From Clytia hemisphaerica (taxonomy: Eukaryota): a stretch of 64,000 nt of DNA. Shown here one piece after another: positions 1-64,000 of this stretch. The stretch is taken from contig NW_027104472.1 in the NCBI RefSeq assembly GCF_902728285.1, forward strand, positions 1,127,681 through 1,191,680, read 5' to 3'. The notes beneath the pieces are model-generated. The model did no database searches, was not told the DNA's origin, and saw only the letters and a program-made list of their open reading frames with translations. How positions within the stretch are numbered: position 1 is the first letter of the stretch; each line of letters opens with the position of its first letter. Both the position numbers and the translations under genes were made by a program.

Positions 1-1000
1 AAGAATAATGGCATGTGATTTATATCAGTATTCATATAATCCTGGAGTACAGTGTATGAAACTCATACATGGGATAGGTACGTTATATTGGGCCCTATTG
101 GGCTATTGCAGAAAAAATTCTACCCCCTATGTTGAGGGAGTCTATTTTAGAAAAGGTGAACCCCCTGGATTTATTTTCAATTTTCCAGGACCCCTTGGAC
201 TTTTTTTTCTCATTTTTTGGGCCACCCTGGATTTTCGATCTCGTTTTACACTCGAAAAACCAGACTCCCTGGATTCTTTTCAGACCACCCTGAATGTGAC
301 ACCTCCTCAACATCTAGGGATACATAATATACTTTCTGTAATACCCAAATTCATGCTCAAATATCTGTATTTTGGATCAGGGTCTCAAATTTACAAAACA
401 TTTATATGCTGACAGGATTCATTTTACAAACCCTAGCGGTACGTCTCCGTGGACCGTAAAGGGACCAGGACACTGATAAATGAATCTGACCCTTTATTTT
501 CATGGTCGTGGAAATGCAAGGAAAAATTTGGAGCACTCAACTTGGAACTACATGGAATAAAAAATTGATCAAATTTTGAGTACGGGGTCATGAAACGTCT
601 TTTTTTCTCTAATGCAGCTTTTAACTACCCTTATTTTGAGAATCCCACTGTTTGAAGCCAAAATGAATTTTTTTAACCGTTCACTACCGAGCATACTTGC
701 GATTGCAGGGGTATAAAGATATCGGTGGAATCTCAAATAGCCCTAATTTTTAATATTGTGATTCTTTCCTGCTTTTTAATACATTTTTCGAAATCTGCTT
801 GAAATTAAGCGTCTATTGGTGTATCATTTATAGGCAATTGTAGGCAGATTCAGGTTAGAGCAATCAAACTATTGTTGAAATTTTATACCGGTAACTGTCC
901 CGATTTCTGAAAAGGGCTCAACCAGTGAACTTATGCAGAATTTTTAAAAACTTTTTCCTCAAAAAGTTTTTAAATCTAACAACATATTTAAACATGTTTA

Positions 1001-1331
1001 GATCGATCAAAACCACCTGATGACAATAAAATCATCATCATCGCCGGCGCGGCCGGTGGTGCCGTATTCTTGGTCTTCATTTTATGTCTCATATTCTGTT
1101 GCTATCGACGAAACGAAAGAATCAAGAAGGAAAAATTATATCAAACTGAAATGGAATATGTTTCGAATATGACTTCAATTAGAGAGCATATCCGAAGTGC
1201 AGACAGTACTATAAATCCATTGATGGAGCTGTTGGCGAGCTCTAAACCTGGTGAATTGATTCAATATCCAGTAGATTGTATTGAGTATGTCAAAGAACTT
1301 GGTGAAGGACAGTTCGGAAAAGTGTTCCAAG
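1001..1331 (+). CDS. Receptor tyrosine kinase gene, exon encoding transmembrane helix, juxtamembrane region and kinase glycine loop (Trk/ROR/MuSK/DDR clade, most Trk-like). Ectodomain exons lie upstream of the window.
   Basis: Acceptor tttag at 996-1000. Translation DRSKPPDDNKIIIIAGAAGGAVFLVFILCLIFCCYRRNERIKKEK...IQYPVDCIEYVKELGEGQFGKVFQ(G). A 23-aa hydrophobic TM is followed by a basic stop-transfer, then the GxGxFG loop. Donor G|GTAAAT at 1332. Phase 1 is completed by the next exon. Confidence 0.7.
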
Positions 1332-2030
1332 GTAAATTTACCATTAAATCTTTCGGTGACTCTCAACTTTCCTTATTTATTCCCAAATTTCATATTCTGC
1401 AAAATATATCACCAGCAGTAGCGTGGTGGCAGGGGGGCAAATGCCCCTCAGCGGAGGTTTTTCAAAGGGGCGCTGAAATGCAAAGCGTGCAAAAAGACGC
1501 CTCTAATTACTAATTTTGGCGCCCTTTTGCTTTTTTACACCTTAGATATGGCAGTTTTCGGCCAAAAAGAGAGAAAATATCCAAAAGTATTCGTGCTCCC
1601 TTCGCTCGCATTATTTTTTGAGCGCCAAAATCAAAATCTTCTAAAATTGCCTCCCCAGTTTGCCCGAATTTTAGTCGACCCACCACGCTACTATTTACCA
1701 GCCTGCTTCAAAACACCTCCTTTTTACAGACCCGGTAAGATTTTTTCAGTCAGAATTTTTCAGTCAGAAAATTCGGTAGGGATGGAAAAAACAGCAAAAA
1801 ATTTTGCAGTGAGGATTGGTTTAATTGATCATTTTTAGCGGAGACAAAAATCGGAGTATAATTTTCAATTAGGGACATGGCGTTCTAAATTTAAGAACGC
1901 CATGATTTTAGATGATATTTTATTCATTTTAGCCAGTGGGAAGGGGTTACCGAGAAGAAAGCGTTTCAATGAAACGGCTAAATTTAAGAAAGAGTATAGG
2001 GTATAGAAAAAGAAAAACTGAGTTTTAACT

Positions 2031-2580
2031 TTAGACTTAAGACTTAGAAGCTGAGCATCTGAGGATCCAAAAGTTCAAAAATGGTCCTTTAGGGTTTGAA
2101 ATATAGCCTAGAAACCAATAAATCCCCCCTAACCTGAGATCAGATTGTGGTTGTTTTCTGCCCACCACGCTGAAGCTCTAAAGGGATGGGTGAAAACATA
2201 CAATCTGACGAATATGCTATCTTAAAATCGTAAGGACGGCATTCGTCTAAAAGGACTGGGGATGACAACAAAGTTGCGTGATTGTGTTTACGAATAGGGC
2301 GCTGTATCAGTTTTTAACTTTCTGGCGCACAACAAGATTCTTATTGTAAAATTTTCCGCAGGACTATTTTCCTCAGATATATAATTTTCAAGTGCCTTCA
2401 GAGGTTTACAGTTCACGTAAGAAAATTATGAACAGCTATTATCAGGTACGGTACCCCCCAGATCGAAATATTCGATGAAATCAAGTTGAAGTCCCGAAAT
2501 TGAAATTCTCGCTCGAACTTCAATTTTCGAAAAATGGTAACATAGCCAAAATTGCCAATATGCTATGGCATTGATTGTAG
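2031..2580. repeat. SINE-like dispersed repeat (family C), copy interrupted by about 300 bp of unrelated sequence
   Basis: 2031-2145 and 2455-2580 are collinear with 5454-5667 (ttagacttaag...ctgaggatccaaaagttcaa...gaaaccaataaatccc...gatcgaaata(a/t)tcgatgaaatcaagttgaag...ctcgctcgaacttcaattttcgaaaaatggtaa...attgattgtag). A partial copy lies at 39225-39300. Confidence 0.6.
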
Positions 2581-2618
2581 TCTAATACAAAAAGAAATTT
2601 GTGTTCATTAATATTTAG

Positions 2619-2763
2619 GTCGAGTGCACGGTGTTGTGAAGGGCGAAGAAAGTACAGACGTCGCTGTGAAATGCTTGAAAGAAGGTTCGTCAGATGTGGC
2701 GAAAGCATCGTTCAACCAAGAAGTTGCTTTAATGTCCGTTCTGCAACATAATAATATACTAAG
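2619..2763 (+). CDS. RTK kinase-domain exon (VAVK catalytic lysine region)
   Basis: Acceptor atatttag (ag at 2617-2618). Translation GRVHGVVKGEESTDVAVKCLKEGSSDVAKASFNQEVALMSVLQHNNIL(R). Donor AG|GTAAGT at 2764. Phase is consistent with both flanking exons. Confidence 0.7.
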
Positions 2764-3636
2764 GTAAGTATAAGAACTGTTTGTGGATAGAAGGGTGGAG
2801 CTTTTATCTTACGGCGAAGAGTAATGTCAAACCCTGTCTAATCAGTCCTTTGGAGCTTGAAGAGACTTCTCACTGAGATACATGTTTTTTTATAAGCAAG
2901 TGTCTGCCCCTCTTGGTCAGGCTCGAGTATGCTTAAGCTTTCAAAACATCCAGGCATAACATATGCTTATTGCCACCGGAGGAAGCCTAAAGCTTCTGAG
3001 GATGGCATTCATAGCTTCACGCATAAGGAAGTTGGGCAAACATCTCATAATTTTGCGCGCGTTTTTCAGTATTTTAGTTCCGCTTAACGGTAGCATTCTT
3101 ATCTTACGGTCTCTCTATTGTTTTATCATCAACAAAAAGACTTTTCCGGAGTTATTTTGATCTGATTACTCATTTTGAAATGTCAGTTTGTCTTTTTTTA
3201 TCCCTGGAGAGTTAAATGAATCTAAGGAAATTCCCTTTTCTGGGAAATTAGTAGTTATTAAGGTATTTAAGTTATTAAGGTATTAAGCGCTCTTCATAGG
3301 TTAAAAATATTACTCTACTCAAGGTTTTCAAACACGAACGTTCTGCCACAATGTTTTCGGGTGCTGAATTTCCCTTGATAACTAACTTTTGACGCTCTTG
3401 CAGTACAAATAAAAGAGTGGCTGACGTCAGCTCAATATCCATTTTTAGTCCAAACATTAGAAAAAGTCGCACACTGGAATAGATGTTACAGCGTAGAAAA
3501 AGCCGCGACGTCTAGTATAGGCTAGGAACAAAATGAATTTTGTTTTTTGGCCATGTACTCGCTAGATAACATAAGGAGCTTGAATTCATGGCTTCGAATG
3601 GATTCAATTGATTTAATGAAAGTTTTTGTTTTGCAG

Positions 3637-3737
3637 GTTATTAGCCGTTTCGACAGAGGAGGAGCCATATTGTATGATTTTCGAATTCATGGAAAAAGGA
3701 GATTTGAATGAATTCTTACGACAATGGAATAGTAAAG
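3637..3737 (+). CDS. RTK kinase-domain exon (hinge region)
   Basis: Acceptor ttttgcag at 3635-3636. Translation (R)LLAVSTEEEPYCMIFEFMEKGDLNEFLRQWNSK, which aligns with the Trk segment [28 protein letters not shown]. Donor G|GTAGAG at 3738. Confidence 0.7.
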
Positions 3738-3896
3738 GTAGAGAGTTATAAGGGTAAATGGGGACAAATATCAAGTCATTATTTACAAACTTCTTTAACT
3801 TTTTTTCGTTCACGGGCACGGGCACGGGTAGTGACTAAGGGATCATAATCTGGTTTAGAAAGGGCTACATCATACACTACACAATATAACACCCCC

Positions 3897-4190
3897 TTCT
3901 CACAGACCTACTGGGACCCCTTCCCACTGGAAAAATTGTCCAAAATATCGTCCCCGGTGGAAAATGATCTGCAATTTTCATCCCCACTGAAAATAATCTA
4001 ATAAACCAAGCCTTTACTACAAAGAATTGTGCTATTTTTCTCACCGCTGAATTTTCTGACTTAAAAACAAAAGAATTGAAATCCCCAGCCATAGAAATAT
4101 GGGAATATCAATATCCCCATTGAGTCTCAGTCCGCTATTTTTATCCCCACTGGCTGAAAAAAATCCTACCGGGTCTGTGCGAAGGAGATG
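3897..4190. mobile_element. MITE family D (TIR cacccctgtctcaca / tgtgacacaggggtg), copy in RTK intron 3
   Basis: Repeated ccccactg(g/a) motifs. Copies lie at 12159-12450 (same orientation), 18497-18733 (perfect TIRs) and 44292-44535 (truncated). In 18497-18733 and 44292-44535 the internal ggcaaaaatttcgtccccggtggaa segment is inverted relative to 3897-4190 and 12159-12450. Confidence 0.6.
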
Positions 4191-4383
4191 TAGTATATTG
4201 TCAGTCAATATATTGACATTTACTAGTAATAGGATTGTTTAATTTTCCGATTCCTTTCAGTTTCCTCTTCTGATAACCAAAAAGCCTTAAACTTTTTTTC
4301 GACGGCTTTAAATGTTTTAATTATTTCACCGGTCGTATATGTAGCTTGATGACAGCATTGCCTATAATTTGGTGGTTACCTTA

Positions 4384-4548
4384 TCGGGGAAAACTTCGTC
4401 GGGGAAAATTTTCGTCGGGGAAAATTTTCGTAGGGATAAAATTCGTCACTTGCTGGTAGTTGGTAAACGTATTAAGGCCGGGGAAAATTTTCGTGGCGGG
4501 GAAAATATTCGTCACGTGTCCAAAATTTCGTCACTTTTCCCCGATATA
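4384..4548. repeat. Tandem array of a 16-bp ggggaaaattttcgtc-like unit with an inverted terminal copy
   Basis: Repeats ggggaaaacttcgtc, ggggaaaattttcgtc (several times), ending with the inverted cgtcacttttccccga. It lies about 60 bp upstream of the RTK exon-4 acceptor. Confidence 0.6.
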
Positions 4549-4607
4549 AGAGAAGGTATCTTTGGGAAATAAAAATAATAGCATGATAACAATTCATTTT
4601 GTGACAG

Positions 4608-4795
4608 AATATCTCAACGACAGTCAACTCATCAAAATATGTAAACACGTAGCAGCTGGAATGGAGTATCTTGCATCCAAGAAATTTCTACATAGAGATT
4701 TAGCGACGCGAAATTGTCTTGTTGGTAAAGACTTGATGGTCAAAATTGCAGATTTTGGAATGTCAAGAAATGTTTATCATTCTGATTACTATAGG
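4608..4795 (+). CDS. RTK kinase-domain exon (catalytic loop [14 protein letters not shown], activation-loop YY)
   Basis: Acceptor gtgacag (ag at 4606-4607). Translation (E)[62 protein letters not shown]. Donor AGG|GTAAGA at 4796. ORF-track entry 4562..4876 is this exon read through into the intron. Confidence 0.75.
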
Positions 4796-4812
4796 GTAAG
4801 ACTTCTTTTCTC

Positions 4813-4899
4813 CGGCCAGCTGACACAAAGTTGTTTCAACATTCACAACGTCAATGTAACGTTAGATGAACGTTGAGACAACGTCGTGTGCCAGCCTGG
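4813..4899. mobile_element. Palindromic MITE (family B, CCAGCTGGCACACAACGTT TIR), copy 1
   Basis: ccggccagctgacacaaagttgtttcaac...aacgtcgtgtgccagcctgg. It begins 17 bp after the exon-4 donor. A second copy lies at 10009-10108. Confidence 0.65.
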
Positions 4900-5453
4900 A
4901 AAAAACCTCTGGCTTTAGGTAGATTTTCCAAGAGATTCATCTGATGGGTTTTCTGGGTTTTCTGGGAATTGATTTTGAGTCATTCGGGGGAATACACATC
5001 GGTAAACTCATAAGTATATTTATGTGGTGGCTGTCTAACACCATACCTACTCTCAGCTCTCAGTCACCTCCTGCTTAGATCAGAACTAGACGGACCTAAA
5101 GTTAATTCCCTCTTCCTTCCGTGTGAGGAATGAAAAATTCAAGATCGTCGTATCAAAACTATCTGCATATATACGTGGTTTTTAAGAAATCTTTATCATT
5201 CTAAGTATGGATTAAGACCTTTGTCAAAAAATCCTCTCCCTAACAGCTTTTCTAACCACAGGCCACTTTGCTACCATTTTGCGTTATTGGCGTGACAGGA
5301 AGAAAATATGAAATTCTTTATGTATGGGAAGATAGCCAATCTACAATCAGTGACAAAATACTTGGCACAAAAGGGAAATTCACCGGGGTGTTTTGAAACC
5401 ACAATCGATTTGTAAGTGCTCTAAAGTAGGTTTGAAGGGTAGAGTTTTAGCGC

Positions 5454-5667
5454 TAGACTTAAGGACCTTAGGATCTGAGGATCCAAAAGTTCAACAATAG
5501 TCCAGTAGGGCTTGAAGTATAGCCTAGAAACCAATAAATCCCTTCCAGATCGAAATAATCGATGAAATCAAGTTGAAGGCCTGAAATTGACATTCTCGCT
5601 CGAACTTCAATTTTCGAAAAATGGTAAATTAGCCAAAAGTGCCAATATATTATAGCACTGATTGTAG
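5454..5667. repeat. SINE-like dispersed repeat (family C), intact copy in RTK intron 4
   Basis: See the 2031-2580 copy. Ends in ..gcactgattgtag. Confidence 0.6.
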
Positions 5668-5739
5668 GTACTCATTCGCTGATTTGGAAAATATCGTGAA
5701 AATAAATTAAAAAACTTATAATCTTCCTTGTCCTGACAG

Positions 5740-5919
5740 GTGGGTGGTGAAGCAATGCTACCGATTCGCTGGATGCCACCAGAATCCATTCTGTATGGAA
5801 AATTCACGGTAGCATCAGATGTTTATTCATTTGGTGTTGTGATGTGGGAGATCTTCAGTTTCGCTTTGCAACCGTTTTATGGATACGGGAATGAAGAAGT
5901 TATTGAATTCATCAAAAAG
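5740..5919 (+). CDS. RTK kinase-domain exon (P+1 loop / subdomain VIII-IX)
   Basis: Acceptor tcctgacag (ag at 5738-5739). Translation [60 protein letters not shown], which matches Trk [26 protein letters not shown]. Donor AAG|GTAAGA at 5920. Confidence 0.8.
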
Positions 5920-6878
5920 GTAAGAAAATGTATGATACACCTGTTAACCAGAGAAAGTGGAAGTAAGGAAATAAAAAGTGAGAAAAATGAAAAATGAGAT
6001 TTTTGTCAAAATTAATAATTTCCGTACCCATGTTCTTTTTTAGACACCATTTTAAAAGAAAACTAGTTCTTTACATACATCTTGAAAATAAAATTGAGAA
6101 ATTTGCCACCCTAGGCTACGTCATATCCTCTTTCGTTTCGAGCGTAAAACTCCTAAGGCCTAAAATCCTGGAGCTGTCTATTATGTAGACTATCCCCACT
6201 CTCCAGTTAGTTCCGACTTGATTATGCATGGGCAGGCAGTATTTACCTATAGAAAGAAAAAAGTTGTAAGATTGTAGTTGTTGTAGGATTATCTGCAGGA
6301 GTCTATTTCTAGTTGACAAATTGTAAATACTAAAACTAAGTAGGGGTAAACAAAATTGATTAATCTGTCAAAAGGATATCATCATTTTGTCATACCCAGT
6401 GGTGACATTTCAACAAGTTTTAATTCATTTCTTGCATAAATATTGACAAAAAACGTCATCAAAAGCATACGGTAAACAAATTACTTACATATAAATTAGG
6501 TATACCTACATAACAAATAAAGTTCTTAAACCCCGGAGATCGTAAGTAGCTTGGTAGCAGAGGTTGGCGACAACTGCCCTCCAGTGGCCGGTTTTTAAGG
6601 GGCATTCTGACTCTCTTTTTATTTTCAACGTGGTTAAACTAGCAAGTTTTAGCCACTTTTCGTACTTGCGAACGCTTCCCTTGCGTAACACTTTCACCAA
6701 AATACTTTTTTAATCAGAAATTGTCGACCCACCACGCTATTAAGTTAGTTAGAGAGCGGTAACCAAACTGACCATATAGTATAACAATACTTAATGAAAA
6801 TTCTTTACGCATTCTTATATAAAAATTTGTCCGTATTTTTTGGGACACACTGTAACGTTGTCTGTATTTTCAAAATAG

Positions 6879-7020
6879 GGTGTGCTACTACCAAAACCTG
6901 AAGATTGTCCAGAATGGATCTACAACATCATGTTGAACTGTTGGAAGACTGACGTTGAAGAGAGAATCACCTTTACCAGAGCTTATCAAATGTTAAAAGG
7001 ACAATTTCACCAGGATAACG
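6879..7020 (+). CDS. RTK kinase-domain C-lobe exon
   Basis: Acceptor caaaatag (ag at 6877-6878). Translation GVLLPKPEDCPEWIYNIMLNCWKTDVEERITFTRAYQMLKGQFHQDN(G). The CW motif and C-lobe end are conserved. Donor G|GTACAT at 7021 (phase 1). The alternative is no splice and a stop 6 codons later. Confidence 0.6.
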
Positions 7021-7297
7021 GTACATGTTTTACAATCTGTGAAAAAAACCCTTAAAAGAGAAGAAATTTTGATGAATGCTTCGAATACTTGATTTGTGGA
7101 TTTTAATTCTTAGTTCTTTAAAAAAAATTCTCCTACAGCATCTTTCGTCAGACAAAGTATGGTCAGATACCATTTGGGACAATAAGGAGCGAGTATATAG
7201 CTTTTGGTCACCCTTACTCGTCAAAATTTCAGAAAACAGGAACAAGAAAAGAGTACCACTCAAAACTAATCTTTCATTATTCTTCCTATACAAACAG

Positions 7298-7551
7298 CTG
7301 AAGATCGTACCACAGACAACTACGATCGCCTACCCTCTGAAATAAGACCAGCAACTGAAGGAGGGAACCCACAGTCAGACCCTTCCACCAATCACGAAGG
7401 ATATGACCGTGTGACTGTGTCCCAGCAACCACCACAGAGGACCCATAACGATTATGATAAAGTATGGAACGAGCCTGAAGTCAAACAATCACCAGATTTC
7501 AATCAAACACCAGGCTATATCAATTTAGCAAATCTAAGTAAGTACAAATGA
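7298..7551 (+). CDS. Putative RTK C-terminal tail exon (Tyr-containing, includes YINL)
   Basis: Acceptor tatacaaacag (ag at 7296-7297). Phase 1 from the previous exon gives (A)EDRTTDNYDRLPSEIRPATEGGNPQSDPSTNHEGYDRVTVSQQPPQRTHNDYDKVWNEPEVKQSPDFNQTPGYINLANLSKYK then TGA at 7549-7551. An 84-codon open frame in AT-rich DNA. An alternative donor CTAA|GTAAGT at 7538 is possible. Confidence 0.4.
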
Positions 7552-7599
7552 CTCTCTTTAATTCGATCTTCAAGTGACCAAAAATTTTCTTCGAATTTA

Positions 7600-7748
7600 T
7601 GATATTCATGACGTAATGTTTTCTACGGAAATACCCCGGTTTTAGCCAGTAGTGACAAATTTAAACCAGACAAAAGTTGTATAAAATTTGCCACTGCTTG
7701 CTAAAACCGGGGTATTTCGGTGGAAAACATTACGTCATGAAAATCATG
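7600..7748. mobile_element. Hairpin MITE (family A) just downstream of the RTK stop codon, probably within the 3'UTR
   Basis: Terminal inverted repeat ttcatgacgtaatgttttctacggaaataccccggttttagc (7605-7646) versus gctaaaaccggggtatttcggtggaaaacattacgtcatgaa (7700-7742). A second copy lies at 19185-19335. Confidence 0.7.
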
Positions 7749-9686
7749 AATTAGAGAAAGATTCGAATTACAAAAAAAATATTCTATAATAATTTCCAGC
7801 TGAGGGGACAAACATTTTAGTTCGAATTATCAAAAAAATTTGAGGTTTGAATTAGGAGAGTTGGCTGTGTATTGGTTCATTGCCCCATTGCCATTGACCC
7901 CCATCACGGGGGTCTGACCTGTCTTACAAGTGATGTTGGGATGCTAGTGGAATAAAAAAAAACTGTGCGGTACAGAATTCTGAAGAAAATTTTTTTTGGC
8001 CCCAATGAGGATAACTTTCAGCGTGATCAGAGTTCATTAGAAAAATAAATGAAAGTCAACCCTGTTTTTGAGATCATGTCAAAATTCACCAAGGCCGATT
8101 AGCCAGATAAAATAACCCGAATTAATTTTTACATAAGTTTTTGAGACGGTCCAGATCTGAAATAATCAATTGGATAATAGTTTAATTAATTCTTAAGCGA
8201 AAGAAAGTTCGAAGAGAGAATCATCTGATGATCTGCCACGTTCACCATCTACAGGTAAACAAATTATATTCCATTCTGATTCGACGTTCTACTATTCGAT
8301 AGGCTCACTTATTCGATAATATTGAAAGTCACCGTCAAAAAGAAGCTCTTGTAAACGACGCTCCACTATTCGATACGCTGAAAAGGAGAAAATAGTAATT
8401 TGCACGAGTCCGAAGGACAAGTGCAAATTACGGTATTTTCTCCTTTGTTACGAGTGATTAATCGTTAATTGCACGACAAAACATACGATTCCGAGGTAAT
8501 CGTCAGTAAACATTCGAAAACCTCCTTTTTTTCTTTTGTTTAAAAAGAAAACATTGCAGTGTAATTTTTCTTTGTTTTCAATTAAAAGAAGCTATTGTAA
8601 CGTAAAATTTCTTTGTTCTTTTTTATATTGAAGAAAAAAAATGTCTTTGTTTTATATTATATAGTAAAAAAAAGTCTCTGACACAGGACTTGGGAGAGAA
8701 AAGAATAAGGGGACAAAAGTGTCCCCCCGCCGAAGTGGTAATAGTCCAATTAACGATTAATCGCACTCCTCTAAACCAATCAGATTCGAGTAATTTTGCA
8801 CGGCTGACGATTAGTAAATAAATATTCAAGCTGCATTCTGTGAAAATTCCATTCGAAAAACAACAGTATTGAGGTGACAGCAAGTATTCAAAGTTTAACA
8901 TTTGAAAATTAGTTCTTTTAACAAGATGTGTGTTATTTGGTCCTAAATTTATAAAAGTTTATTTGGAATTTATAAAAATATACTTCAAATAAGGTAATAA
9001 GAGAGGATAGTGAAAAAAATTTGAGACTTAAAATATAATTGTTTTTCAATTGAATATTATGAACACTTTTAAGGTTAAGGATTTTGTTACCTTTAACTTA
9101 GTTCTTATAAACCACGGAGACACAGATAGAACATCCATTTACGACAAATACAATAGCGTCATTATTCCAGCCGCGGCTTTCTTATACTATGCTAAAACCA
9201 ATAGAATCGTTAACCTTAATTACACATTCCAACATGTAGATAAAGTGAACAAAGGAGAAAATACCGTAATTTGCACTTGTCCTTCGGACTCGTGCAAATT
9301 ACTATTTTCTCCTTTGTTACTCGTGATTAATCGTTAATTGCACTCCAAACCATACGATTACTAGTACTAATACCAGTAATAATTTTTCAGAATAATCAGG
9401 AAGGCACTTCGAGGCACTAGACTTTCTTCATGTTCTTTTAAAGCACTGACATTCTGACGTTCTAGTACTTTTAAACCAAGAGTCTTTTCTTTTACTTTGA
9501 TCTTATGAATGCGTGAATTATCAAGAGATTTGCGTTTATGAGCAAAATTACGTCTAACGAGTTTGCTAAAAGTCAAATTAAATTGACAATGGAAATTGTT
9601 ACTGAACCATAAAAAAATTCGTTCTTCCGACATAGATAGAACAACAGAAATTCACCTGTACTCGTTCCAGCCGCGGCTTTCTTATA

Positions 9687-9937
9687 CAGGGTGTCCCTAA
9701 TTAAAGTATCGAGTTTGAACATGCGATTGAGTAGAAAAGTTTGTGTGTGTTATCGCTAAAATATAAGAATGTTCTCCATCACACAGGCTTATTACAAAAG
9801 GTAGTTACAACGTATAAATTAATCGTAATGACAAAGAAAAAAGAGGGAGAGCTTAAAATACAATTTTGTGAACACGCACATAAAACTTTCTACTCATAGT
9901 TGTGTTTCGACTCGATACTTTAATTAGGGACACCCTG
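9687..9937. mobile_element. Tc1/mariner-type MITE with TA target-site duplication
   Basis: TIR cagggtgtccctaattaaagtatcgagt (9687-9714) versus actcgatactttaattagggacaccctg (9910-9937). Flanked by TA on both sides. Confidence 0.75.
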
Positions 9938-10008
9938 TACTATGGTTTTAGTTTGTATAAATTGAATTCTAAGTTGCTTTTTTTTAGATACATTGTATAA
10001 CATTATCA

Positions 10009-10108
10009 CCCAGCTGGCACACAACGTTTTTTCGATACGTTTATCTAACGTTCACAACGTCCAAATAACGTTAGATGAACGTTGAAATAACGTTGTGTGC
10101 CAGCTGGG
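10009..10108. mobile_element. Palindromic MITE (family B), copy 2
   Basis: cccagctggcacacaacgtttttt...aacgttgtgtgccagctggg forms a near-perfect 100-bp hairpin. Confidence 0.7.
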
Positions 10109-10409
10109 CACATAAGAAATGCTCAAGTGTATCTAAACATTCAATTTCTTTTGTAAACTCCAAAGTTTACAGCGGAGTCTCTTTAACTCGATCCTCTACA
10201 ACTCGAATCTCTCCTTAACTCGAATAAGTTTTATGGGCCCCGTTAACAATGCCTTATATAAATCTTACTGCATAACTCAAAATTTCCTTAACATTGTGTT
10301 CTTCGTGCATGTTCGGGTTATGACACTGTATAAATTGAAATTGAAATTTTAATCTACAACAAAAAATGCAGCTTAGTCAAGTCATTGAAATAGTTCATTT
10401 TGATTAATT

Positions 10410-10846
10410 TCATTCAAAAGCCAATGCACCATATATCCAAATTTCGGCAAAATTCCTGGTTCCACTTCCATCTGCTGGGTATTGATAAGCGAGTAGTCCA
10501 TCAGCTAACCGATTACAAGGCAATACAACCCTTTCTGATACTTGCCCTGTGTTTCCAAAATAAGTTTCAACAGTCTGTCCTTCTTCGAAACTAATGGTTT
10601 TTAGATCAATATTGTAGCTACGGCTCTCATATTGAGATCCCACCAAATCCAATCGGTTCACAAACTCAACTGCAGTTATGAAGACACGTTTGCCGAAAAT
10701 TGCTTTGATCCAAAAACTACCATCTGTTGAAGCTCCATAAGAATGGTAATAGTTGCTTTCAATCCCGTCAAATATTTTGTTGGCTTCGTTTCCAACCCTT
10801 TCCGTAGATGCGGAGTATTCTGTAATGAGTTGATGGAGTTGTGTAT
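10410..10846 (-). CDS. Terminal coding exon of a minus-strand gene (unknown domain; possibly the same gene as the PAN exon at 12946-13296)
   Basis: An open frame of about 145 codons on minus extends the ORF-track entry 10410..10661 upstream: ...LDTQLHQLITEYSASTERVGNEANKIFDGIESNYYHSYGASTDGSFWIKAIFGKRVFITAVEFVNRLDLVGSQYESRSYNIDLKTISFEEGQTVETYFGNTGQVSERVVLPCNRLADGLLAYQYPADGSGTRNFAEIWIYGALAFE*. Candidate acceptor ctttttattag|at (minus) at 10848-10847. Phase does not match the PAN exon's donor, so intervening exons are likely. Confidence 0.4.
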
Positions 10847-10879
10847 CTAATAAAAAGTATAGGGTAGAGTCACAAATTA

Positions 10880-11205
10880 TAACTCCGAAAGCAGCCGGCG
10901 AGGCGACCTTTTTTCCCGATGTGTTCTAAAAGTATGTTTCGGCTAGAAATTTTGTTCTGTTCTGATAAGATCTTCGAAAATTAATCAGCCAGAAATAATG
11001 ATGTGTTCTGACGAGACATGGGTATAATCAAGATCATCAAACGTGTTCTTGTTGTCTAGGTAACCCTAGAAAGCTTCAGAACACACCTTTTAAGGAGACA
11101 GGGTTATAATCAAGAGAAAATTGATGTGATCTTGTTGCCTAGTAACCCTAGAAAGTTTCAGAACACGTCTTTCTAAAAAATCTCTCCGCCGGCTGCTTCT
11201 GTAAT
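10880..11205. mobile_element. MITE with TIR gaaagcagccggcg and an internal 80-bp direct repeat
   Basis: ccgaaagcagccggcgagg (10885-10903) versus ctccgccggctgcttctg (11183-11200). Internal duplicated block gttctgacgagacatgggtataatcaagatcatcaaacgtgttcttgttg(t/c)ctag(g)taaccctagaaag(c/t)ttcagaacac. Confidence 0.65.
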
Positions 11206-11747
11206 TCGTGCAGAATATTTACAAAAGATTAGCCTAAACATTCTGTTTTTATAAAAACAATTTTATAAGAACACGAGGATGAAAATTGGCCAAAAGCAAA
11301 GAACAAATTAAGAAGAATTTGAGCCTCCATTTCATAAAATACTAAGACAGTACTGATTTTAACAAATGTTAACAGCTTTTAACAAATTTTAAGTGATGTA
11401 AAGACAATAAGCGTTTTAAGAAGATCGTTAGAATAAATAAGCCTGGAAATTTCAAAAAATTAAGAACATCCCAGTCTGAGTCAAAATTTACTGGTTCTTA
11501 TAAAAAAACTCTAAAAAACAATAAAATAAGCAACCAAATTTTTGAGGCTCAGCATGATTCTTAACAATTATAAAAACTGTTCAAAAATAGGCTTTGTGAT
11601 TCTTATAAAAAAAATACTTGTGTATACTTACCCTTACTACATTGATAACGGGTTGGCCCACAGGTATCTTCGCATCTTTCGTTCTCTAGACATGAAGGCT
11701 TATTCGCTGTACACCAACGTCCCAACTAAAAAAAAGCAAAAGGTTTA

Positions 11748-12064
11748 CTTTAATGGGATAAACTTTTGTGGGGACTTAATTTCGCGGGAGGCACTATTTG
11801 GTGGCGATATTTTCACGATTTTTTGTGACTTTTACCGCCAAATCATGCATGTTGGTTGTTGAAATACACATTATTAGCGCTTCTTTCATGCAAGTAAACA
11901 TTCAAATAGTATTTATCTGACATTTTTGAGTTTTGTTTAGAAATATTTCGCGGAAGAGGCCCTTCCAAATTTCCATTGGGACTTAATTTCGCGGATTTTC
12001 GTGGATGACACCCAAATCCGTGAAATCCGCGAAATTTAATCCCCGCGAAAGTTTATCCCATAAA
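11748..12064. mobile_element. MITE family E (TIR ctttaatgggataaa...), copy 1
   Basis: ctttaatgggataaacttttgtggggacttaatttcgcggg ... cgcgaaatttaatccccgcgaaagtttatcccataaag. An inverted full copy lies at 57513-57854 and a fragmented copy at 62418-62852. Confidence 0.7.
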
Positions 12065-12158
12065 GTATTAGAAAGCCTATACTTTGTTGAACGCGCCCTC
12101 CAGACCCAAAACTTTGAAACTGTACTCAGCAGGTGAAAAATAGTAGCTCTAGAACACT

Positions 12159-12450
12159 CCATCTCACAGACTCACTGGGTCCCCTTCCAACTGGAAAAAT
12201 TTTCCAAAATATCGTCCCCGGTGGAAAATTATCCTCCAATTTTTGTCCCCGCTGAAAATAATTAGATAAACAAATCCTCACTGCAAAATGTTATGCCATT
12301 TTTTCCATCCCCACTGAACCATCAATCCACAAAAGGATTGAAATCCCCAGTCATAAAAAATATGGGAATATCAATCCCCATCAAGTTTCAGTCCGTTATT
12401 TTTGTCCCCAATGGCGGAAAAAATCTTACCATATCTGTAAGAAAGGGGTG
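12159..12450. mobile_element. MITE family D copy 2, flanked by 87-bp direct repeats
   Basis: Collinear with 3897-4190. Direct repeats tagaaagcctatactttgttga..gcgccctccagacccaaaactttgaaa.tgta.tca.caggtgaaaa..agtagctctaga at 12068-12150 and 12457-12540. Confidence 0.6.
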
Positions 12451-12563
12451 TTTAGAAAGCCTATACTTTGTTGATAGCGCCCTCCAGACCCAAAACTTTG
12501 AAATTGTATTCATCAGGTGAAAAGGAGTAGCTCTAGACAGTTTGAGAGCTCAAATTCAGACGT

Positions 12564-12856
12564 TTTAGGTAATTATTTCAAGTTTTTATACGAAATATAC
12601 TTTCAAGAGAAAATTTTTTGGTGATTTAATAAAATTTCTAAATTTGGCGAGAATTAATTTTGGCGAACGACCCATTTTTTGTTGAATATTTAAGTTAAGA
12701 TTAAAAAGGATGAAAAAGCGTTTTTTAGGAGAAATAGAGACTAAATTGAAAGAAAAATTAAATTTGACGAGAATCAATTATGGCGAATGACCTATAAATC
12801 TAAATTTGGCGGGAAGAAATGTCTTTCCGCCAAAATTTCTTCTCTTAAAGGTAATA
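12564..12856. mobile_element. MITE family F (aatttggcg(g/a) motifs, hairpin end ggcgggaa..ccgccaaa), copy 1
   Basis: Both copies begin right after ttttaggta and end with a ggcgggaa...ttccgccaaaatttcttc hairpin. The second copy lies at 32724-33050. Confidence 0.55.
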
Positions 12857-12945
12857 CGTGTTTACTCATTGTCGCTAGGACTAAAAAAGTTTTCTCAAAT
12901 ATCAAAAAGCTTTTAAAAGGAAAATGTTAAAATGATGTACTTTAC

Positions 12946-13296
12946 CTGTTTTGCAGTATAGTCTGTTTCATAATGGTGCCATCCAGGAGCTAAAAGAAGT
13001 GTCGTATTCTTTACCGGGTTAAACACTTGAATGGCCACGCCCAACAATTCGCATGTCGAGTTGTCTCGCCTGTAATTCACAGTTAAACATACCGAATGGT
13101 AAAGACATTTTGTTAAACAACCTCTTAACGAGATTGTTTCTATAACAACTAACATATCTCCGATGAGACGATGGTTGTACTTTATCTTAGAAAATTTTCC
13201 ATCATAGTTGTTACACTCGCTTAATTTTAACATGTGTGTGACACAACCACTAACAAAAAGGCTGAGTAGACATAAAACGAGCGATGAAAACTCCAT
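12946..13296 (-). CDS. First coding exon of a secreted PAN/apple-domain protein (minus strand)
   Basis: ATG at 13296. Translation MEFSSLVLCLLSLFVSGCVTHMLKLSECNNYDGKFSKIKYNHRLIGDMLVVIETISLRGCLTKCLYHSVCLTVNYRRDNSTCELLGVAIQVFNPVKNTTLLLAPGWHHYETDYTAKQ. Signal peptide followed by a PAN/apple-type cysteine pattern C..C...C.C...C. Donor CAG|GTAAAG (minus) at 12945, phase 0. Confidence 0.5.
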
Positions 13297-14632
13297 TGTG
13301 TATTGCTGCTTTTATTCTATGTATTTTACGTTTATCGCTCGTACTATTGCAATGGATTTCGATATTTCTGTAGATAACAGCTCTAGTATCGCCAACCTCA
13401 CTCTCGTCTCAACATGTCCCTGCTGAATATTTATAAAAGTCGCTACGAAAATAAAATGAAGAAATTTACTTCCTTGAAAGTCTTATATTGAAAATTTTCA
13501 TTCATCATTCATGGCAGTTCTTCATAATGGTAAATCGTTGTTAGATAAAATTACACATATTGTTGTTTCAACGTCTATCCAACGTCATATGGATGTTATT
13601 TGGACGTTTTGTGCAAGTTCAATGGAGGGGTAATCAAAGATTCTTTGCATAGGGGTTACTATGACAGTTATTCTTTCTTCTACTTCACATTTACTATTAT
13701 GTCATACTGGGTAACATAGTATTTTTGAGGTTGTCTGGGAATTGTTCTTGGTTACGAAAGTGTTTAGTATAAACAGGGGTGTTGTAGGGGTTCGAAATAC
13801 TGTTTTCCCGTCAAAATTTTTGCTGACTCCCGGAATTCCGGAAATTAAAAAAAATAACAACACGTTCACACCGGTTTGTAGAGGATAAAATAACGGCATA
13901 ATGACGAAAAATAAGGCTGAACAGAGGCGGATCTGGGATTTTTCTGAGGGGGTTCAAAAATCTCTTTTCAAAAAAAATTTTTCGGAACAAACGTTTTGGA
14001 CGTAAATTTTGCACCCGCCCGGTTTGGGCGGTGTCACCTTTTTTCCATTCAACATAGGGGACGTTAATGAGCGCCTGCACGTCTGCAGTTCCCATTACCT
14101 ATGAACTCCAAACATAGGCCTCAGCGGGTTAACATGCGCTGAAAGGAGGGTGTCAGGCCAATTTTTTTTTTGACCCGGCTTGAACAGCCAGACGCTGAAC
14201 GTGTAATAATCGTTTGTGGTGATATTCATATATACATTGGGAAATTCCCTAACTGCAATTGCGCACATAAAACGTACATAAAACGCACATAAAACGTTCA
14301 TAAAACGGAAATATAGTTTGAGCAAAGAAAAAGAGTATTATATTTCTTTGGTTTGATTGACCTTTTATTTTGATAAAACAGACACCCAGATCATGCTCAA
14401 AACTGCTTGTTTGGTGTATATTCTTTTATATATTCATGGTTCTTGCAGAAAATGTTTTTGAGAAAGCCATGGATAAAAGAGCAAATAAATGGTGTTGAAG
14501 AAAAGTTTGAAGAAAAAATAAAACAATTTATAATATAAATACACTTCAGTTTCATTTCGTGAATGTTTAAAACATAGTAAAAAAGTTCGATAATTTATTC
14601 TTATAACCATTTTTTATGGAATTTCTTTGTAG

Positions 14633-14920
14633 CGAATTACTCTCGGGTACCTAATAGCCGGGGGGGTTGGAATAAGCAGGGGGTTTGGAAAAAATCTCAA
14701 AATTTAATAAGCGGGGGGGTTGGAATAAAAATGTCCTGGGTGGAAAATGTTTGAAAAGGAGGCTAATACAGCAGAATTAAGACAAAAAAGGGAACTGTCA
14801 AAAACATTTTCCCAAAAATTAATAAGCGGGGGGGTTGGAATAAGAATGTCCTGGGTGGAAAATTTTCGAAAAATTAATTAGCGGGGGGGGGGACGGCTAT
14901 TAGGTACTCGAGAGTAATTG
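14633..14920. mobile_element. MITE family G (TIR aattactctcgggtacctaatagccgg) with poly-G tracts
   Basis: gaattactctcgggtacctaatagccggggggg at 14634 onward versus ggctattaggtactcgagagtaattg at 14895-14920. Internal repeats taagcgggggggttggaataa. An inverted, truncated copy lies at 21700-21950. Confidence 0.7.
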
Positions 14921-15886
14921 GCTGACAATCGAGCAAAAACTTTTCATGTTGAGTATGTTTACATTATAAAACCAGAAATGAATAATATTTTGAAAACAGT
15001 GATCAAGTTAAAAAATAAAGGAGATTATTTATATAATACATATAATACAAGGGAATACAATAAGATGGAATAATAAAAGATTGCCAAAAAGTACACCATG
15101 AGAATTGATATAATGTGTTTTATGTGCAAATAGACTCAAGAAATTCTAGCTCTCATTCAGAAATTAGATGAATAATCTCATAAAAAAGTACTTTTTACAT
15201 TCAAAGTAAAAAGTTTGATGTTTTTAAGAATTATTAAAGGTACTAACAGTAATCATCAACAATCTGTAGGAAAGCACTTTTTCAACTTTTTCAATTGTAT
15301 GGAGTGTTGTTTATAATTCTATTGTAGAGATTGTTGTTATATATCATTTCAAAAATTCTGCATTCAATTGTACTCTTTTATGCTTACTTGTAGGGGGTGG
15401 AAGATGCAGGGGCAGTACTCTCAGAGAAAATTCATAAAATGGGGGGTCATTATTAACTGATTTTGGGGGGATTTTCCCAAAAAAACCCAAGGAAAATGAA
15501 GGTTTATGGCACTTTATCAGGAAAATTTCATAAATTGGAGGTCATTACAAAATGCTAATTGGGTGATTTTTACCAAAAAATTGCAAAACTACCACCTACA
15601 ATTTTAAGCACAAGAGGGTAATTTTTTCAGAGGTCACCAATGTCTCTTTTTGTATAAAAGTACCATATTATGACATGACGAAACCCAAAATATTTCCTCG
15701 CATCACATTATCTTGAAGCATGCATGAAGGTTCACCTTTCCAGAAATTTCATTCTTCAACCAAATTCAATCAAATTGCTAAAATGTTGTTCCCTAACCGA
15801 ACCTTTCTTCCAGTCTCTGTTATAAAACAAAGTTGTTCTTGTTTTTCTATAATAGTTTTCAAAAATAAAGCTAGCTAGCTTTTTTT

Positions 15887-16085
15887 CCATGTGAAATTTA
15901 TCAATGTCCAATGATGGGAGAAGAATCTCTCGAAACGTAGCCATGTGAAATTCATCAATGTCCAATGATGGAGAAGACTCTCTTGAAACGTAGCCAATCG
16001 CAAATCACGTGATCCATACATAGCTAGGTAGATTTTTTCCCCGTGATATTCCCGATGTCCGATGAGGGGAGAAGAGCCAAACGTA
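15887..16085. repeat. About 57-bp direct repeat, 2.5 copies, adjoining the satellite
   Basis: ccatgtgaaattt/catcaatgtccaatgatgg(g)agaaga(a)tctct(c/t)gaaacgtagcc twice, then a diverged third unit. Confidence 0.5.
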
Positions 16086-16199
16086 AATCTCGTGATTATA
16101 TTCAAGACACGATGAACTTCCACCAAATATTCACAATTCTGCACAATAGTCGAACGTGCGCAACGCACTGGGCTCAACTTCAGTGGCTTCAAATTATTC

Positions 16200-17088
16200 A
16201 TAGGCCCAATTGTAGACCCCAAGATATTCACCCAATGAACAAGTGTGCCAAATTTCAACCAAATCCGACCATTTAGGAGGCCTGTAGGCTGCTCCAAAGC
16301 TTTAGCCTCGTTTTGGCAAAAAACTCGTCCCCATGCCCCAAAAATCAAAATTTTTGAAAAATGCAAAAACCACACCCAGATATTCACCCAAGGAACAATT
16401 GTGCAGAATTTCAGCCAAATCAAACAATTTTTGAAGTCTCCAGGCTGCCCTAAGGTTTTAGCCTCGTTTTGGCGAAAAACTCGTCCCCAGGCCCCAAAAA
16501 TCAAAATTTTCAAAAAATGAAAAAAACACCCCCAGATATTCACCCAAGGAACAAGTGTGCAAAATTTCAGCCAAATCGAACAATTTTTGAAGTCTCCAGG
16601 CTGCCCCAAAGTTTTAGCCTCGTTTTGGCGAAAAACTCGTCCCAGGCCCCAAAAATCAAAATTTTTGAAAAATGAAAAAAACACCCCCAGATATTCACCC
16701 AAGGAACAAGTGTGCCAAATTTCAGCCAAATCGAACAATTTTTGAAGTCTCCAGGCTGCCCCAAAGTTTTAGCCTCGTTTTGGCGAAAAACTCGTCCCAG
16801 GCCCCAAAAATCAACATTTTTGAAAAAATGAAAAAAACACCCCCAGATATTCACCCAAGGAACAAGTGTGCCAAATTTCAGCCAAATCGAACAATTTTTG
16901 AAGTCTCCAGGCTGCCCCAAAGTTTTAGCCTCGTTTTGGCGAAAAACTCGTCCCAGGCCCCAAAAATCAACATTTTTGAAAAATGAAAAAAACACCCCCA
17001 GATATTCACCCAAGGAACAAGTGTGCCAAATTTCAGCCAAATCAAACAATTTTTGAAGTCTCCAGGCTGCCCCAAAGTTTTGGGACAT
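16200..17088. repeat. Satellite, about 155-bp unit, about 5.7 tandem copies
   Basis: Unit cagatattcacccaaggaacaagtgtgccaaatttcagccaaatcgaacaatttttgaagtctccaggctgccccaaagttttagcctcgttttggcgaaaaactcgtcccaggccccaaaaatcaaaatttttgaaaaatgaaaaaaacaccc. The first two units are more diverged than the rest. ORF-track proteins 15875..16738, 16567..17118 and 16672..16986 are translations of this array. Confidence 0.9.
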
Positions 17089-17119
17089 ACACACACACAG
17101 ACAGACACACACACACACA
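17087..17119. repeat. (CA)n / (ACAG)n microsatellite capping the satellite array
   Basis: acacacacacagacagacacacacacacacacat. Confidence 0.9.
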
Positions 17120-18496
17120 TTGTCAGATTCTAACTCAACTGAAGTTGAGAATTAAAGTCCTTTCCCATAAAAAATTCCAAACTTCATTTATCAAGCAAAA
17201 TTTATTTAAGTTTTGTTTTTGTTGGTATGAATGCTTCTCCTCTAAAGATAAACCAAAACAAAAATGTTTCCTCAGAATGAAAGTCGCCTTTTCTTTTTCT
17301 TTTGTCACTCTTCACCACACCAAACAAAATTAAAGCAGATGAAAATTCCATCACACAGAGCCTTTGTCAAAATCATCATACATTGATTGATATTGTTGTG
17401 TGATTCTCTCAAATTTACTGATTAAATTGAACCAAAAATGTCCTCAAAAAGATAAGTAATTGCCTGATTATTAACACTTTTCAGGGCTTCAATTCCTTTC
17501 TTTAAAACGCTGCATTGAACGCTTGCAAAGAAGTGAGGTCGTTTGCCGTACGAATGGCTACCCTTCAAATCATTTCAATATTTTGCCGGCGACGACATGC
17601 GACTGAATGTTATTTTTGTAGGAAAATCTTTTACGCTCAAAACGGTCGGTCAGGTTCGGTCTCGTATTTTTCGAGAAATTTCCTTGAACCACCTCAAATT
17701 TGCCATTTCACTGGATGCATTTTCTGAACCAGGTTCAAAATTAAAGATTTCCTAGCACAGAAGCAGCTAGATATGTAATCCCGCAAAAAAAAATCATAAC
17801 AAAGATTTTTTACAGCGCGGGAAAGCTAGCTACGCCGTACACACATAACCTAAAGATTTTTTAGCGCGGAAAAAGCTAATTTTGTCGCGCGCGCCACGGA
17901 ATCGCACGCCACATGCATACAACCCCTGGTAAAATAATATCGAGATATGACCAAGAAGAAAAATCAGCTCCGATCAGAAAACTAGATTTCACTTGAAGAA
18001 AGGGTCTTTGTATTTTTATTTACTAAAAGGGTTGGGGTGGTTCAGCTGAACCATTTGAACCCCCTCAGATCCGCCGCTGGAATACCGTTTTCCCGTCTCT
18101 TTTTTCGTCAAATCCCGTAATACTGTACTAAAATAGGGCCAATTCCGTCACACCGTAAAAGTACAAACCCCCTGAACATATTTACATGTACATATTTTTA
18201 TATTTTGGTGATAACAACATTACATACTTCAAAGATCGGATTTTTCTTAAATCAGCTTGTGCCAACCTTTTTAGATTTTGTTTTGGAAACGATTTGAACT
18301 CAAACACGCCTACCTCCTTCCAAAAACCATGGTAAATAGGATATCAAGCAAACTTAGAAAACTTTTCAAAAGATTTCTATAAACTCAAAAAAATTAATAG
18401 ATTTAACTTATTATTTAATATTATACAAAATAATTATTTCGCATTATTTTGAACAGAAAATAAAACGCCAGTAAGTATCACGAAATCTTTTAAAAC

Positions 18497-18733
18497 ACCC
18501 CTGTCTCACAACCCCGGTGAAACTTTTTCCACAGCGGGGATAAAAATTATATTGTCCCAAGGTTAAAAAATCCAATGCGAATGGTTTTGGACTGTTTTAA
18601 GCATTGAATTTCGAATGGGGGATGAAATCAAAGTCAATTTCTCAGTGGGGCTGGAATTCTAAGGCATTTTTTTCCACCGGGGACGAAATTTTTGCCAAAT
18701 TTTACAGTCAGCGGGTGTGTGACACAGGGGTGT
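18497..18733. mobile_element. MITE family D copy 3 (perfect TIRs)
   Basis: cacccctgtctcacaa ... tgtgacacaggggtg. Confidence 0.65.
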
Positions 18734-18865
18734 TTAACATTTCACTAGTTCTACCCTCTAAAATTGCCACTATACTTCTTTGTCTTGATCTCAGTAGTTA
18801 CATAATCAGCGATTCCTATACTCATACTGACCTTCATTTCACCGACAGATCCGGGAAGTCCTAAC

Positions 18866-18929
18866 ATGGGATTTGACGATGACGAAAGAAATTTATTACG
18901 TCCACAGTCCACTTCATCTCTACCAAAAG
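18866..18929 (+). CDS. Small 3-exon gene, exon 1 (ATG start), unknown about 107-aa protein
   Basis: ATG at 18866, the first Met of a frame open since 18806. Translation MGFDDDERNLLRPQSTSSLPK(G). Donor G|GTAAAT at 18930, phase 1. Confidence 0.45.
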
Positions 18930-18959
18930 GTAAATTACATCTCTTCATAGACTACACAG

Positions 18960-19064
18960 TAACCTCGTCTTCGTTTATCCCAGGTTTTATTTACGTTACT
19001 GAGAATATTTTCTGGCGCTACCAGCAAACATGAAAAATCCGATAATACACGGGGAACGAGGTTG
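18960..19064. mobile_element. MITE family H (TIR caacctcgtccccgtgtat), copy in intron 1 of the small gene
   Basis: aacctcgtcttcgtttatcccaggttttatttacgttactga...atacacggggaacgaggttg. Other copies lie at 20599-20717 and 27611-27742. Confidence 0.7.
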
Positions 19065-19184
19065 AACGGACATTGATGATAGTCTACTAATGCATAAAAG
19101 TAGGTGTTTTGAGTCGATATCGATGGGATATTTCAGATGTTACTCAATTTAGACACTCTTGACAAATTCAGGACACTCTTGATT

Positions 19185-19335
19185 CATGATATTCATGACG
19201 TTATGTTTTATACGGAAAGTCACCGGTTTTTGCCAGTAGTGGCCAATTTTATACAACTTTTGTCTAGTTTAAATTTGTCACTACTGGCTAAAACCGGGTA
19301 TTTCTGTAGAAAACATTATGTCATGAATATCATAA
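19185..19335. mobile_element. Hairpin MITE family A, copy 2
   Basis: tcatgacgttatgttttatacggaaagtcaccggtttttgccagtag versus ctactggctaaaaccgggtatttctgtagaaaacattatgtcatga. Confidence 0.7.
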
Positions 19336-19396
19336 ACTACCAAACAAAGGATGTATTGAAATCATGATATGATCTCTCAATATCGCATCTTTGTAG

Positions 19397-19513
19397 GCTC
19401 TCCTTCAATATCGTTGAAAAGTTTGACACCGAAAGCACTGAAGAAGAACAATAAATCTAAACAAGAATTTCAAAGCAATGAAGCACTACTACAACATCGG
19501 CGTTCATTACAAG
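19397..19513 (+). CDS. Small 3-exon gene, exon 2
   Basis: Acceptor tctttgtag (ag at 19395-19396). Translation (G)SPSISLKSLTPKALKKNNKSKQEFQSNEALLQHRRSLQ(G). Donor G|GTAGTA at 19514. Phase is consistent on both sides. Confidence 0.45.
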
Positions 19514-20598
19514 GTAGTATTTGCATTGTTCTCCGGCCTTACGTCCATAGAAAACGTTTATCTAACGTAAGGTGGACGATAAAATACCGTTGTTTATGAA
19601 TTTAGATTTGTAGGCAAATCGGGCTGGAACAGAAACCACCTAACTTAGGGAAAATGAGCGCAGGAGTTAGGTAAGCGTAGAAAAAAATTGTCGGTGAGAA
19701 GAGCTAAAAGCTTAATCAGCTTCTTGTCATCAACTTTTGCTCGTTCTCCTACGCCCGCTTCCCTTATGTTACCATACCACGCTGTGACATAAGTAATTAA
19801 CAGACTAGCTTCTAATGTATTATCCATCCGGCAATCGTAGTGGGAGTAACATTTTAGAGATTCCAAAAGAATCACCCAAAAACAGTTCTTTATAACCCCT
19901 AAATTCTCTCCTTATTACCCCTGACGGATTGTTATATCCAATTCTATAATTAAGGAAACAAATTAGGTAGTTCCTGTATTCAAGATCAGTTAAGGATGGG
20001 TAAATGTATCCTTTTAACCCTTTGAAACTCTTGACAGAATCCCTGAATCTCAATTTATTAGAGAGGTGTCACCAGGCCTTTATGATTGTTCCTCTACAAT
20101 TTTAGGGTCACGTTCCATAAAAGACGTCATGAAAACGGACAACGGTGGACCACGTTACGTCAAGTCAGATGACGTAAAACGAATCAGCCAAAACAGTGAT
20201 AGGCAAAGCCAACACGGAGAGGGTAGGTTAGTGTTATCCAGACCAGCAAAAAACGTCAAAACAACGGGTAGATCCCGTCTTGGGATCAGATATTTTCATC
20301 GAAAAATATTGTAGAATGTCTAATATTGTAACGCTCGTGAGAGTTACTCAAGGAATGACTTTTAATTTGACCAAAAACAGAGCTTATCGAACAGTAAATT
20401 GTATTGACTGTACGTAGACTTGGCTAAAATCAGCAGCCTCTCGCCAACTTTGGCTCGTTCTCCTCCGCAGTTCCTATTCTAGCAAACACCCACCGCCTTT
20501 ATGATGCTCCCGCCCTCTGACATGATTTATTAACAGACTAGCTTGCTAATCTAGACTGTACGCTGTTTTGATTTTATACCATTAATGATACACAATAT

Positions 20599-20717
20599 TA
20601 ACCTCGTTCCCTGTGTATTATCAGCGTTTTGATGCTTACTGATATGGCGCTAGATAATAATTCTCTGGCATCAATCAGTTACGTAAATAAAGCCTTGGAT
20701 ACACGGGGACGAGGTTG
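20599..20717. mobile_element. MITE family H, copy in intron 2 of the small gene
   Basis: aacctcgttccctgtgtattatcagcg...ggatacacggggacgaggttg. Confidence 0.7.
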
Positions 20718-20742
20718 ACACAATATATCTATCTTCTTACAG

Positions 20743-20885
20743 GTCATGAAGATAAACCAGAATATATTGGAGCATTCCGACCAACGAGTGAATTTCTACC
20801 GTTTCACGGGTATGGTGAAAGTATACAAGCTAATGACCCTGATGAAGCGAAACTGATCAAAAAAATTATTGAAGAATCGAACTAG
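20743..20885 (+). CDS. Small 3-exon gene, terminal exon
   Basis: Acceptor ttcttacag (ag at 20741-20742). Translation (G)HEDKPEYIGAFRPTSEFLPFHGYGESIQANDPDEAKLIKKIIEESN then TAG at 20883-20885. Confidence 0.45.
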
Positions 20886-21699
20886 AACTTCAAGTATGTC
20901 AAGGGCATTGTTAATGTAACGTCCGTAATATCCAAATGCTAGAGCTTAAAATAACGGTGTGTGCCCATTGGGTCTATCATCAAGGATATTGGGAACGAGT
21001 AGTGGTGCGATTGACATCGTGAGTTTTGGTTTAAACACTCCATGGGAAATCAACCTAGTGCATTCGTTCTTCTTTAAGGGCTCTGACCATAGTGTTTAAA
21101 ATGTGTTTTCTGACTGATGTAACGAACAAAACTATGGCATGTTATACATTTTCTGTTAGACAAACTATTTCTGAATCTGAAAATTTAAAAATTGCATTGA
21201 AAAAAATTGATGAAGAAGAAAATGAAGACATTCGCGAAGACAAGTATTTCAGCTTCGAGGAGCTTATTTTCAGCGAAGAAAAGGGATTTTGAAAATTTTT
21301 TTGCACTAAATGGTGTATCTTAAACCAAACTAACAATAGATTTTCTGTGGTTACAGGGATAGAAGAAAACTGGACTGCCGTGATGGGCTTTCACAATAGG
21401 CTTTTACAATTGCTAATAAGTAGAGAGAAAGAGACCATGCAAGAGGCTCCCTCCAGCGGTAACTCTGATCACGAAATCACGCAATTTTTTGTCTTCAAAC
21501 ATGATAACGTAAAACAGCTAAAAACTTGGATAATTACGCATCCCTTTGAAAAAAGTCCAAATCACGGCTCAAAAATTTTTACCTCTGATCACGCAATCAC
21601 GACAAATCACGTAATCACGCTATAAAAAGGTGCCCCTATTACGACATCACGCAAACCGCTTGGGGAACCTCATGCAATATTCTAGATTTTTTGCATTGT

Positions 21700-21950
21700 G
21701 TTACTCTCGGGTACCTAATAGCCGGGGGGCCCCGCTAATTAATTTTTCGAAAATTTTCCACCCAGGACATTCTTATTCCAACCCCCCTGCTTATTGATTT
21801 TTGGGAAAATTTTTTTTGAAAGTTCCCTCTTTTGCCCTAATTCTGTTGTATCAGCCTCCTTTTCGAACATTTTCCACCCAGGACATTTTAATTCCAACCC
21901 CCCCGCTTATTAAATTTTGAGATTTTTTCCAACCCCCCTGCTTATTCCAA
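21700..21950. mobile_element. MITE family G, inverted truncated copy
   Basis: gttactctcgggtacctaatagccggggggccccgctaattaatttttcgaaaattttccacccaggacattcttattccaacccccctgcttatt... Confidence 0.6.
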
Positions 21951-23454
21951 GGTTAAATCCCAAAGTCCAATTTTAAGTTTTAAGTGTATTTGGGTGATTT
22001 TCCCAATATCAACCCTTAGATTTTTTCATTTAAAATAAATTTATTTTTTGTAAGAATTTTCTCAGTAAATAAAAATTTGATATACCACGCATAATTATAA
22101 ACCTAATGTACATAGATAGTGTTCAGCTTGTTAATTTTTAATACCAAATTTATAATAGTTATTTTTTAATGTCTGTTTTTTGTTAAAGAAATTTTCAGCT
22201 TAATAAACTGTACCATAGTAGAATATATAACAGTCCAATAAAGTATAGGGGTAGCATGATTTTGTCGAGACTGTCATTCAAAAATTTTGGCAGGCTGTGC
22301 TCTAATTCTAATCATGTCTTTCTCAAAAATATTTCACTCACTCAGGGTATTCTTATCCCAACCGGGATCCCACCCCCATCCTGCTTATTTTAAGGCACCA
22401 AAGAATAGGTGAATCGCATCTAGCGACCATTCCAAAATCAATATACCGAGATTCATTTTTTGACCCCTTTGTATGGATCTACCTATACTTTATGTGAATC
22501 AACAGCAGTAGTAGTTCCCTACTTTATTCAAGTAATCTAAAAAGAAAAGAGGTCGAGTCTTAAATTTCAAATTTAATTGCAGGTTTAGTTTAGTTTAGTG
22601 TTTTCTTTTGAATTATGAATTAAACTTTCAACCAACGGTCTTGCCAGAAAAGGGAGAAAAGCATTTGATTGATTTTAAAAAGATTGTCGTTCCTTTATTT
22701 GGCGGTTGGTCACATGATTGTGACGCCTAGATTCACTTCCTAGGGTAGACTAATATGTTATAGTCTAAGACGAATCACTATCTAAGAAAAAAGCCCAAAG
22801 CCGAAGAAAATTCGCAAACGGATCTTTTTGCCGAAAAGAGTTTACAGTCGGTAGAGTTGCCAGTCTTCTTCGAAACTCTCCCGCCGATTTTTTTCCGTAT
22901 ATCGCCATAACGTCATACCGCCATTTTTCCCGCCTTTACTATCACTGTATGTAACGGACGATAACACCGTCTATTCCTAGGGCCTCTGATAGCTTTTGTA
23001 CTTACAGGGCCATTGTACTACGCATGCCGATCGGGTACCGTCTCTGATAGCCTTTGTACTTACGGGGACTCTGACATATGTCTACCGTTTACCTTACTTT
23101 CCTATAGGAGTGACCCCAATATCCGCCATACCACTTGTATATAGCACTGTAGCTTAAGGGTAAGACCAAAAGACATGTCGCCACCAGATATAAAGAACAT
23201 TGCAATCCCAAGAAACCCTCCGCGGTTACAACTCACATAATGACTGAAAATCATGATTTTTCCATAGATAATATAAAAGTTTTACATAGTAGTAATTATC
23301 GGATCGATGAAGAGCTTTATATAAAAGAAACGCTGATCATAAGGGAGCTCACACCGGACTTGAATGACTCTTCATTCCCCCTTGAGCTCTTTTAAGATGT
23401 ATGCGTTCCTTTGTGAAATTCAACAACTTGTAATTACCTGAAAGTAATTTTTAA

Positions 23455-23735
23455 TTGGGCTTTTCCAGAAAAAAACCGTGCACCCCCTGTTGAGGAGGTT
23501 CAACCTTTTGTGACCTACCCCCTTGGAATTCCAGCCAATTTTAGGATAATACCCCTCTGGAATTCCGAATTTTTACAAATTTTTAATCATTACCCCCTTG
23601 GAATTCTGCTTATTTTTGACGGATTTTCGTCTATCCCTATGGAATTCCACTGAATTTCAAACCTTACCCCCTTGGAATGGAAATGGACCTCCTCAACAGG
23701 GGGTGCACGATTTTTTTCTGGAAAAGCCCATTTTG
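23455..23735. mobile_element. MITE family I (TIR gggcttttccagaaaaaaaccgtgcaccccctgttgaggagg) with internal acccccttggaattcc subrepeats
   Basis: ggcttttccagaaaaaaaccgtgcaccccctgttgaggaggttcaacc (23457 onward) versus ggacctcctcaacagggggtgcacgatttttttctggaaaagccc (23687-23731). Five internal repeats of about 35 bp containing ccccttggaattcc. Confidence 0.75.
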
Positions 23736-24566
23736 TGATTTTTTTGAATGTTGTAAATTGATATTCGCTTTGAATTTTTGTACTGTACTTGTGATCATGG
23801 TGCAAAGAAGACACCGAAACGTCAATTAATGAATAAAATTAAATATTTAGTTTTCAGTTTTTTTATCAATATAGCCTATAACGGACTCATTCTCCAATTC
23901 TTGTCGCCTGGCCACTAAAATAATATTATTTTCAATTTACATACAGGTGAAAGAAATGGCGATTATCAATTTATACCCTTTATCGAAAACAAGATATTAT
24001 TTTTTCATATCTTTGATTTCAAACCCGCTGATTTGATATATCTTCACTATTTTCTCAACACAGCACCCATTTGAATATTATGAATGCAAAATACAGAAAG
24101 AAAATGAAATCCATGAAAAGGCATGAGCTGCGAGGAAAATGAATTGTTTTTTTGTGAGATTTTTATGGGAAAAATGACGAATTCATTGAAAATTTTAACT
24201 TGGTGGATGTATAGCGTATTATGATAATTTTCCTAAAATATTCATATTTTCTCAGGGAATATCTTTTTTCTGAAAATAAGTTTGAGTTTATCGACCCAGT
24301 GATATTCCAGGGGGGGGGGTACTTAGGCAAATGGAGGGTACGGTATGTGCCGCCCTTAAGGGTACCTTTTTTGGACTTACAAAGTCCCGCTAAGGGTCGG
24401 AAAAATCAGAAAATCAAATTTCAGTCCCACTAAGGGTCGGAAAAATAGGAAAATTTCAACTTTTCACCCCATGAAAGATCGAAATTTGATCAAAATTGGT
24501 CAAATTTGTCCCGCTAAGGGTCGTAAAGTTCCCAAAATTTTCCTTAGTTTTCTCTTTTTTAGTCCT

Positions 24567-24657
24567 GGAAGTTTATCGTGGCTTTGATCACGAGATTTAC
24601 GTTTGACTACGTTTACCAAACATAAATCTTGTGATTCAAACCACGATAAACTTCCAA
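24567..24657. repeat. Perfect about 90-bp palindrome (hairpin)
   Basis: ggaagtttatcgtggctttgatcacgagatttacgtttgactacgtttaccaaacataaatcttgtgattcaaaccacgataaacttcc. Confidence 0.7.
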
Positions 24658-25570
24658 TATGAATATCTTTTTTTCAATTTTAAGGCGTGCAAGAATATTA
24701 CCGAATAAAAATAATTTGGGAAGATGAAGAATGAAAAAAATAAATTTCATTAAGAACCCATCTTCGTAAGGTAATTTTTTGATCTTAGAATACCATCACT
24801 GTGAAAAAAATATTCATTACATAAATATATTAATCCAATCACAAGATAGCCCAAAGTTTATCACTATGGTTGACTTAAAAGATTAACAAATCAACAAAAA
24901 GGAGCCCATTTTAAAGTCAACCAGAAAGAAGTTTTAAGCTGTACTTTTTGACTGAATAAATACTTTTTGAAAATTTCTTCACTTTAATAACCCTCTAAGA
25001 TTGGACATCCTCGTATGAAAATGAAGATCATAGGACAATAAGAAGTTGTTTTTTTATTCATTTTTTTTATTTTCTATTTTTTTCTGAATATTTTCAATTT
25101 CAACATATTCCACTCCTTAATATCTTTCCAACAAGCGCAAAATAGCAATGCAGGTCGAATTCTTTCAAAAGTTACAGCTAAGAATCGTCGTTATCCGGTC
25201 GACAAGCTCTTGCTTTTTATTCGGTCAATAAAGGAAGTGTATCAAGAATCCCCGGGTCCCAGGCTTACCGGCTCCAAGTAATTACAAATACATGTTTTTT
25301 TTTTATAAGCAAGTGTCTGTCCCTATATCAGGCTCACATTATGCTTAGCATTCTATTGTTCTTAAACAATAGAGCCATTGTCCTGCCATTGTTTAGGCAC
25401 CAAAAACTGAGCCTGCATATGCTTATAAACGTTATGCTTATAAAAGAAAAAACATGTAATGAAATTATAGATATACCTTCCATTTGCACCGTGTAATATC
25501 GTCAAAAACCAAAAATCATTACACGAAACGCTCATATCGAATCTCAGTTCACGTGTGATGCTAAAAAGAT

Positions 25571-26006
25571 CAGTTCGGGAAATTGCACAGATCCGCAACG
25601 ATGCGAAATTCTGCATCTTCAGCGTTGTGATATTCCGCAACGTTGCGAAATTTCGCAGCTTTACTGCTGCATAATTTCGCAGCTCTGGCCTTTGGACCGA
25701 AATCGGCATCGCAGGGCCTGGGCCGGAGTCCCAAAATAATGTGCATTTTGAAGAACAACCCAAAAGGAAACTTTTCGCCCTAGCATTTTAATTTCCTACC
25801 TAGCGATTATTCACTATCATTCTTGGAAGAAATGCTACTTTGTTCAAGAAAGCAAGTTTTTGCCTGATTGTGCATGTGTTTAGAAGAAAATTGCTGGTAG
25901 GCGATAATTTCTAAAATCACAAGCTTCAATTAGAAGCGTTGCGTAAAATAGCAGCGCAACCCTGGGAATATTGCAACGTTGCGGATCTATGCAATTTGCC
26001 GAACTG
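25571..26006. mobile_element. TIR element immediately 5' of the GPCR gene
   Basis: cagttcgggaaattgcacagatccgcaacg (25571-25600) versus cgttgcggatctatgcaatttgccgaactg (25975-26006). Internal repeats gcaacgttgcgaaatttcgcagc. Confidence 0.65.
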
Positions 26007-26086
26007 AGATGAGAAGAAGTCAAAAAATCAATTGGTATTTTCTTAATGTGTTTACATTAATTTCATGTTTTAGGTAACCGTTCATA

Positions 26087-26953
26087 ATGGCTGAGTTCAA
26101 AATAAATGACGAAGAGAAAGCCCGTACTGCGCTCTCTGTAATCGTTCTCCTGGTTAATTTCATCGAAATCGTCTACATTACGAGGTTACGAAGGCAAAAG
26201 TCAAATTACGAGACTTTGTTATTGAGTTTATCGGTCGCTGATTTATCATTTGCGATTGCGAATATCATAACTTCCATATTTTTATTCGAAGATTTATTCA
26301 CTAATTCAGGTGTTGGGCTAATGATTTACATTTATTCATTGCTATTATCTATTTTACATATCTTGGGAATAACAGTTGATCGAATGTCTTAAATTTTATT
26401 ACCACTGAAACATAAAATCTATTGGCGTAGGAGGCATGTCCGAGGATTGATATTCACACTTTGGATTGTGCCTTTTCTAGTAATAGTTCCTGTATTCAGC
26501 ACGGTATATATTTATGGTTTTGCATATTATGTTGGGATGGTACAACATATTTCTATGTATTCAATTTTCATTTCGAATTCTCTTTTCACTGTCGCTTATA
26601 TCGTCATCATTGTGAAACTTCGGCAACAATTCTTGAAGCAGAAATTTATGACGAACCATAATAACCAGAATATATCGAAATGCAAGATATCAGTAAGAGA
26701 GATTCGTGTTTTTGTGATCTGCTTTTTGACATGTTTCGTTTATATTGCATTGACTTTACCGTTTGCTGTTTATTTGATATTTGATAAATCATGGCCTTCG
26801 TTTTGTGGCATTTTACTTGTCTTAAATTCTGGAATAAACTCATTTATATATCTTGTATTCGAGGGTTTCTTTTGCAAACTTTTCCGTAAAAAGAACACAG
26901 AGAAATCCAGAAGCCACCCAGAAGCACAAGATATACAGAACATCAGTAGTTAA
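26087..26953 (+). pseudogene. Intronless rhodopsin-like (class A) GPCR with one in-frame TAA at 26390-26392. Either a pseudogene, a nonsense allele or a sequence error.
   Basis: A single frame 26087-26953. Translation MAEFKINDEEKARTALSVIVLLVNFIEIVYITRL...LSLSVADLSFAIAN (TM2 LxxxD motif) ...ILGITVDRMS (DRY-like DRM at the TM3 end), then TAA, then ILLPLKHKIYWRRRHVRGLIFTLWIVPFLVIV... TMs 4-7 ...NSGINSFIY (NPxxY-like) ...stop. ORF-track entries 26087..26392 and 26447..26953 share the same phase. Confidence 0.55.
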
Positions 26954-27610
26954 GCTGAGTAAAAACAAGTGATTCATAAAAACCACAGAAAGATAACACT
27001 TATACCCTGTTATAAATTTGTATTGTTCTAGGGTATAGAATATCGTTCTGATCGTGATGACACTAAAATGGACAGCGTGGATTTTAGAGATTCTAATTAA
27101 ATTAAAGCAATGACTTTATTAATAAAAATATCGAGACTTGAAGATGATCCGAAATACTGTTTTCCCGTCAAAATTTTGGCCAAATCCCGGAATCCCGAAA
27201 ATTGAAAAAAATAACAACATCGTCACACCGGTTTGTGAGCTTAAAATACCGGAATACTGACAAAAAATAAGTCTAAATACCGTCACCGTCTGATTTTGAA
27301 ATACCGTTTCCCGTCTCTTTTTTCGTCAAATCCCGTACTAAAAAAGGGCCAATCCCGTCACACCGTAAAAGTACAACCCCCAACCCCCCCCCCCCCTTGG
27401 AAAAGTAACAAAAACACTCAAATTGAAAAATAAAAATAATGTATTTTGATAAAAATGATATAAAATTACACCGTTATAAAATTAATAAAATACAGTTGTT
27501 AAATTTTGTTAGTTTGAATATCATAAACAAAGTATTAGAGCAGATCCGAGGTGGCTGTCTAGCTTCCATATTTTTAAGGAAAAATTTTAGGATTTTGCTA
27601 TTATAGGGAT

Positions 27611-27742
27611 CAACCTCGTCCCCGTGTATCCCAGGCTTTATTTACGTTACTGATTGACGCCAGAGAATCAACAATCGACACTCTAAAATCTAGCGCTATC
27701 AGAAAGAATCAAAAAGCTGATAATACGCAGGGAACGAGGTTG
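27611..27742. mobile_element. MITE family H, copy 3
   Basis: caacctcgtccccgtgtatcccaggctttatttacgttactga...atacgcagggaacgaggttg. Confidence 0.7.
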
Positions 27743-28193
27743 TATAGGGATAAGAATGTTTCTCCAAATTCGACAAAAAAATTGTTTAAAGTTGTATTAG
27801 AAATGTATCATCTCTAACTTTTACCTTCATCTGACACCGTTTTTTAAACTAGGTTCTCAAAATTTATTTGGATTTTAATATTAGTCGATTTCTTTTTAAA
27901 AAGTTTAATTACCTGACGTATTTAAATATCTATTGGTTGAATAAAGAAATTCCAATCCCCTAAACTCAAGTATAAGAAGAATGGCTTTGAGGATTTTACT
28001 TTACATTAAAGTTACACTGTAGAAAATTTAAACTGGAGAACATAGTTGAAGGTCCCTTGAATTCAAATGAAATTGAGACTATTCAAAACTACTAGAAGTT
28101 ACAGCTTTTTCAACCAAAACTAAGATAATGACTGCGATTCTCTCAAATTGCAGTTCCAGAATAAATTTGAATGGTGTTCAAAGTTCAAAATAC

Positions 28194-28440
28194 TAAAGGC
28201 CGGTCTCCACTTGCGCACTTTTCGATCGCACTTTTTTAAGCAAATCTTCCACGCTATTGGTCAAAAGAAAAATGAAGCAACTCCATTGGTGCGATCTGAC
28301 ATAACGTTTGAAAAAAGAAGAAATGTGTTCAACTTTTTTTTCGAGCGCGCGCTACATTTATGACGTAATCTTTTTTCCGAGCAAAGGATTGAAGCCAAAA
28401 GGTGCGATCGCAGCGCGCGCAATTAGAGACCGGCCTTTAG
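28194..28440. mobile_element. MITE (TIR ctaaaggccggtctc) abutting the 3' end of the large minus-strand gene
   Basis: ctaaaggccggtctccacttgcgcac (28194-28219) versus gcgcaattagagaccggcctttag (28417-28440). Confidence 0.7.
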
Positions 28441-28458
28441 ATGAATAGACTGTATCAC

Positions 28459-30503
28459 TTAAGGCAATTCTTTTCCCTTTTCATCCGATATCCCAACATC
28501 CACCACGTCACCCAAAATGCTGTTCGAATGTTCAGTTTGTTGACTAACTTCCTCTATCAAGTCATATGAACATCTACAACACGGAAAAACATTCCCGAAC
28601 CCGATTTCTAAGCGGGCTAATATACGGGCTAATTTCGGGAACAAAGTAAACCGATCTTCCAATAATATAAATGTGATGAAGTATAGGCAAATCAGCAAAT
28701 TTCCAACTCCAATCACGAATGACTTGATTTGTAAAACGAGTAAATTGTCTCGGTTATCCAAAGCTGTATAAGAGAGGATGATAGGCACAAGTGTAATCAA
28801 GTTGAGAAAATTACCAGACATTGTAGTACAAAGTTTCTCAAACCATTTACGTTCAATCGCTGTCATAATTTCGGGACGTCTCGGTAAATATTTCTCATAG
28901 GGATCCAGGTAGAGTACTAGTACGATATTAATCACGAGTAAAGCGATAATAAAGGGTCGTTGTAGTCCCCAAGTGATCGGTATAAAGGATAAAATGACGG
29001 ATAACAACATCCAACGTAACGTCAAGAAAACAACAAACACTGAGTGACCATTATATACGCCATCAGGGAGGAACATAATCCCAATTTCGTTATTAACATC
29101 ATCTGGGAATAATTGTTTGAAATAAATATAATGCAATGTAAATGGTATTCCAAGGAAATAAAAGAAAGACCCGAATATACCCAACATTTGGATTATGGAT
29201 TTTAGTTCACATTTCTTCCATGGTTGTGATGACATATACCATATGCCAGTTACTGGGTCCATTTTACAACTCAGCGTACTTAAGCTCATGTTACTCAAAG
29301 GAAACTGAAGAACTGACATGAATAAACAGTAAGAAAGAAATGCTCTCCTCCAAACTGGAATCTTCTGTACAGAACCAACAATCAGCATGTACAGTACTAG
29401 CAGTATTCCTAGTATGAGTGGTAGACAAAAAATAAGTACAAACGCACCTTCCCAGCCTAAGTTCGTTCCAGTGTAAAAATTCGGTAAACAGGCTAAACCA
29501 GGGACAGGTGCGTACATCATTTCTAAAAACTGTAGAAGATATTTCATGAAATTTGGCCATACGAAGTTTCCTTGTAATAACGCTTGTAGTGTTTGTATGT
29601 AGAAAATGAAAGTGAGTGTAGCATGCGGTGGAGAGCGAAGTTGTTGCATGTAGACAATCACTACGATGAAGACCATGAATAAAACTGACGCTGTGGAGGA
29701 GATCCCGAGAAGGACCAATAAAACGGTAATTAAAACTTCCAACAGGTTTTGATCGGTCACGGCATATTCGTTGAACGCTTTCGCCGATTTATGTTTACGT
29801 ATGAAATAGACTGCAAGAATGAAAATTGACGTAAGAAGGGCAGCGATGACGCAAACGGTTTGGCGTAAACCCATTGCACACGGGGCACAATGGTAAGGTG
29901 CTTTACGGTAATAGCCGTTCTCACAGGCCGAACAAAGTCGATCTTTATGCCCGATCGGACAGGGGTTTGAGCATGAGCTTGTACATTTTGGATCGATATC
30001 TGAAGCCGTGCGGTTTTGACAATGTAGATGACAGACTGAGCCCGTACATGGTGTAAACCGAGACATAGTCGTTGAGCATTTTATAACTGCCTGTAAATTA
30101 CGAGGTGTGTCTGGCCAATAGCCTTTAGAAACGTATAAAACAGCATCAGTTAGGTTGGTTGAGCCACCAATACACATGGCATTAGGCAAGCAAGGAACAC
30201 ATCTTTTTGTAGCCGACCCATAGTAGCTGATTTTACAGTAGCAATCGTCTATGGTCTTCGCGCCGACCTTCGAAGTTGCATTCTCTGGGCACCTTTCTTG
30301 AGTTGGTTTGACTGATCCTTTTGGACAGTAATATCCAGATAGACACGTTTGTGGAGCATTTGCTGCTTCGTCGCCAGAGAAACTTTGAGCAGTACCAGCA
30401 GGGCAATACGTGCCAGCTGGACATAAATGAGGTGGTGTTGCTGTCTTGTCTAAAACGTCTGCGAGTGGGTTGGATGTTGATGTACCCTCTTGACAAAAGA
30501 ATC
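28459..30503 (-). CDS. Large minus-strand gene, terminal exon: ephrin-receptor-like (GCC2/GCC3-type CxxGxYC) cysteine-rich repeats followed by about 10 predicted TM helices
   Basis: ORF-track entry 28459..30588 (709 aa). Acceptor tatttttag|g (minus, ag at 30505-30504) gives (G)FFCQEGTSTSNPLADVLDKTATPPHLCPAGTYCPAGTAQ...CLSGYYCPKGS...CSACENGYYRKAPYHCAPC, then hydrophobic segments VCVIAALLTSIFILAVYFI, LITVLLVLLGISSTASVLFMVFIVVIVY, GAFVLIFCLPLILGILLVLYMLIV, IIQMLGIFGSFFYFLGIPFTL, VFVVFLTLRWMLLSVILSFIPI, FIIALLVINIVLVLYL, FLNLITLVPIILSYTAL, FVIGVGNLLICLYFITFILL and others. Stop at 28459-28461. Confidence 0.7.
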
Positions 30504-30699
30504 CTAAAAATACAATGTGGGAAAGAAGGTTTATATGAAAAGATTTATAAAAGAGATTAGCCTTTACATTTAGTACAACACGAACCACAAAATTTACAAA
30601 AAATTAAAGTGCACTATTAGGTTTGATTGCTAATTCCTATTCCATGTTTAATAAGTAAAAAGTCTGTTGCAAATTCTTAGGAAAAGACGTAATACATAC

Positions 30700-32000
30700 C
30701 TTCTGGGCAAGCACCACTAGGTTGCAGTTGACTGTAATCACTACAGTAAAATCCAGCGGGACATAAACGACATCCCAAACCAGCATGACCTGGTGTACAT
30801 CTTGAGCAAAAATAATTTCTAGGTAAGACTGTATCTACACCATAACCGTTAATACAATCACCTATTAAATCCACTTTCTGTAGATACGTTACGAAGGTTA
30901 TACCGAACGGTTTAGTGTCTTGACCGCTGTGTATCATCCCGATTCCCGCAATCAAATCCGTATGATCGAACCGGTATAGTAAACGAAATGGGCACGAATC
31001 AGTCGCATACATCAAAACAGTTTTCTCAAAACTGATCACAAGTCTTTGTGCGATTTCATTGAAATCAAGAATCGGGATATTAGTGACAAATAAATCGTCA
31101 TATTTGGATAATAAACTTCCGAATTTATGATCAATACTTTGCGTACATACAGGCTGTAGTGTGATCGATGAAATAAAGGAAATATGATAAGTTTGATTAA
31201 CAACATTGGCTAGCGGTGTCTCAGCGCATAAAACAACCATCTGTGCACGCACGTAATCGTTATAGTTCGTAACAGCGAGACAATTTGTTATTTTGCCTTC
31301 ACGTTGTAGCTCAATCTTGTAATTTTGAGCGATTTTGTATTCCAATATTTTAGTAGAGACATCAGTTGTATTATGAGAAGCCAACAAGAAGGTATCAACA
31401 TTCGTGAAATAGATCACCCAAATACGAGTTGATTCTGTAGCATCGAAATCATCCCATGTCCAGCTACCTTTTACTTCTGCTTGCGCAACAATACCGGACA
31501 TGTTATATGATATACGGGCCATGTCCGCAATACGGAAAATCTGAATAGTTAAATAGTCGTTCGAAAGTTCTTGCACGACCAATAAATGATCATTCTTTGG
31601 GTTGATTCCTGCTTGGATGACGAAGACTTTATCACTGACACTAACGATGGAACGTAGATCCGGTGAACTGGTGTTTGTTACGGTTATAGCGGAAGCGCTA
31701 AACGCACCATACGGGGAGCGGTAGTATGACAGGTAAGCGAATGTTTTACCATCGGGTGAAAAGAAAGCGAAAGGGTGTTCAAAATTATGATTGATTCCGA
31801 CAGTTGATAAAGTATCGGCGATGAAGAAGGAGTAAGCTTCTGCGTACTCGAAGTCAATACTCAGTGCATTTTCTTTACTACCGTCACGGAAGAAGAGACG
31901 CCCTCCGTGTGAGAATAGCCAGATGTCACGTGACTGGTGATTGACCAATAGGAAGGACTCAGCAGGTGTGATACTTGTTGCAAGTGAAGGGTAAAGTAAC
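30700..32000 (-). CDS. Large minus-strand gene, exon 3: PD40/beta-propeller-like region plus first Cys-rich repeats
   Basis: Contains ORF-track entry 30677..31948. Acceptor tcttcttctttttag|g (minus, ag at 32002-32001). Translation (R)LLYPSLATSITPAESFLLVNHQSRDIWLFSHGGRLFFRDGSKENALSIDF...FFSPDGKTFAYLSYYRSPYG...CSRCTPGHAGLGCRLCPAGFYCSDYSQLQPSGACPE(G). Donor GAAG|GTATGT (minus) at 30699, phase 1. The 196-nt intron to 30504 restores CPEG-FFCQEG, a complete Cys repeat. Confidence 0.6.
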
Positions 32001-32329
32001 CTAAAAAGAAGAAGATTACAATTATTTTGATCTAATCGATGTAATGTTCAAAGAAGACGTTATTTGGTGATAAAATTTATTATTAATAACATTGAATTTT
32101 TTGTTTTTTTGTAGTTTACTAAAATATTAGAATTAGGCGTAATATTAGAAGTTCAGGTTAATTGTGCAGCACTTCATCATAAAAAAATTACTTAAAAAAA
32201 AAAGAATATGTACAACTAAAATTTGCCAGTTTTTGAGAGGATCTCAAAAATTAGTTTTTGAACTTATGATTACATTTTCAACGAATGCAGGTAACGTCCA
32301 TTCAAGATTGAAAGAATTGAAATATTTAC

Positions 32330-32546
32330 CTAGATGCAATCAATGCTGGTTGTAGTTCAGCGCGTACGTTGAAAATGAATCCTTTAGGATCAGCTGTTGC
32401 GCTAGGTACAATTTCGAAGAAGAATGTATCGCTTGATGCAAAACCGAATCGATTGATAGCGACACCCAGTCTCCAAGCAGATACGGTAAATGTGGAGATC
32501 GGATATGCAGATTTTCGGTCACTAATATCGAAGATGCGAGGTTCAC
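32330..32546 (-). CDS. Large minus-strand gene, exon 2 (laminin-G/pentraxin-like segment). Reading frame ambiguous.
   Basis: Acceptor tctcaccttag|gt (minus, ag at 32548-32547) and donor TCTAG|GTAAAT (minus) at 32329. Chosen frame gives (G)EPRIFDISDRKSAYPISTFTVSAWRLGVAINRFGFASSDTFFFEIVPSATADPKGFIFNVRAELQPALIAS. Its phases join exon 1 (phase 1) and exon 3 (phase 2) exactly. All three frames are open here, so the frame rests on phase continuity. Confidence 0.4.
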
Positions 32547-32723
32547 CTAAGGTGAGATTTTGACAAATTAAAACGAATGTATCGATGTTAATTTGAGTGA
32601 CTAAATAAGAGGGATATGTGGATGGGGAAATACAGAAGTATAGGAGAAATTCTCAGGAGTTTTAGAGAAAGATTAGAAAGAAATTTTCAAGAATTTTAGA
32701 GTCCCAAAAATATGTTATGCTTT

Positions 32724-33050
32724 TTAGGTACCTTAAAGGAAGAAGTTTTGGCGGGAATTTAATTTGGCGGATGACCGAAAAAGTTTTTTCAGAGGGAATT
32801 TAATTTGGCGGATGGCTGGAAAAATTAAATTTGAAGGGAATTTAATCTGGCGATTGCAGAATATTTTTGGCCAAAATCGTTATCAAATAAGCGAAAAAAT
32901 TTTTGTTTTAAGGCCTGAAATAGCACCAAGTTGGGGAATGCGTTAAATAAAATAAATTTGGCGGGAATTTAATTTGGCGGATTGAGGAAAAAATAAATTT
33001 TGGCGGGAACCGCCAAATTTTCTTTCCGCTAAAATTTCTTCCTTTAACGT
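32724..33050. mobile_element. MITE family F copy 2, inside intron 1 of the large minus-strand gene
   Basis: ggcgggaatttaatttggcggatgaccg...ggcgggaaccgccaaattttctttccgctaaaatttcttcc. Confidence 0.55.
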
Positions 33051-33291
33051 AAGTCGTATGTATTGTGGTATTCTGAAAACATCAAACGCTAAACTACATC
33101 CGGTCTCATCTCATGGATGGATTCTCAAAGTTCATCAGGAAAATGACCAGGTGAGGTTATTTTGAAAATTAATCGGCGGAATCTTAGATCTACTTCCCGT
33201 TGAAATAACCTTACGTTTATCCTATGAAACCAAACTTTGAGCAAGGAAATAGCTAAGGCTAATTGATACTGGAGTGTAGAATTAAACTTAC

Positions 33292-34303
33292 CAAGAATTA
33301 GACAAGCAATCAAACTTCCTTCGTTTGAAACGCTGCATGGAAAATGTTCGCTTAACGATCCAGTCAACATGTTAAAAGTCATTACAAGGTCTTGTATTAC
33401 AAATCCTCCACATTTATAAAAATGATGTGTCAAACGCCCGGCACAGTAGACAGAAAAGAAGGTTTTGAAGGAATGTGTGTCTGCGTTTAAAACAATGTAT
33501 TTGTCCAGTGACAACATTCGTTCTCCATCCTCAGCTGTAAACATAAGACCGGCAACACTCTCGTTGTTCGGGTTAATGACACAACTGTCGACAACCAATT
33601 CCAATTCACGACACGCTCTTAACGGACATGAATATAAACACGAGTCAGAGAAAACGTACAGGAAGTCATATGATGCAGCCACGTCGGTTACTTTCAATTC
33701 ATTTTGCAGGTCACCTATCACGAGATTACTTTCAAGTTGGATTTTACTGTCTGGCCAATCGAGAACATTAATAATAGAATAAAGCTGTGTCTTCTTTAGC
33801 CAGACAAGAACGGAAGAAGTTTTATTTCCGATAACGTGTACATGGAGCTCTCGCAAGTTATCAAACGCAGTGTAAACCAGCTCTAAATCCGAATCATCTG
33901 TTTCTTTCGTTAGACAAGTCTTTGAGAGCCGAACCAAAAAAGCTCGGTTTTTAGTCTTGCATTGTAAAGCAACCAAGTAGACAAAAGGTTGCACTAATAG
34001 AGCACTTTGTACTGAAATACACGAATCCCCCGTTACATTTTTAAGATTGATCTTGACAAGAGCACAATTTGAGGGTCCACTTTCTTCAGAGAATATCGCA
34101 TTTGCTTGCATTACATCATCAAGTAACGCCCATTCGACAACTGTTGTGTTTCCATGGGATACTGTTTGATAGGACATCGGGTTTGGACCAAGGTTTTTCG
34201 GTTTGTATAAGGAATCTTCGTAAAGTTCGGGGAAATATAAATTGCAGTTGACAAAGATACATAATGATGCGAATAAGCATATGTATGAGAAATGGTTCCA
34301 CAT
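33292..34303 (-). CDS. Large minus-strand gene, exon 1: ATG, signal peptide, Cys-containing ectodomain
   Basis: ATG at 34303. Translation MWNHFSYICLFASLCIFVNCNLYFPELYEDSL... (hydrophobic signal peptide) ...CPLRACRELELVVDSCVINPNNES...SLIACLIL(G). Strong donor CTTG|GTAAGT (minus) at 33291, phase 1. ORF-track entry 33125..34303 runs past this donor into the intron. A weaker alternative donor CCTG|GTCATT lies at 33147. Confidence 0.55.
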
Positions 34304-35160
34304 TTAGATGAAAAATATTTTTGTTGAAATTTGTATAGTTTTTCCGTCTTCGCCAATCAAGGTTCGTGTTCGTCCAGGTTCATGGTCTTCTTTAAGGCAT
34401 AGTTTCGCAGGATACCTTTGAATATTAAACTACTTTTCAGTATGTCAGTATTCTGCTCTTCTCTTTATGTATTGATTGTTAGGCTCTTTCCTCGAACGGC
34501 TCTTTCCTCGAACTTCAATTGTAAATCTTCGTAAAGATGAAGAGCATCTGAGAGTTTAATTATATCCTCAAAACTACAAACAATTCATAACCAAAATGAG
34601 ATACCAATTTCAATCCCTCGACTTGCCCTTCAATATGATAATCACACTATCAAATTATTTTGTAAAAACCATGCACGTGCTGAAAATGAGTAAAATAGTA
34701 GCCCCTTCTCTACATTACGAACAATTGATCTTTATAAACAAAACGTAAGTTGTTTTGTTTATCTTTCCTGTTTATGTTTTGTTTGTTATTACCGATTTTG
34801 TTTTTTTTGTTTCTCGAATATGAGGAGCAGTGTCTAAAATTACCATAATTATTACTTCTCAGAATGGAGATCAGTTGTGTTGTGGCTTGATTAAAATTGG
34901 GGCAGGCTAAGGAAGCAAACTTAAAAATTTGATATTTTGTTGCCCCTCATTTCATTAACAAAATTATTTATATCTGCAAATGGTTTCTCGTCTTTCGACA
35001 CCCCTAAAATCACGGGCGCTAAAGGGTGGGGGGTGGTGTTGCCTTTCTGGCCACAAAGCTACTGAAAGATATTTAAAGTGCAACAAAAGCAATTCATTTT
35101 TATGACCTTGACACCGAATTTTTAGCGTATAATAGAGCGTATTGTATTTAAAATACAAAA

Positions 35161-36757
35161 GGGCTTTTCCAGAAAAAAATGTTGTTGGGGATATTGATTT
35201 TTTGAAGTATCGAACCCCCTGGATATCCACTCTTGAAAATATGCTCAACCCCCTGAATATCCTCTCTTATAAGAGGCCCCCCCAGACCCCAAATTCACGC
35301 CATCACGCCAATTTTTTTTCGATTTCACGCCATCACGCCTGAAAAATTTGATTTTCACGATCACGCCAATTTTTTTCGATTTCACGCCATTACGCCTAGA
35401 AAATTTAGTTTTCACACTCATATTCTAGCTGGATTGATTCAGTTTTATTTTAGACCACGTTTAGACCCATTGGTATGGATAAAATGCCGCTATAAAAACT
35501 TAATTTTTGCCTATAAATAGGTATGTGTTTGATCGTCAATCAGTTTTTTGGCATTCTCATTCGCGTAAGTCAAGAATATGCATTTTTCTTATCGGAAACA
35601 CCCGAAAAATCTGAAAGGAATTTGACCTGTTTTCCATTTTTAGTAATACACAGGGGTCAAATTCAAGTTTTTTCGGGTGTTTCTGATAGGAAGAATGACG
35701 TAATCTTGACTTATGCATATCAAAAATTGTGAGGGGCCATGCCCCCTCTGCCCCCCCCCCCCCCCCCCTGTTGACGGGACCCATGGGCATTAATTGTGAA
35801 TTAGCGTGAATAGTTTTCAAATGGGGAACGAGGAGGCGCAACCATGGTTTGCGCCGACGGAAGAAAATTTCTATTTAGTATGGCTACAATTGCCCTCGTT
35901 TGCTCTCTTTTTTCCAAAATATGGTTTAAACATCACAGGATTCCTTTGATCAATGCCAATCTGCTCAAAATTACACCTCATAATAAACCTGTTGCTTCTT
36001 TCTGTTTAAGCCTTTGCTATAAATATATATTTTCCTGAAATAAAGGACCTAATGTCTTTGATGCTTAAGAATAGGCATCTAAGAAAGAGAGGAAAATGTT
36101 AGTTACGGAGGAAACGCAACCATGGTTTGCGCCGACGGGAAAATTTTTAAATTTTGAGCCTCTCATAGCATTCGACTTTATTTTGAAGACTAGCTAGCAA
36201 CTGCTAAAGACAATTGGATGTTACAAGGATAAATGGCAGATGTGTTAAAACTGTTTGCACCGCTTCTTTTATGTTTTAAAATGAGAGCTATAGGAGGCCC
36301 CACTATAGTTGGGGCCGACCAAGAAAATTTTGAAATTTAAACCCTCTAAATTGGCTAAAATGGACATAGAATTACGATTCAAATAATAAATATAACTTTC
36401 ACGATCACGCTGAACTGCAAATTTCACGCCATCACGCCTAAAAAACCTCGATTTCACGGCACTTCATTTTCACGCCATCACGCCGTTTTTTTCAAAATTT
36501 CACGCCATCACGCCATGAAAAACCCTCCATCACGCCATCACGCCAACCGCTGGGGGGGGCCTCTTATAAAGATGCTTACCCCTAGATATCGTATTTTTAC
36601 TTGAATAGACATTTTACCCCCTGGATATATCAGCTCCCTTGGAAATATTTAACCCCTCGGATATCCACTTTTGAGAGCAAAAATTGTTAACCCCCTGGAT
36701 ATCCGATATCCTCAAAACGGGGCACGGACTATTTCTGGAAAAGCCTAAAGTATTTTT
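35161..36757. mobile_element. About 1.6-kb TIR element (family I termini ggcttttccagaaa) with cacgccatcacgcc tandem subrepeats in both arms and internal palindromes
   Basis: Left end ggcttttccagaaaaaaatgttgttgggg (35161 onward) and right end ...ggactatttctggaaaagcc (36737-36757). Arrays of tttcacgccatcacgcc at 35290-35420 and 36380-36540. Internal near-palindromes gcgcaaccatggtttgcgcc at 35837-35856 and 36117-36136. Poly-C and poly-G tracts at 35745-35765 and 36553-36562. Confidence 0.55.
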
Positions 36758-37327
36758 GTGGATTATATTTTGTTGGAGTTTGGTAAGTTTGGACCCACCA
36801 ATGAGACTAGGGCCACCTACACGCTTATTTCATAAGAATGTACACATTACAAGAATGTCCATGATGAAAATAGCCAAAAAATTAAGAATATGCTAAGAAT
36901 ATCACTATCATGGAATTTTGCTACTCAAACTAAGAATACCATTTTATGCTTGAGACTTGTGTACTAAATGTTAAATCTAGTCTGAGTTAGGATCCTAACA
37001 TCAGATCCTAACAGAATGTTGTAAGAATATTTTAGGATGATTTTCACCAAAAAAGTTAAGAATGTCCATGATGAAATGGATTTATGCCATTCTTATAAAG
37101 AAAAAGCGTGTGTGTTCTAAATCGAACAAATATCGCAATTGCAGATTAGGATGATCCGTAAATATTTTTCAATCATTAGCTTAGTTGTTCTAAAGGATGA
37201 GCGAGGCAAGCTCATATAATTAGTCATCTCATTTTATATAAAAAAAAAACAAAACGCTCGTTAATGTTTTGATTAGGTTGGTGAAATTAAAAGGCTGTAA
37301 TGAGCATCAATAGATGTTTTAATCGAA

Positions 37328-40300
37328 TGTACCTGTTGTGCGCAGATATGTAATTTTTGCGCAGGTATGTAATTTCTGCGCAGATATGTAATTATTTTGC
37401 GCAGATATGTAATTTTTGCGCAAATATGTAATTATTTTGCGCAACTATGTAATTTCGAGCTGCGCAGATATGTAATTAAATTTTTGCGCAGATATGTAAA
37501 ACACGATCTTTAAAATCAATGGTACCCCCTTGATAGCTTTTACCATTACTTTTACCTTTTTTTCGACTTAAGGTATTTTAGCTAATTCCTATCAAATACA
37601 AGAAGTAATATCTTATAACAACAATTTTTAGCTTTCGGTGATTGGTTCTTTCAAAGCAAAAATGGAATAGCGCCTTAAATGAAAGTAATTATTTTTCTTA
37701 TAAGAATCATCGTTATAAGAAAATTCTCTATAACTTTTCAACCACTAAGTTTTAGCTTTCGGTGATTGGTTCTTTCAAAGGAAACATGGAATAGCGCCTA
37801 AAATTAAACTAACTATTTTTCTTATAAGCATCATCTTTATAAGAAAATTCTCTATAACTTTTCAACCACTAAGTTTTAGCTTTTGGTGATTGGTTCTTTC
37901 AAAGGAAACATGGAATAGCGCCTAAAATTAAAGTAATTATTTTTCTTATAAGCATCATCTTTATAAGAAAATTCTCTATAACTTTTCAACCACTAAGTTT
38001 TAGCTTTCGGTAATTGGTTCTTTCAAAGGAAACATGTAATAGCGCCTAAAATGAAAGTAATTATTTTTCTTATAAGCATCATCTTTATAAGAAAATGATC
38101 TATAACTTTTCAACCACTAAGTTTTAGCTTTCGGTAATTGGTTCTTTCAAAGGAAACATGGAATAGCGCCTAAAATGAAAGTAATTATTTTTCTTATATA
38201 AGAATCATCTTTATAAGAAAATTCTCTATAAATTTTCAACCACTAAGTTTTAGCTTTCGGTAATTGGTTCTTTCAAAGGAAACATGGAATAGCGCCTAAA
38301 ATGAAAGTAATTATTTTTCTTATAAGCATCATCTTTATAAGAAAAATTATTTATAACTTTTCAACGACTAAGTTTTAGCTTTCGTTGAATGGTTCTTTCA
38401 AAGCAAAAATGGAATAGCGCCTTAAATGGATGTGACTATTTTTGTTATAAGCATCAGCTTTATAAGAATTAAATCAACAACTCTAGATAGACGGTCATAT
38501 ACCTTTCGGTAATTAGTTCTTACAAAGTAAGTAAGGGACGGCGCATAATATGATCATATTTATTTGTCTTATAAGGAACTACTTTATAAGAATCAAATCA
38601 ATAACTCTTGATAGACGGTGATATACCCTTCGGTCATTAGTTTTTACCTTCTGATAAGCATATACTTTATAAAGAATCAAATCAATAACTCTTAATAGAC
38701 GGTGATATACCCTTCGTTTATTAGTTCTTACAAAGTAAACAAGGGACAGCGCACAATATGAGCATATTCATTTTTCCTATAAGCAACTACTTTATGAGAA
38801 TCAAATAACTCTTGATAGAATAGTATTTACCTTTCGGTAATTACCGTACACGCTCCTTCTCTGAGAAAAAAGACTCCCTCAATGGGAGGTTTTAAAATTT
38901 TTAATTAACACCTTTTTCTTTAACACCCTTCCTGAAAGTCTTAAAATTAAAAAGACGCCCAGCGCGTTTATTCGAAGAAATACGATAGTTTTTACAACCT
39001 AATAGAAAAGTACAAATGAGATTTTTGATAGAACCTCGACTCGAGATAGTCACACCTATGTAAACTTTATTGATTTTGTAGATATGAATTGCATTTCTTT
39101 ACGTTACAGTGAGATAAAGTAAATTCTATTGGTTGTCTTTACCAATACATGGACTAATTTATGATAAAAAAACTCCCTTTTCCTTTTCATGGCTCGATCT
39201 ACGAGCAAAGTCATTAAATTTGATTGAATTGTCCAATGAAATAGAGTGGGATTATCGAAGTTGTGATTCTCGCTCGAACTTCAAATTCTGAAGAATGTTA
39301 CACAATTCAGGAATATTTTGACACTGATTGTTAAAGATATTTAAAAAAATTACATGTCTTTCTTATTTTCCCCTTACAAATTAAACTAAGGCAAAATATT
39401 TGACTTTAAGCCATCTAAAAGGAGACAAATTTAATTTTTTTGAAGTGGAATTGGCATTCACAATGACACAATGGCTCTATCGAAAGAAATAGGGAATTTT
39501 GCTAAATCTAACATTAGTTTATTAGAATTTTATAAGAACAAGGTTTTTTTCTAAGTGGAATAGGCTTTCAGAGATTTGATTTAGCAAACAAAAGCCAACA
39601 AATCTTGTTTGGGAGTTATGAATTGTGTTCTTATAAAGTTGATGCTCATGAGAAAAACAAAATTTTCTAGCTTAAGCACTATCCTATGTTTGCTTTGAAA
39701 GAACCGATCACCGAAAGCCAATATCTATTGGTTTGAGAGTTTTGATTTGTGTTCTTATAAAGTTGATGCTTATAAGAAAAATTTTTTTTCTAGCTTCAGC
39801 ACTATCCTATGTTTGCTTTGAAAGAACCGATCACCGAAAGCCAATATCTATTGGTTTAAGAGTTATGAATTGTGTTCTTATAAAGTTGATGCTTATAAAA
39901 AATAAATTTTTCTACCTTAAGCACAATCCTATATATGCTTTGAAAAAACCAAACGCCGAAAGCTAATAATCATTGGTTTAGGAGTTATGAATTGTGTTCT
40001 TATAAAGTTGATGCTTATAAGAAAAAAAAATTTCTAGCTTTAGCACTATCCTATGTTTGCTTTGAAAGAACCGATCACCCAAAGCCAATATCTATTGGTT
40101 TGAGAGTTATGAATTGTGTTCTTATAAAGTTGATGCTTATAAAAAAATAAATTTTTCTAGCTTAAGCACAATCCTATATATGCTTTGAAAAAACCAAACG
40201 CCAAAAGCTAATAATCATTGGTTTAGGAGTTGTGAATTGTGTTCTTATAAAGTTGATGCTTATAAGAAAAACAAAATTTTCTAGCTCAAACATTATCCTA

Positions 40301-40906
40301 TGTTTGCTTTGAAAATACCGATCACCGAAAGCTAATATCTATTGGTTTGGGAGTTATGAATTGTGTTCTTATAAAGTTAATGCTTATAAGAAAAATAAAT
40401 TTTTCTAGCTTAAGTACAATCCTCTATTTGCTTTGAAAAAACCTAACACCGAAAGCTAATAATCATTGGTTTAAGAGTTATGAATTGTGTTCTTATAAAG
40501 TTGATGCTTACAAGAAAAACAAAATTTTCCTCATTAGCACAGTCCCCTAGTTGCTTTGATAGAACCAAACGCCGAAAGCCAATATCACTTTGATAAAAAG
40601 ATATTGACTTGTTTCTTATAAAGATGATGCTTATAATAAAAACAACAATCGCCAAATGTTTGCCTTAGGTCCAAGAAAAATGTTCAAGATATTACTTAAT
40701 TAATGTTAAAATTTAGTTAGTTTTTCAAAAAATAACCAAGTCAAAAAGGTCGTGTTTTACATATCTGCGCAGAAATTTAATTACATATCTGCGCAGCTCA
40801 AAATTACACAGTTGCGCAAAATAATTACATATTTGCGCAGAGATTACATATCTGCGCAGAAATTACATATATGCGCAAAAATTACATATCTGCGCATAAC
40901 AGTACC
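37328..40906. mobile_element. Foldback-like transposon, about 3.6 kb. Long inverted arms are built of tandem subrepeats.
   Basis: Outer inverted repeats of the motif tgcgcagatatgtaatt, 9 times at 37338-37500, versus aattacatatctgcgca, 7 times at 40760-40900. Inner arms are tandem arrays of about 124-bp units (37570-38860, contains gctttcggtgattggttctttcaaag). They are inverted in the right arm (39590-40660, contains ctttgaaagaaccgatcaccgaaagc). The central unique region 38860-39590 has no long ORF. Confidence 0.75.
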
Positions 40907-41240
40907 TCTTATTCTAACCTTTCTTTCCCATTAATTCACACACCTTATCTTGCAATAGCTATTCAAAAGAATTATAGCATTAAATAAAGCGTATCATGAA
41001 TATTAAAAGAAATATCTTAACTAAGTTTCGATGAGAATTTATCGATATAATAGTTATAGATCAGAAAGTACTTTCATTTGAAAGATCCGAGAAAGAAAGA
41101 TGGTAAGGTATTATGAGAAATCATTGTGTTAGAAAAAAATTGCGATTTTAAAAATCAGTGAGTTCAAGTTTTTTTAGAAATTTATACGGTTTGATACAGT
41201 GAATTATGTACTTTTTAAAAACATTGCGTCATGAGTACAT

Positions 41241-42908
41241 GTGACGATGGCTGCTAATAACGAACCGTTTCATCTATACCATTTACAGCTATTTGCTGTA
41301 AGTTCTATTGGACAACTTGCTTTACAGAAACTTATTGAGCGTTTTGCGAAGGAAGAAAAAGAAGGTGTTGCTGATGCTAAGGAAGCACTAAGTCAAATTT
41401 TTAATGACAATGCGGAGGAAGTGAAAAAGATTACCAATATATTTGTCAACCCTATTGTCACAAATGCAGTTTACGAAAACACTGTTAACCATGTTCTTAA
41501 AGAAGAGATTGAAATTGAAAAGTTAGACACCAACACATGTGCTGATGTCCTACGCAGAATCAAAGCGTTCCAAACTTCTAAAGATCATGCAGGTTCAAAA
41601 AATTGGCGTTGCAAAGGGCAAAACCATTTGAGTAAATGTTGCCCAGATTGTAAACATCTATGTCCTCAGCCTGACTGTCGGAAGGTAAAATGTAAAAAGA
41701 AGTGCTGTGTAACAAACAAAGAACACTGCTCTCATCCATGTATTCATTGTTGTTTACCTAACGACGACTGTAAGGATAACAAATACCTATGCTGTAAAGA
41801 TTGTTCATGCCTTGGCTGCGTACTGAAAGCCCTGGGTCTCAAAACTTGGCATCAACTTTACAAGGCTTTGGTTGACGAAAGCTTAACGACACACAACGTT
41901 TGTCCGATATTGCTACTACGGCTATCAATTTCAATTATTTCAACCTTCCGTAACATAACCATGCACTTGACAATACCTACATGTCGGAGTATGGACAATG
42001 GAACCTTTTTTGACCCAAATGCCCCTGCATATTGTACTTCATGGAAATACATCAAAGATACTCTTTGGTTTGCTGTTAAGACCTTGTTGGAGTATTTGAA
42101 AAACTGTCAACATATCACTGGATTTGATTATAAAGAACATTCTGAACTATTGGCTTTAATTTGTGGGGCTTCAAACAAACAGGATGTTTCAGTGTACAGT
42201 GCAAGGATTCAAAAGTTTGCAGAGCTTGAGAAATATTCTAAAATGGCCGATCTATTGATAACGTTAAAGATTGATTTAGATGTCGTCCATAAAAAGGTGG
42301 ACAAGGTAGATCAAACCACAAGGAATACCGAGAGAATTATCAAACAAAAGTCCCTAAAGATTGAAGCTCAAGCCGAGTTAGGGAAAAAGATGGACCGACC
42401 CTGTGATATGGATTCGCCGGAATTCGAAGAATTGAGAACAGCATTTGGAATCTCTGTAAACAAGTATTTTGGAGATGATGCCGAGGCAGTTATTACTCGC
42501 TTCAAATCGTTTCCATCTAACCATTTACCAGCAGACACGATTGAAATAAGATTCAAGATAACGTCAGATGAGACTTCCCTAAGAAATTATCGAGAATATA
42601 GAAAGGGACAGTCCCCGTCGTCCCCTCTTTGGAATGAAATAAAAGGAATCTTGCAACATACATTTCCTGGTGCTGAAATTTATGGTCCTGTTGATTGGGA
42701 CAGTGGCTCTATCATAATTCAAGTTTTGCTTTCGAAGGAAAAGAAAACTGACTGGACCACAAAGGAACTTGCGAATGTTGATTCTGTATTGGTGAAACTG
42801 GAAAAAAATGTTGAAGATTACTTACCTCAAGTGAAATGTGCTTGTAAACGAGTGGAACAGCCGAAGATATCAGCTACCCAGTTTCTGGAGATGAAAAACA
42901 GACAATAG
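41241..42908 (+). CDS. Intronless 555-aa ORF, Cys-rich central region, no recognised family
   Basis: ATG at 41241, TAG at 42906-42908. 1.67 kb free of stops in roughly 33% GC DNA. Central cluster CKGQNHLSKCCPDCKHLCPQPDCRKVKCKKKCCVTNKEHCSHPCIHCCLPNDDCKDNKYLCCKDCSCLGC. AT-rich TATA-like sequences lie upstream. Confidence 0.5.
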   Translation: MTMAANNEPFHLYHLQLFAVSSIGQLALQKLIERFAKEEKEGVADAKEALSQIFNDNAEEVKKITNIFVNPIVTNAVYENTVNHVLKEEIEIEKLDTNTCADVLRRIKAFQTSKDHAGSKNWRCKGQNHLSKCCPDCKHLCPQPDCRKVKCKKKCCVTNKEHCSHPCIHCCLPNDDCKDNKYLCCKDCSCLGCVLKALGLKTWHQLYKALVDESLTTHNVCPILLLRLSISIISTFRNITMHLTIPTCRSMDNGTFFDPNAPAYCTSWKYIKDTLWFAVKTLLEYLKNCQHITGFDYKEHSELLALICGASNKQDVSVYSARIQKFAELEKYSKMADLLITLKIDLDVVHKKVDKVDQTTRNTERIIKQKSLKIEAQAELGKKMDRPCDMDSPEFEELRTAFGISVNKYFGDDAEAVITRFKSFPSNHLPADTIEIRFKITSDETSLRNYREYRKGQSPSSPLWNEIKGILQHTFPGAEIYGPVDWDSGSIIIQVLLSKEKKTDWTTKELANVDSVLVKLEKNVEDYLPQVKCACKRVEQPKISATQFLEMKNRQ

Positions 42909-44291
42909 TTCAGGTTGGCATTGGTATTTACACCAAATCGACGAAAAGATTCGATGATGAATGGATGATGGCTTCTACAAATGAAATCCTGAAGGAGAAA
43001 AACATTAAAATCATAAGTAAGTCATTAGTTTATTTTGGATTAATACTGTATTTCCCGAAAGGGTGGGGAAGGGATATAGAATAGTCTGAGTAGAAAATTT
43101 GCGATGTAAATATTTTGGGCAAAATTTAACTTAAATTTAAACATGGACTGAACAATGGGCTCTTCCAGAAAGAATCCGTTCATGGGGGCGTAGCTTCACC
43201 CTCAAAATATCCTTTGTTTTTATACAGGCCTAAGCTGTCTCGATGAAAAGAAGAACAATGAAAAAACAAGATTGACCGAAAAAGGTGAAATTTTTGGGGA
43301 TGAATGGTTTCATGGACAAAAGACCGAAACCATGCAAAAAGATGTAAGAATAATTTAATTTAGTTTAAGATGTAAGAATAATTTAAGAATTATATGAACC
43401 AGGGCAACGATATGAATTTGATGTAAAAACAAGTGTACTTTGTGCGGTAATTTGCCCCCGCAGTAACTTGCCTCTTCGTCCTGAATTTCACTCCCTATAT
43501 TAATTTTGACCGACATTGAGATTCAGTATTTACAATACACCAAAGAAAAATGCTAACAAATCCCGGTTCTTTAAAAAAAAGTAAGATTTTTGTGAGTTTA
43601 CGGATAATTTTCTATTGATCTTTTTTTTATATATCGGACGGAGGATCGAGACAAAAATACCATTAGTGCTAAAAGATATTTTTCTATTGCATAGAAAGCC
43701 TGTCTTCTTGAATTTTGACCTACACAAAAGTATCAAAATTTATTAAAAAAGGGTGAGCAAAATTGAATGTAGAATTCACACTATCATAAAAAGGTAATTT
43801 AATTAAAATGAGATTTTCAAGTATTGTTTTAGTGGAAATGTTATTTTTATGGTTTCCGTAGACCTAAATAATCCAAAATTAAACTTCAATAATTAGAATC
43901 TCAATAACTCGACCAGCCAGAGGGAAAGGAAACCGTTCGATTTATGGAGACATTCGAGTAGTAGAGGTTTTCAATTTTTCTCTAAATTTCACCCTTATTC
44001 GGCTACCAGATAAGCAAAAACAGATTCTGGGTTGGTGAAATACAAAAAGTGGTGCTTTTTTGTTACACTTTTCTCAATTTTTGAAAAGTTATGATTGTGA
44101 TTATTTACAAGAATCATAATAGCCTCGAACCTTAAAGGGGAAAAATAATCTGTTTGACTTAAAGGAACATTCGAGTTATAGAGGTTCGAGTGGAAGAGGT
44201 TTTTATAAGAGTTTACATAAGGGAATTTCGAGTTCGAGTTAAGGATACGTTCGAGTAAAAGTTATTCAAGTTATGGAGATTCTACTGGAAT

Positions 44292-44535
44292 ACCCCTGTC
44301 TCACAGCCCCAGTGGAACATTTTTCTTCAGTGGGGATAAAAATCCCTATCGAAATCCCAATGGGAATAGAAATTTTATTGTTCCAAGGTTAAAAAATCAA
44401 GTGGGATGGTTTTGGAGTGCAATTTTAAGACATTGATCTTCGAGTGGGATGAAATCAAAGTCAATTTACCAGTGGGGCTGCAATTCAAGGGTGTTTTCCC
44501 ACCGGGGACCAAATTTTTGCCAAATTTTTCATTGA
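44292..44535. mobile_element. MITE family D, truncated copy
   Basis: acccctgtctcacagccccagtggaacatttttcttcagtggggataaaaatccc... Confidence 0.55.
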
Positions 44536-45039
44536 AGGGTTCTTTCTTAGGTTCTTTTTTTTTTTTGCTTTCTGAACAAAGTTTCAACTTTAGATACGTT
44601 AAATCATTTTACAGCTTACCAATTGCAAAATTTAATCATTTTAGGGCTGTTCAACCGCTTAAGTGGTACCCGGGGGACACTCGATTCAAAAACGACCGTA
44701 CGCACGCCCCCCCCCCTCGGAGTGGTAATTAACAGAGAGGGGAAATTTAGCTTAAAAGTTAAAGTGGGATGCTAAATGACTACCTGAAAAGTGGGATGGG
44801 GGAACCCGGGAACCTAAAGTGGGAACCTAAATGAACACCTGAAAAGTGGGATGGGGGAACCTGGGAACCTAAAGTGGGAACCTAAATGAACACCTGAAAA
44901 GTGGGATGGGGGAACCTGGGAACCTAAAGTGGGAACCTAAATTTTTATTTTTATTTATTTTTATTTTTTTTTTATTTTTTTTTTTTATAGCAATATATTT
45001 CGCAGGTCTATTGACCTCTATGAAACAGAACTTTTGATT

Positions 45040-45297
45040 TTACATTTTATAAAGTTTTTTCTCCCTTTCTTTTATCAAACGCTCTTTGAAGACTTGTAAG
45101 GATGGTGCTTCAACAATTTCTTCTTCTAGATCATTCCAAGGTTTCACACTTCTGTAAAAAAGAGAGTTGCTTTGGTAGCCTCTCATACCGTCATTAGCAA
45201 AGTTCCTTTGAACAGGGTTCCCAGCACTTAAGAGAAATGTTTTTTCCTGACTTTTTCCAAAAAAAAGACCTTTTTCCATGACTTTTAGATTGACCAA
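45040..45297 (-). pseudogene. Second LINE RT tail fragment (extreme C-terminus)
   Basis: Translation RNFANDGMRGYQSNSLFYRSVKPWNDLEEEIVEAPSLQVFKERLIKE. This matches the terminal CR1-like motif FF..RV...WN.LP..VV.A.S...FK..LD. Confidence 0.6.
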
Positions 45298-46345
45298 GGT
45301 GCCTTTTTCCCTGACCAGAGCAGAATATTGGGCCTTTTTCCCTGACCGTTCGCCCCAACAGTATTTTGAAAAACACCATATTGAGATAAAAAAAACAAAA
45401 ACTTAACACAATTTCAATACATATATTTTTTAAAAAGCGAGTCTACTAAAACCCCACTAAAACCAGGATACAAAAGGGGTACCGTCGTATGAACGTGCTA
45501 TCATTTGAATGAAAACTTTTCTCTTTCTAAAAAGATTTTCTTCAATATGCATCATTGCTGATAATCCTTTCTTCATTCCAAGATAATAAACATTACTTTT
45601 GTCAATTTACATTCATTTTAAGAAAATAGCTCCTAATTCAGTCACTCATTTTATTCACAACTCATTATAAATATTATTAGACACGTGCAATTTATATCAT
45701 CACGTAGCAAATTTCAAAACTAGGATGAATGGGAAAACATTTTAGGTTTGCTAGATTCAAAAACTTTATCTTATAGGCTCTACCTATACACAGGCCGAAA
45801 AAACTATATCCTGCAATATCAAAACTAAAACCATATCATACAGCTATATGAGCTAAAAATATAATCCAACAGTTGAATTTCTAACTTAAAAAGTGAATAA
45901 TAACATTTAAGTTCGCTCAAAAAATATTCTGAGATCTACTTAAGTTTTTGGCGTTTTGCTTTTATTTGTGTATGTAAGTCATCAAGGTCCTCATTGAGTT
46001 CATTCTGCCTTCTTTTTAAAGTATTAGCCTTAGTAATCAAAGAGACCATTTCGTTTGGGCGTTTTTCTGCCTCACTGACTAGATTGACGAAATCACTGTC
46101 GAGTGACTGGCAAGTCTTTTTGATTTTAGATTCCTTTGCAACAAGCTCATCAATCGCTCTTTGAAGAAGTTCTCTTTTTTCTTTCAAGGCATCCTTTGCT
46201 TCAATGTCAGCCTTTTCCTGTAAACTTTCTTTGTAACGTGTATGGGCTGATTTGCAAGACAACACTAGTTTAGATGGTGGAGAAAAGTCTTTTTCTTATT
46301 ACTCATTTTTCCGAGGGGTAAATCACTAAAAATTAGGTGTACGAG

Positions 46346-46518
46346 ATTTTGATTTCTTTTTGATTTTTGATTTCTTTTTGATTTCTTTTTGATTTTTGAT
46401 TTTTTTTTTGATTTTTTTTGATTTTTGATTTTTTTTTTGATTTCTTTTGGATTTCTTTTGGATTTCTTTTGGATTTCTGATTTCTTTTTGATTTCTTTTT
46501 GATTTCTTTTTGATTTTT
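46346..46518. repeat. Minisatellite gatttc(t)ttt(t)t(g) inside a small hairpin-ended unit (46306-46560)
   Basis: More than 20 units of gatttctttttgatttttgattt. Flanks gaggggtaaatcactaaaaattaggtgtacg and cgtacacctttttgaaaaatc...cagtgatttacccctcg are inverted. Confidence 0.7.
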
Positions 46519-46836
46519 CAAAAAGGTGTACGTGATTTTTTTCAGTGATTTACCCCTCGCATTTTTCTACCACTAAAACGAAATAAAAGAAAGAAGAATG
46601 AAGAGATAAGTAAAACAAAACTGTCAGAACTGTGGACTAAATAAATATCACAGAGCTCATACGATACACCAATACTTACTGGCTGATAAAATACCTGCAA
46701 AAATGAAAGATGAAAAGGATAATATCATTTCAATTATCATTTGTAATTTGCAGTTGACTGATTTTGGAATTCCCTGACTTTCCCTGATTATTCCAAAAAA
46801 AGTTCCCTGACTTTTCCCTGACTTTCACTACTTTTT

Positions 46837-47433
46837 CTAAATTTTCCCTGACTTTTCCAGGTCTTCCCTGACTTTTTCCGAAAAAGCTACTTTTTCCAGG
46901 TTTTCCAGGTTTTCCCTGACCGCTGGGAACCCTGTTTGAAGCTCGTAATCATGCTGACGTCGTGGTCGTGTTCGAGGAGTAAATTTCTCTGATCTTATAG
47001 ACTCGTCATAAATGTGGAGGTTCTTGAAAACTTCCACCATATCACCAACTTGCCGTCTGGTCTTTAGGCTAGGTAGATTGATGAGTCGTAGCCGATCTTC
47101 GTATGAGTAGTTTTTATAGCAACTAACTAGCCTTGTAGCTCTTCGTTGGACGCCCTCGATTGCATTGATATGTTTGATTAGCCTTGGAGACCATACTACA
47201 TGTGCATATTCCAAATGGGGTCTGACAAATGCAATGAAAAGCGTTCGAAACATATCTGGTGAGAGAAATTCGAAGCTCCTGCTAATCAAGCCAACGATAG
47301 AGTTAGCTTTCTTGATTTTACTGAATATATGGGCTTCAAAGGTCAGGTCACTATCAATTATCACTCCTAGATCTTTTTCTTGGTCAACATGTTCTAGAAC
47401 AGATCCTGCTATGGTATTTGTAGGGATGGACAT
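46837..47433 (-). pseudogene. Degenerate non-LTR (CR1/Jockey/L2-type) reverse-transcriptase C-terminal region
   Basis: Translation KDLGVIIDSDLTFEAHIFSKIKKANSIVGLISRSFEFLSPDMFRTLFIAFVRPHLEYAHVVWSPRLIKHINAIEGVQRRATRLVSCYKNYSYEDRLRLINLPSLKTRRQVGDMVEVFK. This matches the conserved LINE ORF2 tail pattern (..LGV.ID..L.W..HI..KAN..LG.L.R.......LYK..VRP.LEY...VW.P.....IE.VQRRATR......SYE.RL..L.L.SL..RR..GD.IEV.K). There is no upstream RT core. Confidence 0.7.
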
Positions 47434-49656
47434 ATTTGATGTTCCAAAATTTACCCAGTGTTAAAACATGACACTTGTTCGGATGAAATTCTAAAAGCCA
47501 GTCCTTTGACCAAATTTTAAACCCGTAGAGTGCACTTATTCTCATTTTTGCTCATCTTCACCCTTACAGTGTACTTTGGGAAGCTTGGAAAAAAGGGCCG
47601 CACGTACGGTAGGTCGTTTACCTTGAGTGCCCCCCCCCCCGTGGATCTATGCTTATGTGTATTGAAACGTGGCAAGCCGTGCAATATGTTCTATTTTACT
47701 ATCAAACATTTTTAATTAATGAAGGGTATTCACACGCTGTACTGTTTGGTTGGTACAGAAAGAAAAACGAGCTAGAATCCGTTAAATGCTAAGCGACCCC
47801 AGCCCTGACCCGAAAATTGGAGCTGCTAATAAAAAACAATGTGTATTGCATCAAGAGTGAACAAAAACTAGATCGTAAATAATGTTTTACTAGATTCTGT
47901 ATTCAAGCAAATTAGATCCGTGCAAAAGAAAGAAGAGGCTCTAAGTTATCCATCGAGCTATGAACGAACTTCTAATTCCTTCTAGATTTGAAGATATGAC
48001 GGTTTAAAGTTTAAAGTTTAAAGTCAATTAAGTCAATTTACTAAAAAGAACCTTTCAAAAAGATGCACTATAAAACTGCTGATAAATAAACATGCTTTTT
48101 TGAGCTAATTGAATAAATAAATTCCCTTTGTTTTATTTTCAACATTATTGTTTGCGAACCGTAATGTAAGAAGTAAATAACTGGTGTTCTTATTATGATA
48201 AAAGGTTTTTTCTTTCATTGCATATAATATCTTTCTTATCTTTATGTATTTGTTTTTAAAGAAAAATATTTCAATTATATTAATAATTAAACAACTTAGG
48301 TTCCCACTTAGGTTCCCCCATCCCACTTTTCCGGTAGTCATTTAGGTTCCCACTTTAGGTTCCCGGGTTCCCCCATCCCACTTTTCAGGTAGTCATTTAG
48401 GTTCCCACTTTAGGTTCCCGGGTTCCCCCATCCCACTTTTCAGGTGTTCATTTAGGTTCCCACTTTAGGTTCCCGGGTTCCCCCATCCCACTTATCCGGT
48501 ATGCCATTTTTTCGGTACAAAATCTTCTATTTTATTGCAAATTTCAAATTAAGATATCTTTTTATATAGTAATGCTATGAACTTGAAATTTTGACAGTAG
48601 TTTTGCATGGACAAGACAAACCATTTCCAGAAAAAATTTTTTTGATTACGTCATAATTTTAAAATGGCGCGCCAAAATCAGAAAAATTAATTTTTGAGAC
48701 TTTGGCGCCAAATAGGGGCTTATTTAGTGGGGAATTCATTTGGCTACCAAGTTTCATATTGAAAAAAAAGCCCGGCCCAAATCGGGTTAAACCGCGTAAT
48801 TTATTGAATATTTAGGATAAAATAAGCATTTTAGATTTAGGCAATATTTTTCTAAAGCCTTTGTTAGAATACAATAGCTATTTATAAGAACAAAAGAAAT
48901 TTTCGGTTTTTGCTCACTTTGGGCATGATGAGTGACGTCATAAAAAAATTTTTTGTCAAAAGTTACCTTATGTGACAAGGATCTTGTGTGCCAAACTTCA
49001 TCCAAAAAGACCCACTAGGTCAAAAGTTAAGGGGTGGTACAGGAAAAGCCCGCCCCCTAGTTTTGAGCCGCCCCTAAAAACCTAGTATGAATAGGATTGA
49101 GTTAACCTGAAATCTCATAATTATCTAGACAAACCTGCGTACTTATTTTTGAAACACCCGGTCTATTTGAAAAACTTAAACGAGAGAAAGAGAAAAAATT
49201 GACGTTTTTGGGACCCTTAGAGAGCCCTGTAATTTTCTGTTTACAACCCTTTTTTGAGAGAGAGAAATTTTAGAGCGTAACCCTTATTGTAACCGACTTT
49301 CTAGTGTGTAAAAATGAGACCCTTGTGGCTCGCACATACCCGACACCCATTTTGCCTATGTATTTTGCCTCCCCCCCCGGGATCGAACCTGGCAAAATGA
49401 ATCCTTTGAAAAAATGTAATTGTCTGTGCCTCTGAGTTGGTATCAGCTAAGATTGTTCTTGGTAATTACATAAAATGTATTATTCTTAATTACGGTATTA
49501 CTTCGAATAAACGCCCCCTTCTTTTAAACGTTCCCTAGAATAAACACCACTCCTGCAATCACAGCAATTTAGTAAACGCCCGGTCGTTGGCGTTTGTTCA
49601 AAGTAAGACGGTATGCTGCTTATGAGGCTTATGTCTGCTTTTATTTCTCCTTTCAG

Positions 49657-49959
49657 ACAGCTTATTCCGATAAAAACCTTGCAGAAAAATTAGCTGAACT
49701 CGAAAAAGAAAGGGATGCGTTCAAAGTAAAATATGAAGCAGTACAAAAAACACATTCTGAAATCATAATTGGCAAAGATGAAAGCCTTAGAAGTTTGGTT
49801 GATCAAATCAATCACCAAAAAAAGACCATTGAAGTGCAACGAAAACAACTGGAACGTCTAAATAAACAAAAAGAAACAACAGAATGGAAGAAGACAGCTT
49901 ATCTGAATTCGGTGTACGAAGAATCAGCAGAAAAAGATAAACAAATCGAAGATTTAAAT
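49657..49959 (+). CDS. Coiled-coil/PDZ protein gene, exon a (coiled coil)
   Basis: Acceptor ttctcctttcag (ag at 49655-49656). Translation TAYSDKNLAEKLAELEKERDAFKVKYEAVQKTHSEIIIGKDESLRSLVDQINHQKKTIEVQRKQLERLNKQKETTEWKKTAYLNSVYEESAEKDKQIEDLN. Donor AAT|GTTTGT at 49960 is weak. Further 5' exons are probably upstream. Confidence 0.45.
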
Positions 49960-50226
49960 GTTTGTATCATCATTATTTTTCTTGTGTTTAGATGCCAATC
50001 CAAATTTTTGGTCCGTTATCAATTAAAACTTTTTGGGTTATCTGCAATTTTAGAGCAGTAGTGTGGTGTTCATCTCTCTTGACTCCCGACTGCAAGATTC
50101 CCCTCCGCCGTGTGTCTGTCTGTCTGTCAAGTCTTTTGTTTTGCCAAAAACCCAGATATACCAAGATTTTGGTGAATATGTTAAAAGCCTTAAAGGAAAA
50201 ATAAAATATCAACAATTTGTTTTCAG

Positions 50227-50337
50227 AAAATGTGCGACTTTAAAAATCGGCAGTGCAAAGAGCTTGAATCGAGAAACAAAAAATACGAAGAAAACATACA
50301 ACAGATACGGGTTGAAAATGATAGTCAATATACAAGG
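50227..50337 (+). CDS. Coiled-coil/PDZ gene, exon b
   Basis: Acceptor tgttttcag (ag at 50225-50226). Translation KMCDFKNRQCKELESRNKKYEENIQQIRVENDSQYTR. Donor AGG|GTATGT at 50338. Confidence 0.5.
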
Positions 50338-51806
50338 GTATGTTTAGACTTAAAGATTTAAGTGTTTCCGTTTCATATCAGACACATATTTCATATCAGG
50401 ATAATGTCTGTCTATTGTTATGTTATACTGATATAAGCGAAAAAATGTTTTTCTTTTCGTTTTTCTGACCAATCTTGCTCCACATCCGTGTCAATCCAAT
50501 GTGAGAAAGCTTGAAAATTAAATAAATTGATGAGTAACCAAACGATATCACTCTTATTTAAAGACAAAACCTTTAATACGACCAACTATGAAGCTTTGGC
50601 CGGGATAAAACTAGGCTGAAAGCATCCCATCTGATATGTTTTGATAAAGGGGATGCTCATCGTGTATAAGATTCCCGTTCGAGAGTTACCCCCGGGGGGA
50701 GGGGGGTACTAGGGCAAGATGGGTTACGGGGATGCTCCGCTGGTCAGGGTACCTTTTTTAACCTCCACGGGTCCCAGGTAGGGTCGCAAAAACACCAAAA
50801 TAGAAAAATCAGTCCCTCGTAGGGTGCCTATTTTTGGAAAATTTGAGGAAAAAGTAGAAAATCTGAGAAAATTTTGGAATTTTAGTCCCATTCAGGGTCA
50901 CTTTTTTCGCAAATTTCGAGTCCCACGTAGGGTCCATTTTTCGAACCTCAGCCCTCCGTCGGTCGACAAGGATAGCACTCCCCCCCCCCGGGAGTTACCC
51001 CCGTTTTTGTGTTTTTTTTTTCAGTTTTAGAAACTTGATTAGTAAATATGAGAGATCTTCAAATTTCATTACATTTATATTAAAAATTTGAATGGCTCTA
51101 GGTTAATACAATCATTGGGCTTGTTAACCTTAATATGAAAATCAAACAGGTTACCCCAAATTTGTGGTAATTCTCGAACAGGAATTTTATACACGATTAT
51201 CATCCTCTATATCAAAACATATCAGAGGGCATCCTAGGATGAAACAGTGTACCTACCCCAGTACGGGTTTGATAAAAGAAAAGTTAGCATTTACTTTATA
51301 ATAAATTTTTCCAACCCATAGTCTTTATTAGATTTATTAGGCAGTTTTTTAAAAACAATTTCAGCTTTCAAAAAGAGCTCTCCTTTTTTTTTTTTTCATC
51401 ATACAAGATCGACTTCTCTAAAATAAAATAGGGTTCTTCTGTCTACAAATTAAAGGATAAAAACAACTTTATAAATGTTTAAATGAAACAACTAAAAACG
51501 AACTTCCACATTCGTATAAACCGTGTGATTTTATCACAAACGTCGGAGTTAAAGCTCGAGATTCAATTGGAGGCCAAATTCTTTGATTGGAGACTTTTTG
51601 TAAGGGGTACCCCTAAATGAGATACTACTCGATAGGGGTACTCTCTGCACCAGAGTGTATATCTGTATAACGTAGCTTAGCGCAGCGCAATAGTTAGCGT
51701 AATGAATTTTGAAATTTCCGTATATATTGGGTCTTTTTACAGAAAATATTAGAGGTTTAAATGCGTCGAGAGATTGGTTGCAAGATTTTATGTTATTTAC
51801 TTGTAG

Positions 51807-51929
51807 ATTAAAGAACTTCAAAAATCATATGATGATTTGACATCAAGATCGGAAAGCATCTTGCGAGATAAGCAAGAGCTGGACTCTCAAATTACTAAAC
51901 AAGCTGAAAAACTGGAGATGATAACAAAG
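51807..51929 (+). CDS. Coiled-coil/PDZ gene, exon c
   Basis: Acceptor tacttgtag (ag at 51805-51806). Translation IKELQKSYDDLTSRSESILRDKQELDSQITKQAEKLEMITK. Donor AAG|GTTGTA at 51930. Confidence 0.5.
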
Positions 51930-52085
51930 GTTGTATTTAATTTCATATACAGTGCAATTGATTCTAATTCTGTCTCGAACAGCAAAATCTAAATTTAATT
52001 ATTGATTTATTGACATTTCTTTTAAGATACAACATCGTGCAATGTGTGCAATTTTATTAAAATAATTTTAATATTCTTCTTTTAG

Positions 52086-52121
52086 ATGGGTGATACAGAT
52101 CGCATGGTTACATTAGTTAGG
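52086..52121 (+). CDS. Coiled-coil/PDZ gene, exon d (12-codon micro-exon)
   Basis: Acceptor ttcttcttttag (ag at 52084-52085). Translation MGDTDRMVTLVR. Donor AGG|GTAAGA at 52122. Confidence 0.4.
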
Positions 52122-52371
52122 GTAAGAACATTTTCAGGGCCATTGTCTGTATAAATAAACCAGGGTCAGGAAGTGCCTTTGGAGGGTTATAAACGGAGGA
52201 GCGATATCGGTCCTTTTATCGAGGCCCTTTTCTCGGAATTCCACAGATTTTAAGATGCTTACCCTGCTATGAAGTAGGGATATGAACGAAGGGCGAAGGG
52301 TTAAGTGTACTTGTCTTTTGTCCTATAATAAACTAGACAATGATTGATAGTTTATTATTTTTTTCTAACAG

Positions 52372-52505
52372 GCAACGACTGACGACGTGTTTGGCATTTT
52401 TTTTGGGAAGGTTTCTGGTACGGTGTTAATTCATCAATCAAAGATAAGAGTAATCACTATTGACAACATATGTTTCAATGATCCCAATGATCAAAATAAG
52501 ATCTC
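52372..52505 (+). CDS. Coiled-coil/PDZ gene, exon e
   Basis: Acceptor tttttttctaacag (ag at 52370-52371). Translation ATTDDVFGIFFGKVSGTVLIHQSKIRVITIDNICFNDPNDQNKI(S). Donor TC|GTAAGT at 52506, phase 2. Confidence 0.5.
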
Positions 52506-53734
52506 GTAAGTAGCAAAATCGTTTTCAAACACGAGCCTTGTGTGTTAGAATAACAATTAAGTTTTGAAATTAAAGTTTAAGTAAATACAGTAAACGTGTA
52601 CATATTTTTCCTCTAGTATTAAGAAAGATTTATAATACCCTCGAATTAGGCTTGGGGACACGTAGCAATAAGTGTCTTTGTTGCTAAGTGTACATTTTTG
52701 ATACACCTTTCCCGTAATTCCCGGGGGGGGGGAGCACTCGATTTTGAAAACGATCGTACGTTCGGCCAAAAATCAGGTCTCTAAAATCGGACCCTTACAG
52801 TGCAGGAAAAATTTGGCTGAAAATCGACCCTTATAGTGCAGTTTGCAAAGTTGTTTGAAATTTCTCAAATTTTACCTCAAAATTTGGTATTTTCTCAATT
52901 TTTACACCCTTGCAGTGCACTTTTTCCCACTTGCTCACAAATCAACCCTTACTGTGCACTTTCCAAAGTCCAAAAAACCTACCCTAAGGGCCGCACGTCC
53001 GGTAGGTTACACCCCCGGGCGTAATTCAAACTTCTCAGAAATTGCCCACGAAAATGTGCGCTCCAACGTTGTGTATAAAATTGTTTGGGAGGTAAACGAA
53101 CGCGTTTTTGCCTGCGAGGGGTTAGGGAAAGTGGGTTTTCAGCTTCTAACATTCTTCATGGCAAAAGATTTTCAGGGTGGTATAATATCATGAATAAATT
53201 GAACATACTAAAACAAAAAAAAAAAAACTTTCCCTAAGGAAACGCAGGCAAAAACGAGTTTGTTTACCTCCAGAGACCAAACGATGGAGAGCATCAAAAT
53301 AATGCGCGCGCATTAGTTTTACGAATTACGGGAAAGGTGTATTCCCTCGATGTCAATCTATTTTTAGTCTCAACTCCAGAGTTACTAGCCCTTTTTAGTT
53401 GCCGCTCGCAAATTGAGGGGTCCGCATTTAGCCCCTTTGGAGGGAAGACCGTTTTTTTAACTGTGGATAGGCCTCGCAGATGAGAACGGTCTCTCGCCTC
53501 CACATGGCAAGCAGTGACCCCGATTTTCTCTGTTTTTCATTAACACTTGAGGTATTATTGTTCCTTTTTTTTACATAGATAAAAACGAAAACAATGTAAA
53601 TATAACTTTTTTCAATGAAACCATTTATAACTATATACCATAACTTATTCATGGTGATAAAAAGAGATGAGGTCCCACGCGGGAAAATAGACACAACTTT
53701 TTTTAGGACACCCTGTATGAACTTCTATTTTTAG

Positions 53735-53996
53735 AGTTGGAGACTACTTGGTCAGTATGGACGACATAAATGTAACGAACAGCGAACTACAAAATGTCAA
53801 AGAAATCCTGGATAGAGCATCCCTTACATTAAAACTAGTGTTGCGTGGTCCAACAAAGGCAATCGAAAAAAGATACGATATCACTCTTTTAAAAAGTGAC
53901 CCTTTTAGGAGAACTCTTGATGTCACCATAGTGATAAGAACTAATAATGACGATGAATCGGACACCAAGTTGAGAAATGGTGATCGTATTGAGCAG
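53735..53996 (+). CDS. Coiled-coil/PDZ gene, exon f (N-terminal part of PDZ domain 1)
   Basis: Acceptor ttctatttttag (ag at 53733-53734). Translation (S)VGDYLVSMDDINVTNSELQNVKEILDRASLTLKLVLRGPTKAIEKRYDITLLKSDPFRRTLDVTIVIRTNNDDESDTKLRNGDRIEQ. The GDRIEQ|VNG split is typical of the PDZ GD.I..VNG motif. Donor CAG|GTAGTT at 53997. Confidence 0.55.
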
Positions 53997-54382
53997 GTAG
54001 TTATTTATGCTAATACCATGTTTCGGCGTTACGGTTCAACATCGTTCCATCTTAAACAAACCGAGACAACAGTTCGGTGTCGGTAATTTGACCGATCAAG
54101 ACCTCACTTCACGTCATGTTAGTTGTTTGTTTTAATCGAGCAAATGCGGCTCTCCAAATCTTTGTCCATGATTATATTACGGTTCTTCGAACGTTTTCCT
54201 CTTTTACTGCTAAACTACACGCTTTTTATGAGAATAATTTTAACCACGCAAGGTTAAAAATTGACCAAATCTAAGAACAAATTAAGAACAATCTGAGACT
54301 CAGCTATAGCGAATATTCAAGAACACTAGAATAGAACAAACTGGGCAATTCTAAAAACAGTTTGTACTCCCTATGTTGAGTT

Positions 54383-57070
54383 GGTGTGACACAGGGGGGG
54401 GGGGTCAGGATCCAGATACCAAACCAAGGGCCGGGGGGGTGGTGTCAATTTTTTTTTTCAAATTTCAAAAAGTCAAGTTGGTATTGATACCAAAATGAGG
54501 GGGTGGGTCCCCCTTTTTTTGAAAATTAGGGAATCTTTAAGTTGGTATCGATACCAAAATGAGGGGGTGGGTCCTCCTTTTTTTTAATTTTTGCCGAATT
54601 TGAAATTGGTATCTGACTTAAAATGTTGTATAATGTAAGTATAAAATCGTATTTGAATCGTTTACCCTATACCCTGATTCCATATAAAAGCATTTTTCGA
54701 TCTATTGTCACATAAACCAATGATACAATTTTCTTTACTTTTCTTTCTTACAACATTTTCGACAGTATATACTATATTTAAAACATTAAAACTGTGAAAA
54801 ATATTCGAACATTGAACGCATTTGAATTACGGCTTATTATGTATCATTTTCGAATGTTTTGTTTTGGTAGCGCAGTGTCTTCTTTTTCTTGAAAATGATC
54901 AAACTTGAAAGATTCGTACATTTTTCTGTGTGTTTTGTGAACTAGTGGACCTAAGTGTCTGAATGACATGGACGTAATTTAGTACCAATATTATGTCTGG
55001 CATTTTCTATTTACAAATTTGCCCAAAATGTTACTTTTTTTGCCAAACCAATGCAGAAAAAAGTGGTGTTTAAAAGGCATAAACTGCATAAACAGTGTTT
55101 TTAGTAGAATGATTCAAGGATCATAATTACTTTTCCCTGCTTTTCCTAGTACTTTTTTCGGTTTATTTTTTCTGGTTTTCTAGGTTTTTCTTTTATTTGT
55201 AATGAATTATTGAGTGCAGTTTTAAACACTTTAATTTGACACGAGTTTATTGCTTATTTAATTAGTTCCATTTATATTGAGACGATTAACTTAATTTATG
55301 TTGTGTTAGAATGAGAAAAACTTGAGTCTAAGGTGTGGTACATAATATAAGTGATTAATCAGGGGGGGGTACAGCCGCAGGGTACTAACCCATAGCCGGG
55401 TGGTGGTGTCTAATTTGGAAATTCACAACGTTCGCCCCCGGTCCCCTTTTGGGGTGGGGGTGGATCTTCCCTTTTAGTTCGTACCGGTACCATTTTCGGT
55501 GGGGTGGTCTCATTTCCCTTTTTTTCAAGTACTCGGCCCTGCATATGGTAATTTGTTTCATTTTGTCATTTTTCCTCCTTTCTAGAGGGATTTTATGCCC
55601 ACTAAGTTATACAATATTGAAATCGTAGTAAAGAACCTATTGTTCAAAATAGTATGTTTTTAATTAGTGAGAAGGATAGTTCGTCTTTGATATCTCAAGT
55701 TAGAATGAGGTATATGTTTGTCACTGCCTTCTGATGGTAAGAATTACAAGCTGTGGCATCCAAAGTGATACAATCTGTCTTTTAAACAATAAAATTCTTA
55801 TCCAAACTGATGATTGTTTTTGTTAGAGGGGTTAGTTTATTTTAGTTTATTGCAGTTTATATTCTCCTATCGCTTATTTCTGTTCTATTTGTTGTTGTTG
55901 TTGTTTGTCGTTATGACAATTAAAGACGGAGGCAGGTCAACTCAACAAGCCAACCAGAGCCAACAATGCAACTTTTTTCTATTTCAGTCTTCATAAGATT
56001 GTCACGTTTTCATTAATTTGACTAATTACCAATCTTGAAGAAAAAGAAGGAAATCATCCATCCATTTCATACTTCTTCATTTTTAAAAACTTGTTTTACT
56101 CTTCTATGTATATACTTTTATTGCCGTTTTTACAGCTATATAATATTTACTTTTGCAAGGTTTCCTTTTTTACCTTTTAATTAAAAGTTGTGTTTGATTA
56201 AGAACTTTTAGAGCTCTGCGTTAAAAACATGGATTACAACTCATAAAAACAATAAAGCTGCTTTTGCTGGTTTGACAGATTGGGACCATGCTTGGCAGTT
56301 TTAAGGGTGGTGTTTCTATTTTCCTTCGTAATTTTAAGCGGTACTGGTACTAAAAAGGGAGTGGGGGTCCCTTTTCCTCAAAAAATAAGTCCCCGGTACT
56401 ACAAGGGGGGGGGGGGCGGGGGGGGGGGGCTGGGGGTCCCTTTTTCCTTAAGAAAAAGTAAGTACCCCGGTACTAAAAGGGGTGGGGTTCCTTTTTCCTT
56501 AAAAAAAAGTAAGTACAGGTACTAAAAGGGGGTGGGGGCCCCTCTTTCCTAAAAAAGTAGTACCCCGTGACTAAAAAGGGGGTGTGGTACCTAAGACAAT
56601 TTTTCTTAAAAATCAGGTTAGTACCCTATGGGTTAGTACCCTGCGCTGTACCCCCTGGATTAATAAGCGGAATGTCTTTTGAATTAAACACATCCCACAG
56701 ATTTTGTTTAGCGTCCCTGATTTTGAGCAGGATTCCTATGCATTAAACAATTTCTTGCATTTTTAATGATTGCCCAATTTAAGGGGGGGGGGGGGGGTAC
56801 TCCCTTTTTCAGAAAAACGGGATTTTTAAGTTCGTATCGATACCCAATTAGGAGGGTGGGTGCCCCTTTGTGTATTGTATATTAATTGTTTATTTTTCCT
56901 GTTCTGTAATCATACCATATAGGGTGGGTGGGTCCCCCCTTTTTTAGAAAATTGGGGTTTTCAAGTTGGTATTGATACCAATTTAGGGGGTGGTGGTGTC
57001 TACTACTCTCGAAAAGTCAGGTTTTCGGGCCCTGGGTTGGTATCCTGGACCCTGACCCCCCCCTGTGTGA
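54383..57070. mobile_element. About 2.7-kb TIR-bounded element with G-rich subrepeats, inside a PDZ-gene intron
   Basis: Outer TIR gtgtgacacagggggggggggtcaggatccagataccaaaccaagggccg (54383-54432) versus cgggccctgggttggtatcctggaccctgacccccccctgtgtgac (57022-57068). Internal repeats of caagttggtattgataccaa...agggggtgggtccccc (54480-54600, 56820-57000). Tandem units gtactaaaaaggg..gtgggggtccctttt(t)cct at 56330-56600. Poly-G tracts up to about 25 nt (56398-56432). Confidence 0.6.
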
Positions 57071-57512
57071 CATTCTAGAAATTAAATAAACCCAGGGGTT
57101 CTGGTCTTTCGAGTGTAAAATCCAAGGTGGTCAGTAAAATGAGGTTGAAAATCCAGGTTGTTCCAAAAAATGAGAAAAAATCCAAGGGGTCCTGAAAAAT
57201 AAAAAAATAATCGGGAGGGGGGACACCTTTCACAAAAAAAAGGAGGTCTCCTTGAGGGGTACAGATTTTTTCTGAAATACATAGTCCAATAAGACAAAGA
57301 CAGAATCAAGAATATAGAGAAATAAACACCGTTACACACAAGGGGTTTATAGCCATTATAATTTTACCGCCAAACTTTTAATTATGAAAGGTTTGATGTT
57401 CTAAAAACATATTACAATAAGAACATCTCAAGAAAATTTGAAAAACATTTCAAAAATAAAGAATAGCCCTGCCTGAGCCAAAATTTACAAGTTCTTATAA
57501 AAAAGCGTGTAC

Positions 57513-57854
57513 TTTAATGGGATAAATTTTCGCGGATTTCGCGGATTTGGGTGTCATCCGCGAAAATAAGCCCCATTGGAAATTTGAGAAAGGCCCATCC
57601 GCGAAATATTTCTAAACAAAACTCAAAATATGTCAAATAAATACTATTTGAATGGTTACTTGCATCAAAGAGGCGCAAATAATGTGTATTTCAACAACCA
57701 ATATGCATGATTTGACAGTAAAAGTCACAAAATCGAGAAAAATAATGCCCCCTAATAGTGCCATCCGCGAAAATTAATCCCCGCGAAATCTTAAAATTTC
57801 GCGGATGAGCTCAACCGCGAAATTTAATCCCCGCGAAAATTTATCCCATTAAAG
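57513..57854. mobile_element. MITE family E, copy 2 (inverted relative to 11748-12064)
   Basis: ctttaatgggataaattttcgcggatttcgcgg ... aatccccgcgaaaatttatcccattaaag. Confidence 0.7.
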
Positions 57855-58494
57855 TAGTCGATTCCCATTCTGATGTGTAAACGACGTGTTTATCATAAAA
57901 TAAAATTATTTCTGCTTGCAAGCGGCCTGCGCTGTAGTCTAGCATGCTAGACGACTTAACTCAGTAAAAAATAGGAAGTAGAAAACTTGTCAGGAGCATC
58001 AATATAGTCGTCTAGAATATTTTGTGCACAACAAACTTTTCATAAAAATTCTCTTTTTCAAGTTTTTGGATAACATTTTCAGGGGGTCTTGTTGGTTTGT
58101 TTTGGTTTGTTTTTTTTTTCTTTCACTTAGAAATTCTCATTGGCTGAAATTTTTATTTGTTTATATATTTTGTTGTATATGATTGTTTTCTCACCCCGCA
58201 GAAATCTGCGGGCCCTGCTGGAACTCCCGTAAGCTACGGAAACCACCTTAGCCCAGTCGTTTATTTTAACCATATCCCGACATTAAAATTTCCCGCTTTC
58301 AACAAAAACGTTATAAACGACTGGATTCCCAGTCTACCTGCGCTGTGATTCCTACTCCATCGTGGGTAGGACCCATTCCGATGCATCGGAGGGCATATCT
58401 ATCTATCTAAAATTATTTTAACATTTTTAAGGCCTCTTTTAATGGCCCATGAAGAGAAAGAGGAAATGTCTATCCGTCTATTTTATAATTATAG

Positions 58495-58708
58495 GTTAAC
58501 GGAAAAAATGTCAACAAATATCCACTTAAACAATTGCGTGAGAAACTCGTAGAAGATAAAGAATTGAGTTTGAAGATCGTTAGAGAGGAGTCTCAAACAT
58601 CTTTCATACCATTTACAAGAAGTCAACCATTCAAAATACAGCTACTTCCATCGTTCAGTGAAAGTGTGAAAAGTTTACCTGAGATTCTTTTGAGAGAGTC
58701 CAATCGAA
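58495..58708 (+). CDS. Coiled-coil/PDZ gene, exon g (C-terminal part of PDZ domain 1)
   Basis: Acceptor ttttataattatag (ag at 58493-58494). Translation VNGKNVNKYPLKQLREKLVEDKELSLKIVREESQTSFIPFTRSQPFKIQLLPSFSESVKSLPEILLRESNR(S). Donor A|GTAAGC at 58709, phase 1. Confidence 0.55.
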
Positions 58709-60648
58709 GTAAGCACCATTTTTTAAATTAGAAAAACACCGAATATTAAATTTCTTATTGAACAGAATTGGAACTGACGCTGACACCTTTTTGCCCAGCT
58801 TCCATTACACTTCTAATCTTTATGAACCTTAGCTTAAGAGTGCAAATGGGGATTGGTAATGATGAATTTACAAGGAAGAGACAAACCTATTAAATTCCCG
58901 ATAAAACTTCATGCCTCATGTGTATACTGTGTATACTCTGTATATACTATGTATCTGTATATACATTTTTCACAAGAGCGCTCCTACACTTTTTAGTTCT
59001 TAGTACCGCCGTAGGAAAGCGTTTGCCTTGTATTTTCGTTGCAAATCCATGGATTGATAGGTGTATGCAGCTTGGGTTCCAACTCATACTTGATAGAGGA
59101 GTATGCCTGAACCAATAATTCGTATAACAATATAGTCCAGGAGTCAAATCCTATATCTCCTTAAATAAACATTTTTGCTTAACCCAAGATTCTACAAGGA
59201 TAAACTATATATTTTTGAAATCCTCAACTATCCTAGTTTAAGAAATGCTCGGCCCCCAAAGCTAATTCCTGGTCAATTTTTCATACTAGGCCCAAATTTA
59301 GGGGGTACTTTTACCCTTTGTAAGGATTTGTTAAGGAAAATATCTTTCCATGTATGATATAATTTGCTATAGCTCATGAATAAATTGACCAATTTGCAAA
59401 GTTTCAAGATAGATTGGTGATCATCAAAAAATTATTTTGGGGGGTTTACCTGGGGGAAAATAGGGAAAATTTGGGTATTTTCACTAAATCTTGACACTTT
59501 ATAAGACGGGAAGTAAAAGCTTACAAAGTTACATTAAGTCACTGTAACTATGCAGCCATAAATTCAGTTAAAAGCATCGGAATGTTGTGTCGTTGTCTTT
59601 AAAAGGACTAAGAAATGATGAAATGGTAATTTAAAGTTTGCTAGAGCTGGTTTCCATCCTAAAAATTTAGGCTTTTGAAGAACCTTCTCAAGAAAAACAT
59701 CCAAACTCAGGCGACTGCAAATTAGAAATGACATATTTACCCCTGATTTACCACCTGCGTAACCCTGATGACGGACAATGAAAAGTACAAATTGCTTTCC
59801 TCTATTGTCTATCAAAAATATCCATGTTTCCAGTAGTTAGAAATCAAACTTTGTACACATTAATACTGTTCTATGGGTCAATGGGCCTAAAAATCAATAA
59901 AAACGATAAAATCGTCTAAAATTGGCAACTTTACACCCTGATTTCTCTAACTGCACCCTGTATGTGAGAGTTTCAAGTCAACATTGTAATTTTCTAGTGT
60001 ATATTAAACAAAGATCAAGTTAAAACTATTTTCGAAGATATTCTAGGCGAGATAAGCAGTGAAAATTGCTCAAATTTATGTAAAAATTCAATAAAATGGG
60101 CATTTTTACCCCCTAAAGCGTCAAAAATGATACTAAACACAGTTGACAAGAAATTTTTCTGGTGTATCGCATTAACATTTATCATAACACAAAGTTTGTG
60201 CCTCATTAAAAGTTGTTTTGGTAGGTCCCAGTCTTATAAAGTGTCAAAATACCCAAATTTTCCCTATTTTTTCCCCCAGGTAAAAACCCACAAAAATAAC
60301 TTTTCGCAAAAATTTTTTGCCAATGATGATCACCAATCTATCTTGAAACTTTTGGCAAAGTTTCAAAGCAATTGGTCAATTTATTCATGAGATATAGCAA
60401 ATTATATCATACATGGAAAGATATTTTCCTTAACAAATCCTTAAAAGGGTAAAAAGTACCCCCTAAACTCGGGCCCAGTATGAAAAATCGACCAGGAATT
60501 AGCTTTGGGGACCGAGCATCTCTTAAACTAGGATAGTTGAGGATTTCAAAAATGTATAGTTTATCCTGTAGAATATTGGGTTAAGAAAAATGCTATTTTT
60601 CAGGTTTGGCTCCCGGACTAATAAGAATGTAATGTTTTTATACCAAAG

Positions 60649-60807
60649 GGGGCTCCAGAAATTCTTCTACAACCTTCAGTGATGAATCAATAACAGAAAA
60701 CAGTTCTCCAAATATTCCAAGAAAGAAGACAGTTAAGCAAGTGCCTAGAAGACATACAGAAACGGACACTGTGCGCTCCACACCACGTTCAAACAGCTTC
60801 ACAAAAG
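60649..60807 (+). CDS. Coiled-coil/PDZ gene, exon h (Ser/Thr/Arg-rich linker)
   Basis: Acceptor ttttataccaaag (ag at 60647-60648). Translation (R)GSRNSSTTFSDESITENSSPNIPRKKTVKQVPRRHTETDTVRSTPRSNSFTK. Donor G|GTATTA at 60808, phase 1. Confidence 0.45.
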
Positions 60808-60978
60808 GTATTATTTGGAATAAAAACATTAGCCAAAGTGTCATAGGAATCAGAAAACAGCTGTTTTATTTGAGAGGGCTGTTACTAAGTAATTGTCTGT
60901 CGAATATTTTGACTTAAAGAAGAATTGAATGATTGTCTCCGTAAGCAACTTAATAAGTGTTCTCTGTTTATTATATAG

Positions 60979-61288
60979 ATGTGCAAGAAATATATCAACC
61001 TGTATCTATACCATCGGCATCACAATCCACCCAGTTTAAAAGTAACCAAAATACTGACATACCCAAAATCCAACCACGTCCAATCCAACACGATAAAAAG
61101 TCATTGTCGGATCCTGTTGTGACAATAGAAAAATCACCAGTGGTTCACCGCAATCCTGTGGGTACAGCCCAACCCTTTAAGATTCAAAGACAAGTCTCTG
61201 GTTTGAAGAATGGTTTTGAAGAAAAAAGTCCCAGCATTATGCAAAGTGACGGTGTTGACTTAATCGAATATGATGGAGAAAGCGCTTC
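60979..61288 (+). CDS. Coiled-coil/PDZ gene, exon i
   Basis: Acceptor tttattatatag (ag at 60977-60978). Translation (D)VQEIYQPVSIPSASQSTQFKSNQNTDIPKIQPRPIQHDKKSLSDPVVTIEKSPVVHRNPVGTAQPFKIQRQVSGLKNGFEEKSPSIMQSDGVDLIEYDGESA(S). Donor TC|GTAAGA at 61289, phase 2. Confidence 0.5.
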
Positions 61289-61766
61289 GTAAGACATATT
61301 CACCCGGTGGTGGTAGGGTGGGGCTATAGTACCTATTTAATTTCATTTAAGGAGCCCCATTGGCTCACGTGAGAGTGTGATTGAAGTTACTTTTGGAGGC
61401 TTGACCTGATATACAATATTTTCTAGCACCATTATGGACTAAGAGCCATTTACCCTTTGACCTCAGTACGTGTTTTTGATTGACTATTTTTCTATATAGT
61501 CTATAAATTTTTTTGTAAATAATGCGAATCAAGTTTTAGCTATCATTGGTGATGGCGATGAGAGAAAAACGTGCTGCATGGTCCAAACTACCATTAGTGC
61601 CTTTAACAGTCATTCATTTCGGTGGCAAATTTAGGAAAAAACAAGTTACATAGAGAGCGACAAAACTGATCCACTGATACTTTGTGCTGAGAGATAAAGT
61701 TTACTTATCCAGGGTTTATGGCTTTCTATCTATCAAAGTTTACTAATAATGACATATTTTCCTTAG

Positions 61767-61929
61767 TGAGTTTGACAAGGTGAAAGTTGACATTAAGGAG
61801 AAAGGAGAAAAAGAAGAAATTGGCTGTGAATTGATTGGTGGTAATAAAATTGGAATTTACATCGATGATGTATCCGTGAATTCGATTGCAGACAGAAGCA
61901 ACATTAAGCGAGGTTGGAGGATTCTTAAG
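61767..61929 (+). CDS. Coiled-coil/PDZ gene, exon j (PDZ domain 2, N-terminal part)
   Basis: Acceptor attttccttag (ag at 61765-61766). Translation (S)EFDKVKVDIKEKGEKEEIGCELIGGNKIGIYIDDVSVNSIADRSNIKRGWRILK. Donor AAG|GTAACA at 61930. Confidence 0.55.
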
Positions 61930-62417
61930 GTAACATAACGCTTAAAGGCCTGGGGCCACTTGAAACATTCTTCATCAAATAGAAACATTTAAAATCTGAA
62001 ACACGCAAAAATTTTCACTTTGATGAAAAAGTTGCTAGTGACCCTACCTCAAAAGATGAAAAGAAATGCTAAACAAATTGATTTCTGAAATAACAAAAAA
62101 TGTTTCGGAAAAATTCATTTGGTCAATACAGCACACATAATCAAAGCAAAAGCAAAGCATAGACCCCCAAAAATAATCACACTTTGAGGAGCCATGTATT
62201 GAATTTCAAGCCCGAAGGGCTAGAGGCGAAACTTTAACCCTTCTCAGGCAAGAGAAATTGAAGCCACTTATTTCCCATCCAAAACGCGCATAGAACGCGC
62301 CGTAATCATGACGACGGATTGTATCTAGAGGTTCCTTTGTTTTGGAGAACTGCATTTTTTTAAATCTAGCGATGGATTTTATTTTCAATCCGACATTTGT
62401 GTAAAAACTTTTTTAAT

Positions 62418-62852
62418 CAGATAAACTTTCGCGGAAATTAAATTTCGCAGATTTCCGCGAAAATCCGCGAAATTTGGAAGGGCCTCATTCGCGAAATTAC
62501 GTACCCGCGAAAAATTTGAAATCTTTCTTCAATGCGCGAAAATTTTAGATTTCTATCGTGGTTTTTTCGTCCCGCAAATCAGACTACTCAAACCCCGGCT
62601 TTGAAGAAAATCTCTTCGTTATTTTTCGAATTCTCGCACACTACCATATCAACATTTTGAGAGAAGTTCTGTCTGCCACCCCGATTTTGCAAAATTTGGA
62701 ATCACTTTAGAAATATACGGATACGGATACGCGAAATTACGCTAAAAATCAGGAACTCCTCATCCGCGAAATTAAGTCCCCGTGAAATTTTTCAATTTCG
62801 CGGATAGGCTCAACCGCGGAATTTAATCCCCGCGAAAATTTATCCCATTAAA
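62418..62852. mobile_element. MITE family E, fragmented third copy
   Basis: cgcggaaattaaatttcgcagatttccgcgaaaatccgcgaaatttggaagggcctcattcgcgaaatt ... cgcggaatttaatccccgcgaaaatttatcccattaaag. Confidence 0.5.
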
Positions 62853-63583
62853 GTGCGCGCGGGCGTTCTGGATAGGAATATAATGGTTTCATTTCCAATG
62901 CATTCAGGAGTCTCACCTCTAGCCCTTCGCACTTGAAACTCAATGGAGGCATGGCATTGAATACGTGGGTGGTCTTGCTCCACCTACTTAATTTCATATA
63001 TTCACAAAGTTGTTACCAGTAATTTGATAGGCTTCTGCTCATCCTCTGGCAAAAAGAGTTCCTTATACTTTCTTTATAGGAAGTATATAGACTTTAATCG
63101 TAGAAATTTTAGCGGAACTAATTTTAGCGTTTTAGCGAGTTTTCCCTATTTTCGCTAAAATAAATCTCGCTAAAACACGCCGAATCGAGGGATCGCTAAA
63201 ATTTATCCGCGCGAATTTCTGGTTATATTGCCTTGATACATTTTTATCAATAGGAAGGGTTTCAGTGTAAAGAAATGCTAGAAAACGAATCCAGTCAATA
63301 ATGTAATACGAGTGTTCGCTAAAATTTTTCCACGCAAAATCTTTTGAAATCGTGATTCGCTAGAATAAATCCAAAAAAAATCAAGATTTTCCTGACTCGC
63401 CGCTAATATACGCTAAAATTAGTCTCGCTATAATTTCTACGATTAATGATTTGAGAGATTCTAAGATTTACATTAAAAAACAATTGCTTATTCTAGTGCA
63501 AATAAAATCCAATGATATGACGTACAAAAATGGTAACCAGCGCAAGCATTGAAAATAACATTACGTTTCATTCTTCATTTTAG

Positions 63584-63689
63584 ATCAATGAACAATCCAT
63601 GAACAATGTGGCACTTTGTTATGCTTACGAGTATTTTTTGAATCAGGAAAAGAAAACCAAAATGACTATCCACTTTGAAATGGTTCCTG
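63584..63689 (+). CDS. Coiled-coil/PDZ gene, exon k (PDZ domain 2, C-terminal part). The gene continues beyond the window.
   Basis: Acceptor ttcttcattttag (ag at 63582-63583). Translation INEQSMNNVALCYAYEYFLNQEKKTKMTIHFEMVP(G). Donor G|GTAAGA at 63690. Confidence 0.55.
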
Positions 63690-64000
63690 GTAAGAAAATG
63701 AATTTTTTACCTTTCCCTTGCTTAGTTAGCCGCGGGTTGTAGACTTTGTTGTAGTAAAGTCTGTCTCAATATAATTTGCAGCGGAGACAAAAAACGCTTT
63801 AACTTTTGATAGAATACGAATTAGATGAAACAAAAAGGTCTATAACTTTTTATAAAATTCGATTGAGATAGCAGTTTTGTGCTTGTTGAAAAGATAATCC
63901 GGAGTGGAATGTTATCAAAAAAGAAAATTAATTAAAAAACACAGATTAAAACTTTGCCCCGGTTCACTTAAAAAAGAGCTCTTTTTTGCTGTTTTTTGAT

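What the first reader, a model, noticed from the sequence alone, without database searches (positions are those of the whole stretch)
26087..26953. Intact-looking class-A GPCR interrupted by a single in-frame TAA right after the DRY-equivalent (DRM) motif
An 867-nt single-exon frame encodes seven hydrophobic segments. It carries the LxxxD motif in TM2, a DRM (DRY-like) motif at the end of TM3, and NSFIY (NPxxY-like) in TM7. The only defect is TAA at 26390-26392, which gives ..ITVDRMS*ILLPLKHK.. The 560 nt downstream remain stop-free in AT-rich DNA. So either the inactivation is very recent, or this is a segregating nonsense allele, a base-call error (TAT, TTA or AAA are one step away), or a site of stop-codon readthrough. 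A TIR element ends only 81 bp upstream of the ATG.
Basis: seen in the sequence. Interest (0 to 1): 0.5.

Follow-up and report, generated by a model that had tools for sequence, protein, structure and literature searches.

The report
Catalogued jellyfish GPCR with one nonsense base
This is an already catalogued, polyp-expressed orphan receptor gene of the jellyfish Clytia hemisphaerica; the published sequence has serine where this copy has a stop codon, so the stop is a one-base null allele or an assembly error and is ordinary either way.

Summary
Window 26087-26953 (+) is a 288-codon single-exon ORF with seven hydrophobic segments and a Pfam 7tm_1 match (43 bits, cut-off 30.5). Its only lesion is TAA at 26390-26392.

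The gene is already known. Residues 1-245 are identical to Clytia hemisphaerica gene model TCONS_00049086 (EukProt EP00111_P016568). The same sequence is TCONS_00038670 in the published catalogue of 536 Clytia GPCRs. Both read Ser at the stop position (DRMSSILLP), so the difference is one base, TCA to TAA at 26391.

The catalogue's counts show low expression restricted to polyp samples. The closest relative (73% identity, from a marine metagenome) has Ala there. So do 126 of 149 library relatives plus that closest relative. dN/dS is 0.17 on both sides of the stop.

Old pseudogene and programmed readthrough are therefore disfavoured. The context is UAA-A, the downstream hairpin is not conserved, and the gene's own terminator is TAA.

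Two explanations remain: a haplotype- or strain-specific null allele (about 0.55) or a consensus error (about 0.35). Reads are needed to choose between them. Interest is low.

The parts
26087..26953 (+). Single-exon class-A GPCR gene, 288 codons plus terminal TAA. It is Clytia hemisphaerica TCONS_00049086 / TCONS_00038670.
   Evidence: Residues 1-245 are 100% identical to the published model apart from codon 102. Pfam 7tm_1 scores 43 bits.
26390..26392 (+). In-frame TAA at codon 102. By position-counting this is Ballesteros-Weinstein 3.53, two residues after DRM at the TM3/ICL2 boundary. The published model has Ser here, so the variant base is inferred to be 26391 (C in TCA, A here).
   Evidence: P0002 has GCC (Ala). 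In the family alignment the residue is Ala in 126 sequences and Ser in 5.
26087..26389 (+). The part before the stop: N-terminus and TM1-TM3 (101 aa). This is all that would be translated from the TAA allele.
   Evidence: dN/dS against P0002 is 0.172.
26393..26950 (+). The part after the stop: ICL2 and TM4-TM7 plus the C-tail (186 codons), intact. Residues 246-288 (TM7 with NSFIY, and the tail) are missing from the published 3'-partial model and are supplied by this window.
   Evidence: dN/dS 0.167; the published entry has no terminal '*'.
25570..26007 (.). 438-bp MITE-like element with 42-nt terminal inverted repeats, 79 nt upstream of the ATG. It is a neighbour; nothing shows it to be part of the gene.
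   Evidence: pair I2. It is the only copy in the window.
27121..27126 (+). AATAAA, a candidate polyadenylation signal about 170 nt after the gene's stop codon (inferred only).

Best explanation
The locus is the orphan rhodopsin-like (class-A) GPCR gene of Clytia hemisphaerica catalogued as TCONS_00038670 / TCONS_00049086. It is a single-exon gene transcribed at low level only in polyp samples (feeding polyp head, gonozooid, stolon).

In the copy in this window one base differs from the published Z-strain model. Codon 102 is TAA instead of a Ser codon. TCA is the only Ser codon one step from TAA, so a C-to-A change at 26391 is inferred.

I take this most likely to be a real haplotype-specific or strain-specific null allele, either heterozygous or segregating in the laboratory strain or species, or newly arisen. 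Translation would end after TM3 and give a 101-residue fragment without TM4-7, so no receptor. The next in-frame Met is residue 151, beyond TM4, so reinitiation could not rescue it. The gene has no introns, so the exon-junction form of nonsense-mediated decay would not apply and the mRNA may persist (inference).

Shown: gene identity, the sense codon in the published model, expression, equal purifying selection on both halves, and absence of other lesions. Inferred: that the TAA is biological and not a consensus error.
For: Gene identity: P0001 is EP00111_Clytia_hemisphaerica_P016568 / TCONS_00049086. It is 100% identical over 245 aa apart from Ser at the stop position. The same sequence is TCONS_00038670 in S1 Text of PMC7053711.

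Expression: S5 Data of that paper gives normalised counts of 0 in oocytes, gonad tissues, gastrula and planula. Gonozooid is 15/17, polyp head 56/35, stolon 4/3.

Source of the models: they were built with cufflinks/cuffmerge on the (Z4C)2 genome and Transdecoder. [quoted passage not shown] Single-base differences between assemblies or haplotypes are therefore expected at roughly one per hundred bases, far above typical consensus error rates.

Selection: dN/dS against the closest relative is 0.172 before and 0.167 after the stop, with dS about 0.95, and all indels are in frame.

Site conservation: a small residue is strongly conserved here, Ala in 126 and Ser in 5 of the aligned family sequences.

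The published model stops at residue 245 without a stop codon, whereas the window is continuous there. The window therefore comes from a different assembly or version than the one the model was read from.
Against: No reads were available, so a consensus error is not excluded.

Apart from codon 102, the window and the published model show no amino-acid difference in 244 codons. That is what an error on the same haplotype predicts. It is only moderately probable, roughly 0.2-0.4 by my estimate, if two different haplotypes were sampled.

Nonsense alleles are selected against.

The nucleotide sequence of the published model was not available, so TCA is inferred.

My attempt to measure window-versus-published divergence in neighbouring genes failed. 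No identical Clytia proteins for them are in the database.
Confidence: 0.55

Rival explanations
1. Consensus or base-call error in the assembly the window comes from. The true sequence would be TCA (Ser) and the gene intact and functional in this animal.
For: Two published annotation rounds of the same laboratory strain give Ser. Everything else in the 245 comparable residues is identical. Both halves are under equal purifying selection. The gene is expressed. The base lies in an A/T-rich low-complexity context, CTT[C/A]AATTTTATT.
Against: Substitution errors in finished consensus sequence are much rarer than the roughly 0.9% polymorphism frequency reported for this strain. Nothing else in the ORF looks erroneous: there are no frameshifts.
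Confidence: 0.35
2. Programmed stop-codon readthrough or recoding. The UAA would be decoded at useful frequency and a full-length receptor made.
For: The 186 codons downstream are intact. A stable hairpin lies at about 26429-26475, z = -3.3.
Against: The same species has a plain Ser codon and the nearest relative an Ala codon at this site, so the stop is not conserved. The context is UAA followed by A. From established knowledge, UAA with a purine at +4 is the most efficient eukaryotic terminator, unlike the leaky UGA-C or UAG-CARYYA contexts. The hairpin starts about 37 nt downstream and is absent in the relative, where z = +1.4. TAA is also the gene's own terminator.
Confidence: 0.02
3. An established pseudogene, fixed and decaying. 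The published Ser would then be an error of the older assembly.
For: The window has the stop. Expression is low. No protein for this gene other than the EukProt model appeared in the search, although NCBI and UniRef Clytia proteins for other genes are in the databases used.
Against: There is a single lesion only. dN/dS is 0.17 after the stop, equal to before it. Amino-acid identity to the published model is 100%. Two annotation rounds agree on Ser.
Confidence: 0.06

Closest known systems
Clytia hemisphaerica GPCR TCONS_00038670 (catalogue of 536 GPCRs, Quiroga Artigas et al. 2020, PMC7053711), also TCONS_00049086 (genome gene models; EukProt EP00111_P016568)
   Same: It is the same gene. Residues 1-245 are identical. 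It was placed among the Clytia GPCR candidates by Pfam tags and has 6 predicted TM domains in the available sequence.
   Different: The published model has Ser at codon 102 where the window has TAA. The published model is 3'-partial and ends at ..CGILLV. The window adds TM7 (NSGINSFIY) and the C-tail, residues 246-288.
P0002, a 295-aa intact GPCR on marine-metagenome contigs (ENA ERZ23498720, ERZ27264675; Logan SRR6869048)
   Same: It is 73% identical in protein and 77% in DNA, and collinear. It shares DRM, NSxIY, LxxxD and W4.50. Its contig flanks carry repeats also found in the window at 83-92% identity.
   Different: It has Ala (GCC) at the stop position and an N-terminus 11 residues longer. 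dS is about 0.95, so it is an orthologue from a related hydrozoan or an old paralogue. Which of these was not resolved.
Segregating pseudogenes in large single-exon class-A receptor repertoires, for example human olfactory receptor genes (my own knowledge, not tested here)
   Same: An otherwise intact single-exon class-A receptor carries one nonsense change while an intact allele exists in the same species.
   Different: Segregation has not been shown here. An assembly error remains possible. This receptor has only distant paralogues (37% identity or less), so it is not part of a recent tandem expansion.
Clytia MIH receptor (MIHR), the characterised class-A neuropeptide GPCR of Clytia (PMC7053711)
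   Same: Same species and the same Pfam 7tm_1 superfamily.
   Different: This gene has zero counts in oocytes and is expressed only in polyp samples. Its ligand is unknown. No close sequence relationship to MIHR was seen or tested.

Membership tests
Class-A (rhodopsin-like) GPCR, Pfam PF00001 7tm_1 | Match to the 7tm_1 profile above Pfam's gathering score over the whole 7TM core | tested here: met
   43 bits against a cut-off of 30.5, profile positions 2-260 of 260, for the window protein. P0002 gives the same score.
Class-A (rhodopsin-like) GPCR, Pfam PF00001 7tm_1 | Seven hydrophobic transmembrane segments | tested here: met
   A Kyte-Doolittle scan with a 19-residue window finds seven segments, at about residues 17-37, 44-68, 75-98, 119-143, 157-178, 206-231 and 240-260.
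Class-A (rhodopsin-like) GPCR, Pfam PF00001 7tm_1 | Signature residues: N1.50, LxxxD2.50, D/E-R-Y at the end of TM3, W4.50, P6.50 (CWxP), NPxxY in TM7 | tested here: met
   Read from the sequence: N24, LSVAD52, D98-R99-M, W126, TLP225, N251-S-F-I-Y255. The variants are Y3.51 to M, no W6.48, and P7.50 to S. DR[LVF] and NSxxY are common among the 149 nearest library relatives, so these variants are family traits and not damage.
Class-A (rhodopsin-like) GPCR, Pfam PF00001 7tm_1 | Conserved C3.25-ECL2 disulfide | tested here: not met
   There is no Cys at the top of TM3 (DLFTNSGVGLMIY) or in ECL2 (GFAYYVGMVQHIS). From my own knowledge, some class-A groups also lack this bridge, so the feature is frequent but not strictly defining.
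Class-A (rhodopsin-like) GPCR, Pfam PF00001 7tm_1 | 7TM bundle fold | tested here: inconclusive
   AlphaFold2 on the two-sequence alignment gave pLDDT 48.6 and pTM 0.24. The model is helical throughout but unusable, so no fold search was run. By sequence, the best solved relatives are 5-HT2A and the ghrelin receptor, at E about 3e-4 over TM1-4 only.
Functional (intact) receptor gene | Uninterrupted reading frame | tested here: not met
   TAA at 26390-26392 in the window. The feature is met in the published model of the same gene, which has Ser.
Functional (intact) receptor gene | Ligand binding and G-protein coupling | not testable with these tools
   It is an orphan receptor. The closest characterised names among relatives are only automatic labels, such as 'octopamine receptor beta-2R-like' in Hydractinia at 34% identity.
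Old (decaying) pseudogene | Several disabling lesions and relaxed constraint (dN/dS rising towards 1) downstream of the first lesion | tested here: not met
   There is one lesion only. dN/dS is 0.167 after the stop and 0.172 before it. All indels against P0002 are in frame.
Programmed stop-codon readthrough gene | A stop codon conserved in relatives, a leaky stop context, and a conserved downstream stimulatory structure | tested here: not met
   The published model of the same species has Ser and the relative has Ala. The context is UAA-A. The hairpin with z = -3.3 is not conserved, z = +1.4 in L001.
Nematode serpentine chemoreceptor families (Pfam Srv PF10323, Srx PF10328) | Best match to these profiles in preference to 7tm_1 | tested here: not met
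   Srv scores 29.2 bits and Srx 12-25 bits, both weaker than 7tm_1 at 43 bits. This is generic similarity among divergent class-A receptors.

The most novel reading that the evidence does not exclude
The UAA at codon 102 is read through or recoded in polyp cells, so that a full-length receptor is still made from this allele. That would be a rare case of functional UAA suppression in a cnidarian receptor gene.

A tamer and much likelier version, at about 0.55, is that the stop is a natural null allele of a polyp-specific orphan GPCR carried in the laboratory strain, usable as a ready-made knockout.
Probability: 0.02. Interest if true: 0.55.

Novelty: already known. Interest (0 to 1): 0.12.

Why it matters
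It matters little beyond housekeeping.

- **For Clytia users.** This assembly differs by one disabling base from the published model of a catalogued GPCR (TCONS_00038670 / TCONS_00049086). Annotation pipelines may drop or truncate the gene.
- **For the published model.** The window supplies the missing 3' end, TM7 and the C-tail, of that partial model.
- **If the allele is real.** It would be a natural knockout of a polyp-specific orphan receptor in the laboratory strain. It would also be an example of segregating null alleles in the catalogued set of 536 putative cnidarian GPCRs.
- **If it is an error.** It marks a base to correct.

Tried and rejected
1. **Paralogues in the window.** tblastn found none.
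2. **Exact-protein look-ups.** I looked up P0001 and the 101-aa N-terminal fragment to recover DNA from other assemblies. Neither is on record, so the published codon could not be read at DNA level.
3. **JGI metagenome scans.** One used a protein alignment and one a 48-nt DNA pattern with N at the variant base. Neither found anything.
4. **Baseline divergence.** I searched the neighbouring ORFs to measure divergence between the window and the published Clytia proteins. No identical Clytia proteins exist in the database. The best hits were 83% (metagenome) and 59% (a Clytia paralogue).
5. **Synteny.** I tested contigs carrying relatives of the neighbouring gene (L004, L005). Their flanks hold no GPCR.
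6. **Structure prediction.** AlphaFold2 on P0002 with P0001 gave pLDDT 48.6, so it was not used.
7. **Readthrough structure.** The hairpin downstream of the stop is not conserved.
8. **Split-receptor or reinitiation idea.** The next in-frame Met is residue 151, beyond TM4.
9. **RNA editing as the source of the Ser/stop difference.** Rejected from established knowledge: A-to-I and C-to-U editing cannot interconvert TAA and TCA.
10. **An intron removing the stop.** Rejected because both P0001 and P0002 align collinearly through the site.
11. **Origin of the window's assembly.** A literature search showed only that a chromosome-level Clytia assembly exists.

Full report
**1. Observation**

The sequence is as described. 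An ATG at 26087 opens a frame that runs to TAA at 26951-26953. It has one internal TAA at 26390-26392, reading ..ITVDRMS*ILLPLKHK...

The 186 codons after the stop are stop-free. Local base composition gives about 6e-7 for that. Only 8 of 7432 stop-free runs in all six frames of the window are as long.

The joined protein matches Pfam 7tm_1 over the whole profile, positions 2-260 of 260, at 43 bits against a gathering score of 30.5. A hydropathy scan gives seven segments.

The terminal-inverted-repeat element is real. Its arms lie at 25570-25611 and 25966-26007, are 42 nt long and 88% complementary. It ends 79 nt before the ATG and has no other copy in the window.

**2. What it is**

A search of about 5.8 billion proteins returned two hits.

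- **P0001** (245 aa) is identical to the window protein over its whole length except at the stop position, where it has Ser (DRMSSILLPLKHK). It is EP00111_Clytia_hemisphaerica_P016568, 'TCONS_00049086-protein'. The window is therefore Clytia hemisphaerica DNA.
- **The same 245-residue sequence** is entry TCONS_00038670 in S1 Text of the published catalogue of 536 Clytia GPCRs (PMC7053711). It lacks the terminal '*' that complete entries carry, so the published model is 3'-partial. The window supplies the missing TM7 (NSGINSFIY) and C-tail.

The Clytia gene models were made with cufflinks/cuffmerge from RNA-seq mapped to the genome of the three-times selfed strain (Z4C)2. Proteins were predicted from those structures with Transdecoder. 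[quoted passage not shown]

The published assembly therefore had a sense codon here. TCA is the only Ser codon one substitution from TAA, so the difference is inferred to be C/A at 26391.

The window is continuous where the published model breaks off. A chromosome-level Clytia assembly is mentioned in a 2026 preprint. The window thus comes from a different assembly or version than the one annotated.

**3. Expression**

S5 Data of PMC7053711 gives normalised counts for TCONS_00038670.

| Sample | Replicate 1 | Replicate 2 |
|---|---|---|
| Growing oocytes, full-grown oocytes, gonad ectoderm, gonad endoderm, early gastrula, 2-day planula, 3-day planula | 0 | 0 |
| Gonozooid | 15 | 17 |
| Polyp head | 56 | 35 |
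| Stolon | 4 | 3 |

The gene is transcribed weakly and only in polyp-stage samples.

**4. Relatives and constraint**

- **Nearest relative.** P0002 is an intact 295-aa protein on three short marine-metagenome contigs. It is 73% identical in protein and 77% in DNA. Its contig flanks carry repeats that also occur in the window, so its source is a related hydrozoan, or it is an old paralogue.
- **The codon in P0002.** At the stop position it has GCC (Ala).
- **Nei-Gojobori dN/dS.** It is 0.172 for the 101 codons before the stop and 0.167 for the 182 aligned codons after it, with dS about 0.95. All indels are in frame.
- **Wider family.** An exhaustive HMMER search of 1.84 billion representatives found no other relative above 37% identity. 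The top hits include a Clytia paralogue (UniRef A0A7M5WMS8) and a Hydractinia protein labelled 'octopamine receptor beta-2R-like'.
- **Site conservation.** I aligned the 149 best representatives with the window protein and P0002. The stop column is Ala in 126, Ser in 5, and another residue in the remaining 19. This is the small residue of the class-A 'DRYxA[IV]' stretch. NSxxY in TM7 and DR[LVF] are common in this set, so NSFIY and DRM are family traits, not damage.

**5. How the stop is best explained**

- **Old pseudogene: disfavoured.** There is one lesion, equal constraint on both sides, and identity to an expressed model.
- **Programmed readthrough: disfavoured.** The stop is not conserved; the same species has Ser and the relative has Ala. 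From established knowledge, UAA followed by A is the strongest eukaryotic termination context. The gene itself ends in TAA. The stable hairpin at about 26429-26475 (z = -3.3) begins about 37 nt downstream and is absent in the relative (z = +1.4).
- **RNA editing: excluded.** Neither A-to-I nor C-to-U editing can turn TAA into TCA or the reverse.
- **Reinitiation: no rescue.** The next in-frame Met is residue 151, beyond TM4.

Two readings remain.

(a) **A real allele.** The TAA haplotype exists in the animal or strain sequenced. With a polymorphism frequency of about 0.9%, single-base differences between assemblies are common, whereas consensus substitution errors are far rarer. I put this at about 0.55. 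A further 0.06 goes to the variant in which TAA is fixed and the older Ser is the error.

(b) **A consensus error in this assembly.** This is favoured by the complete identity of the other 244 comparable residues and by selection against nonsense alleles. I put it at about 0.35.

If (a) holds, the product is a 101-residue TM1-3 fragment and the allele is null. The gene has no introns, so the transcript may escape exon-junction-dependent decay (inference).

**6. What could not be done**

- The DNA of the published model and any reads were out of reach. Exact-protein look-ups failed, and two metagenome scans found nothing.
- Neighbouring genes could not provide a baseline of window-versus-published divergence. 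No identical Clytia proteins are in the database.
- Contigs with relatives of the neighbouring gene hold no GPCR.
- The AlphaFold2 model was too poor to use, at pLDDT 48.6.

**7. Comparison with what is known, and verdict**

The gene is a member of the class-A GPCR superfamily by Pfam score, topology and motifs. It lacks the usual TM3-ECL2 disulfide and W6.48. It is already in the literature as an unstudied catalogue entry.

A lone nonsense change in an otherwise intact single-exon receptor, with an intact version in the same species, is the ordinary pattern of a segregating null allele or of an assembly slip. The novelty rating is 'already known' and interest is low, at 0.12. The one useful by-product is the complete 3' end of the gene.

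Noticed in passing
window 16216-17081 (ORFs 15875-17118, minus strand): A tandem array with a 156/311-bp unit, about 5.6 copies, 94% matches. It creates long repetitive ORFs of 287 and 183 aa that are probably not genes.
   Followed up: partly
window 28459-34303 (minus strand): A large gene read as three long ORF-exons (709, 423 and 392 aa). The first exon looks like a signal peptide to my eye, followed by a Cys-rich part and many hydrophobic segments. The 709-aa part is 71% identical to Hydractinia 'uncharacterized protein LOC130647473' and 61-83% identical to many metagenome proteins. None of the three ORFs reaches Pfam's gathering score, and no identical Clytia protein is in the database, so the gene may be missing from published Clytia gene sets. 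In the relative L004, one uninterrupted 1116-aa ORF spans what is split in the window by a gap between the two ORFs (30589-30676).
   Followed up: partly
window 41241-42908 (plus strand): A 555-aa single ORF with a Cys-rich centre and no Pfam domain. Its best match is a 981-aa NCBI Clytia hemisphaerica 'uncharacterized protein' (P0172, carries PDZ domains) at only 59% identity, so it is an unannotated paralogue or a decaying copy.
   Followed up: partly
window 23453-23733 and 24566-24656: Two further inverted-repeat structures upstream of the GPCR. One has 50-nt arms (94% complementary) 181 nt apart. The other is a 40-nt-arm near-perfect hairpin with an 11-nt loop. They are probably MITEs or foldback elements.
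   Followed up: no
window 10014-10103, 4858-4894, 50702-50763; L001 1-183: Short repeats in the window match the upstream flank of the metagenomic contig that carries the GPCR's closest relative, at 83-92% identity. The environmental organism therefore shares repeat families with Clytia.
   Followed up: partly
window 46837-47433 (minus strand): A 198-aa ORF containing ..FVRPHLEYAHVVWSP... From memory it resembles the C-terminal region of non-LTR retrotransposon reverse transcriptases. It has no Pfam hit at E<=0.01.
   Followed up: partly
window 26429-26475: An unusually stable hairpin lies inside the GPCR coding sequence. The 126-nt context has z = -3.3, and 2 of 200 shuffles fold as well. It is not conserved in the closest relative, so it is probably fortuitous.
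   Followed up: yes
window 25563-25572 and 26005-26013: The MITE-like element 25570-26007 is flanked by ..AAAGA|TCAGTT and AACTGA|GATGAG. If the element ends are taken as CAGTT/AACTG, AGAT occurs on both sides and could be a 4-bp target-site duplication. The superfamily was not assigned.
   Followed up: no

What the first reader, a model, noticed from the sequence alone, without database searches (positions are those of the whole stretch)
28459..34303. Large-exon, CGT-biased minus-strand gene encoding a roughly 1524-aa protein of unusual architecture (signal peptide, LamG-like, PD40-like, ephrin-receptor-like Cys repeats, about 10 TM)
Four exons of 1012, 217, 1301 and 2045 nt join with perfectly matching splice phases. 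Junctions are CTTG|GTAAGT..ag|GT, TCTAG|GTAAAT..ttttag|G and GAAG|GTATGT..ttttag|G. The last junction recreates an intact CPEG-FFCQEG cysteine repeat, which supports the model. This contrasts with the other genes here, whose exons are mostly 100-330 nt with one 12-codon micro-exon. Arginine codons are dominated by CGT, with Ser/Pro/Ala codons often ending in G after C. The RTK and PDZ genes use AGA/CGA instead. The encoded protein has a cleavable signal peptide, about 1050 aa of ectodomain and about 470 aa of multi-pass membrane domain. The ectodomain includes an FSPDGKTFAY-type propeller blade signature and at least four CxxGxYC repeats. I cannot place this combination in a named family. It could be a lineage-specific receptor or channel, or a gene of foreign or transposon-borne origin that later acquired introns.
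Basis: partly seen in the sequence, partly recalled or inferred. Interest (0 to 1): 0.7.

Follow-up and report, generated by a model that had tools for sequence, protein, structure and literature searches.

The report
Jellyfish-lineage orphan multi-pass surface receptor gene
This is a real four-exon Clytia hemisphaerica gene for an uncharacterized 1524-aa surface protein, found only in jellyfish/hydroid relatives and myxozoan parasites, whose membrane part matches only protist receptor-like proteins and which was originally intronless.

Summary
The four-exon, 1524-aa minus-strand model is correct. Every splice junction is confirmed by orthologues, and junctions 1-2 also by a public Clytia model. 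The window is Clytia hemisphaerica, and public annotation truncates this gene at 843 aa, missing the membrane module.

The domain labels mostly fail. There is no Laminin_G, no significant PD40 and no Ephrin_rec_like/GCC2_GCC3 HMM match. Only four CxxGxYC motifs and about 11 TM helices are real. The codon contrast is weak: CGT is 39% of Arg codons, but GC3 and NCG share match the neighbouring RTK.

Orthologues occur in Hydrozoa, Scyphozoa and Myxozoa (66-76% and 35-39% identity). None was detected in Anthozoa or other animals, and none is characterized. The gene is intronless in a scyphozoan, has 2 introns in Hydractinia and 3 in Clytia, so introns were gained.

The 11-TM module is homologous (hhalign 99.95%) to the C-terminal module of protist LRR-ectodomain proteins. 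Those proteins show only sub-threshold similarity to fungal Flc/Pkd2 "TRP" (PF06011). No solved structure matches.

Best reading: an old, vertically inherited, lineage-restricted sensor/transducer, possibly channel-like. Function is inferred only. A recent foreign or transposon origin is rejected; an ancient protist origin remains open.

The parts
28459..34303 (-). Whole gene: 4 exons, 3 introns, 4575-nt CDS, 1524 aa
   Evidence: Orthologues align end to end.
33292..34303 (-). Exon 1 (1012 nt; aa 1-337 plus 1 nt). Signal peptide aa 1-20 (34244-34303), followed by the start of the novel ectodomain.
   Evidence: The public models P0119 and P0121 start at the same Met. An in-frame TAA lies directly upstream.
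32547..33291 (-). Intron 1 (745 nt, GTAAGT..AG). It contains a dispersed repeat, with tandem 42-nt units at 32753-32852.
   Evidence: Position shared with Hydractinia (L001) and L002. The repeat also occurs at window 12625-12854.
32330..32546 (-). Exon 2 (217 nt), encoding the most conserved block of the ectodomain (GEPRIFDISDRKSAYPIS...LQPALIASR)
   Evidence: 92-97% aa identity to Hydractinia and L002, and recognisable in myxozoans.
32001..32329 (-). Intron 2 (329 nt, GTAAAT..TTTTAG)
   Evidence: Same position in Hydractinia (135-nt insert after ...ALIASR) and in L002. Absent in the scyphozoan L003.
30700..32000 (-). Exon 3 (1301 nt): the rest of the novel ectodomain and the start of the Cys-rich region (from about aa 792, nt 30856)
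30504..30699 (-). Intron 3 (196 nt, GTATGT..TTTTAG), a gain in the Clytia lineage
   Evidence: Absent in Hydractinia, in the 86%-identical relative L002 (single ORF 2246-5596) and in the scyphozoan. It causes a frame shift if left unspliced. No other copy in the window.
28459..30503 (-). Exon 4 (2045 nt): the rest of the Cys-rich region, the 11-TM module, the cytosolic tail and the stop codon
29878..30856 (-). Cys-rich region, aa 792-1052 (interrupted by intron 3). It holds four CxxGxYC motifs plus the juxtamembrane motif RLCSxCxxGYYRKxPxHCxPC.
   Evidence: DUF7630 is sub-threshold (18.6 bits) at the juxtamembrane end. That motif is invariant across the protist relatives.
28651..29871 (-). 11-helix transmembrane module, aa 1055-1461 (N-terminus outside, C-terminus inside). 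It has an extracellular beta-hairpin loop with conserved C1256 and C1275.
   Evidence: AlphaFold model with pLDDT 74, pTM 0.72. Hydropathy. Homology to the protist LRR-TM family.
28462..28650 (-). Cytosolic C-terminal tail, aa 1462-1524, with a poly-Cys cluster (FPCCRC, aa 1484-1488)
   Evidence: Cys clusters at the same place in orthologues. Palmitoylation is an inference.

Best explanation
SHOWN.
- The locus is the Clytia hemisphaerica orthologue of an uncharacterized, strongly conserved gene. Family members include Hydra LOC101236455, Hydractinia LOC130647473, Rhopilema LOC135689472 and Thelohanellus RF11_02443.
- The gene is restricted, as far as can be detected, to Medusozoa plus Myxozoa.
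- It encodes a type-I-oriented multi-pass membrane protein. The order is: signal peptide, a roughly 770-aa ectodomain of no recognisable family, a roughly 260-aa Cys-rich stalk with CxxGxYC motifs, a conserved juxtamembrane Cys motif, an 11-helix TM module and a short cytosolic tail.
- The TM module, together with the juxtamembrane motif, is homologous to the C-terminal module of protist proteins. Those proteins carry LRR ectodomains, or in Rhodelphis PLAT-LamG-Kelch-Filamin.
- The gene was ancestrally intronless and gained introns within Hydrozoa.

INFERRED.
- The protein sits at the cell surface, or on a secretory-organelle membrane, with the ectodomain outside.
- The lineage-specific ectodomain binds an extracellular ligand, matrix component or mechanical partner, and the conserved multi-pass module transduces that event.
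- Transduction is most likely a gated cation (Ca2+) flux, in the manner of the fungal Flc/Pkd2 (PF06011) proteins that the protist relatives weakly resemble.
- Polar residues conserved in TM helices from protists to cnidarians (Q in the YIQT motif, N1408, N1445, R1340) fit a transport or channel role better than a passive anchor.
For: - Gene model and splice sites.
- Species identity: P0119 is 100% and P0121 99% identical, both Clytia hemisphaerica.
- Distribution: 13 hits among 5.8 billion proteins, all hydrozoan, scyphozoan or myxozoan where named. The N-terminal profile search found the same taxa only.
- Myxozoan loci encode the TM module too (HMM E=7e-89 and 2e-73).
- Intronless scyphozoan ORF.
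- TM module relatives: exhaustive HMM search gave 47 hits. The named ones are Cercozoa, Amoebozoa and Rhodelphis.
- Ectodomains of those relatives are LRRNT_2+LRR, or PLAT/LamG/Kelch/Filamin.
- hhalign of the cnidarian against the protist profile: 99.95%, E=5e-38, 361 columns.
- PF06011 is sub-threshold (20-22 bits; best E=1.8e-5) in several relatives.
- The AlphaFold model improved from pLDDT 54 to 74 once the protist sequences were added, which fits true homology.
- S. pombe Pkd2, a PF06011 protein, is a stretch-activated Ca2+-permeable protein with an extracellular N-terminal domain and a cytosolic tail (PMC9727806).
Against: - No functional or expression data exist for any member.
- The Clytia protein itself gives no PF06011 hit at E<=1. 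The link is transitive and sub-threshold.
- Absence from Anthozoa rests on word-indexed searches, not on an exhaustive scan of the ectodomain.
Confidence: 0.55

Rival explanations
1. Adhesion receptor. The ectodomain and Cys-rich stalk bind substrate or neighbouring cells. The multi-pass module serves mainly as an anchor, trafficking or cytoskeleton-coupling platform, as proposed for Dictyostelium SadA (signal peptide, 3 EGF-like repeats, 9 TM).
For: The architecture parallels SadA (PMC2173991). The relatives carry classic binding ectodomains such as LRR and Kelch/Filamin. Some relatives hit the LRR_ComC model of a Dictyostelium EGF-like protein.
Against: Homology to SadA could not be tested because no sequence was available. 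The TM module is conserved at 59-80% identity among medusozoans, with invariant polar intramembrane residues from protists to cnidarians. That is more than an anchor needs.
Confidence: 0.2
2. Sensor for stinging-organelle (nematocyst / polar capsule) discharge or biogenesis. This would be analogous to the alveolate CRMPs, which have a Cys-rich ectodomain plus 9 TM and trigger rhoptry and mucocyst exocytosis.
For: The full-length architecture is retained in gene-poor Myxozoa, whose only prominent cnidarian trait is the polar capsule (PMC6134521). At least one nematocyst protein (NSP3) has the same Medusozoa+Myxozoa distribution. The CRMP layout and role are documented in PMC9670195.
Against: The gene is not among the nematocyst-specific proteins shared with Myxozoa in that survey. 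It was not detected in Anthozoa, which also have nematocysts. There are no expression data. CRMP homology was not tested, and none of the relatives scanned carries Kringle, MAR or EGF ectodomains.
Confidence: 0.12
3. Ancient horizontal acquisition. A protist gene of the 'ectodomain - DUF7630-like Cys motif - multi-TM' type entered the stem lineage of Medusozoa+Myxozoa as an intronless gene. It then replaced or evolved its ectodomain and later gained introns. This concerns origin and is compatible with any of the functional readings.
For: The gene is ancestrally intronless. It was not detected in Anthozoa or any other animal. All taxon-labelled relatives of the TM module are protists. The nearest relatives are themselves intronless ORFs with plant/protist-type LRRNT_2 caps.
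Against: Most of the nearest relatives have no taxon label and could be animal, with contig GC of 37.6-38.8%, close to the 36-38% of the hydrozoan and scyphozoan loci examined. In a distance tree the cnidarian clade is not nested inside any protist group. Identity is only 19-23%. The 770-aa ectodomain has no protist counterpart. Vertical descent with loss, or retroposition, explains the same facts. Composition is native.
Confidence: 0.25
4. Recent foreign or transposon-borne gene.
For: Large exons. CGT is the commonest Arg codon.
Against: Orthologues exist across Hydrozoa, Scyphozoa and Myxozoa, with shared intron positions within Hydrozoa. GC3 and NCG usage equal those of the neighbouring RTK. 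No terminal repeats or transposase are associated with the gene; the only repeat lies inside intron 1.
Confidence: 0.02
5. Two separate genes (a secreted 843-aa protein and a separate membrane protein) wrongly joined. This is what the public Clytia model implies.
For: The public model P0121 ends exactly at the exon-3 boundary.
Against: The sequence is contiguous in a single ORF in Hydractinia, in L002 and in a scyphozoan. The exon-3 frame stops 6 codons after the donor site. The donor, acceptor and polypyrimidine tract are canonical.
Confidence: 0.03

Closest known systems
Unnamed protist family 'LRR ectodomain - juxtamembrane Cys motif (DUF7630-like) - about 10-11 TM' (e.g. Cercozoa sp. M6MM MES1912359.1; a Clastostelium recurvatum transcript; a Rhodelphis marinus protein with a PLAT-LamG-Kelch-Filamin ectodomain)
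   Same: The juxtamembrane motif RLCSxCxxGYY..C..C and the whole TM module are homologous (hhalign 99.95%, 361 columns). The extracellular-loop cysteines, the YxQT motif and the FP and RR motifs are the same. The overall layout, with the ectodomain outside and the multi-pass module at the C-terminus, is the same. The three nearest-relative genes examined are also intronless.
   Different: The cnidarian protein has no LRRs. Instead it has a roughly 770-aa ectodomain with no detectable relatives, plus a longer Cys-rich stalk. Identity in the shared module is only 19-23%. The protist family is itself uncharacterized.
Fungal Flc / Pkd2 / TrpR 'TRP' family (Pfam PF06011), e.g. S. pombe Pkd2, a stretch-activated Ca2+-permeable protein
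   Same: Signal peptide, extracellular N-terminal domain, multi-pass C-terminal module and cytosolic tail. The protist relatives of the Clytia TM module give repeated sub-threshold PF06011 matches over about 130-230 residues.
   Different: No PF06011 match for the Clytia protein or any cnidarian orthologue. There is no ML-like TRP_N domain. The relationship is at best superfamily-level and unproven.
Alveolate CRMPs (cysteine repeat modular proteins; Toxoplasma CRMPa/b, Tetrahymena CRMP1/2)
   Same: Signal peptide, Cys-rich EGFR-type region and multiple C-terminal TM helices (nine in Toxoplasma and Plasmodium, five predicted in Tetrahymena). They are proposed to sense contact and trigger extrusive-organelle exocytosis (PMC9670195). 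The layout matches, and the biology is suggestive for an animal with stinging organelles.
   Different: Sequence homology was not tested. CRMPs carry MAR or Kringle domains, which are absent here. The distribution is Alveolata.
Dictyostelium SadA substrate-adhesion receptor
   Same: Signal peptide, extracellular Cys-rich (EGF-like) repeats and nine TM helices; located at the cell surface (PMC2173991).
   Different: 952 aa, with tenascin-type EGF repeats. Homology was not tested. No counterpart of the large N-terminal domain.

Membership tests
Laminin_G / LamG | Match to a Laminin_G-type Pfam model above its cut-off | tested here: not met
   No hit at E<=1 in the Clytia protein or in any of the 14 family members.
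PD40 / WD40-like beta-propeller | Several PD40 repeats above the cut-off (20.9 bits), with repeated blades | tested here: not met
   One 16-residue stretch at 15.2 bits, E=0.022, seen in 3 of 14 members. Self-hhalign of the N-terminal profile finds no internal repeat (probability 0.2%).
Ephrin_rec_like (PF07699) / GCC2_GCC3 | HMM match above the cut-off | tested here: not met
   No hit, even at E<=10, on the isolated Cys-rich region of three orthologues.
Ephrin_rec_like (PF07699) / GCC2_GCC3 | CxxGxYC-type cysteine motif repeats | tested here: met
   Four motifs at aa 823, 841, 871 and 897. UniRef names the myxozoan orthologue an 'ephrin type A/B receptor-like domain-containing protein'. A motif resemblance alone does not establish membership.
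Fungal TRP / Flc / Pkd2 (PF06011) | PF06011 match at or above 28.5 bits | tested here: not met
   No hit in cnidarian members. The protist relatives reach 19.5-22 bits, with a best E of 1.8e-5 in 4 of 18 TM modules.
Fungal TRP / Flc / Pkd2 (PF06011) | N-terminal ML-like (TRP_N) domain | tested here: not met
   No such Pfam hit.
Classical 6-TM TRP / polycystin channels | Ion_trans or PKD_channel Pfam match, or a 6-TM tetrameric channel fold | tested here: not met
GPCR / adhesion GPCR | 7-TM fold; GAIN/GPS domain | tested here: not met
Protist LRR - Cys motif - multi-TM family (unnamed) | Homologous multi-TM module with the juxtamembrane RLCSxCxxGYY..C..C motif | tested here: met
   Exhaustive HMM search, E down to 1.6e-14. 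hhalign 99.95%, E=5e-38. Invariant Cys, Pro, Gln and Asn columns.
Protist LRR - Cys motif - multi-TM family (unnamed) | LRR (LRRNT_2 + LRR) ectodomain | tested here: not met
   No LRR hit in any cnidarian member. LRR is present in most of the relatives scanned; exceptions are P0048, the Rhodelphis protein P0055 and five proteins with no Pfam hit.
Alveolate CRMP | Sequence homology of the TM module and the Cys-rich region to Toxoplasma, Plasmodium or Tetrahymena CRMPs | not tested
None of the relatives scanned has Kringle or MAR domains. The architecture alone is similar.
Dictyostelium SadA/ComC-like | Sequence homology to SadA | not testable with these tools
   The sequence could not be obtained. 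Only the published description was available. LRR_ComC hits occur in two protist relatives.
Medusozoa+Myxozoa orthologue group (Hydra LOC101236455 and others) | End-to-end alignment with conserved blocks and the same domain order | tested here: met
   65-76% identity to the full-length orthologues at 96-99% coverage (69-87% to partial models), and 35-39% to myxozoans. The TM module is present downstream in the myxozoan loci.

The most novel reading that the evidence does not exclude
A protist 'receptor ectodomain + multi-pass TRP-like module' gene was captured as an intronless gene by the common ancestor of jellyfish, hydroids and myxozoans. It acquired a new 770-aa ectodomain and became an essential contact or mechano-sensor that gates Ca2+ entry for stinging-organelle (operculate nematocyst / polar capsule) discharge. 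That would be a functional analogue of the alveolate CRMP complex that triggers rhoptry and mucocyst exocytosis.
Probability: 0.07. Interest if true: 0.85.

Novelty: new variant of a known kind. Interest (0 to 1): 0.55.

Why it matters
- **Annotation.** The public Clytia model is truncated at 843 aa, and the Thelohanellus model also stops short of the membrane module. The true product is a 1524-aa multi-pass protein.
- **An unstudied, constrained gene family.** The family is about 66% identical between Hydrozoa and Scyphozoa and has no curated domain over its full length. It is confined to Medusozoa plus Myxozoa and is retained in highly reduced parasites. Genes with that profile are candidates for clade-defining cell biology and for antiparasitic targets in fish-pathogenic myxozoans.
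- **A new modular family.** Its TM module defines, together with protist LRR proteins, a widespread but uncurated 'sensor ectodomain + multi-pass' family. This may connect to the fungal Flc/Pkd2 putative mechanosensitive channels.
- **Intron gain.** The 0, 2, 3 intron series gives a clean, datable case of intron gain in Cnidaria.

Tried and rejected
- **TM structure, first attempt.** AlphaFold on the TM module with only hydrozoan and scyphozoan sequences gave pLDDT 54.5, too poor to use. It was redone with the protist relatives added.
- **PDB sequence and profile searches.** Nothing was found for the whole protein, the family profile or the TM profile.
- **Word-indexed search with the diverse TM alignment.** It returned nothing, even for the orthologues, probably because hydrophobic words swamped the candidate list. 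That search was wasted.
- **N-terminal profile search.** No new taxa.
- **Synteny with Hydractinia.** None beyond the gene itself.
- **Exact look-up of the exon-4 ORF product.** Intended to retrieve annotated neighbours, but it is not on record.
- **Neighbouring long ORFs.** No Pfam domains. Pooling all window ORF fragments for Pfam was abandoned as too large. The RTK exons were located by motif instead.
- **Taxonomy of the nearest non-cnidarian relatives.** Contig look-ups showed only metagenome-style contig names, so no organism could be assigned.
- **Literature.** Searches for every accession of the family found no paper. The gene is not among the NSP1-7 proteins of Shpirer et al. 2018.
- **Intron 3 as a repeated 'introner'.** No other copy was found in the window. 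This could not be tested genome-wide.

Full report
**1. The observation**

The minus strand between 28459 and 34303 holds three long ORFs of 392, 423 and 709 aa. They give a 4575-nt CDS of 1524 codons with one terminal stop. Introns are GT..AG and the phases are 1/2/1. An in-frame TAA directly precedes the ATG.

The model is therefore exactly as described. It is also supported independently:
- A public UniRef Clytia protein (A0A7M5X5A0, P0121, 843 aa) is 99% identical. It crosses junctions 1 and 2 in the same way.
- The Hydractinia symbiolongicarpus orthologue has introns at the same two positions.
- Across junction 3 the Hydractinia gene, a close Clytia relative and a scyphozoan gene are uninterrupted ORFs. 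They read ...SGACPEGF[FY]C.EGTSTSNP... with no gap relative to the spliced Clytia product.

**2. Source organism and state of annotation**

A EukProt entry (EP00111 Clytia hemisphaerica, TCONS_00025977; P0119) is 100% identical to exon 1 and then reads on into intron 1. The window is therefore Clytia hemisphaerica.

Both public models are incomplete. P0119 retains intron 1. P0121 stops at the last codon of exon 3 (...ACPE) and lacks the entire membrane module.

**3.

Pfam gives only one hit to the 1524-aa protein: a 16-residue PD40 stretch at 15.2 bits, below the 20.9-bit cut-off. Scanning all 14 family members gives the following:
- PD40: 3 of 14 members, best E=0.019.
- Laminin_G: no hit.
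- Ephrin_rec_like or GCC2_GCC3: no hit.
- DUF7630: a recurring sub-threshold hit in 10 of 14 members, located just before the first TM helix.

The isolated Cys-rich region from three orthologues still gives no ephrin-receptor-like hit at E<=10. A self-comparison of the N-terminal profile finds no internal repeat, so sequence gives no support for a multi-blade propeller. No PDB chain matches by sequence or by profile.

What is real:
- Four CxxGxYC motifs.
- A signal-peptide-like N-terminus followed by the conserved mature end N[IL]YFPELYED.
- The multi-pass C-terminus.

**4. Composition**

CGT is the commonest Arg codon but accounts for only 20 of 51 (39%). In RTK exon fragments from the same window it is 1 of 15 (Fisher p=0.025).

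GC3 (0.38 vs 0.36) and the share of NCG among NCN codons (0.18 vs 0.19) are the same as in the RTK. CpG observed/expected in the exons is 0.95-1.37, against 0.88 for the whole window.

The CGT preference is shared by a close relative (37%) and partly by a scyphozoan (29%), but not by Hydractinia (10%). Nothing here indicates foreign composition.

**5. Distribution**

A search of 5.8 billion proteins returned 13 relatives. Cluster look-ups name the following:
- Hydra vulgaris LOC101236455 (72% identity).
- Hydractinia LOC130647473 (76%).
- The scyphozoans Rhopilema esculentum LOC135689472 and Sanderia malayensis, plus eukprot gene models in GoldUCD 'Seg' naming, probably Aurelia (65-66%).
- The myxozoan Thelohanellus kitauei RF11_02443 (39%, partial model).

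All are labelled 'uncharacterized'. Both myxozoan loci encode the TM module immediately downstream of their truncated models (HMM E=7e-89 and 2e-73). The full architecture is therefore conserved there too.

No anthozoan or non-cnidarian relative appeared, including in a profile search with the ectodomain. Blocks such as LQPALIASRLLYPSLATSITPAESFLLVNH are recognisable even in myxozoans, so an anthozoan orthologue of similar conservation should have been found. This is still absence of detection, not proof of absence. No paper mentions any accession of the family. The gene is also not among the nematocyst-specific proteins shared with Myxozoa.

**6. Gene-structure evolution**

- The scyphozoan orthologue is a single 4581-nt ORF that translates exactly to the database protein.
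- Hydractinia and an 86%-identical relative from a metagenome scaffold have introns 1 and 2 only.
- Clytia hemisphaerica has a third, 196-nt intron with no other copy in the window.

The simplest history is an ancestrally intronless gene with stepwise intron gain in Hydrozoa. This explains the 'large exon' anomaly.

**7. The membrane module**

An exhaustive HMM search of 1.84 billion representatives with the cnidarian TM profile gave 47 hits. Beyond cnidarian fragments, about 39 proteins match at E=1e-14 to 1e-4. Many are about 1000-1400 aa long, with the match at the C-terminal end.

Their ectodomains are LRRNT_2+LRR, sometimes with a PA domain. In Rhodelphis marinus the ectodomain is PLAT-LamG-Kelch-Filamin. 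The named relatives are Cercozoa, Amoebozoa and Rhodelphis.

Profile-profile comparison of the cnidarian and protist modules gives 99.95% probability, E=5e-38, over 361 columns. Shared features include:
- The juxtamembrane motif RLCSxCxxGYY..C..C.
- The YxQT motif.
- An extracellular GLxC.
- A CxxDP..YM..PW..C loop.
- Several invariant Pro, Asn and Gln residues.

Adding these sequences raised the AlphaFold model from pLDDT 54.5 to 74.1, with pTM 0.72. The model has 11 membrane helices. The implied topology is N-terminus outside and C-terminus inside, which places the conserved cysteines outside.

Several protist relatives give sub-threshold matches of 19.5-22 bits (cut-off 28.5) to PF06011, the fungal Flc/Pkd2 'TRP' family. 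The cnidarian proteins give none. Homology to the protist family is therefore shown, whereas a link to PF06011 is only a lead.

**8. How it probably works**

Shown: the order of modules, the topology constraints and the homology of the transducing module.

Inferred:
- The protein is a surface, or secretory-organelle, sensor.
- The lineage-specific ectodomain and Cys-rich stalk engage an external partner.
- The conserved 11-TM module converts that event into a cellular signal, most plausibly a cation (Ca2+) flux. The analogy is S. pombe Pkd2, a PF06011 protein that permeates Ca2+ on membrane stretch. It is predicted to have an extracellular N-terminal domain and a cytosolic tail (PMC9727806).
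- Polar residues conserved within helices, and the fact that the module is combined with quite different ectodomains in protists, argue that it is an autonomous effector rather than an anchor.

Alternatives:
- An adhesion-receptor role like Dictyostelium SadA.
- A role in triggering stinging-organelle exocytosis, analogous to alveolate CRMPs. Retention in Myxozoa makes this attractive, but no data support it.

**9. Origin**

A recent foreign or transposon-borne origin is excluded by the orthologue distribution and the native composition.

An ancient transfer from a protist is compatible with three observations: the ancestral lack of introns, the absence from other animals, and the protist-only labelled relatives.

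It is not demonstrated, for four reasons:
- The nearest relatives lack taxon labels. Their contigs have 37.6-38.8% GC, close to the 36-38% of the hydrozoan and scyphozoan loci examined.
- The cnidarian clade is not nested within a protist clade in a distance tree.
- Identity in the shared module is about 20%.
- The ectodomain has no protist counterpart.

**10. Verdict**

This is a correct and useful gene model for a real, conserved, uncharacterized family. The 'unplaceable architecture', 'lineage-specific receptor or channel' and 'introns acquired later' ideas hold. Interest is moderate. The gene is ordinary in being vertically inherited and already present in databases as a hypothetical protein. 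It is unusual in its distribution, its degree of conservation, its ancestral lack of introns and its protist-type membrane module.

Noticed in passing
window 30504-30699 (intron 3); L002:2246-5596; L001:11877-15188; L003:6001-10581: The third intron exists only in Clytia hemisphaerica among the loci examined. The series of 0 introns (scyphozoan), 2 (Hydractinia and a close relative) and 3 (Clytia) is a clean case of stepwise intron gain in an ancestrally intronless gene.
   Followed up: yes
window 28459-34303 versus public proteins P0121 (A0A7M5X5A0) and P0119 (TCONS_00025977): Both public Clytia models of this gene are incomplete. One ends at the exon 3 boundary (843 aa, no membrane module). 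The other reads through intron 1.
   Followed up: yes
L004:8538-10046 (Thelohanellus kitauei JWZT01003589.1) and L005:3750-5204: The myxozoan gene models stop before the TM module, which is encoded directly downstream in another frame. This could be a small intron, a frameshift or an assembly error. L004 also contains 5168 N bases.
   Followed up: partly
window 32747-33051 (inside intron 1) and 12625-12854: A dispersed repeat built from GGCGG(G)AATTTAATTTGGCGG-like units in direct and inverted orientation, with a tandem 42-nt unit at 32753-32852. It coincides with the strongest GC skew in the window (+0.31 at 32001-33000) and looks like a MITE-type insertion.
   Followed up: partly
window 41241-42908 (+): Another long uninterrupted ORF (555 aa) with a Cys-rich stretch (CCPDCKHLCPQPDCRKVKCKKKCC...) and no Pfam match. 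The receptor gene is therefore not the only large-exon ORF in the window.
   Followed up: partly
window 992-1510, 2612-2764, 4550-4873 (+): Exons of a receptor tyrosine kinase: a TM segment plus GxGxFG, then VAVK, then [11 protein letters not shown] motifs. They were used only as a codon-usage comparator.
   Followed up: partly
window 15875-17118 (-), region 16001-19000: Two overlapping ORFs (287 and 183 aa) with no significant Pfam hit, lying in a stretch of strongly negative GC skew (-0.24 to -0.14) and positive AT skew.
   Followed up: no
protein aa 1484-1488 (window about 28570-28584) and the same position in orthologues: A cluster of cysteines (FPCCRC; CCCC, FFCCH and similar in orthologues) a little way (about 20-25 aa) after the last TM helix. 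It may be a palmitoylation site.
   Followed up: no
P0055 (Rhodelphis marinus, 2810 aa); P0023 (PA + LRR): In protists the same multi-TM module is fused to quite different ectodomains: PLAT-LamG-Kelch propeller-Filamin, PA+LRR, or LRR alone. It therefore behaves as a portable effector module.
   Followed up: partly
L001:967-8450 and window flanks: There is no synteny between Clytia and Hydractinia around the gene. The Hydractinia upstream neighbour is an EML-like (HELP + WD40) gene, and a DDE_Tnp_4 transposase ORF lies downstream. Neither has a counterpart in the window.
   Followed up: partly

What the first reader, a model, noticed from the sequence alone, without database searches (positions are those of the whole stretch)
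37328..40906. Foldback-type transposon with two-tier inverted arms (17-bp terminal motif repeats plus about 124-bp subterminal tandem units)
The left arm is built from tgcgcagatatgtaatt repeated about 9 times, followed by about 10 units of 124 bp. The right arm is the reverse complement: about 9 units of ..ctttgaaagaaccgatcaccgaaagc.., then aattacatatctgcgca repeated about 7 times. Arms of tandem repeats that reverse-complement each other around a short unique centre are the hallmark of Foldback (FB) elements. There is no coding capacity in the centre, so the element is non-autonomous. The subunit sequence itself contains the palindrome cttataag.
Basis: seen in the sequence. Interest (0 to 1): 0.55.

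Follow-up and report, generated by a model that had tools for sequence, protein, structure and literature searches.

The report
Non-coding foldback-type transposon in a hydrozoan
This is a real 3.6-kb mobile-DNA relic with no genes, made of two mirror-image arms of tandem repeats; it is an ordinary example of the known "foldback" transposons, apart from end sequences that differ from the classic fly elements.

Summary
Window 37334-40901 is one inverted-arm element.

- **Terminal motif:** the core TGCGCANNTNTGTAA occurs 15 times in 64 kb, 8 on + at the left end and 7 on - at the right end (0.01 expected by chance).
- **Inner arrays:** 9 full plus 1 partial 124-bp units on the left and 8 plus 1 on the right, in opposite orientation.
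- **Centre:** 775 bp, unique, with no coding capacity.
- **Fold:** as single-stranded DNA, 783 of 1290 predicted pairs join arm to arm.
- **Ends:** inverted identity is 90% inside the ends and 40% outside them. A perfect 5-bp direct repeat, GTACC, abuts both ends (p about 0.002).
- **Arm conservation:** the terminal 117 nt are 94% alike between arms. The spacers (49%) and arrays (65-75%) are not, which suggests selection on the ends.

The best reading is a non-autonomous foldback-type cut-and-paste transposon, moved in trans by a transposase that binds the phased 17-bp sites. The host is a hydrozoan related to Clytia.

The superfamily is unresolved. TGTTR ends plus a 5-bp duplication resemble Ginger/TDD integrase-type elements. 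A 9-bp duplication with one mismatch (Mutator/FB-like) is not excluded. No second copy could be found with the available collections, so mobility rests on this one copy. It is a new member of a known kind, of modest interest.

The parts
37329..37333 (.). Left copy of the putative target-site duplication, GTACC
   Evidence: Perfect 5-nt direct repeat abutting both ends. A 5-nt match at fixed boundaries has probability about 0.002 in this window.
37334..37338 (+). Left terminus, TGTTG (fits the TGTNR pattern)
   Evidence: Inverted identity is 90% inward and 40% outward of this point. The TGTNR pattern is that of Ginger elements and Gypsy LTR ends (PMC2836005).
37339..37501 (+). Left terminal array: 8 copies of the 17-bp motif TGCGCAGATATGTAATT, spaced 19-24 bp start to start. 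Putative transposase-binding sites.
   Evidence: The invariant core is TGCGCA-NN-T-N-TGTAA.
37502..37630 (+). Left subterminal spacer, unique and poorly conserved between the arms
   Evidence: About 49% identity to the right spacer in a global alignment.
37631..38828 (+). Left array of 124-bp units: 9 full plus 1 partial. The outer 7 are homogeneous; the inner 3 are a diverged variant.
   Evidence: TRF, unit alignment, nhmmer mapping.
38829..39603 (.). Unique non-coding middle domain of 775 bp. It holds a roughly 80-bp fragment of another window repeat at 39222-39300.
   Evidence: Longest ORF is 52 aa with no Pfam hit. Positions 39222-39300 are 75% identical to 2461-2539.
39604..40655 (-). Right array of 123-124-bp units: 8 full plus 1 partial, with two alternating variants giving a 245-bp higher-order period
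40656..40754 (-). Right subterminal spacer
40755..40896 (-). Right terminal array: 7 copies of the 17-bp motif, in the same order of variants and spacers as the left array minus one copy
   Evidence: The inner 117 nt are 94% complementary to 37395-37511.
40897..40901 (-). Right terminus, TAACA (reverse complement TGTTA, fits TGTNR)
40902..40906 (.). Right copy of the putative target-site duplication, GTACC

Best explanation
Window 37334-40901 is a single insertion of a non-autonomous class II (cut-and-paste) transposon with foldback architecture, sitting in a hydrozoan genome.

Each end carries 7-8 phased copies of a 17-bp motif (TGCGCA-NN-TATGTAA-TT, 19-24 bp apart, roughly two helical turns). 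These are most likely the binding sites of a transposase encoded elsewhere in the genome. Binding at both inverted ends would pair them, excise the 3.57-kb unit and reinsert it with a staggered cut. That cut most likely left the 5-bp duplication GTACC.

Inside the binding-site arrays, each arm holds about 9-10 copies of a 124-bp unit. These units expand, contract and homogenise independently in each arm by unequal exchange. The middle 775 bp is filler with no coding role.

Shown: the anatomy, the snap-back potential, the sharp ends, the flanking direct repeat, the absence of coding capacity, and the selective conservation of the ends.

Inferred: mobility itself, the binding role of the 17-bp motif, and the length of the stagger.

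The superfamily is open. TGTTR ends with a 5-bp duplication point to an integrase-related (Ginger/TDD-like) transposase rather than the Mutator-type enzyme of classic FB elements.
For: 1. Motif arrays: 15 of 15 window matches to the motif core lie at the two ends in opposite orientation, against 0.01 expected. The order of motif variants and spacers is the same in both arms.
2. Unit arrays are inverted and colinear.
3. Sharp ends: inverted identity is 0.90 over the first 62 nt inward and 0.40 over 60 nt outward. A perfect 5-nt direct repeat abuts both ends, p about 0.002.
4. Uneven conservation: the terminal 117 nt are 94% alike between arms, while the spacers are about 49% and the arrays 65-75% alike. 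Within an arm the units are 85-93% alike. After insertion both parts would drift equally, so the ends must have been held constant while the interior diverged. That is what is expected if only the ends are needed for transposase recognition.
5. Folding as single-stranded DNA gives -679 kcal/mol against about -300 for shuffles, with 783 of 1290 pairs linking arm to arm.
6. No ORF over 77 aa, no Pfam, Rfam or tRNA hit in the element.
7. The same architecture (terminal domain, tandem-repeat domain, non-coding middle domain) is described for Tetris, Tm1 and Galileo. In those papers the repeats are proposed to carry extra transposase-binding sites, reported as found in one Galileo subfamily.
8. The termini TGTTG and TGTTA fit the TGTNR pattern of Ginger elements, which are abundant in Hydra. 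TDD-4/5 make 5-bp duplications.
Against: - Only one copy is available. No second copy of the motif or the unit exists in the 64-kb window, in JGI metagenome contigs, among predicted proteins of public assemblies searched with translated repeats, or in the loci fetched around paralogous genes.
- No transposase was found, so the link between the motif and an enzyme is inference.
- The duplication length is ambiguous from one copy. These fit almost as well as 5 bp: 3 bp (TAC with CTGTTR ends), 7 bp with one mismatch (TGTACCT/AGTACCT), or 9 bp with one mismatch and asymmetric ends (GTACCTGTT/GTACCTCTT).
- GTAC is itself a palindrome, so part of the flanking match can be read as an extension of the inverted repeat.
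Confidence: 0.75

Rival explanations
1. It is a Mutator-superfamily foldback element in the strict sense (a relative of Drosophila FB, Tm1 or Tetris). It made a 9-bp duplication, GTACCTGTT/GTACCTCTT, that has since picked up one substitution, and it has short asymmetric terminal nucleotides outside the repeat arrays.
For: - A 9-nt flanking match with one mismatch exists.
- Most foldback elements with a known enzyme are Mutator-like, with 8-10-bp duplications.
- Tm1 has asymmetric 7-bp end motifs outside its inverted repeat and arrays of a roughly 14-bp motif in the arms, so asymmetric ends have a precedent.
- With about 6% divergence between the ends, one change in 9 nt is expected about 40% of the time (inference).
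Against: - This reading leaves the right end with 5 nt (TAACA) and the left end with 1 nt outside the first motif.
- It treats as coincidence the fact that TAACA is the reverse complement of the left TGTT(G).
- The 5-bp reading needs no mismatch and gives symmetric ends.
- No Mutator-like transposase domain was found among the 28 window ORFs scanned against Pfam.
Confidence: 0.15
2. It is not mobile. It is a local palindromic duplication of a minisatellite locus, for example by template switching or hairpin-capped break repair, and the flanking 5-mer match is chance.
For: - Only one copy was seen.
- No transposase was found.
- The window is rich in tandem arrays and inverted repeats of several kinds.
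- External searches were all negative.
Against: - A palindromic duplication should diverge evenly along the arms. Here the outermost 117 nt are 94% alike, while the spacer and arrays are 49-75% alike.
- Similarity stops abruptly at the TGTT ends, exactly where a perfect direct repeat starts.
- Phased arrays of a short motif at both extreme ends are the usual design of transposase-binding ends.
Confidence: 0.06
3. It is a composite or chimera: two related half-elements (solo arms) that landed head to head, or a recombinant between two family members, enclosing unrelated DNA.
For: - The unit arrays of the two arms differ by about 25-35%. The right arm has a two-variant 245-bp higher-order repeat that the left arm lacks.
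- Chimeric Galileo copies with unusually divergent arms are documented.
- The centre carries a fragment of another repeat.
Against: - Chimeric Galileo copies are bounded by non-matching flanking sequences. Here the flanking 5-mers match perfectly.
- The terminal arrays share the same order of motif variants and spacers, which suggests one lineage.
Confidence: 0.04

Closest known systems
Tetris (Drosophila virilis foldback transposon; PMC4079207)
   Same: - Non-autonomous element.
- Long inverted arms built from an outer flanking domain, then a domain of tandem repeats (about 220 bp there, 124 bp here), then an inner domain.
- A non-coding middle domain.
- Repeat number differs between arms.

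   Different: - Tetris has 8-10-bp duplications and is assigned to Mutator on that basis.
- Its outer domain is not described as an array of a short motif.
- It is an insect element, not a cnidarian one.
- Here the cleanest duplication is 5 bp, and the outermost tier is itself a 17-bp motif array.
Tm1 (Meloidogyne Mutator/Foldback family; PMC3169594)
   Same: - Arms made largely of a variable number of a short (13-15 bp) tandem motif.
- Many copies lack coding capacity.
- The arms of one element are on average 93% alike.

   Different: - Tm1 has 9-bp duplications, asymmetric 7-bp end motifs and a Phantom/Mutator transposase in autonomous copies.
- No second tier of about 124-bp units is described.
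- Here the ends are symmetric TGTTR, and no enzyme is known.
Drosophila FB and Galileo (P superfamily) foldback-like elements
   Same: - Long, internally repetitive inverted arms.
- Tandem repeats in the arms expand and contract independently, and are proposed to carry secondary transposase-binding sites.
- From my own knowledge (Potter 1982, not re-read here), FB arms also change repeat period from the end inward.
   Different: - Galileo makes 7-bp duplications and encodes a P-like transposase.
- FB is grouped with Mutator.
- Neither has TGTNR ends, as far as the papers read here state.
Ginger1 and Ginger2/TDD integrase-related DNA transposons (PMC2836005)
   Same: - Termini follow TGTNR, as here (TGTTG and TGTTA).
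- TDD-4/5 make 5-bp duplications.
- The group is most diverse in a hydrozoan, Hydra.

   Different: - Ginger arms are 40-270 bp and are not described as tandem arrays.
- Ginger1 duplicates CCGG or CCGT (4 bp), and metazoan Ginger2 makes 4-bp duplications in AT-rich RTATAY targets. GTACC fits neither.
- No integrase-like ORF was found here.

Membership tests
Foldback-type elements (structural class) | Long terminal inverted arms that make up most of the element and let a single strand snap back | tested here: met
   The arms 37334-38828 and 39604-40901 are 2793 of 3568 bp. They are colinear when one is reverse-complemented. 783 of 1290 MFE pairs link arm to arm, and the energy is -679 against about -300 kcal/mol for shuffles.
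Foldback-type elements (structural class) | Arms composed of several domains that include tandem repeats | tested here: met
   A 17-bp motif array (8 and 7 copies) followed by 124-bp unit arrays (9+1 and 8+1 units).
Foldback-type elements (structural class) | Middle domain of variable content, often without coding capacity | tested here: met
   The 775-bp centre has no ORF over 52 aa and no Pfam hit.
Foldback-type elements (structural class) | Flanking target-site duplication | tested here: met
   Perfect GTACC on both sides, p about 0.002 at fixed boundaries. The length is uncertain from a single copy.
Foldback-type elements (structural class) | Dispersed copies at different genomic sites | not testable with these tools
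   The source genome is not searchable here. The window, metagenome, genome, viral and protein-space searches found no second copy.
Mutator-superfamily foldback elements (FB, Tm1, Tetris) | 8-10-bp target-site duplication | tested here: inconclusive
   GTACCTGTT/GTACCTCTT matches 8 of 9, but only with ends out of register by 4 nt. The symmetric reading gives 5 bp.
Mutator-superfamily foldback elements (FB, Tm1, Tetris) | Autonomous copies encode a MULE/Phantom-type transposase | not testable with these tools
   No autonomous copy is available. No transposase domain was found among the 28 window ORFs scanned against Pfam.
Galileo / P superfamily | 7-bp (Galileo) target-site duplication | tested here: inconclusive
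   TGTACCT/AGTACCT matches 6 of 7 with symmetric GTT... ends. This is a worse fit than 5 bp but is not excluded.
Ginger/TDD integrase-related transposons | TGTNR termini | tested here: met
   Left TGTTG, right TGTTA as reverse complement.
Ginger/TDD integrase-related transposons | 4-bp duplication (CCGG/CCGT for Ginger1; metazoan Ginger2) or 5-bp duplication (TDD-4/5) | tested here: inconclusive
   No symmetric 4-bp reading exists. The 5-bp reading fits only the Dictyostelium TDD-4/5 value, and GTACC is not CCGG/CCGT.
Ginger/TDD integrase-related transposons | Integrase-like DDE transposase in autonomous copies | not testable with these tools
   No autonomous copy was found. No rve-type hit among the window ORFs scanned.

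The most novel reading that the evidence does not exclude
The element is a foldback-architecture derivative of an integrase-related (Ginger/TDD-like) DNA transposon. That would make this a third superfamily, after Mutator and P, in which long arms of tandem binding-site repeats evolved independently. Here it would have a Mu/Tn7-like design: TGT ends, a 5-bp stagger and 7-8 phased sites per end.
Probability: 0.2. Interest if true: 0.45.

Novelty: new member of a known kind. Interest (0 to 1): 0.25.

Why it matters
Foldback-type elements cause inversions and other rearrangements, and they can seed satellite DNA (Tetris, PMC4079207). In the paper library searched here I found no description of one in a cnidarian. 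This copy gives a clean, fully parsed example with a candidate 17-bp transposase-binding motif.

If genome-wide copies confirm TGTTR ends and 5-bp duplications, it would add to the evidence that the foldback design arises convergently in unrelated transposase lineages. As it stands, it is an ordinary repeat annotation for a hydrozoan genome.

Tried and rejected
**Searches for further copies**
- Metagenome scan with motif + gap + TGCGCA gave 0 hits.
- Metagenome scan with the most conserved unit core, TATAAGCATCAWCTTTATAAG, gave 15 loci. Each had one match and similarity limited to 21-43 nt, so they are chance matches.
- The bacterial/archaeal genome scan gave 2 hits. Both lie in the same bacterial coding region at the start of a gene, so they are chance matches.
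- The viral scan gave 2 isolated 17-mers.
- A composite of the element's translated pseudo-ORFs, searched against 5.8 billion predicted proteins to catch other copies called as 'genes', gave nothing.

**Empty-site and neighbouring-locus tests**
- The flanking ORF 41247-42905 has no exact record and no homologue above 55% identity, so no allelic or orthologous empty site could be examined.
- Loci fetched around paralogues of the gene at 28459-34303 (L001, L002, L018, L019) share only the gene, with no element and no shared repeats.

**Known RNAs and coding capacity**
- Rfam gave only sub-threshold miRNA-like hits: 31 bits against a gathering score of 56, and lower.
- There are no tRNAs.
- The internal ORFs have no Pfam hits.

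**Other readings considered**
- CACTA/En-Spm, which has subterminal repeats and a 3-bp duplication: set aside because the ends are not CACTA-like.
- Transib, which makes a 5-bp duplication: set aside because, from my own knowledge, its ends are CAC... and these are TGTT.
- An LTR retrotransposon, which has TG..CA ends and a 5-bp duplication: rejected because the arms are inverted rather than direct and there is no coding region.
Full report
**1. What is in the sequence**

Reading 36800-41400 and running Tandem Repeats Finder shows four arrays:
- a 19-bp-period array at 37339-37477/37499;
- a 124-bp array at 37626-38468 (6.8 copies, 93% matches);
- a 123-bp array at 39613-40645 (8.4 copies, 85%, with a 245-bp higher-order period);
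- a 19-bp-period array at 40779-40896.

The 17-bp motif TGCGCAGATATGTAATT, allowing up to 2 mismatches, occurs 8 times on the + strand at 37339-37501 and 7 times on the - strand at 40755-40896. Its invariant core TGCGCANNTNTGTAA matches 15 times in the 64-kb window. All 15 are in these two blocks, against 0.01 expected from shuffles.

A 29-nt core of the 124-bp unit is found 7 times on + in the left block and 6 times on - in the right block, and nowhere else. A profile HMM built from the units maps 9 full plus 1 partial unit on + (37631-38828) and 8 full plus 1 partial on - (39604-40655). No significant hit lies elsewhere in the window.

The arrays are therefore inverted, not direct.

**2. Anatomy of the arms**

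A local alignment of the left arm with the reverse complement of the right arm is colinear from the terminal motifs through the spacer into the unit arrays.

The terminal arrays share the same order of motif variants and spacers:
- Left: m-TT-m-TC-m-ATTT-m-TT-m(AAATATG)-ATTT-m(AACTATG)-TCGAGC-m-AAATTTT-m.
- Right: the same series, minus one copy.

Start-to-start spacing is 19-24 bp.

Identity between the arms is very uneven:
- inner 117 nt of the terminal arrays: 94%;
- subterminal spacers: about 49%;
- unit arrays: 65-75%.

Within an arm the units are 85-93% alike. The left arm has 7 homogeneous units plus 3 inner units of a diverged variant. The right arm alternates two variants.

Two stretches of the unit are conserved across both arms: GCTTTCGGTGATYGGTTCTTTCAAAG and the near-palindrome TTCTTATAAGCATCAWCTTTATAAGAA.

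**3. Ends and flanks**

Walking outward from 37334 and 40901, inverted identity is 0.40 over 60 nt. Walking inward it is 0.90 over 62 nt.

Directly outside these points lies a perfect direct repeat, GTACC (37329-37333 and 40902-40906). The chance of a 5-nt match at fixed boundaries in this window is about 0.002. The ends then read TGTTG...TAACA.

One copy cannot fix the duplication length. Other readings that fit:
- 3 bp, TAC, with CTGTTR ends;
- 7 bp with one mismatch, TGTACCT/AGTACCT;
- 9 bp with one mismatch, GTACCTGTT/GTACCTCTT, with ends out of register.

The 5-bp reading needs no mismatch and no coincidence beyond G...C at the ends of the 5-mer, so I prefer it. The 3-bp and 5-bp readings predict the same empty site, AATGTACCTCTT.

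**4. Content**

The longest ORFs inside the element are 77 and 70 aa, both within the right array. The centre has none longer than 52 aa.

None has a Pfam hit. Rfam gives only miRNA-like hits far below the gathering scores. There are no tRNAs.

The centre, 38829-39603, is unique apart from an 80-nt fragment of another window repeat.

Folded as single-stranded DNA, the 3568-nt element reaches -679 kcal/mol against -278 to -321 for five shuffles. 783 of 1290 pairs connect the left arm to the right arm, and 147 of the first 179 nt pair with the last 180. It is a foldback structure in the literal sense.

**5. Host and surroundings**

The window is 33-41% G+C, poor in long ORFs and rich in repeats.

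The ORF at 28459-30588 (-) has homologues at 68-83% identity. One of the 90% clusters contains XP_066933808.1 of Clytia hemisphaerica.

The ORF at 41247-42905 starts 335 bp to the right of the element. Its best named relatives are also from Clytia, at 30-38% identity.

Exons of a tyrosine kinase and a rhodopsin-type receptor are present.

The source is therefore a hydrozoan related to Clytia, but apparently not a genome represented in the protein collection. No transposase domain was found among the 28 window ORFs scanned against Pfam, which include nearly all of those of 95 aa or more.

**6. Search for other copies**

All attempts failed or returned chance matches:
- two metagenome scans (with the blastn check);
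- the prokaryotic genome scan, whose two hits fall in one bacterial coding sequence;
- a viral scan;
- a protein-space search with the element's translated pseudo-ORFs;
- the loci around paralogous genes.

The genome-wide copy test could not be done with these tools.

**7. Interpretation**

The design has three parts: phased short motif arrays at both extreme ends, a tandem-repeat domain inside them, and a short non-coding middle. This is the design described for foldback-type transposons:
- Tetris has a flanking domain, then 220-bp repeats, then inner and middle domains, and is non-autonomous.
- Tm1 has arms made of a roughly 14-bp tandem motif.
- Galileo has tandem repeats in the arms that vary independently between arms.

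The Galileo paper proposes that such arm repeats carry secondary transposase-binding sites, and reports them in one Galileo subfamily.

The strongest internal argument for a transposon lineage, beyond the flanking duplication, is the uneven conservation. After insertion a copy drifts evenly. Ends that are 94% alike next to interiors that are 49-75% alike mean the interior had already diverged while the ends were kept. That is the expectation if only the ends must be recognised by a transposase. A local palindromic duplication would not behave this way.

I therefore read the element as a non-autonomous foldback-type cut-and-paste transposon, mobilised in trans through the 17-bp sites (confidence 0.75).

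**8. Which family**

'Foldback' is a structural label. The papers read here state that the structure evolved in different lineages: mostly Mutator, with 8-10-bp duplications, and also P (Galileo, 7 bp).

Here the symmetric reading gives TGTTR ends and a 5-bp duplication. TGTNR ends are the signature of Ginger1 and Ginger2/TDD integrase-related transposons and of Gypsy LTR ends. TDD-4/5 make 5-bp duplications, and Hydra carries the most diverse Ginger1 set.

Against that reading, metazoan Ginger elements make 4-bp duplications at other target sequences. Their arms are 40-270 bp and are not described as tandem arrays.

The Mutator reading survives through the 9-bp, one-mismatch option. Tm1 sets a precedent for asymmetric end nucleotides.

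I do not assign a superfamily.

**9. Verdict**

- Mobility is likely but rests on a single copy.
- The implied 9-bp, FB-like kinship is not shown.

This is a new member of a known kind, with modest interest. The only unusual point is the end and duplication signature, which a genome-wide copy search would settle.

Noticed in passing
window 44760-44942 and 48311-48509: A second, unrelated pair of inverted tandem arrays: 55-bp units, 3.3 and 3.6 copies, 94-96% complementary, 3.4 kb apart. This may be another foldback-like element whose interior was invaded by other repeats.
   Followed up: partly
window 45040-45297 (-) and 46837-47433 (-): Two ORF pieces that by eye look like the C-terminal tail of a CR1/jockey-type LINE reverse transcriptase (KDLGV...VRPHLEYAHVVWSP...WNDLEEEIVEAPSLQVFKERL), followed by a T-rich tract at 44942-44986. 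Pfam gave no hit, so the assignment rests on my own knowledge.
   Followed up: partly
window 45213-46934: A 1.7-kb insertion splits that LINE tail. It has 13-bp inverted ends, CAGGGTTCCCAGC/GCTGGGAACCCTG, flanked by the direct repeat TTTGAA (45207-45212 and 46935-46940). It also has subterminal TTCCCTGAC-like repeats, an internal 11/29-bp microsatellite (46347-46518) and a 109-aa coiled-coil-like ORF.
   Followed up: partly
window 59197-59394 and 60370-60567: A 198-nt inverted repeat, 94% complementary, 975 nt apart. It is likely a short TIR element.
   Followed up: no
window 14667-14818 and 21799-21950; 16216-17081: A 152-nt inverted repeat (91%) spans 7 kb that contains a 156-bp tandem array (5.6 copies, 94%, with a 311-bp higher-order period).
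   Followed up: no
window 28459-34303 (-): A large cysteine-rich multi-pass membrane protein gene with very few introns. It belongs to a multi-copy family: four 90%-identity clusters of 5-51 member sequences in ENA, Logan and JGI assemblies, one of which includes a Clytia hemisphaerica RefSeq protein. There is no Pfam domain.
   Followed up: partly
window 35294-35415 and 36388-36524; 36851-36869 and 37058-37076: Just left of the element there are arrays of a TCACGCC-containing 30/57-bp repeat and a duplicated 19-mer, AAGAATGTCCATGATGAAA. The 19-mer contains CATGATGAAA; from my own knowledge this is the start of the Drosophila P-element end, so probably a coincidence.
   Followed up: no
window 41241-42908 (+): A 555-codon intron-free ORF begins 335 bp to the right of the element. 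It is cysteine-rich, has no Pfam domain, and has only hydrozoan-type homologues (30-55% identity; the named ones are from Clytia). The element may therefore lie in its upstream region.
   Followed up: partly
window 2458-2580 and 5545-5667; 57762-57855 and 62761-62854: Short dispersed direct repeats at 89-91% identity. A fragment of the first family also sits in the element's centre at 39222-39300.
   Followed up: no

What the first reader, a model, noticed from the sequence alone, without database searches (positions are those of the whole stretch)
41241..42908. Orphan-looking intronless 555-aa ORF with a dense Cys cluster, between two foldback elements
The ORF is 1668 nt with a proper ATG and stop. 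It has a CxC/CC-rich 75-aa core (CKGQNHLSKCCPDCKHLCPQPDCRKVKCKKKCCVTNKEHCSHPCIHCCLPNDDCKDNKYLCCKDCSCLGC) and alpha-helical-looking N- and C-terminal regions. A stop-free run this long is unlikely by chance at roughly 67% AT. I recognise no family. It lies between foldback elements at 37328-40906 and 44745-48510. It could be a lineage-specific gene, a retrogene, or the remnant ORF of an unrecognised mobile element.
Basis: seen in the sequence. Interest (0 to 1): 0.55.

Follow-up and report, generated by a model that had tools for sequence, protein, structure and literature searches.

The report
HEPN-like first exon, hydrozoan gene
The long ORF is real, but it is neither an orphan nor an intronless gene: it is the large first coding exon of a multi-exon hydrozoan gene that joins a probable RNA-cutting (HEPN-like) domain carrying a conserved zinc-type cysteine cluster to an adaptor-like domain and PDZ scaffold domains.

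Summary
The ORF at 41241-42908 exists and is far beyond chance. Its first ATG is at 41247, matching the MAANN start of its closest relative. It is single-copy in the window and under purifying selection (dN/dS about 0.22).

It is not an orphan. A profile search finds 180 related protein clusters; the only named ones are from the hydrozoans Clytia and Hydractinia.

It is not intronless. The closest homologue is a 1269/1270-aa Clytia protein with PDZ and SH3 domains, and its later parts match the window colinearly on the + strand out to 63685. The TAG at 42906 follows a 1-nt deletion beside an A5 run. The shifted frame stays homologous up to a conserved GTAAGT donor at 43017.

The exon encodes three parts:
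- a helical domain with invariant D94 and an RNxxxH motif at the end of a long helix, which fits the HEPN RNase definition;
- a roughly 70-residue insert with about 20 conserved Cys/His;
- a coiled coil followed by an RRM-like domain with the TRADD-N-type G-S turn.

Sequence and fold links to known HEPN and TRADD-N families stay below threshold. It is an uncharacterised lineage-specific family of a known general kind, of moderate interest.

The parts
41247..42908 (+). The ORF as it reads in the assembly: ATG at 41247, TAG at 42906-42908, 553 aa. This is the main part of the first coding exon.
   Evidence: 59% identical to Clytia P0157 aa 1-536. dN/dS 0.22 against L001.
41268..42176 (+). N-terminal helical HEPN-like domain (aa ~8-310), including the Cys-rich insert.
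41526..41528 (+). Codon of invariant Asp94, at the N-terminal end of helix 95-104. Candidate for the 'helix-2' acidic residue of HEPN domains.
   Evidence: D in 49 of 49 aligned homologues. Helix position. HEPN definition from PMC3710099.
41610..41819 (+). Cys/His cluster (aa 122-191). Putative multi-zinc module inserted between the candidate helix-2 and helix-3.
   Evidence: 19 Cys and 5 His in 70 aa. About 20 Cys/His positions are conserved in 50 homologues: C122, C131, C132, C135, H137, C139, C144, C149, C153, C154, C161, H163, C165, C168, C175, C182, C183, C186, C188, C191. No Pfam match to the cluster consensus.
41949..41966 (+). R235-N-I-T-M-H240: an Rx4H motif with Asn after the Arg, at the end of helix 220-239 and the start of the following loop.
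   Evidence: R in 49/50, N in 43/50 and H in 43/50 homologues. Position in the model. Matches the HEPN description in PMC3710099.
42192..42347 (+). Long single helix (aa 316-367), a likely coiled-coil linker.
   Evidence: AF2 secondary structure H316-367, pLDDT about 55-75.
42417..42851 (+). Alpha/beta domain (aa ~391-535) with a beta-alpha-beta-beta-alpha-beta (RRM/ACT-like) fold. Candidate TRADD-N-like adaptor domain. The G487-S488 turn lies at 42705-42710.
42894..42898 (+). A5 homopolymer, site of the 1-nt deletion relative to homologues that creates the TAG at 42906.
   Evidence: DNA alignment with L001 shows a single 1-nt gap here. L001 has one uninterrupted ORF through this point.
42899..43016 (+). 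Continuation of exon 1 in the +1-shifted frame: QTIVQVGIGIYTKSTKRFDDEWMMASTNEILKEKNIKII. It ends at the GTAAGT donor (43017-43022).
   Evidence: tblastn hits: P0002 at 64% identity, E 1e-12, and P0157 aa 528-575. Translation. dN/dS 0.34 over 39 codons. The donor is conserved in L001.
43228..43343 (+). Candidate exon 2: AG acceptor at 43226-43227 and GTAAGA donor at 43344. It is in phase with the frame-corrected exon 1 and reads S-LSCLDEKKNNEKTRLTEKGEIFGDEWFHGQKTETMQKD.
   Evidence: Read from the sequence. Weak resemblance to P0157 aa 576-615. This is an inference, not a significant alignment.
49660..49959 (+). Candidate coiled-coil exon, inside the ORF 49594-50061.
   Evidence: Colinear local alignment to the P0157 coiled-coil region, score 62. 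Weak evidence.
53733..53999 (+). Downstream exon matching the PDZ region of the Clytia homologue (aa 772-856).
   Evidence: tblastn E 7.6e-13, 37% identity. Pfam PDZ_6 E 0.0025.
58495..58587 (+). Downstream exon matching homologue aa 856-886.
   Evidence: tblastn E 1e-4, 52% identity.
61774..61932 (+). Downstream exon matching homologue aa 1062-1113 (a further PDZ domain).
   Evidence: tblastn E 1.2e-8, 45% identity. Pfam PDZ E 3.9e-4.
63584..63685 (+). Downstream exon matching homologue aa 1113-1146. The gene runs off the end of the window before the SH3 part.
   Evidence: tblastn E 2e-8, 65% identity. SH3 lies at aa 1167-1225 of P0157.

Best explanation
The ORF is the large first coding exon of a multi-exon, + strand gene of at least 22 kb, running from 41247 past 63685 and off the window. 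It looks like the counterpart of Clytia hemisphaerica XP_066912007.1 / transcript model TCONS_00025963 (1269/1270 aa), though only gene order and similarity support that.

The exon encodes a conserved three-part module.
1. A four-helix-bundle domain carries an invariant Asp (D94) and an R-N-x3-H motif at the end of its third core helix. I read this as a HEPN-type, metal-independent endoribonuclease domain.
2. An insert of about 70 residues with about 20 conserved Cys/His lies between core helices 2 and 3. It is most likely a multi-zinc structural or nucleic-acid-binding module.
3. A coiled coil is followed by an RRM/ACT-like domain with the G-S turn typical of TRADD-N adaptor domains.

In this gene the module is followed by a coiled coil, PDZ domains and, in Clytia, an SH3 domain. 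In paralogues it is followed by NACHT or other STAND NTPases, a KH domain, or other tails.

Inferred mechanism: by analogy with other HEPN RNases, cleavage is probably licensed when the protein oligomerises through the coiled coil or adaptor domain, and the PDZ part would hold it at a cortical or membrane complex. The family would then act in RNA-directed defence or cell-death signalling, as proposed for HEPN-TRADD-N-STAND proteins of marine invertebrates.

Shown: the gene structure, the conservation, the motifs and the predicted folds. Inferred: RNase activity, zinc binding, regulation and biological role.

The TAG at 42906 comes from a 1-nt loss in an A-run. That is either an assembly error or a very recent mutation.
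For: Gene structure:
- tblastn of P0157 gives colinear + strand matches: aa 1-536 at 41247-42893 (59% identity), aa 528-575 at 42881-43012 in the shifted frame, aa 772-856 at 53733-53999 (E 8e-13), aa 856-886 at 58495-58587, aa 1062-1113 at 61774-61932 and aa 1113-1146 at 63584-63685.
- The Clytia cluster holds NCBI, UniProt and transcript-based models.
- A conserved GTAAGT donor sits where similarity to L001 ends.
- Exon 2 is in phase only with the corrected frame.
- dN/dS is 0.22 in the main region and 0.34 after the shift.

Family:
- 180 clusters match at E<=1e-3.
- One paralogue carries a NACHT domain, one a weakly matching STAND-type P-loop plus KH, and one PDZ.

HEPN features:
- R235/N236/H240 are conserved in 98/86/86% of homologues and D94 in 100%.
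- In the high-confidence model (pLDDT 86.7) RN ends helix 220-239 and H240 starts the loop. D94 precedes helix 95-104, and the Cys cluster lies between these two helices. This is the arrangement PMC3710099 gives for HEPN.
- After removing the insert, the few Pfam hits include HEPN_DZIP3 (E 0.0039 and 0.032), HEPN_RiboL-PSP (E 0.018) and HEPN_MAE_28990 (E 0.048).
- The best local hhalign alignments fall on the expected motifs: LDTNTCADVLRRIKAF against DZIP3 FDLCLLLALIKHLNVF, and RNITMH against CXorf38 RNEIMH.

RRM-like domain:
- The G/S-S turn between beta2 and beta3 is conserved and matches the TRADD-N 'uS' motif.
Against: - No significant sequence or fold match ties the helical domain to any HEPN family. 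Pfam finds nothing for the native proteins. The best hit with the insert removed scores 17.4 bits against a cut-off of 27.
- hhalign probabilities are below 1% against single DZIP3 and CXorf38 sequences.
- Foldseek finds nothing below E 0.7.
- The C-terminal domain has no Pfam, PDB or hhalign link to TRADD-N, and its fold is very common.
- As assembled, the reading frame stops at 42906. The downstream exons would then not be translated from this start.
- The exons between 43343 and 53733 are only weakly supported.
- Zinc binding and RNase activity are untested.
Confidence: 0.6

Rival explanations
1. The frameshift is real. The locus is then either a recently disabled pseudogene, or a gene that now makes only the 553-aa HEPN-like/RRM-like protein without the PDZ tail.
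For: The assembly as given reads TAG at 42906 after a 1-nt gap relative to L001. Other family members appear to exist as proteins of about 580-640 aa, so a short form could be viable.
Against: The shifted frame stays open and homologous for 39 codons, up to a conserved splice donor, with dN/dS 0.34. All matched downstream exon pieces are free of stops. The indel lies in a homopolymer, a typical place for assembly errors. The short 'solo' forms on metagenome contigs are ORF calls that read into the intron after the same donor position.
Confidence: 0.3
2. The N-terminal domain is not an RNase. It would be a non-catalytic helical bundle, for example an adaptor or a membrane-acting four-helix 'executioner' domain like those at the N-termini of other NLR-type proteins, and the RNxxxH would be a structural or binding motif.
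For: Fold searches give only generic helical-bundle matches. One weak Pfam hit is to SesA, an N-terminal domain of NACHT proteins (E 0.055). One paralogue, P0005, has a Gly/Ala-rich hydrophobic tail.
Against: Near-invariant polar residues (D94, R235, N236, H240) in exactly the HEPN arrangement are expected for an active site. They are not expected for a membrane-inserting bundle. Several of the few sub-threshold Pfam hits are to different HEPN families.
Confidence: 0.25
3. The ORF is a separate gene of about 590 aa, and the Clytia models that join it to the PDZ/SH3 part are read-through fusions of two neighbouring genes.
For: No transcript data exist for this window. The middle exons are weakly supported. 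Gene predictors do sometimes fuse neighbouring genes.
Against: The corrected exon has no stop before a conserved GTAAGT donor. NCBI, UniProt and transcript-derived Clytia models all join the parts. The same order and strand are kept in the window.
Confidence: 0.1
4. The ORF is the remnant of a mobile element or a retrogene, carried between the two foldback elements.
For: It lies between two foldback structures, and an unclassified 198-aa ORF lies inside the second one.
Against: There is a single copy in the window, and no near-identical copies in the databases, the closest being about 59% identical. The two foldbacks share no repeats. There is no poly-A tract after the ORF. The gene order matches a multi-exon Clytia gene. 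Selection is purifying. No transposase, RT or integrase domain is found.
Confidence: 0.02

Closest known systems
DZIP3/hRUL138-like HEPN domains (Pfam PF18738), expanded in Nematostella and oyster and fused to NACHT, Death, CARD, TPR and RING domains (PMC3710099, Table 1)
   Same: Both have a helix beginning [FL]-D-x3-L-x2-[IL]L...F, then an insert, then a helix ending in R-N-x3-H, then W...L. Relatives of both are fused to NACHT or other STAND NTPases. Both show lineage-specific expansion in a marine invertebrate. The only Pfam hits obtained for the whole helical core are to this family.
   Different: Scores stay below Pfam's cut-off (17.4 against 27 bits). The short GW-type loop of DZIP3 is replaced here by a cluster of about 70 residues and 20 Cys/His. 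There is an extra N-terminal helical elaboration (aa 44-90).
CXorf38 family (Pfam PF15112/DUF4559), described as 'Zn ribbon inserted into HEPN' and fused to NACHT and Death domains in cnidarians and cephalochordates (PMC3710099)
   Same: The concept of a zinc-binding insert inside an active RNxxxH HEPN domain. hhalign places RNITMH on RNEIMH.
   Different: No Pfam DUF4559 hit in any of 50 members, and hhalign probability is 0.4%. The human protein has a four-Cys ribbon that lies before the D-containing helix, as I read my recalled sequence. Here a cluster of about 20 ligands lies after that helix.
HEPN-TRADD-N proteins of marine invertebrates (Kaur, Iyer, Burroughs and Aravind 2021, PMC8195603)
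   Same: An N-terminal HEPN-type effector followed by an RRM-like domain with a tiny-residue-Ser turn between beta2 and beta3. The C-terminal partners vary and include STAND NTPases and KH. The expansion is lineage-specific.
   Different: No sequence-level link to TRADD_N, TRADD-like_N or the NCOA6-type models. No DED or Death domain is present. No hydrozoan entries appear in that paper's stored tables. Here the partner is a PDZ/SH3 scaffold.
Yeast Swt1 C-terminal HEPN domain (PDB 4pqz), and the AbiF (8vz6) and Csm6 (6tug) HEPN domains
   Different: Sequence identity is only 7-12%. Non-HEPN helical bundles score equally well.

Membership tests
HEPN superfamily (definition from PMC3710099) | Four-helix up-down bundle made of two alpha-hairpins | tested here: met
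HEPN superfamily | [quoted passage not shown] | tested here: met
   R235-x4-H240 is conserved in 49/50 (R) and 43/50 (H) homologues. R235-N236 end helix 220-239 and H240 lies in the loop.
HEPN superfamily | Polar residue (N, D or H) immediately after the Arg | tested here: met
   N236 in 43 of 50 homologues.
HEPN superfamily | Conserved acidic residue in helix-2, lying close to the motif | tested here: inconclusive
   D94 is invariant (49/49) and lies at the N-terminal end of helix 95-104. Its 3D closeness to R235/H240 could not be checked because no coordinates were available. There is no Ex3[KR] form of the motif.
HEPN superfamily | [quoted passage not shown] | tested here: met
   The Cys cluster (aa ~110-191) plus two short helices lie between helix 95-104 and helix 220-239.
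HEPN superfamily | Statistically significant profile or structural similarity to an accepted HEPN family | tested here: not met
HEPN superfamily | Metal-independent endoRNase activity that depends on the R and H | not testable with these tools
   Needs biochemistry.
DZIP3/hRUL138-like HEPN (PF18738) | Score at or above the Pfam gathering threshold (27 bits) | tested here: not met
   No hit for the native sequences. With the insert removed the scores are 17.4 bits (E 0.0039) and 14.5 bits (E 0.032).
CXorf38 (PF15112) | Pfam match or profile similarity | tested here: not met
   No DUF4559 hit in 50 members. hhalign probability is 0.3-0.4%. The control sequence, recalled from memory, hits PF15112 at E 5.7e-78.
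TRADD-N domain (definition from PMC8195603) | RRM-like two-layer alpha+beta sandwich with a four-stranded antiparallel sheet | tested here: met
TRADD-N domain | Conserved 'uS' motif (tiny residue, then Ser) in the beta2-beta3 turn | tested here: met
   G487 (G in 21 and S in 5 of 32) and S488 (27 of 31) lie between strands 477-485 and 488-496.
TRADD-N domain | Sequence-profile similarity to TRADD_N, TRADD-like_N or the NCOA6-type models | tested here: not met
   No Pfam hit for the members or the consensus. The PDB profile search finds nothing relevant. hhalign against human TRADD gives probability 0.15%.
Transposable-element ORF or retrogene | Many near-identical copies, a transposase or RT domain, and a poly-A tail or target-site duplications | tested here: not met
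   One copy in the window. The closest database relative is about 59% identical. No such domain is found. No poly-A tract follows the ORF. A whole-genome copy count could not be made.

The most novel reading that the evidence does not exclude
This is the founding example of an undescribed, hydrozoan-restricted branch of HEPN RNases. In it a module of about 70 residues and about 20 Cys/His ligands (up to five zinc ions) has been built into the helix-2/helix-3 insert. It is coupled to a divergent TRADD-N-type switch domain and, in this gene, tethered to a PDZ/SH3 scaffold. That would be an RNA-cleaving effector placed at cell junctions or the cell cortex. The Cys cluster may be a new zinc-binding fold that recognises nucleic acid.
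Probability: 0.35. Interest if true: 0.5.

Novelty: new variant of a known kind. Interest (0 to 1): 0.3.

Why it matters
If the reading is right, hydrozoans have their own sizeable family (about 180 clusters at 50% identity) of HEPN-type effectors. These carry an unusual, strongly conserved poly-cysteine insert and are shuffled onto NACHT/STAND, KH, PDZ/SH3 and other tails. This would extend the catalogue of invertebrate HEPN/TRADD-N immune-type proteins to a class that published surveys did not list and that Pfam does not cover. It would also offer a tractable test case, because Clytia and Hydractinia are genetic model animals. For genome annotation, the practical point is that the locus is one long gene whose first exon carries a probable homopolymer error. 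It is not an orphan single-exon gene.

Tried and rejected
- Pfam on the native ORF at E<=10 and on 50 family members at E<=1 gave no family for the conserved module.
- PDB sequence searches with the ORF and with the profiles A3 and A6 gave only weak or irrelevant hits: a TYMV protease at E 0.018, an 'Endoribonuclease' 9wiw at E 0.016 aligned outside the motif, and LAP1.
- hhalign against single human CXorf38, DZIP3 and TRADD sequences was not significant. I recalled these sequences from memory and validated them by strong Pfam hits.
- The second and third word-indexed protein searches returned only 3 hits each, so no diverse DZIP3 profile could be built.
- The AlphaFold database fold library was unavailable.
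- Foldseek against the PDB found nothing.
- Looking up encoding contigs for the Clytia proteins P0005 and P0007 failed.
- Three cluster look-ups added no taxon names beyond Clytia and Hydractinia.
- No Pfam family was found for other large ORFs in the window.
- Rejected: chance ORF, a composite transposon bounded by the two foldbacks, and retrogene.
Full report
**Observation**

The ORF listing returns the ORF 41241..42908 on the + strand. Position 41241 is a GTG. The first ATG is at 41247, and an in-frame TGA lies at 41232-41234. From the ATG the product is 553 aa and begins MAANNEPFHL, the same start as its closest relative in Clytia, MAANNLPFHL.

With the window's base composition, a stop-free run of 555 codons has a probability of about 3e-18. 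Twenty shuffles of the window gave longest runs of 104-184 codons. The quoted Cys-rich core is present: aa 122-191, with 19 Cys and 5 His in 70 residues.

Both flanking foldbacks are real but belong to different repeat families. One has 124-nt sub-repeats and the other 55-nt sub-repeats, and no repeat links the two.

**Not an orphan**

Pfam finds nothing in the ORF. The word-indexed protein search found six relatives at 30-55% identity, two of them named Clytia hemisphaerica.

An HMM built from these sequences was searched against 1.84 billion cluster representatives. It found 180 proteins at E<=1e-3 and 47 at E<=1e-30. The named members are from Clytia hemisphaerica and Hydractinia symbiolongicarpus. 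All other members looked up (30 clusters in all) are unnamed ORFs on metagenome or read-assembly contigs. So the family is sizeable and, as far as names go, hydrozoan.

**Not intronless, and the stop is suspect**

Several homologues continue past the window's TAG. tblastn shows that P0002 continues in the +1-shifted frame at 42899-43033, at 64% identity and E 1e-12. That frame reads QTIVQVGIGIYTKSTKRFDDEWMMASTNEILKEKNIKII.

The metagenome contig L001 carries one uninterrupted ORF through this point. A DNA alignment shows a single 1-nt gap in the window, directly after the A5 run at 42894-42898. It also shows a shared AAGTAAGT at the place where similarity then decays.

dN/dS against L001 is 0.22 over 428 codons before the shift and 0.34 over 39 codons after it. 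The sequence beyond the TAG has therefore evolved as coding sequence. The indel is either a homopolymer assembly error or a very recent mutation.

**The gene model**

The closest relative is a Clytia cluster that includes XP_066933823.1 (981 aa), XP_066912007.1 (1269 aa), UniProt 'PDZ domain-containing protein' entries and a transcript-derived model, TCONS_00025963 (1270 aa, P0157). I treat it as the likely counterpart of the window gene, on the evidence of similarity and gene order only. P0157 carries three PDZ stretches and an SH3 domain after the conserved N-terminal 575 aa.

Its pieces match the window in order on the + strand:

| P0157 residues | Window position | Support |
|---|---|---|
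| aa 1-536 | 41247-42893 | 59% identity |
| aa 528-575 | 42881-43012 | shifted frame, 54% identity |
| aa 772-856 | 53733-53999 | E 8e-13 |
| aa 856-886 | 58495-58587 | E 1e-4 |
| aa 1062-1113 | 61774-61932 | E 1e-8 |
| aa 1113-1146 | 63584-63685 | E 2e-8 |

Reading the sequence, GTAAGT at 43017 ends exon 1 in phase 1. An AG at 43226-43227 opens a 116-nt candidate exon (43228-43343, donor GTAAGA) that is in phase only with the corrected frame. Weaker colinear pieces lie at 49660-49959 (coiled coil), 50239-50340, 52390-52464 and 60693-60806.

On this model the second foldback (44745-48510) is intronic, and the first lies about 340 bp upstream of the ATG.

**What the exon encodes: the helical domain**

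A 50-sequence alignment (A2) shows invariant D94, about 20 conserved Cys/His between 122 and 191, invariant C219, and R235/N236/H240 conserved in 98/86/86% of sequences.

AlphaFold2 on the full exon gave a moderate model (pLDDT 69). On a 24-sequence alignment of aa 1-320 it gave a confident one (pLDDT 86.7, pTM 0.86). In that model D94 precedes helix 95-104. The Cys cluster follows that helix. R235-N236 end the long helix 220-239, H240 opens the loop, and helix 266-286 follows.

Anantharaman et al. (PMC3710099) define HEPN domains as follows:
[quoted passage not shown] - a polar residue (N, D or H) after the R;
- an upstream acidic residue in helix-2.

All of these positional features fit the model.

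Independent statistical support is weak:
- Foldseek finds nothing.
- After the Cys insert is cut out, the few Pfam hits include HEPN_DZIP3 (E 0.0039 and 0.032), HEPN_RiboL-PSP (E 0.018) and HEPN_MAE_28990 (E 0.048). All are below threshold.
- hhalign against single DZIP3 and CXorf38 sequences is not significant, but it aligns exactly the expected motifs.

The same paper records CXorf38 as a 'Zn ribbon inserted into HEPN', and records DZIP3-like and CXorf38 HEPN domains fused to NACHT and Death domains in cnidarians. Here, one family member carries a NACHT domain. A Hydractinia member carries a KH domain and a weak, sub-threshold match to STAND-type P-loop models.

I therefore read the domain as a divergent HEPN domain with a poly-zinc insert, at roughly 60% confidence. 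I do not file it as a member of PF18738 or PF15112.

**What the exon encodes: the C-terminal part**

The turn between beta2 and beta3 carries a conserved W-x-x-[GS]-S. Kaur et al. (PMC8195603) describe TRADD-N as an RRM-like domain with a conserved 'uS' motif in that very turn. They also describe N-terminal HEPN plus TRADD-N proteins in cnidarians.

No sequence-level link could be shown, and the stored tables of that paper contain no hydrozoan entries. This assignment is suggestive only.

**Mechanism (inferred)**

HEPN RNases are metal-independent and use the R and H of the motif (PMC3710099). From general knowledge of Csm6, RNase L and Cas13, they usually need two motifs brought together.

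I infer the following. The coiled coil and the RRM-like domain control self-association. The Cys cluster is a zinc-stabilised structural or RNA-binding module. The PDZ part localises the protein. The C-terminal tails vary between paralogues: NACHT, STAND-like P-loop plus KH, PDZ/SH3, a Gly/Ala-rich hydrophobic tail in P0005, or unrecognised sequence. That variety is the pattern reported for immune or conflict-type effectors.

**Verdict**

The locus is the 5' exon of a long, conserved, lineage-specific gene with a probable homopolymer error. It is not an orphan, not intronless, not a retrogene and not a transposon ORF. The protein family is uncharacterised and absent from Pfam, but it fits a known general kind.

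Noticed in passing
window 37328-40906: Foldback structure built from arrays of about 124-nt tandem repeats in opposite orientation. The outer arms 37395-37511 / 40745-40861 are 94% complementary, and there are short 19-21-nt repeats at the left end. It ends about 340 bp upstream of the gene's ATG.
   Followed up: partly
window 44745-48510: Second foldback, unrelated to the first. It has 55-nt sub-repeats in terminal inverted arms (44781-44942 / 48340-48501, 96% complementary), a T-rich 11-nt repeat array at 46336-46540, and a 198-aa ORF on the minus strand at 46837-47433 with no Pfam match. On the gene model proposed here it lies inside an intron.
   Followed up: partly
window 28459-34303, minus strand: Three large ORFs of 709, 423 and 392 aa in series on the minus strand, probably exons of one big gene. 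The 709-aa ORF is Cys-rich at its N-terminal end and then has several hydrophobic segments. No Pfam match at E<=0.001.
   Followed up: partly
window 15875-17118, minus strand: Overlapping ORFs of 287 and 183 aa made of a repeated unit of about 55 aa (...FWGLGRVFRQNEAKTLGQPGDFKNCSIWLKF...). This region also has strongly negative GC skew (16001-18000: -0.199).
   Followed up: no
window 1070-1513 (+) and 26447-26953 (+): The first is an ORF fragment with a hydrophobic segment followed by GEGQFGKVF, which looks like a kinase glycine loop. The second is a 168-aa ORF that looks like a multi-pass membrane protein. Neither has a Pfam hit at E<=0.001.
   Followed up: partly
L004 (ENA ERZ25072490 ctg196563, 474,833 bp): Two diverged paralogues of the family, P0004 and P0148, come from the same long metagenome contig, so the family has more than one copy in that genome. 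An ankyrin-repeat ORF lies about 8 kb downstream of P0004.
   Followed up: no
P0005 (Clytia hemisphaerica, 886 aa), roughly aa 600-690: In this paralogue the shared module is followed by a long Gly/Ala-rich hydrophobic stretch (GAAATVIGGLGVIGASSSAVAIGSAAGLAGSG...). It looks like a glycine-zipper membrane segment. No Pfam match.
   Followed up: no
L001-L003 (metagenome contigs): Hydrozoan-like genomic DNA appears in environmental metagenome assemblies. There, prokaryote-style gene calling reports this exon as a stand-alone protein whose tail reads into the intron, for example P0002 ...KSKWSVYPEVLFS.
   Followed up: partly
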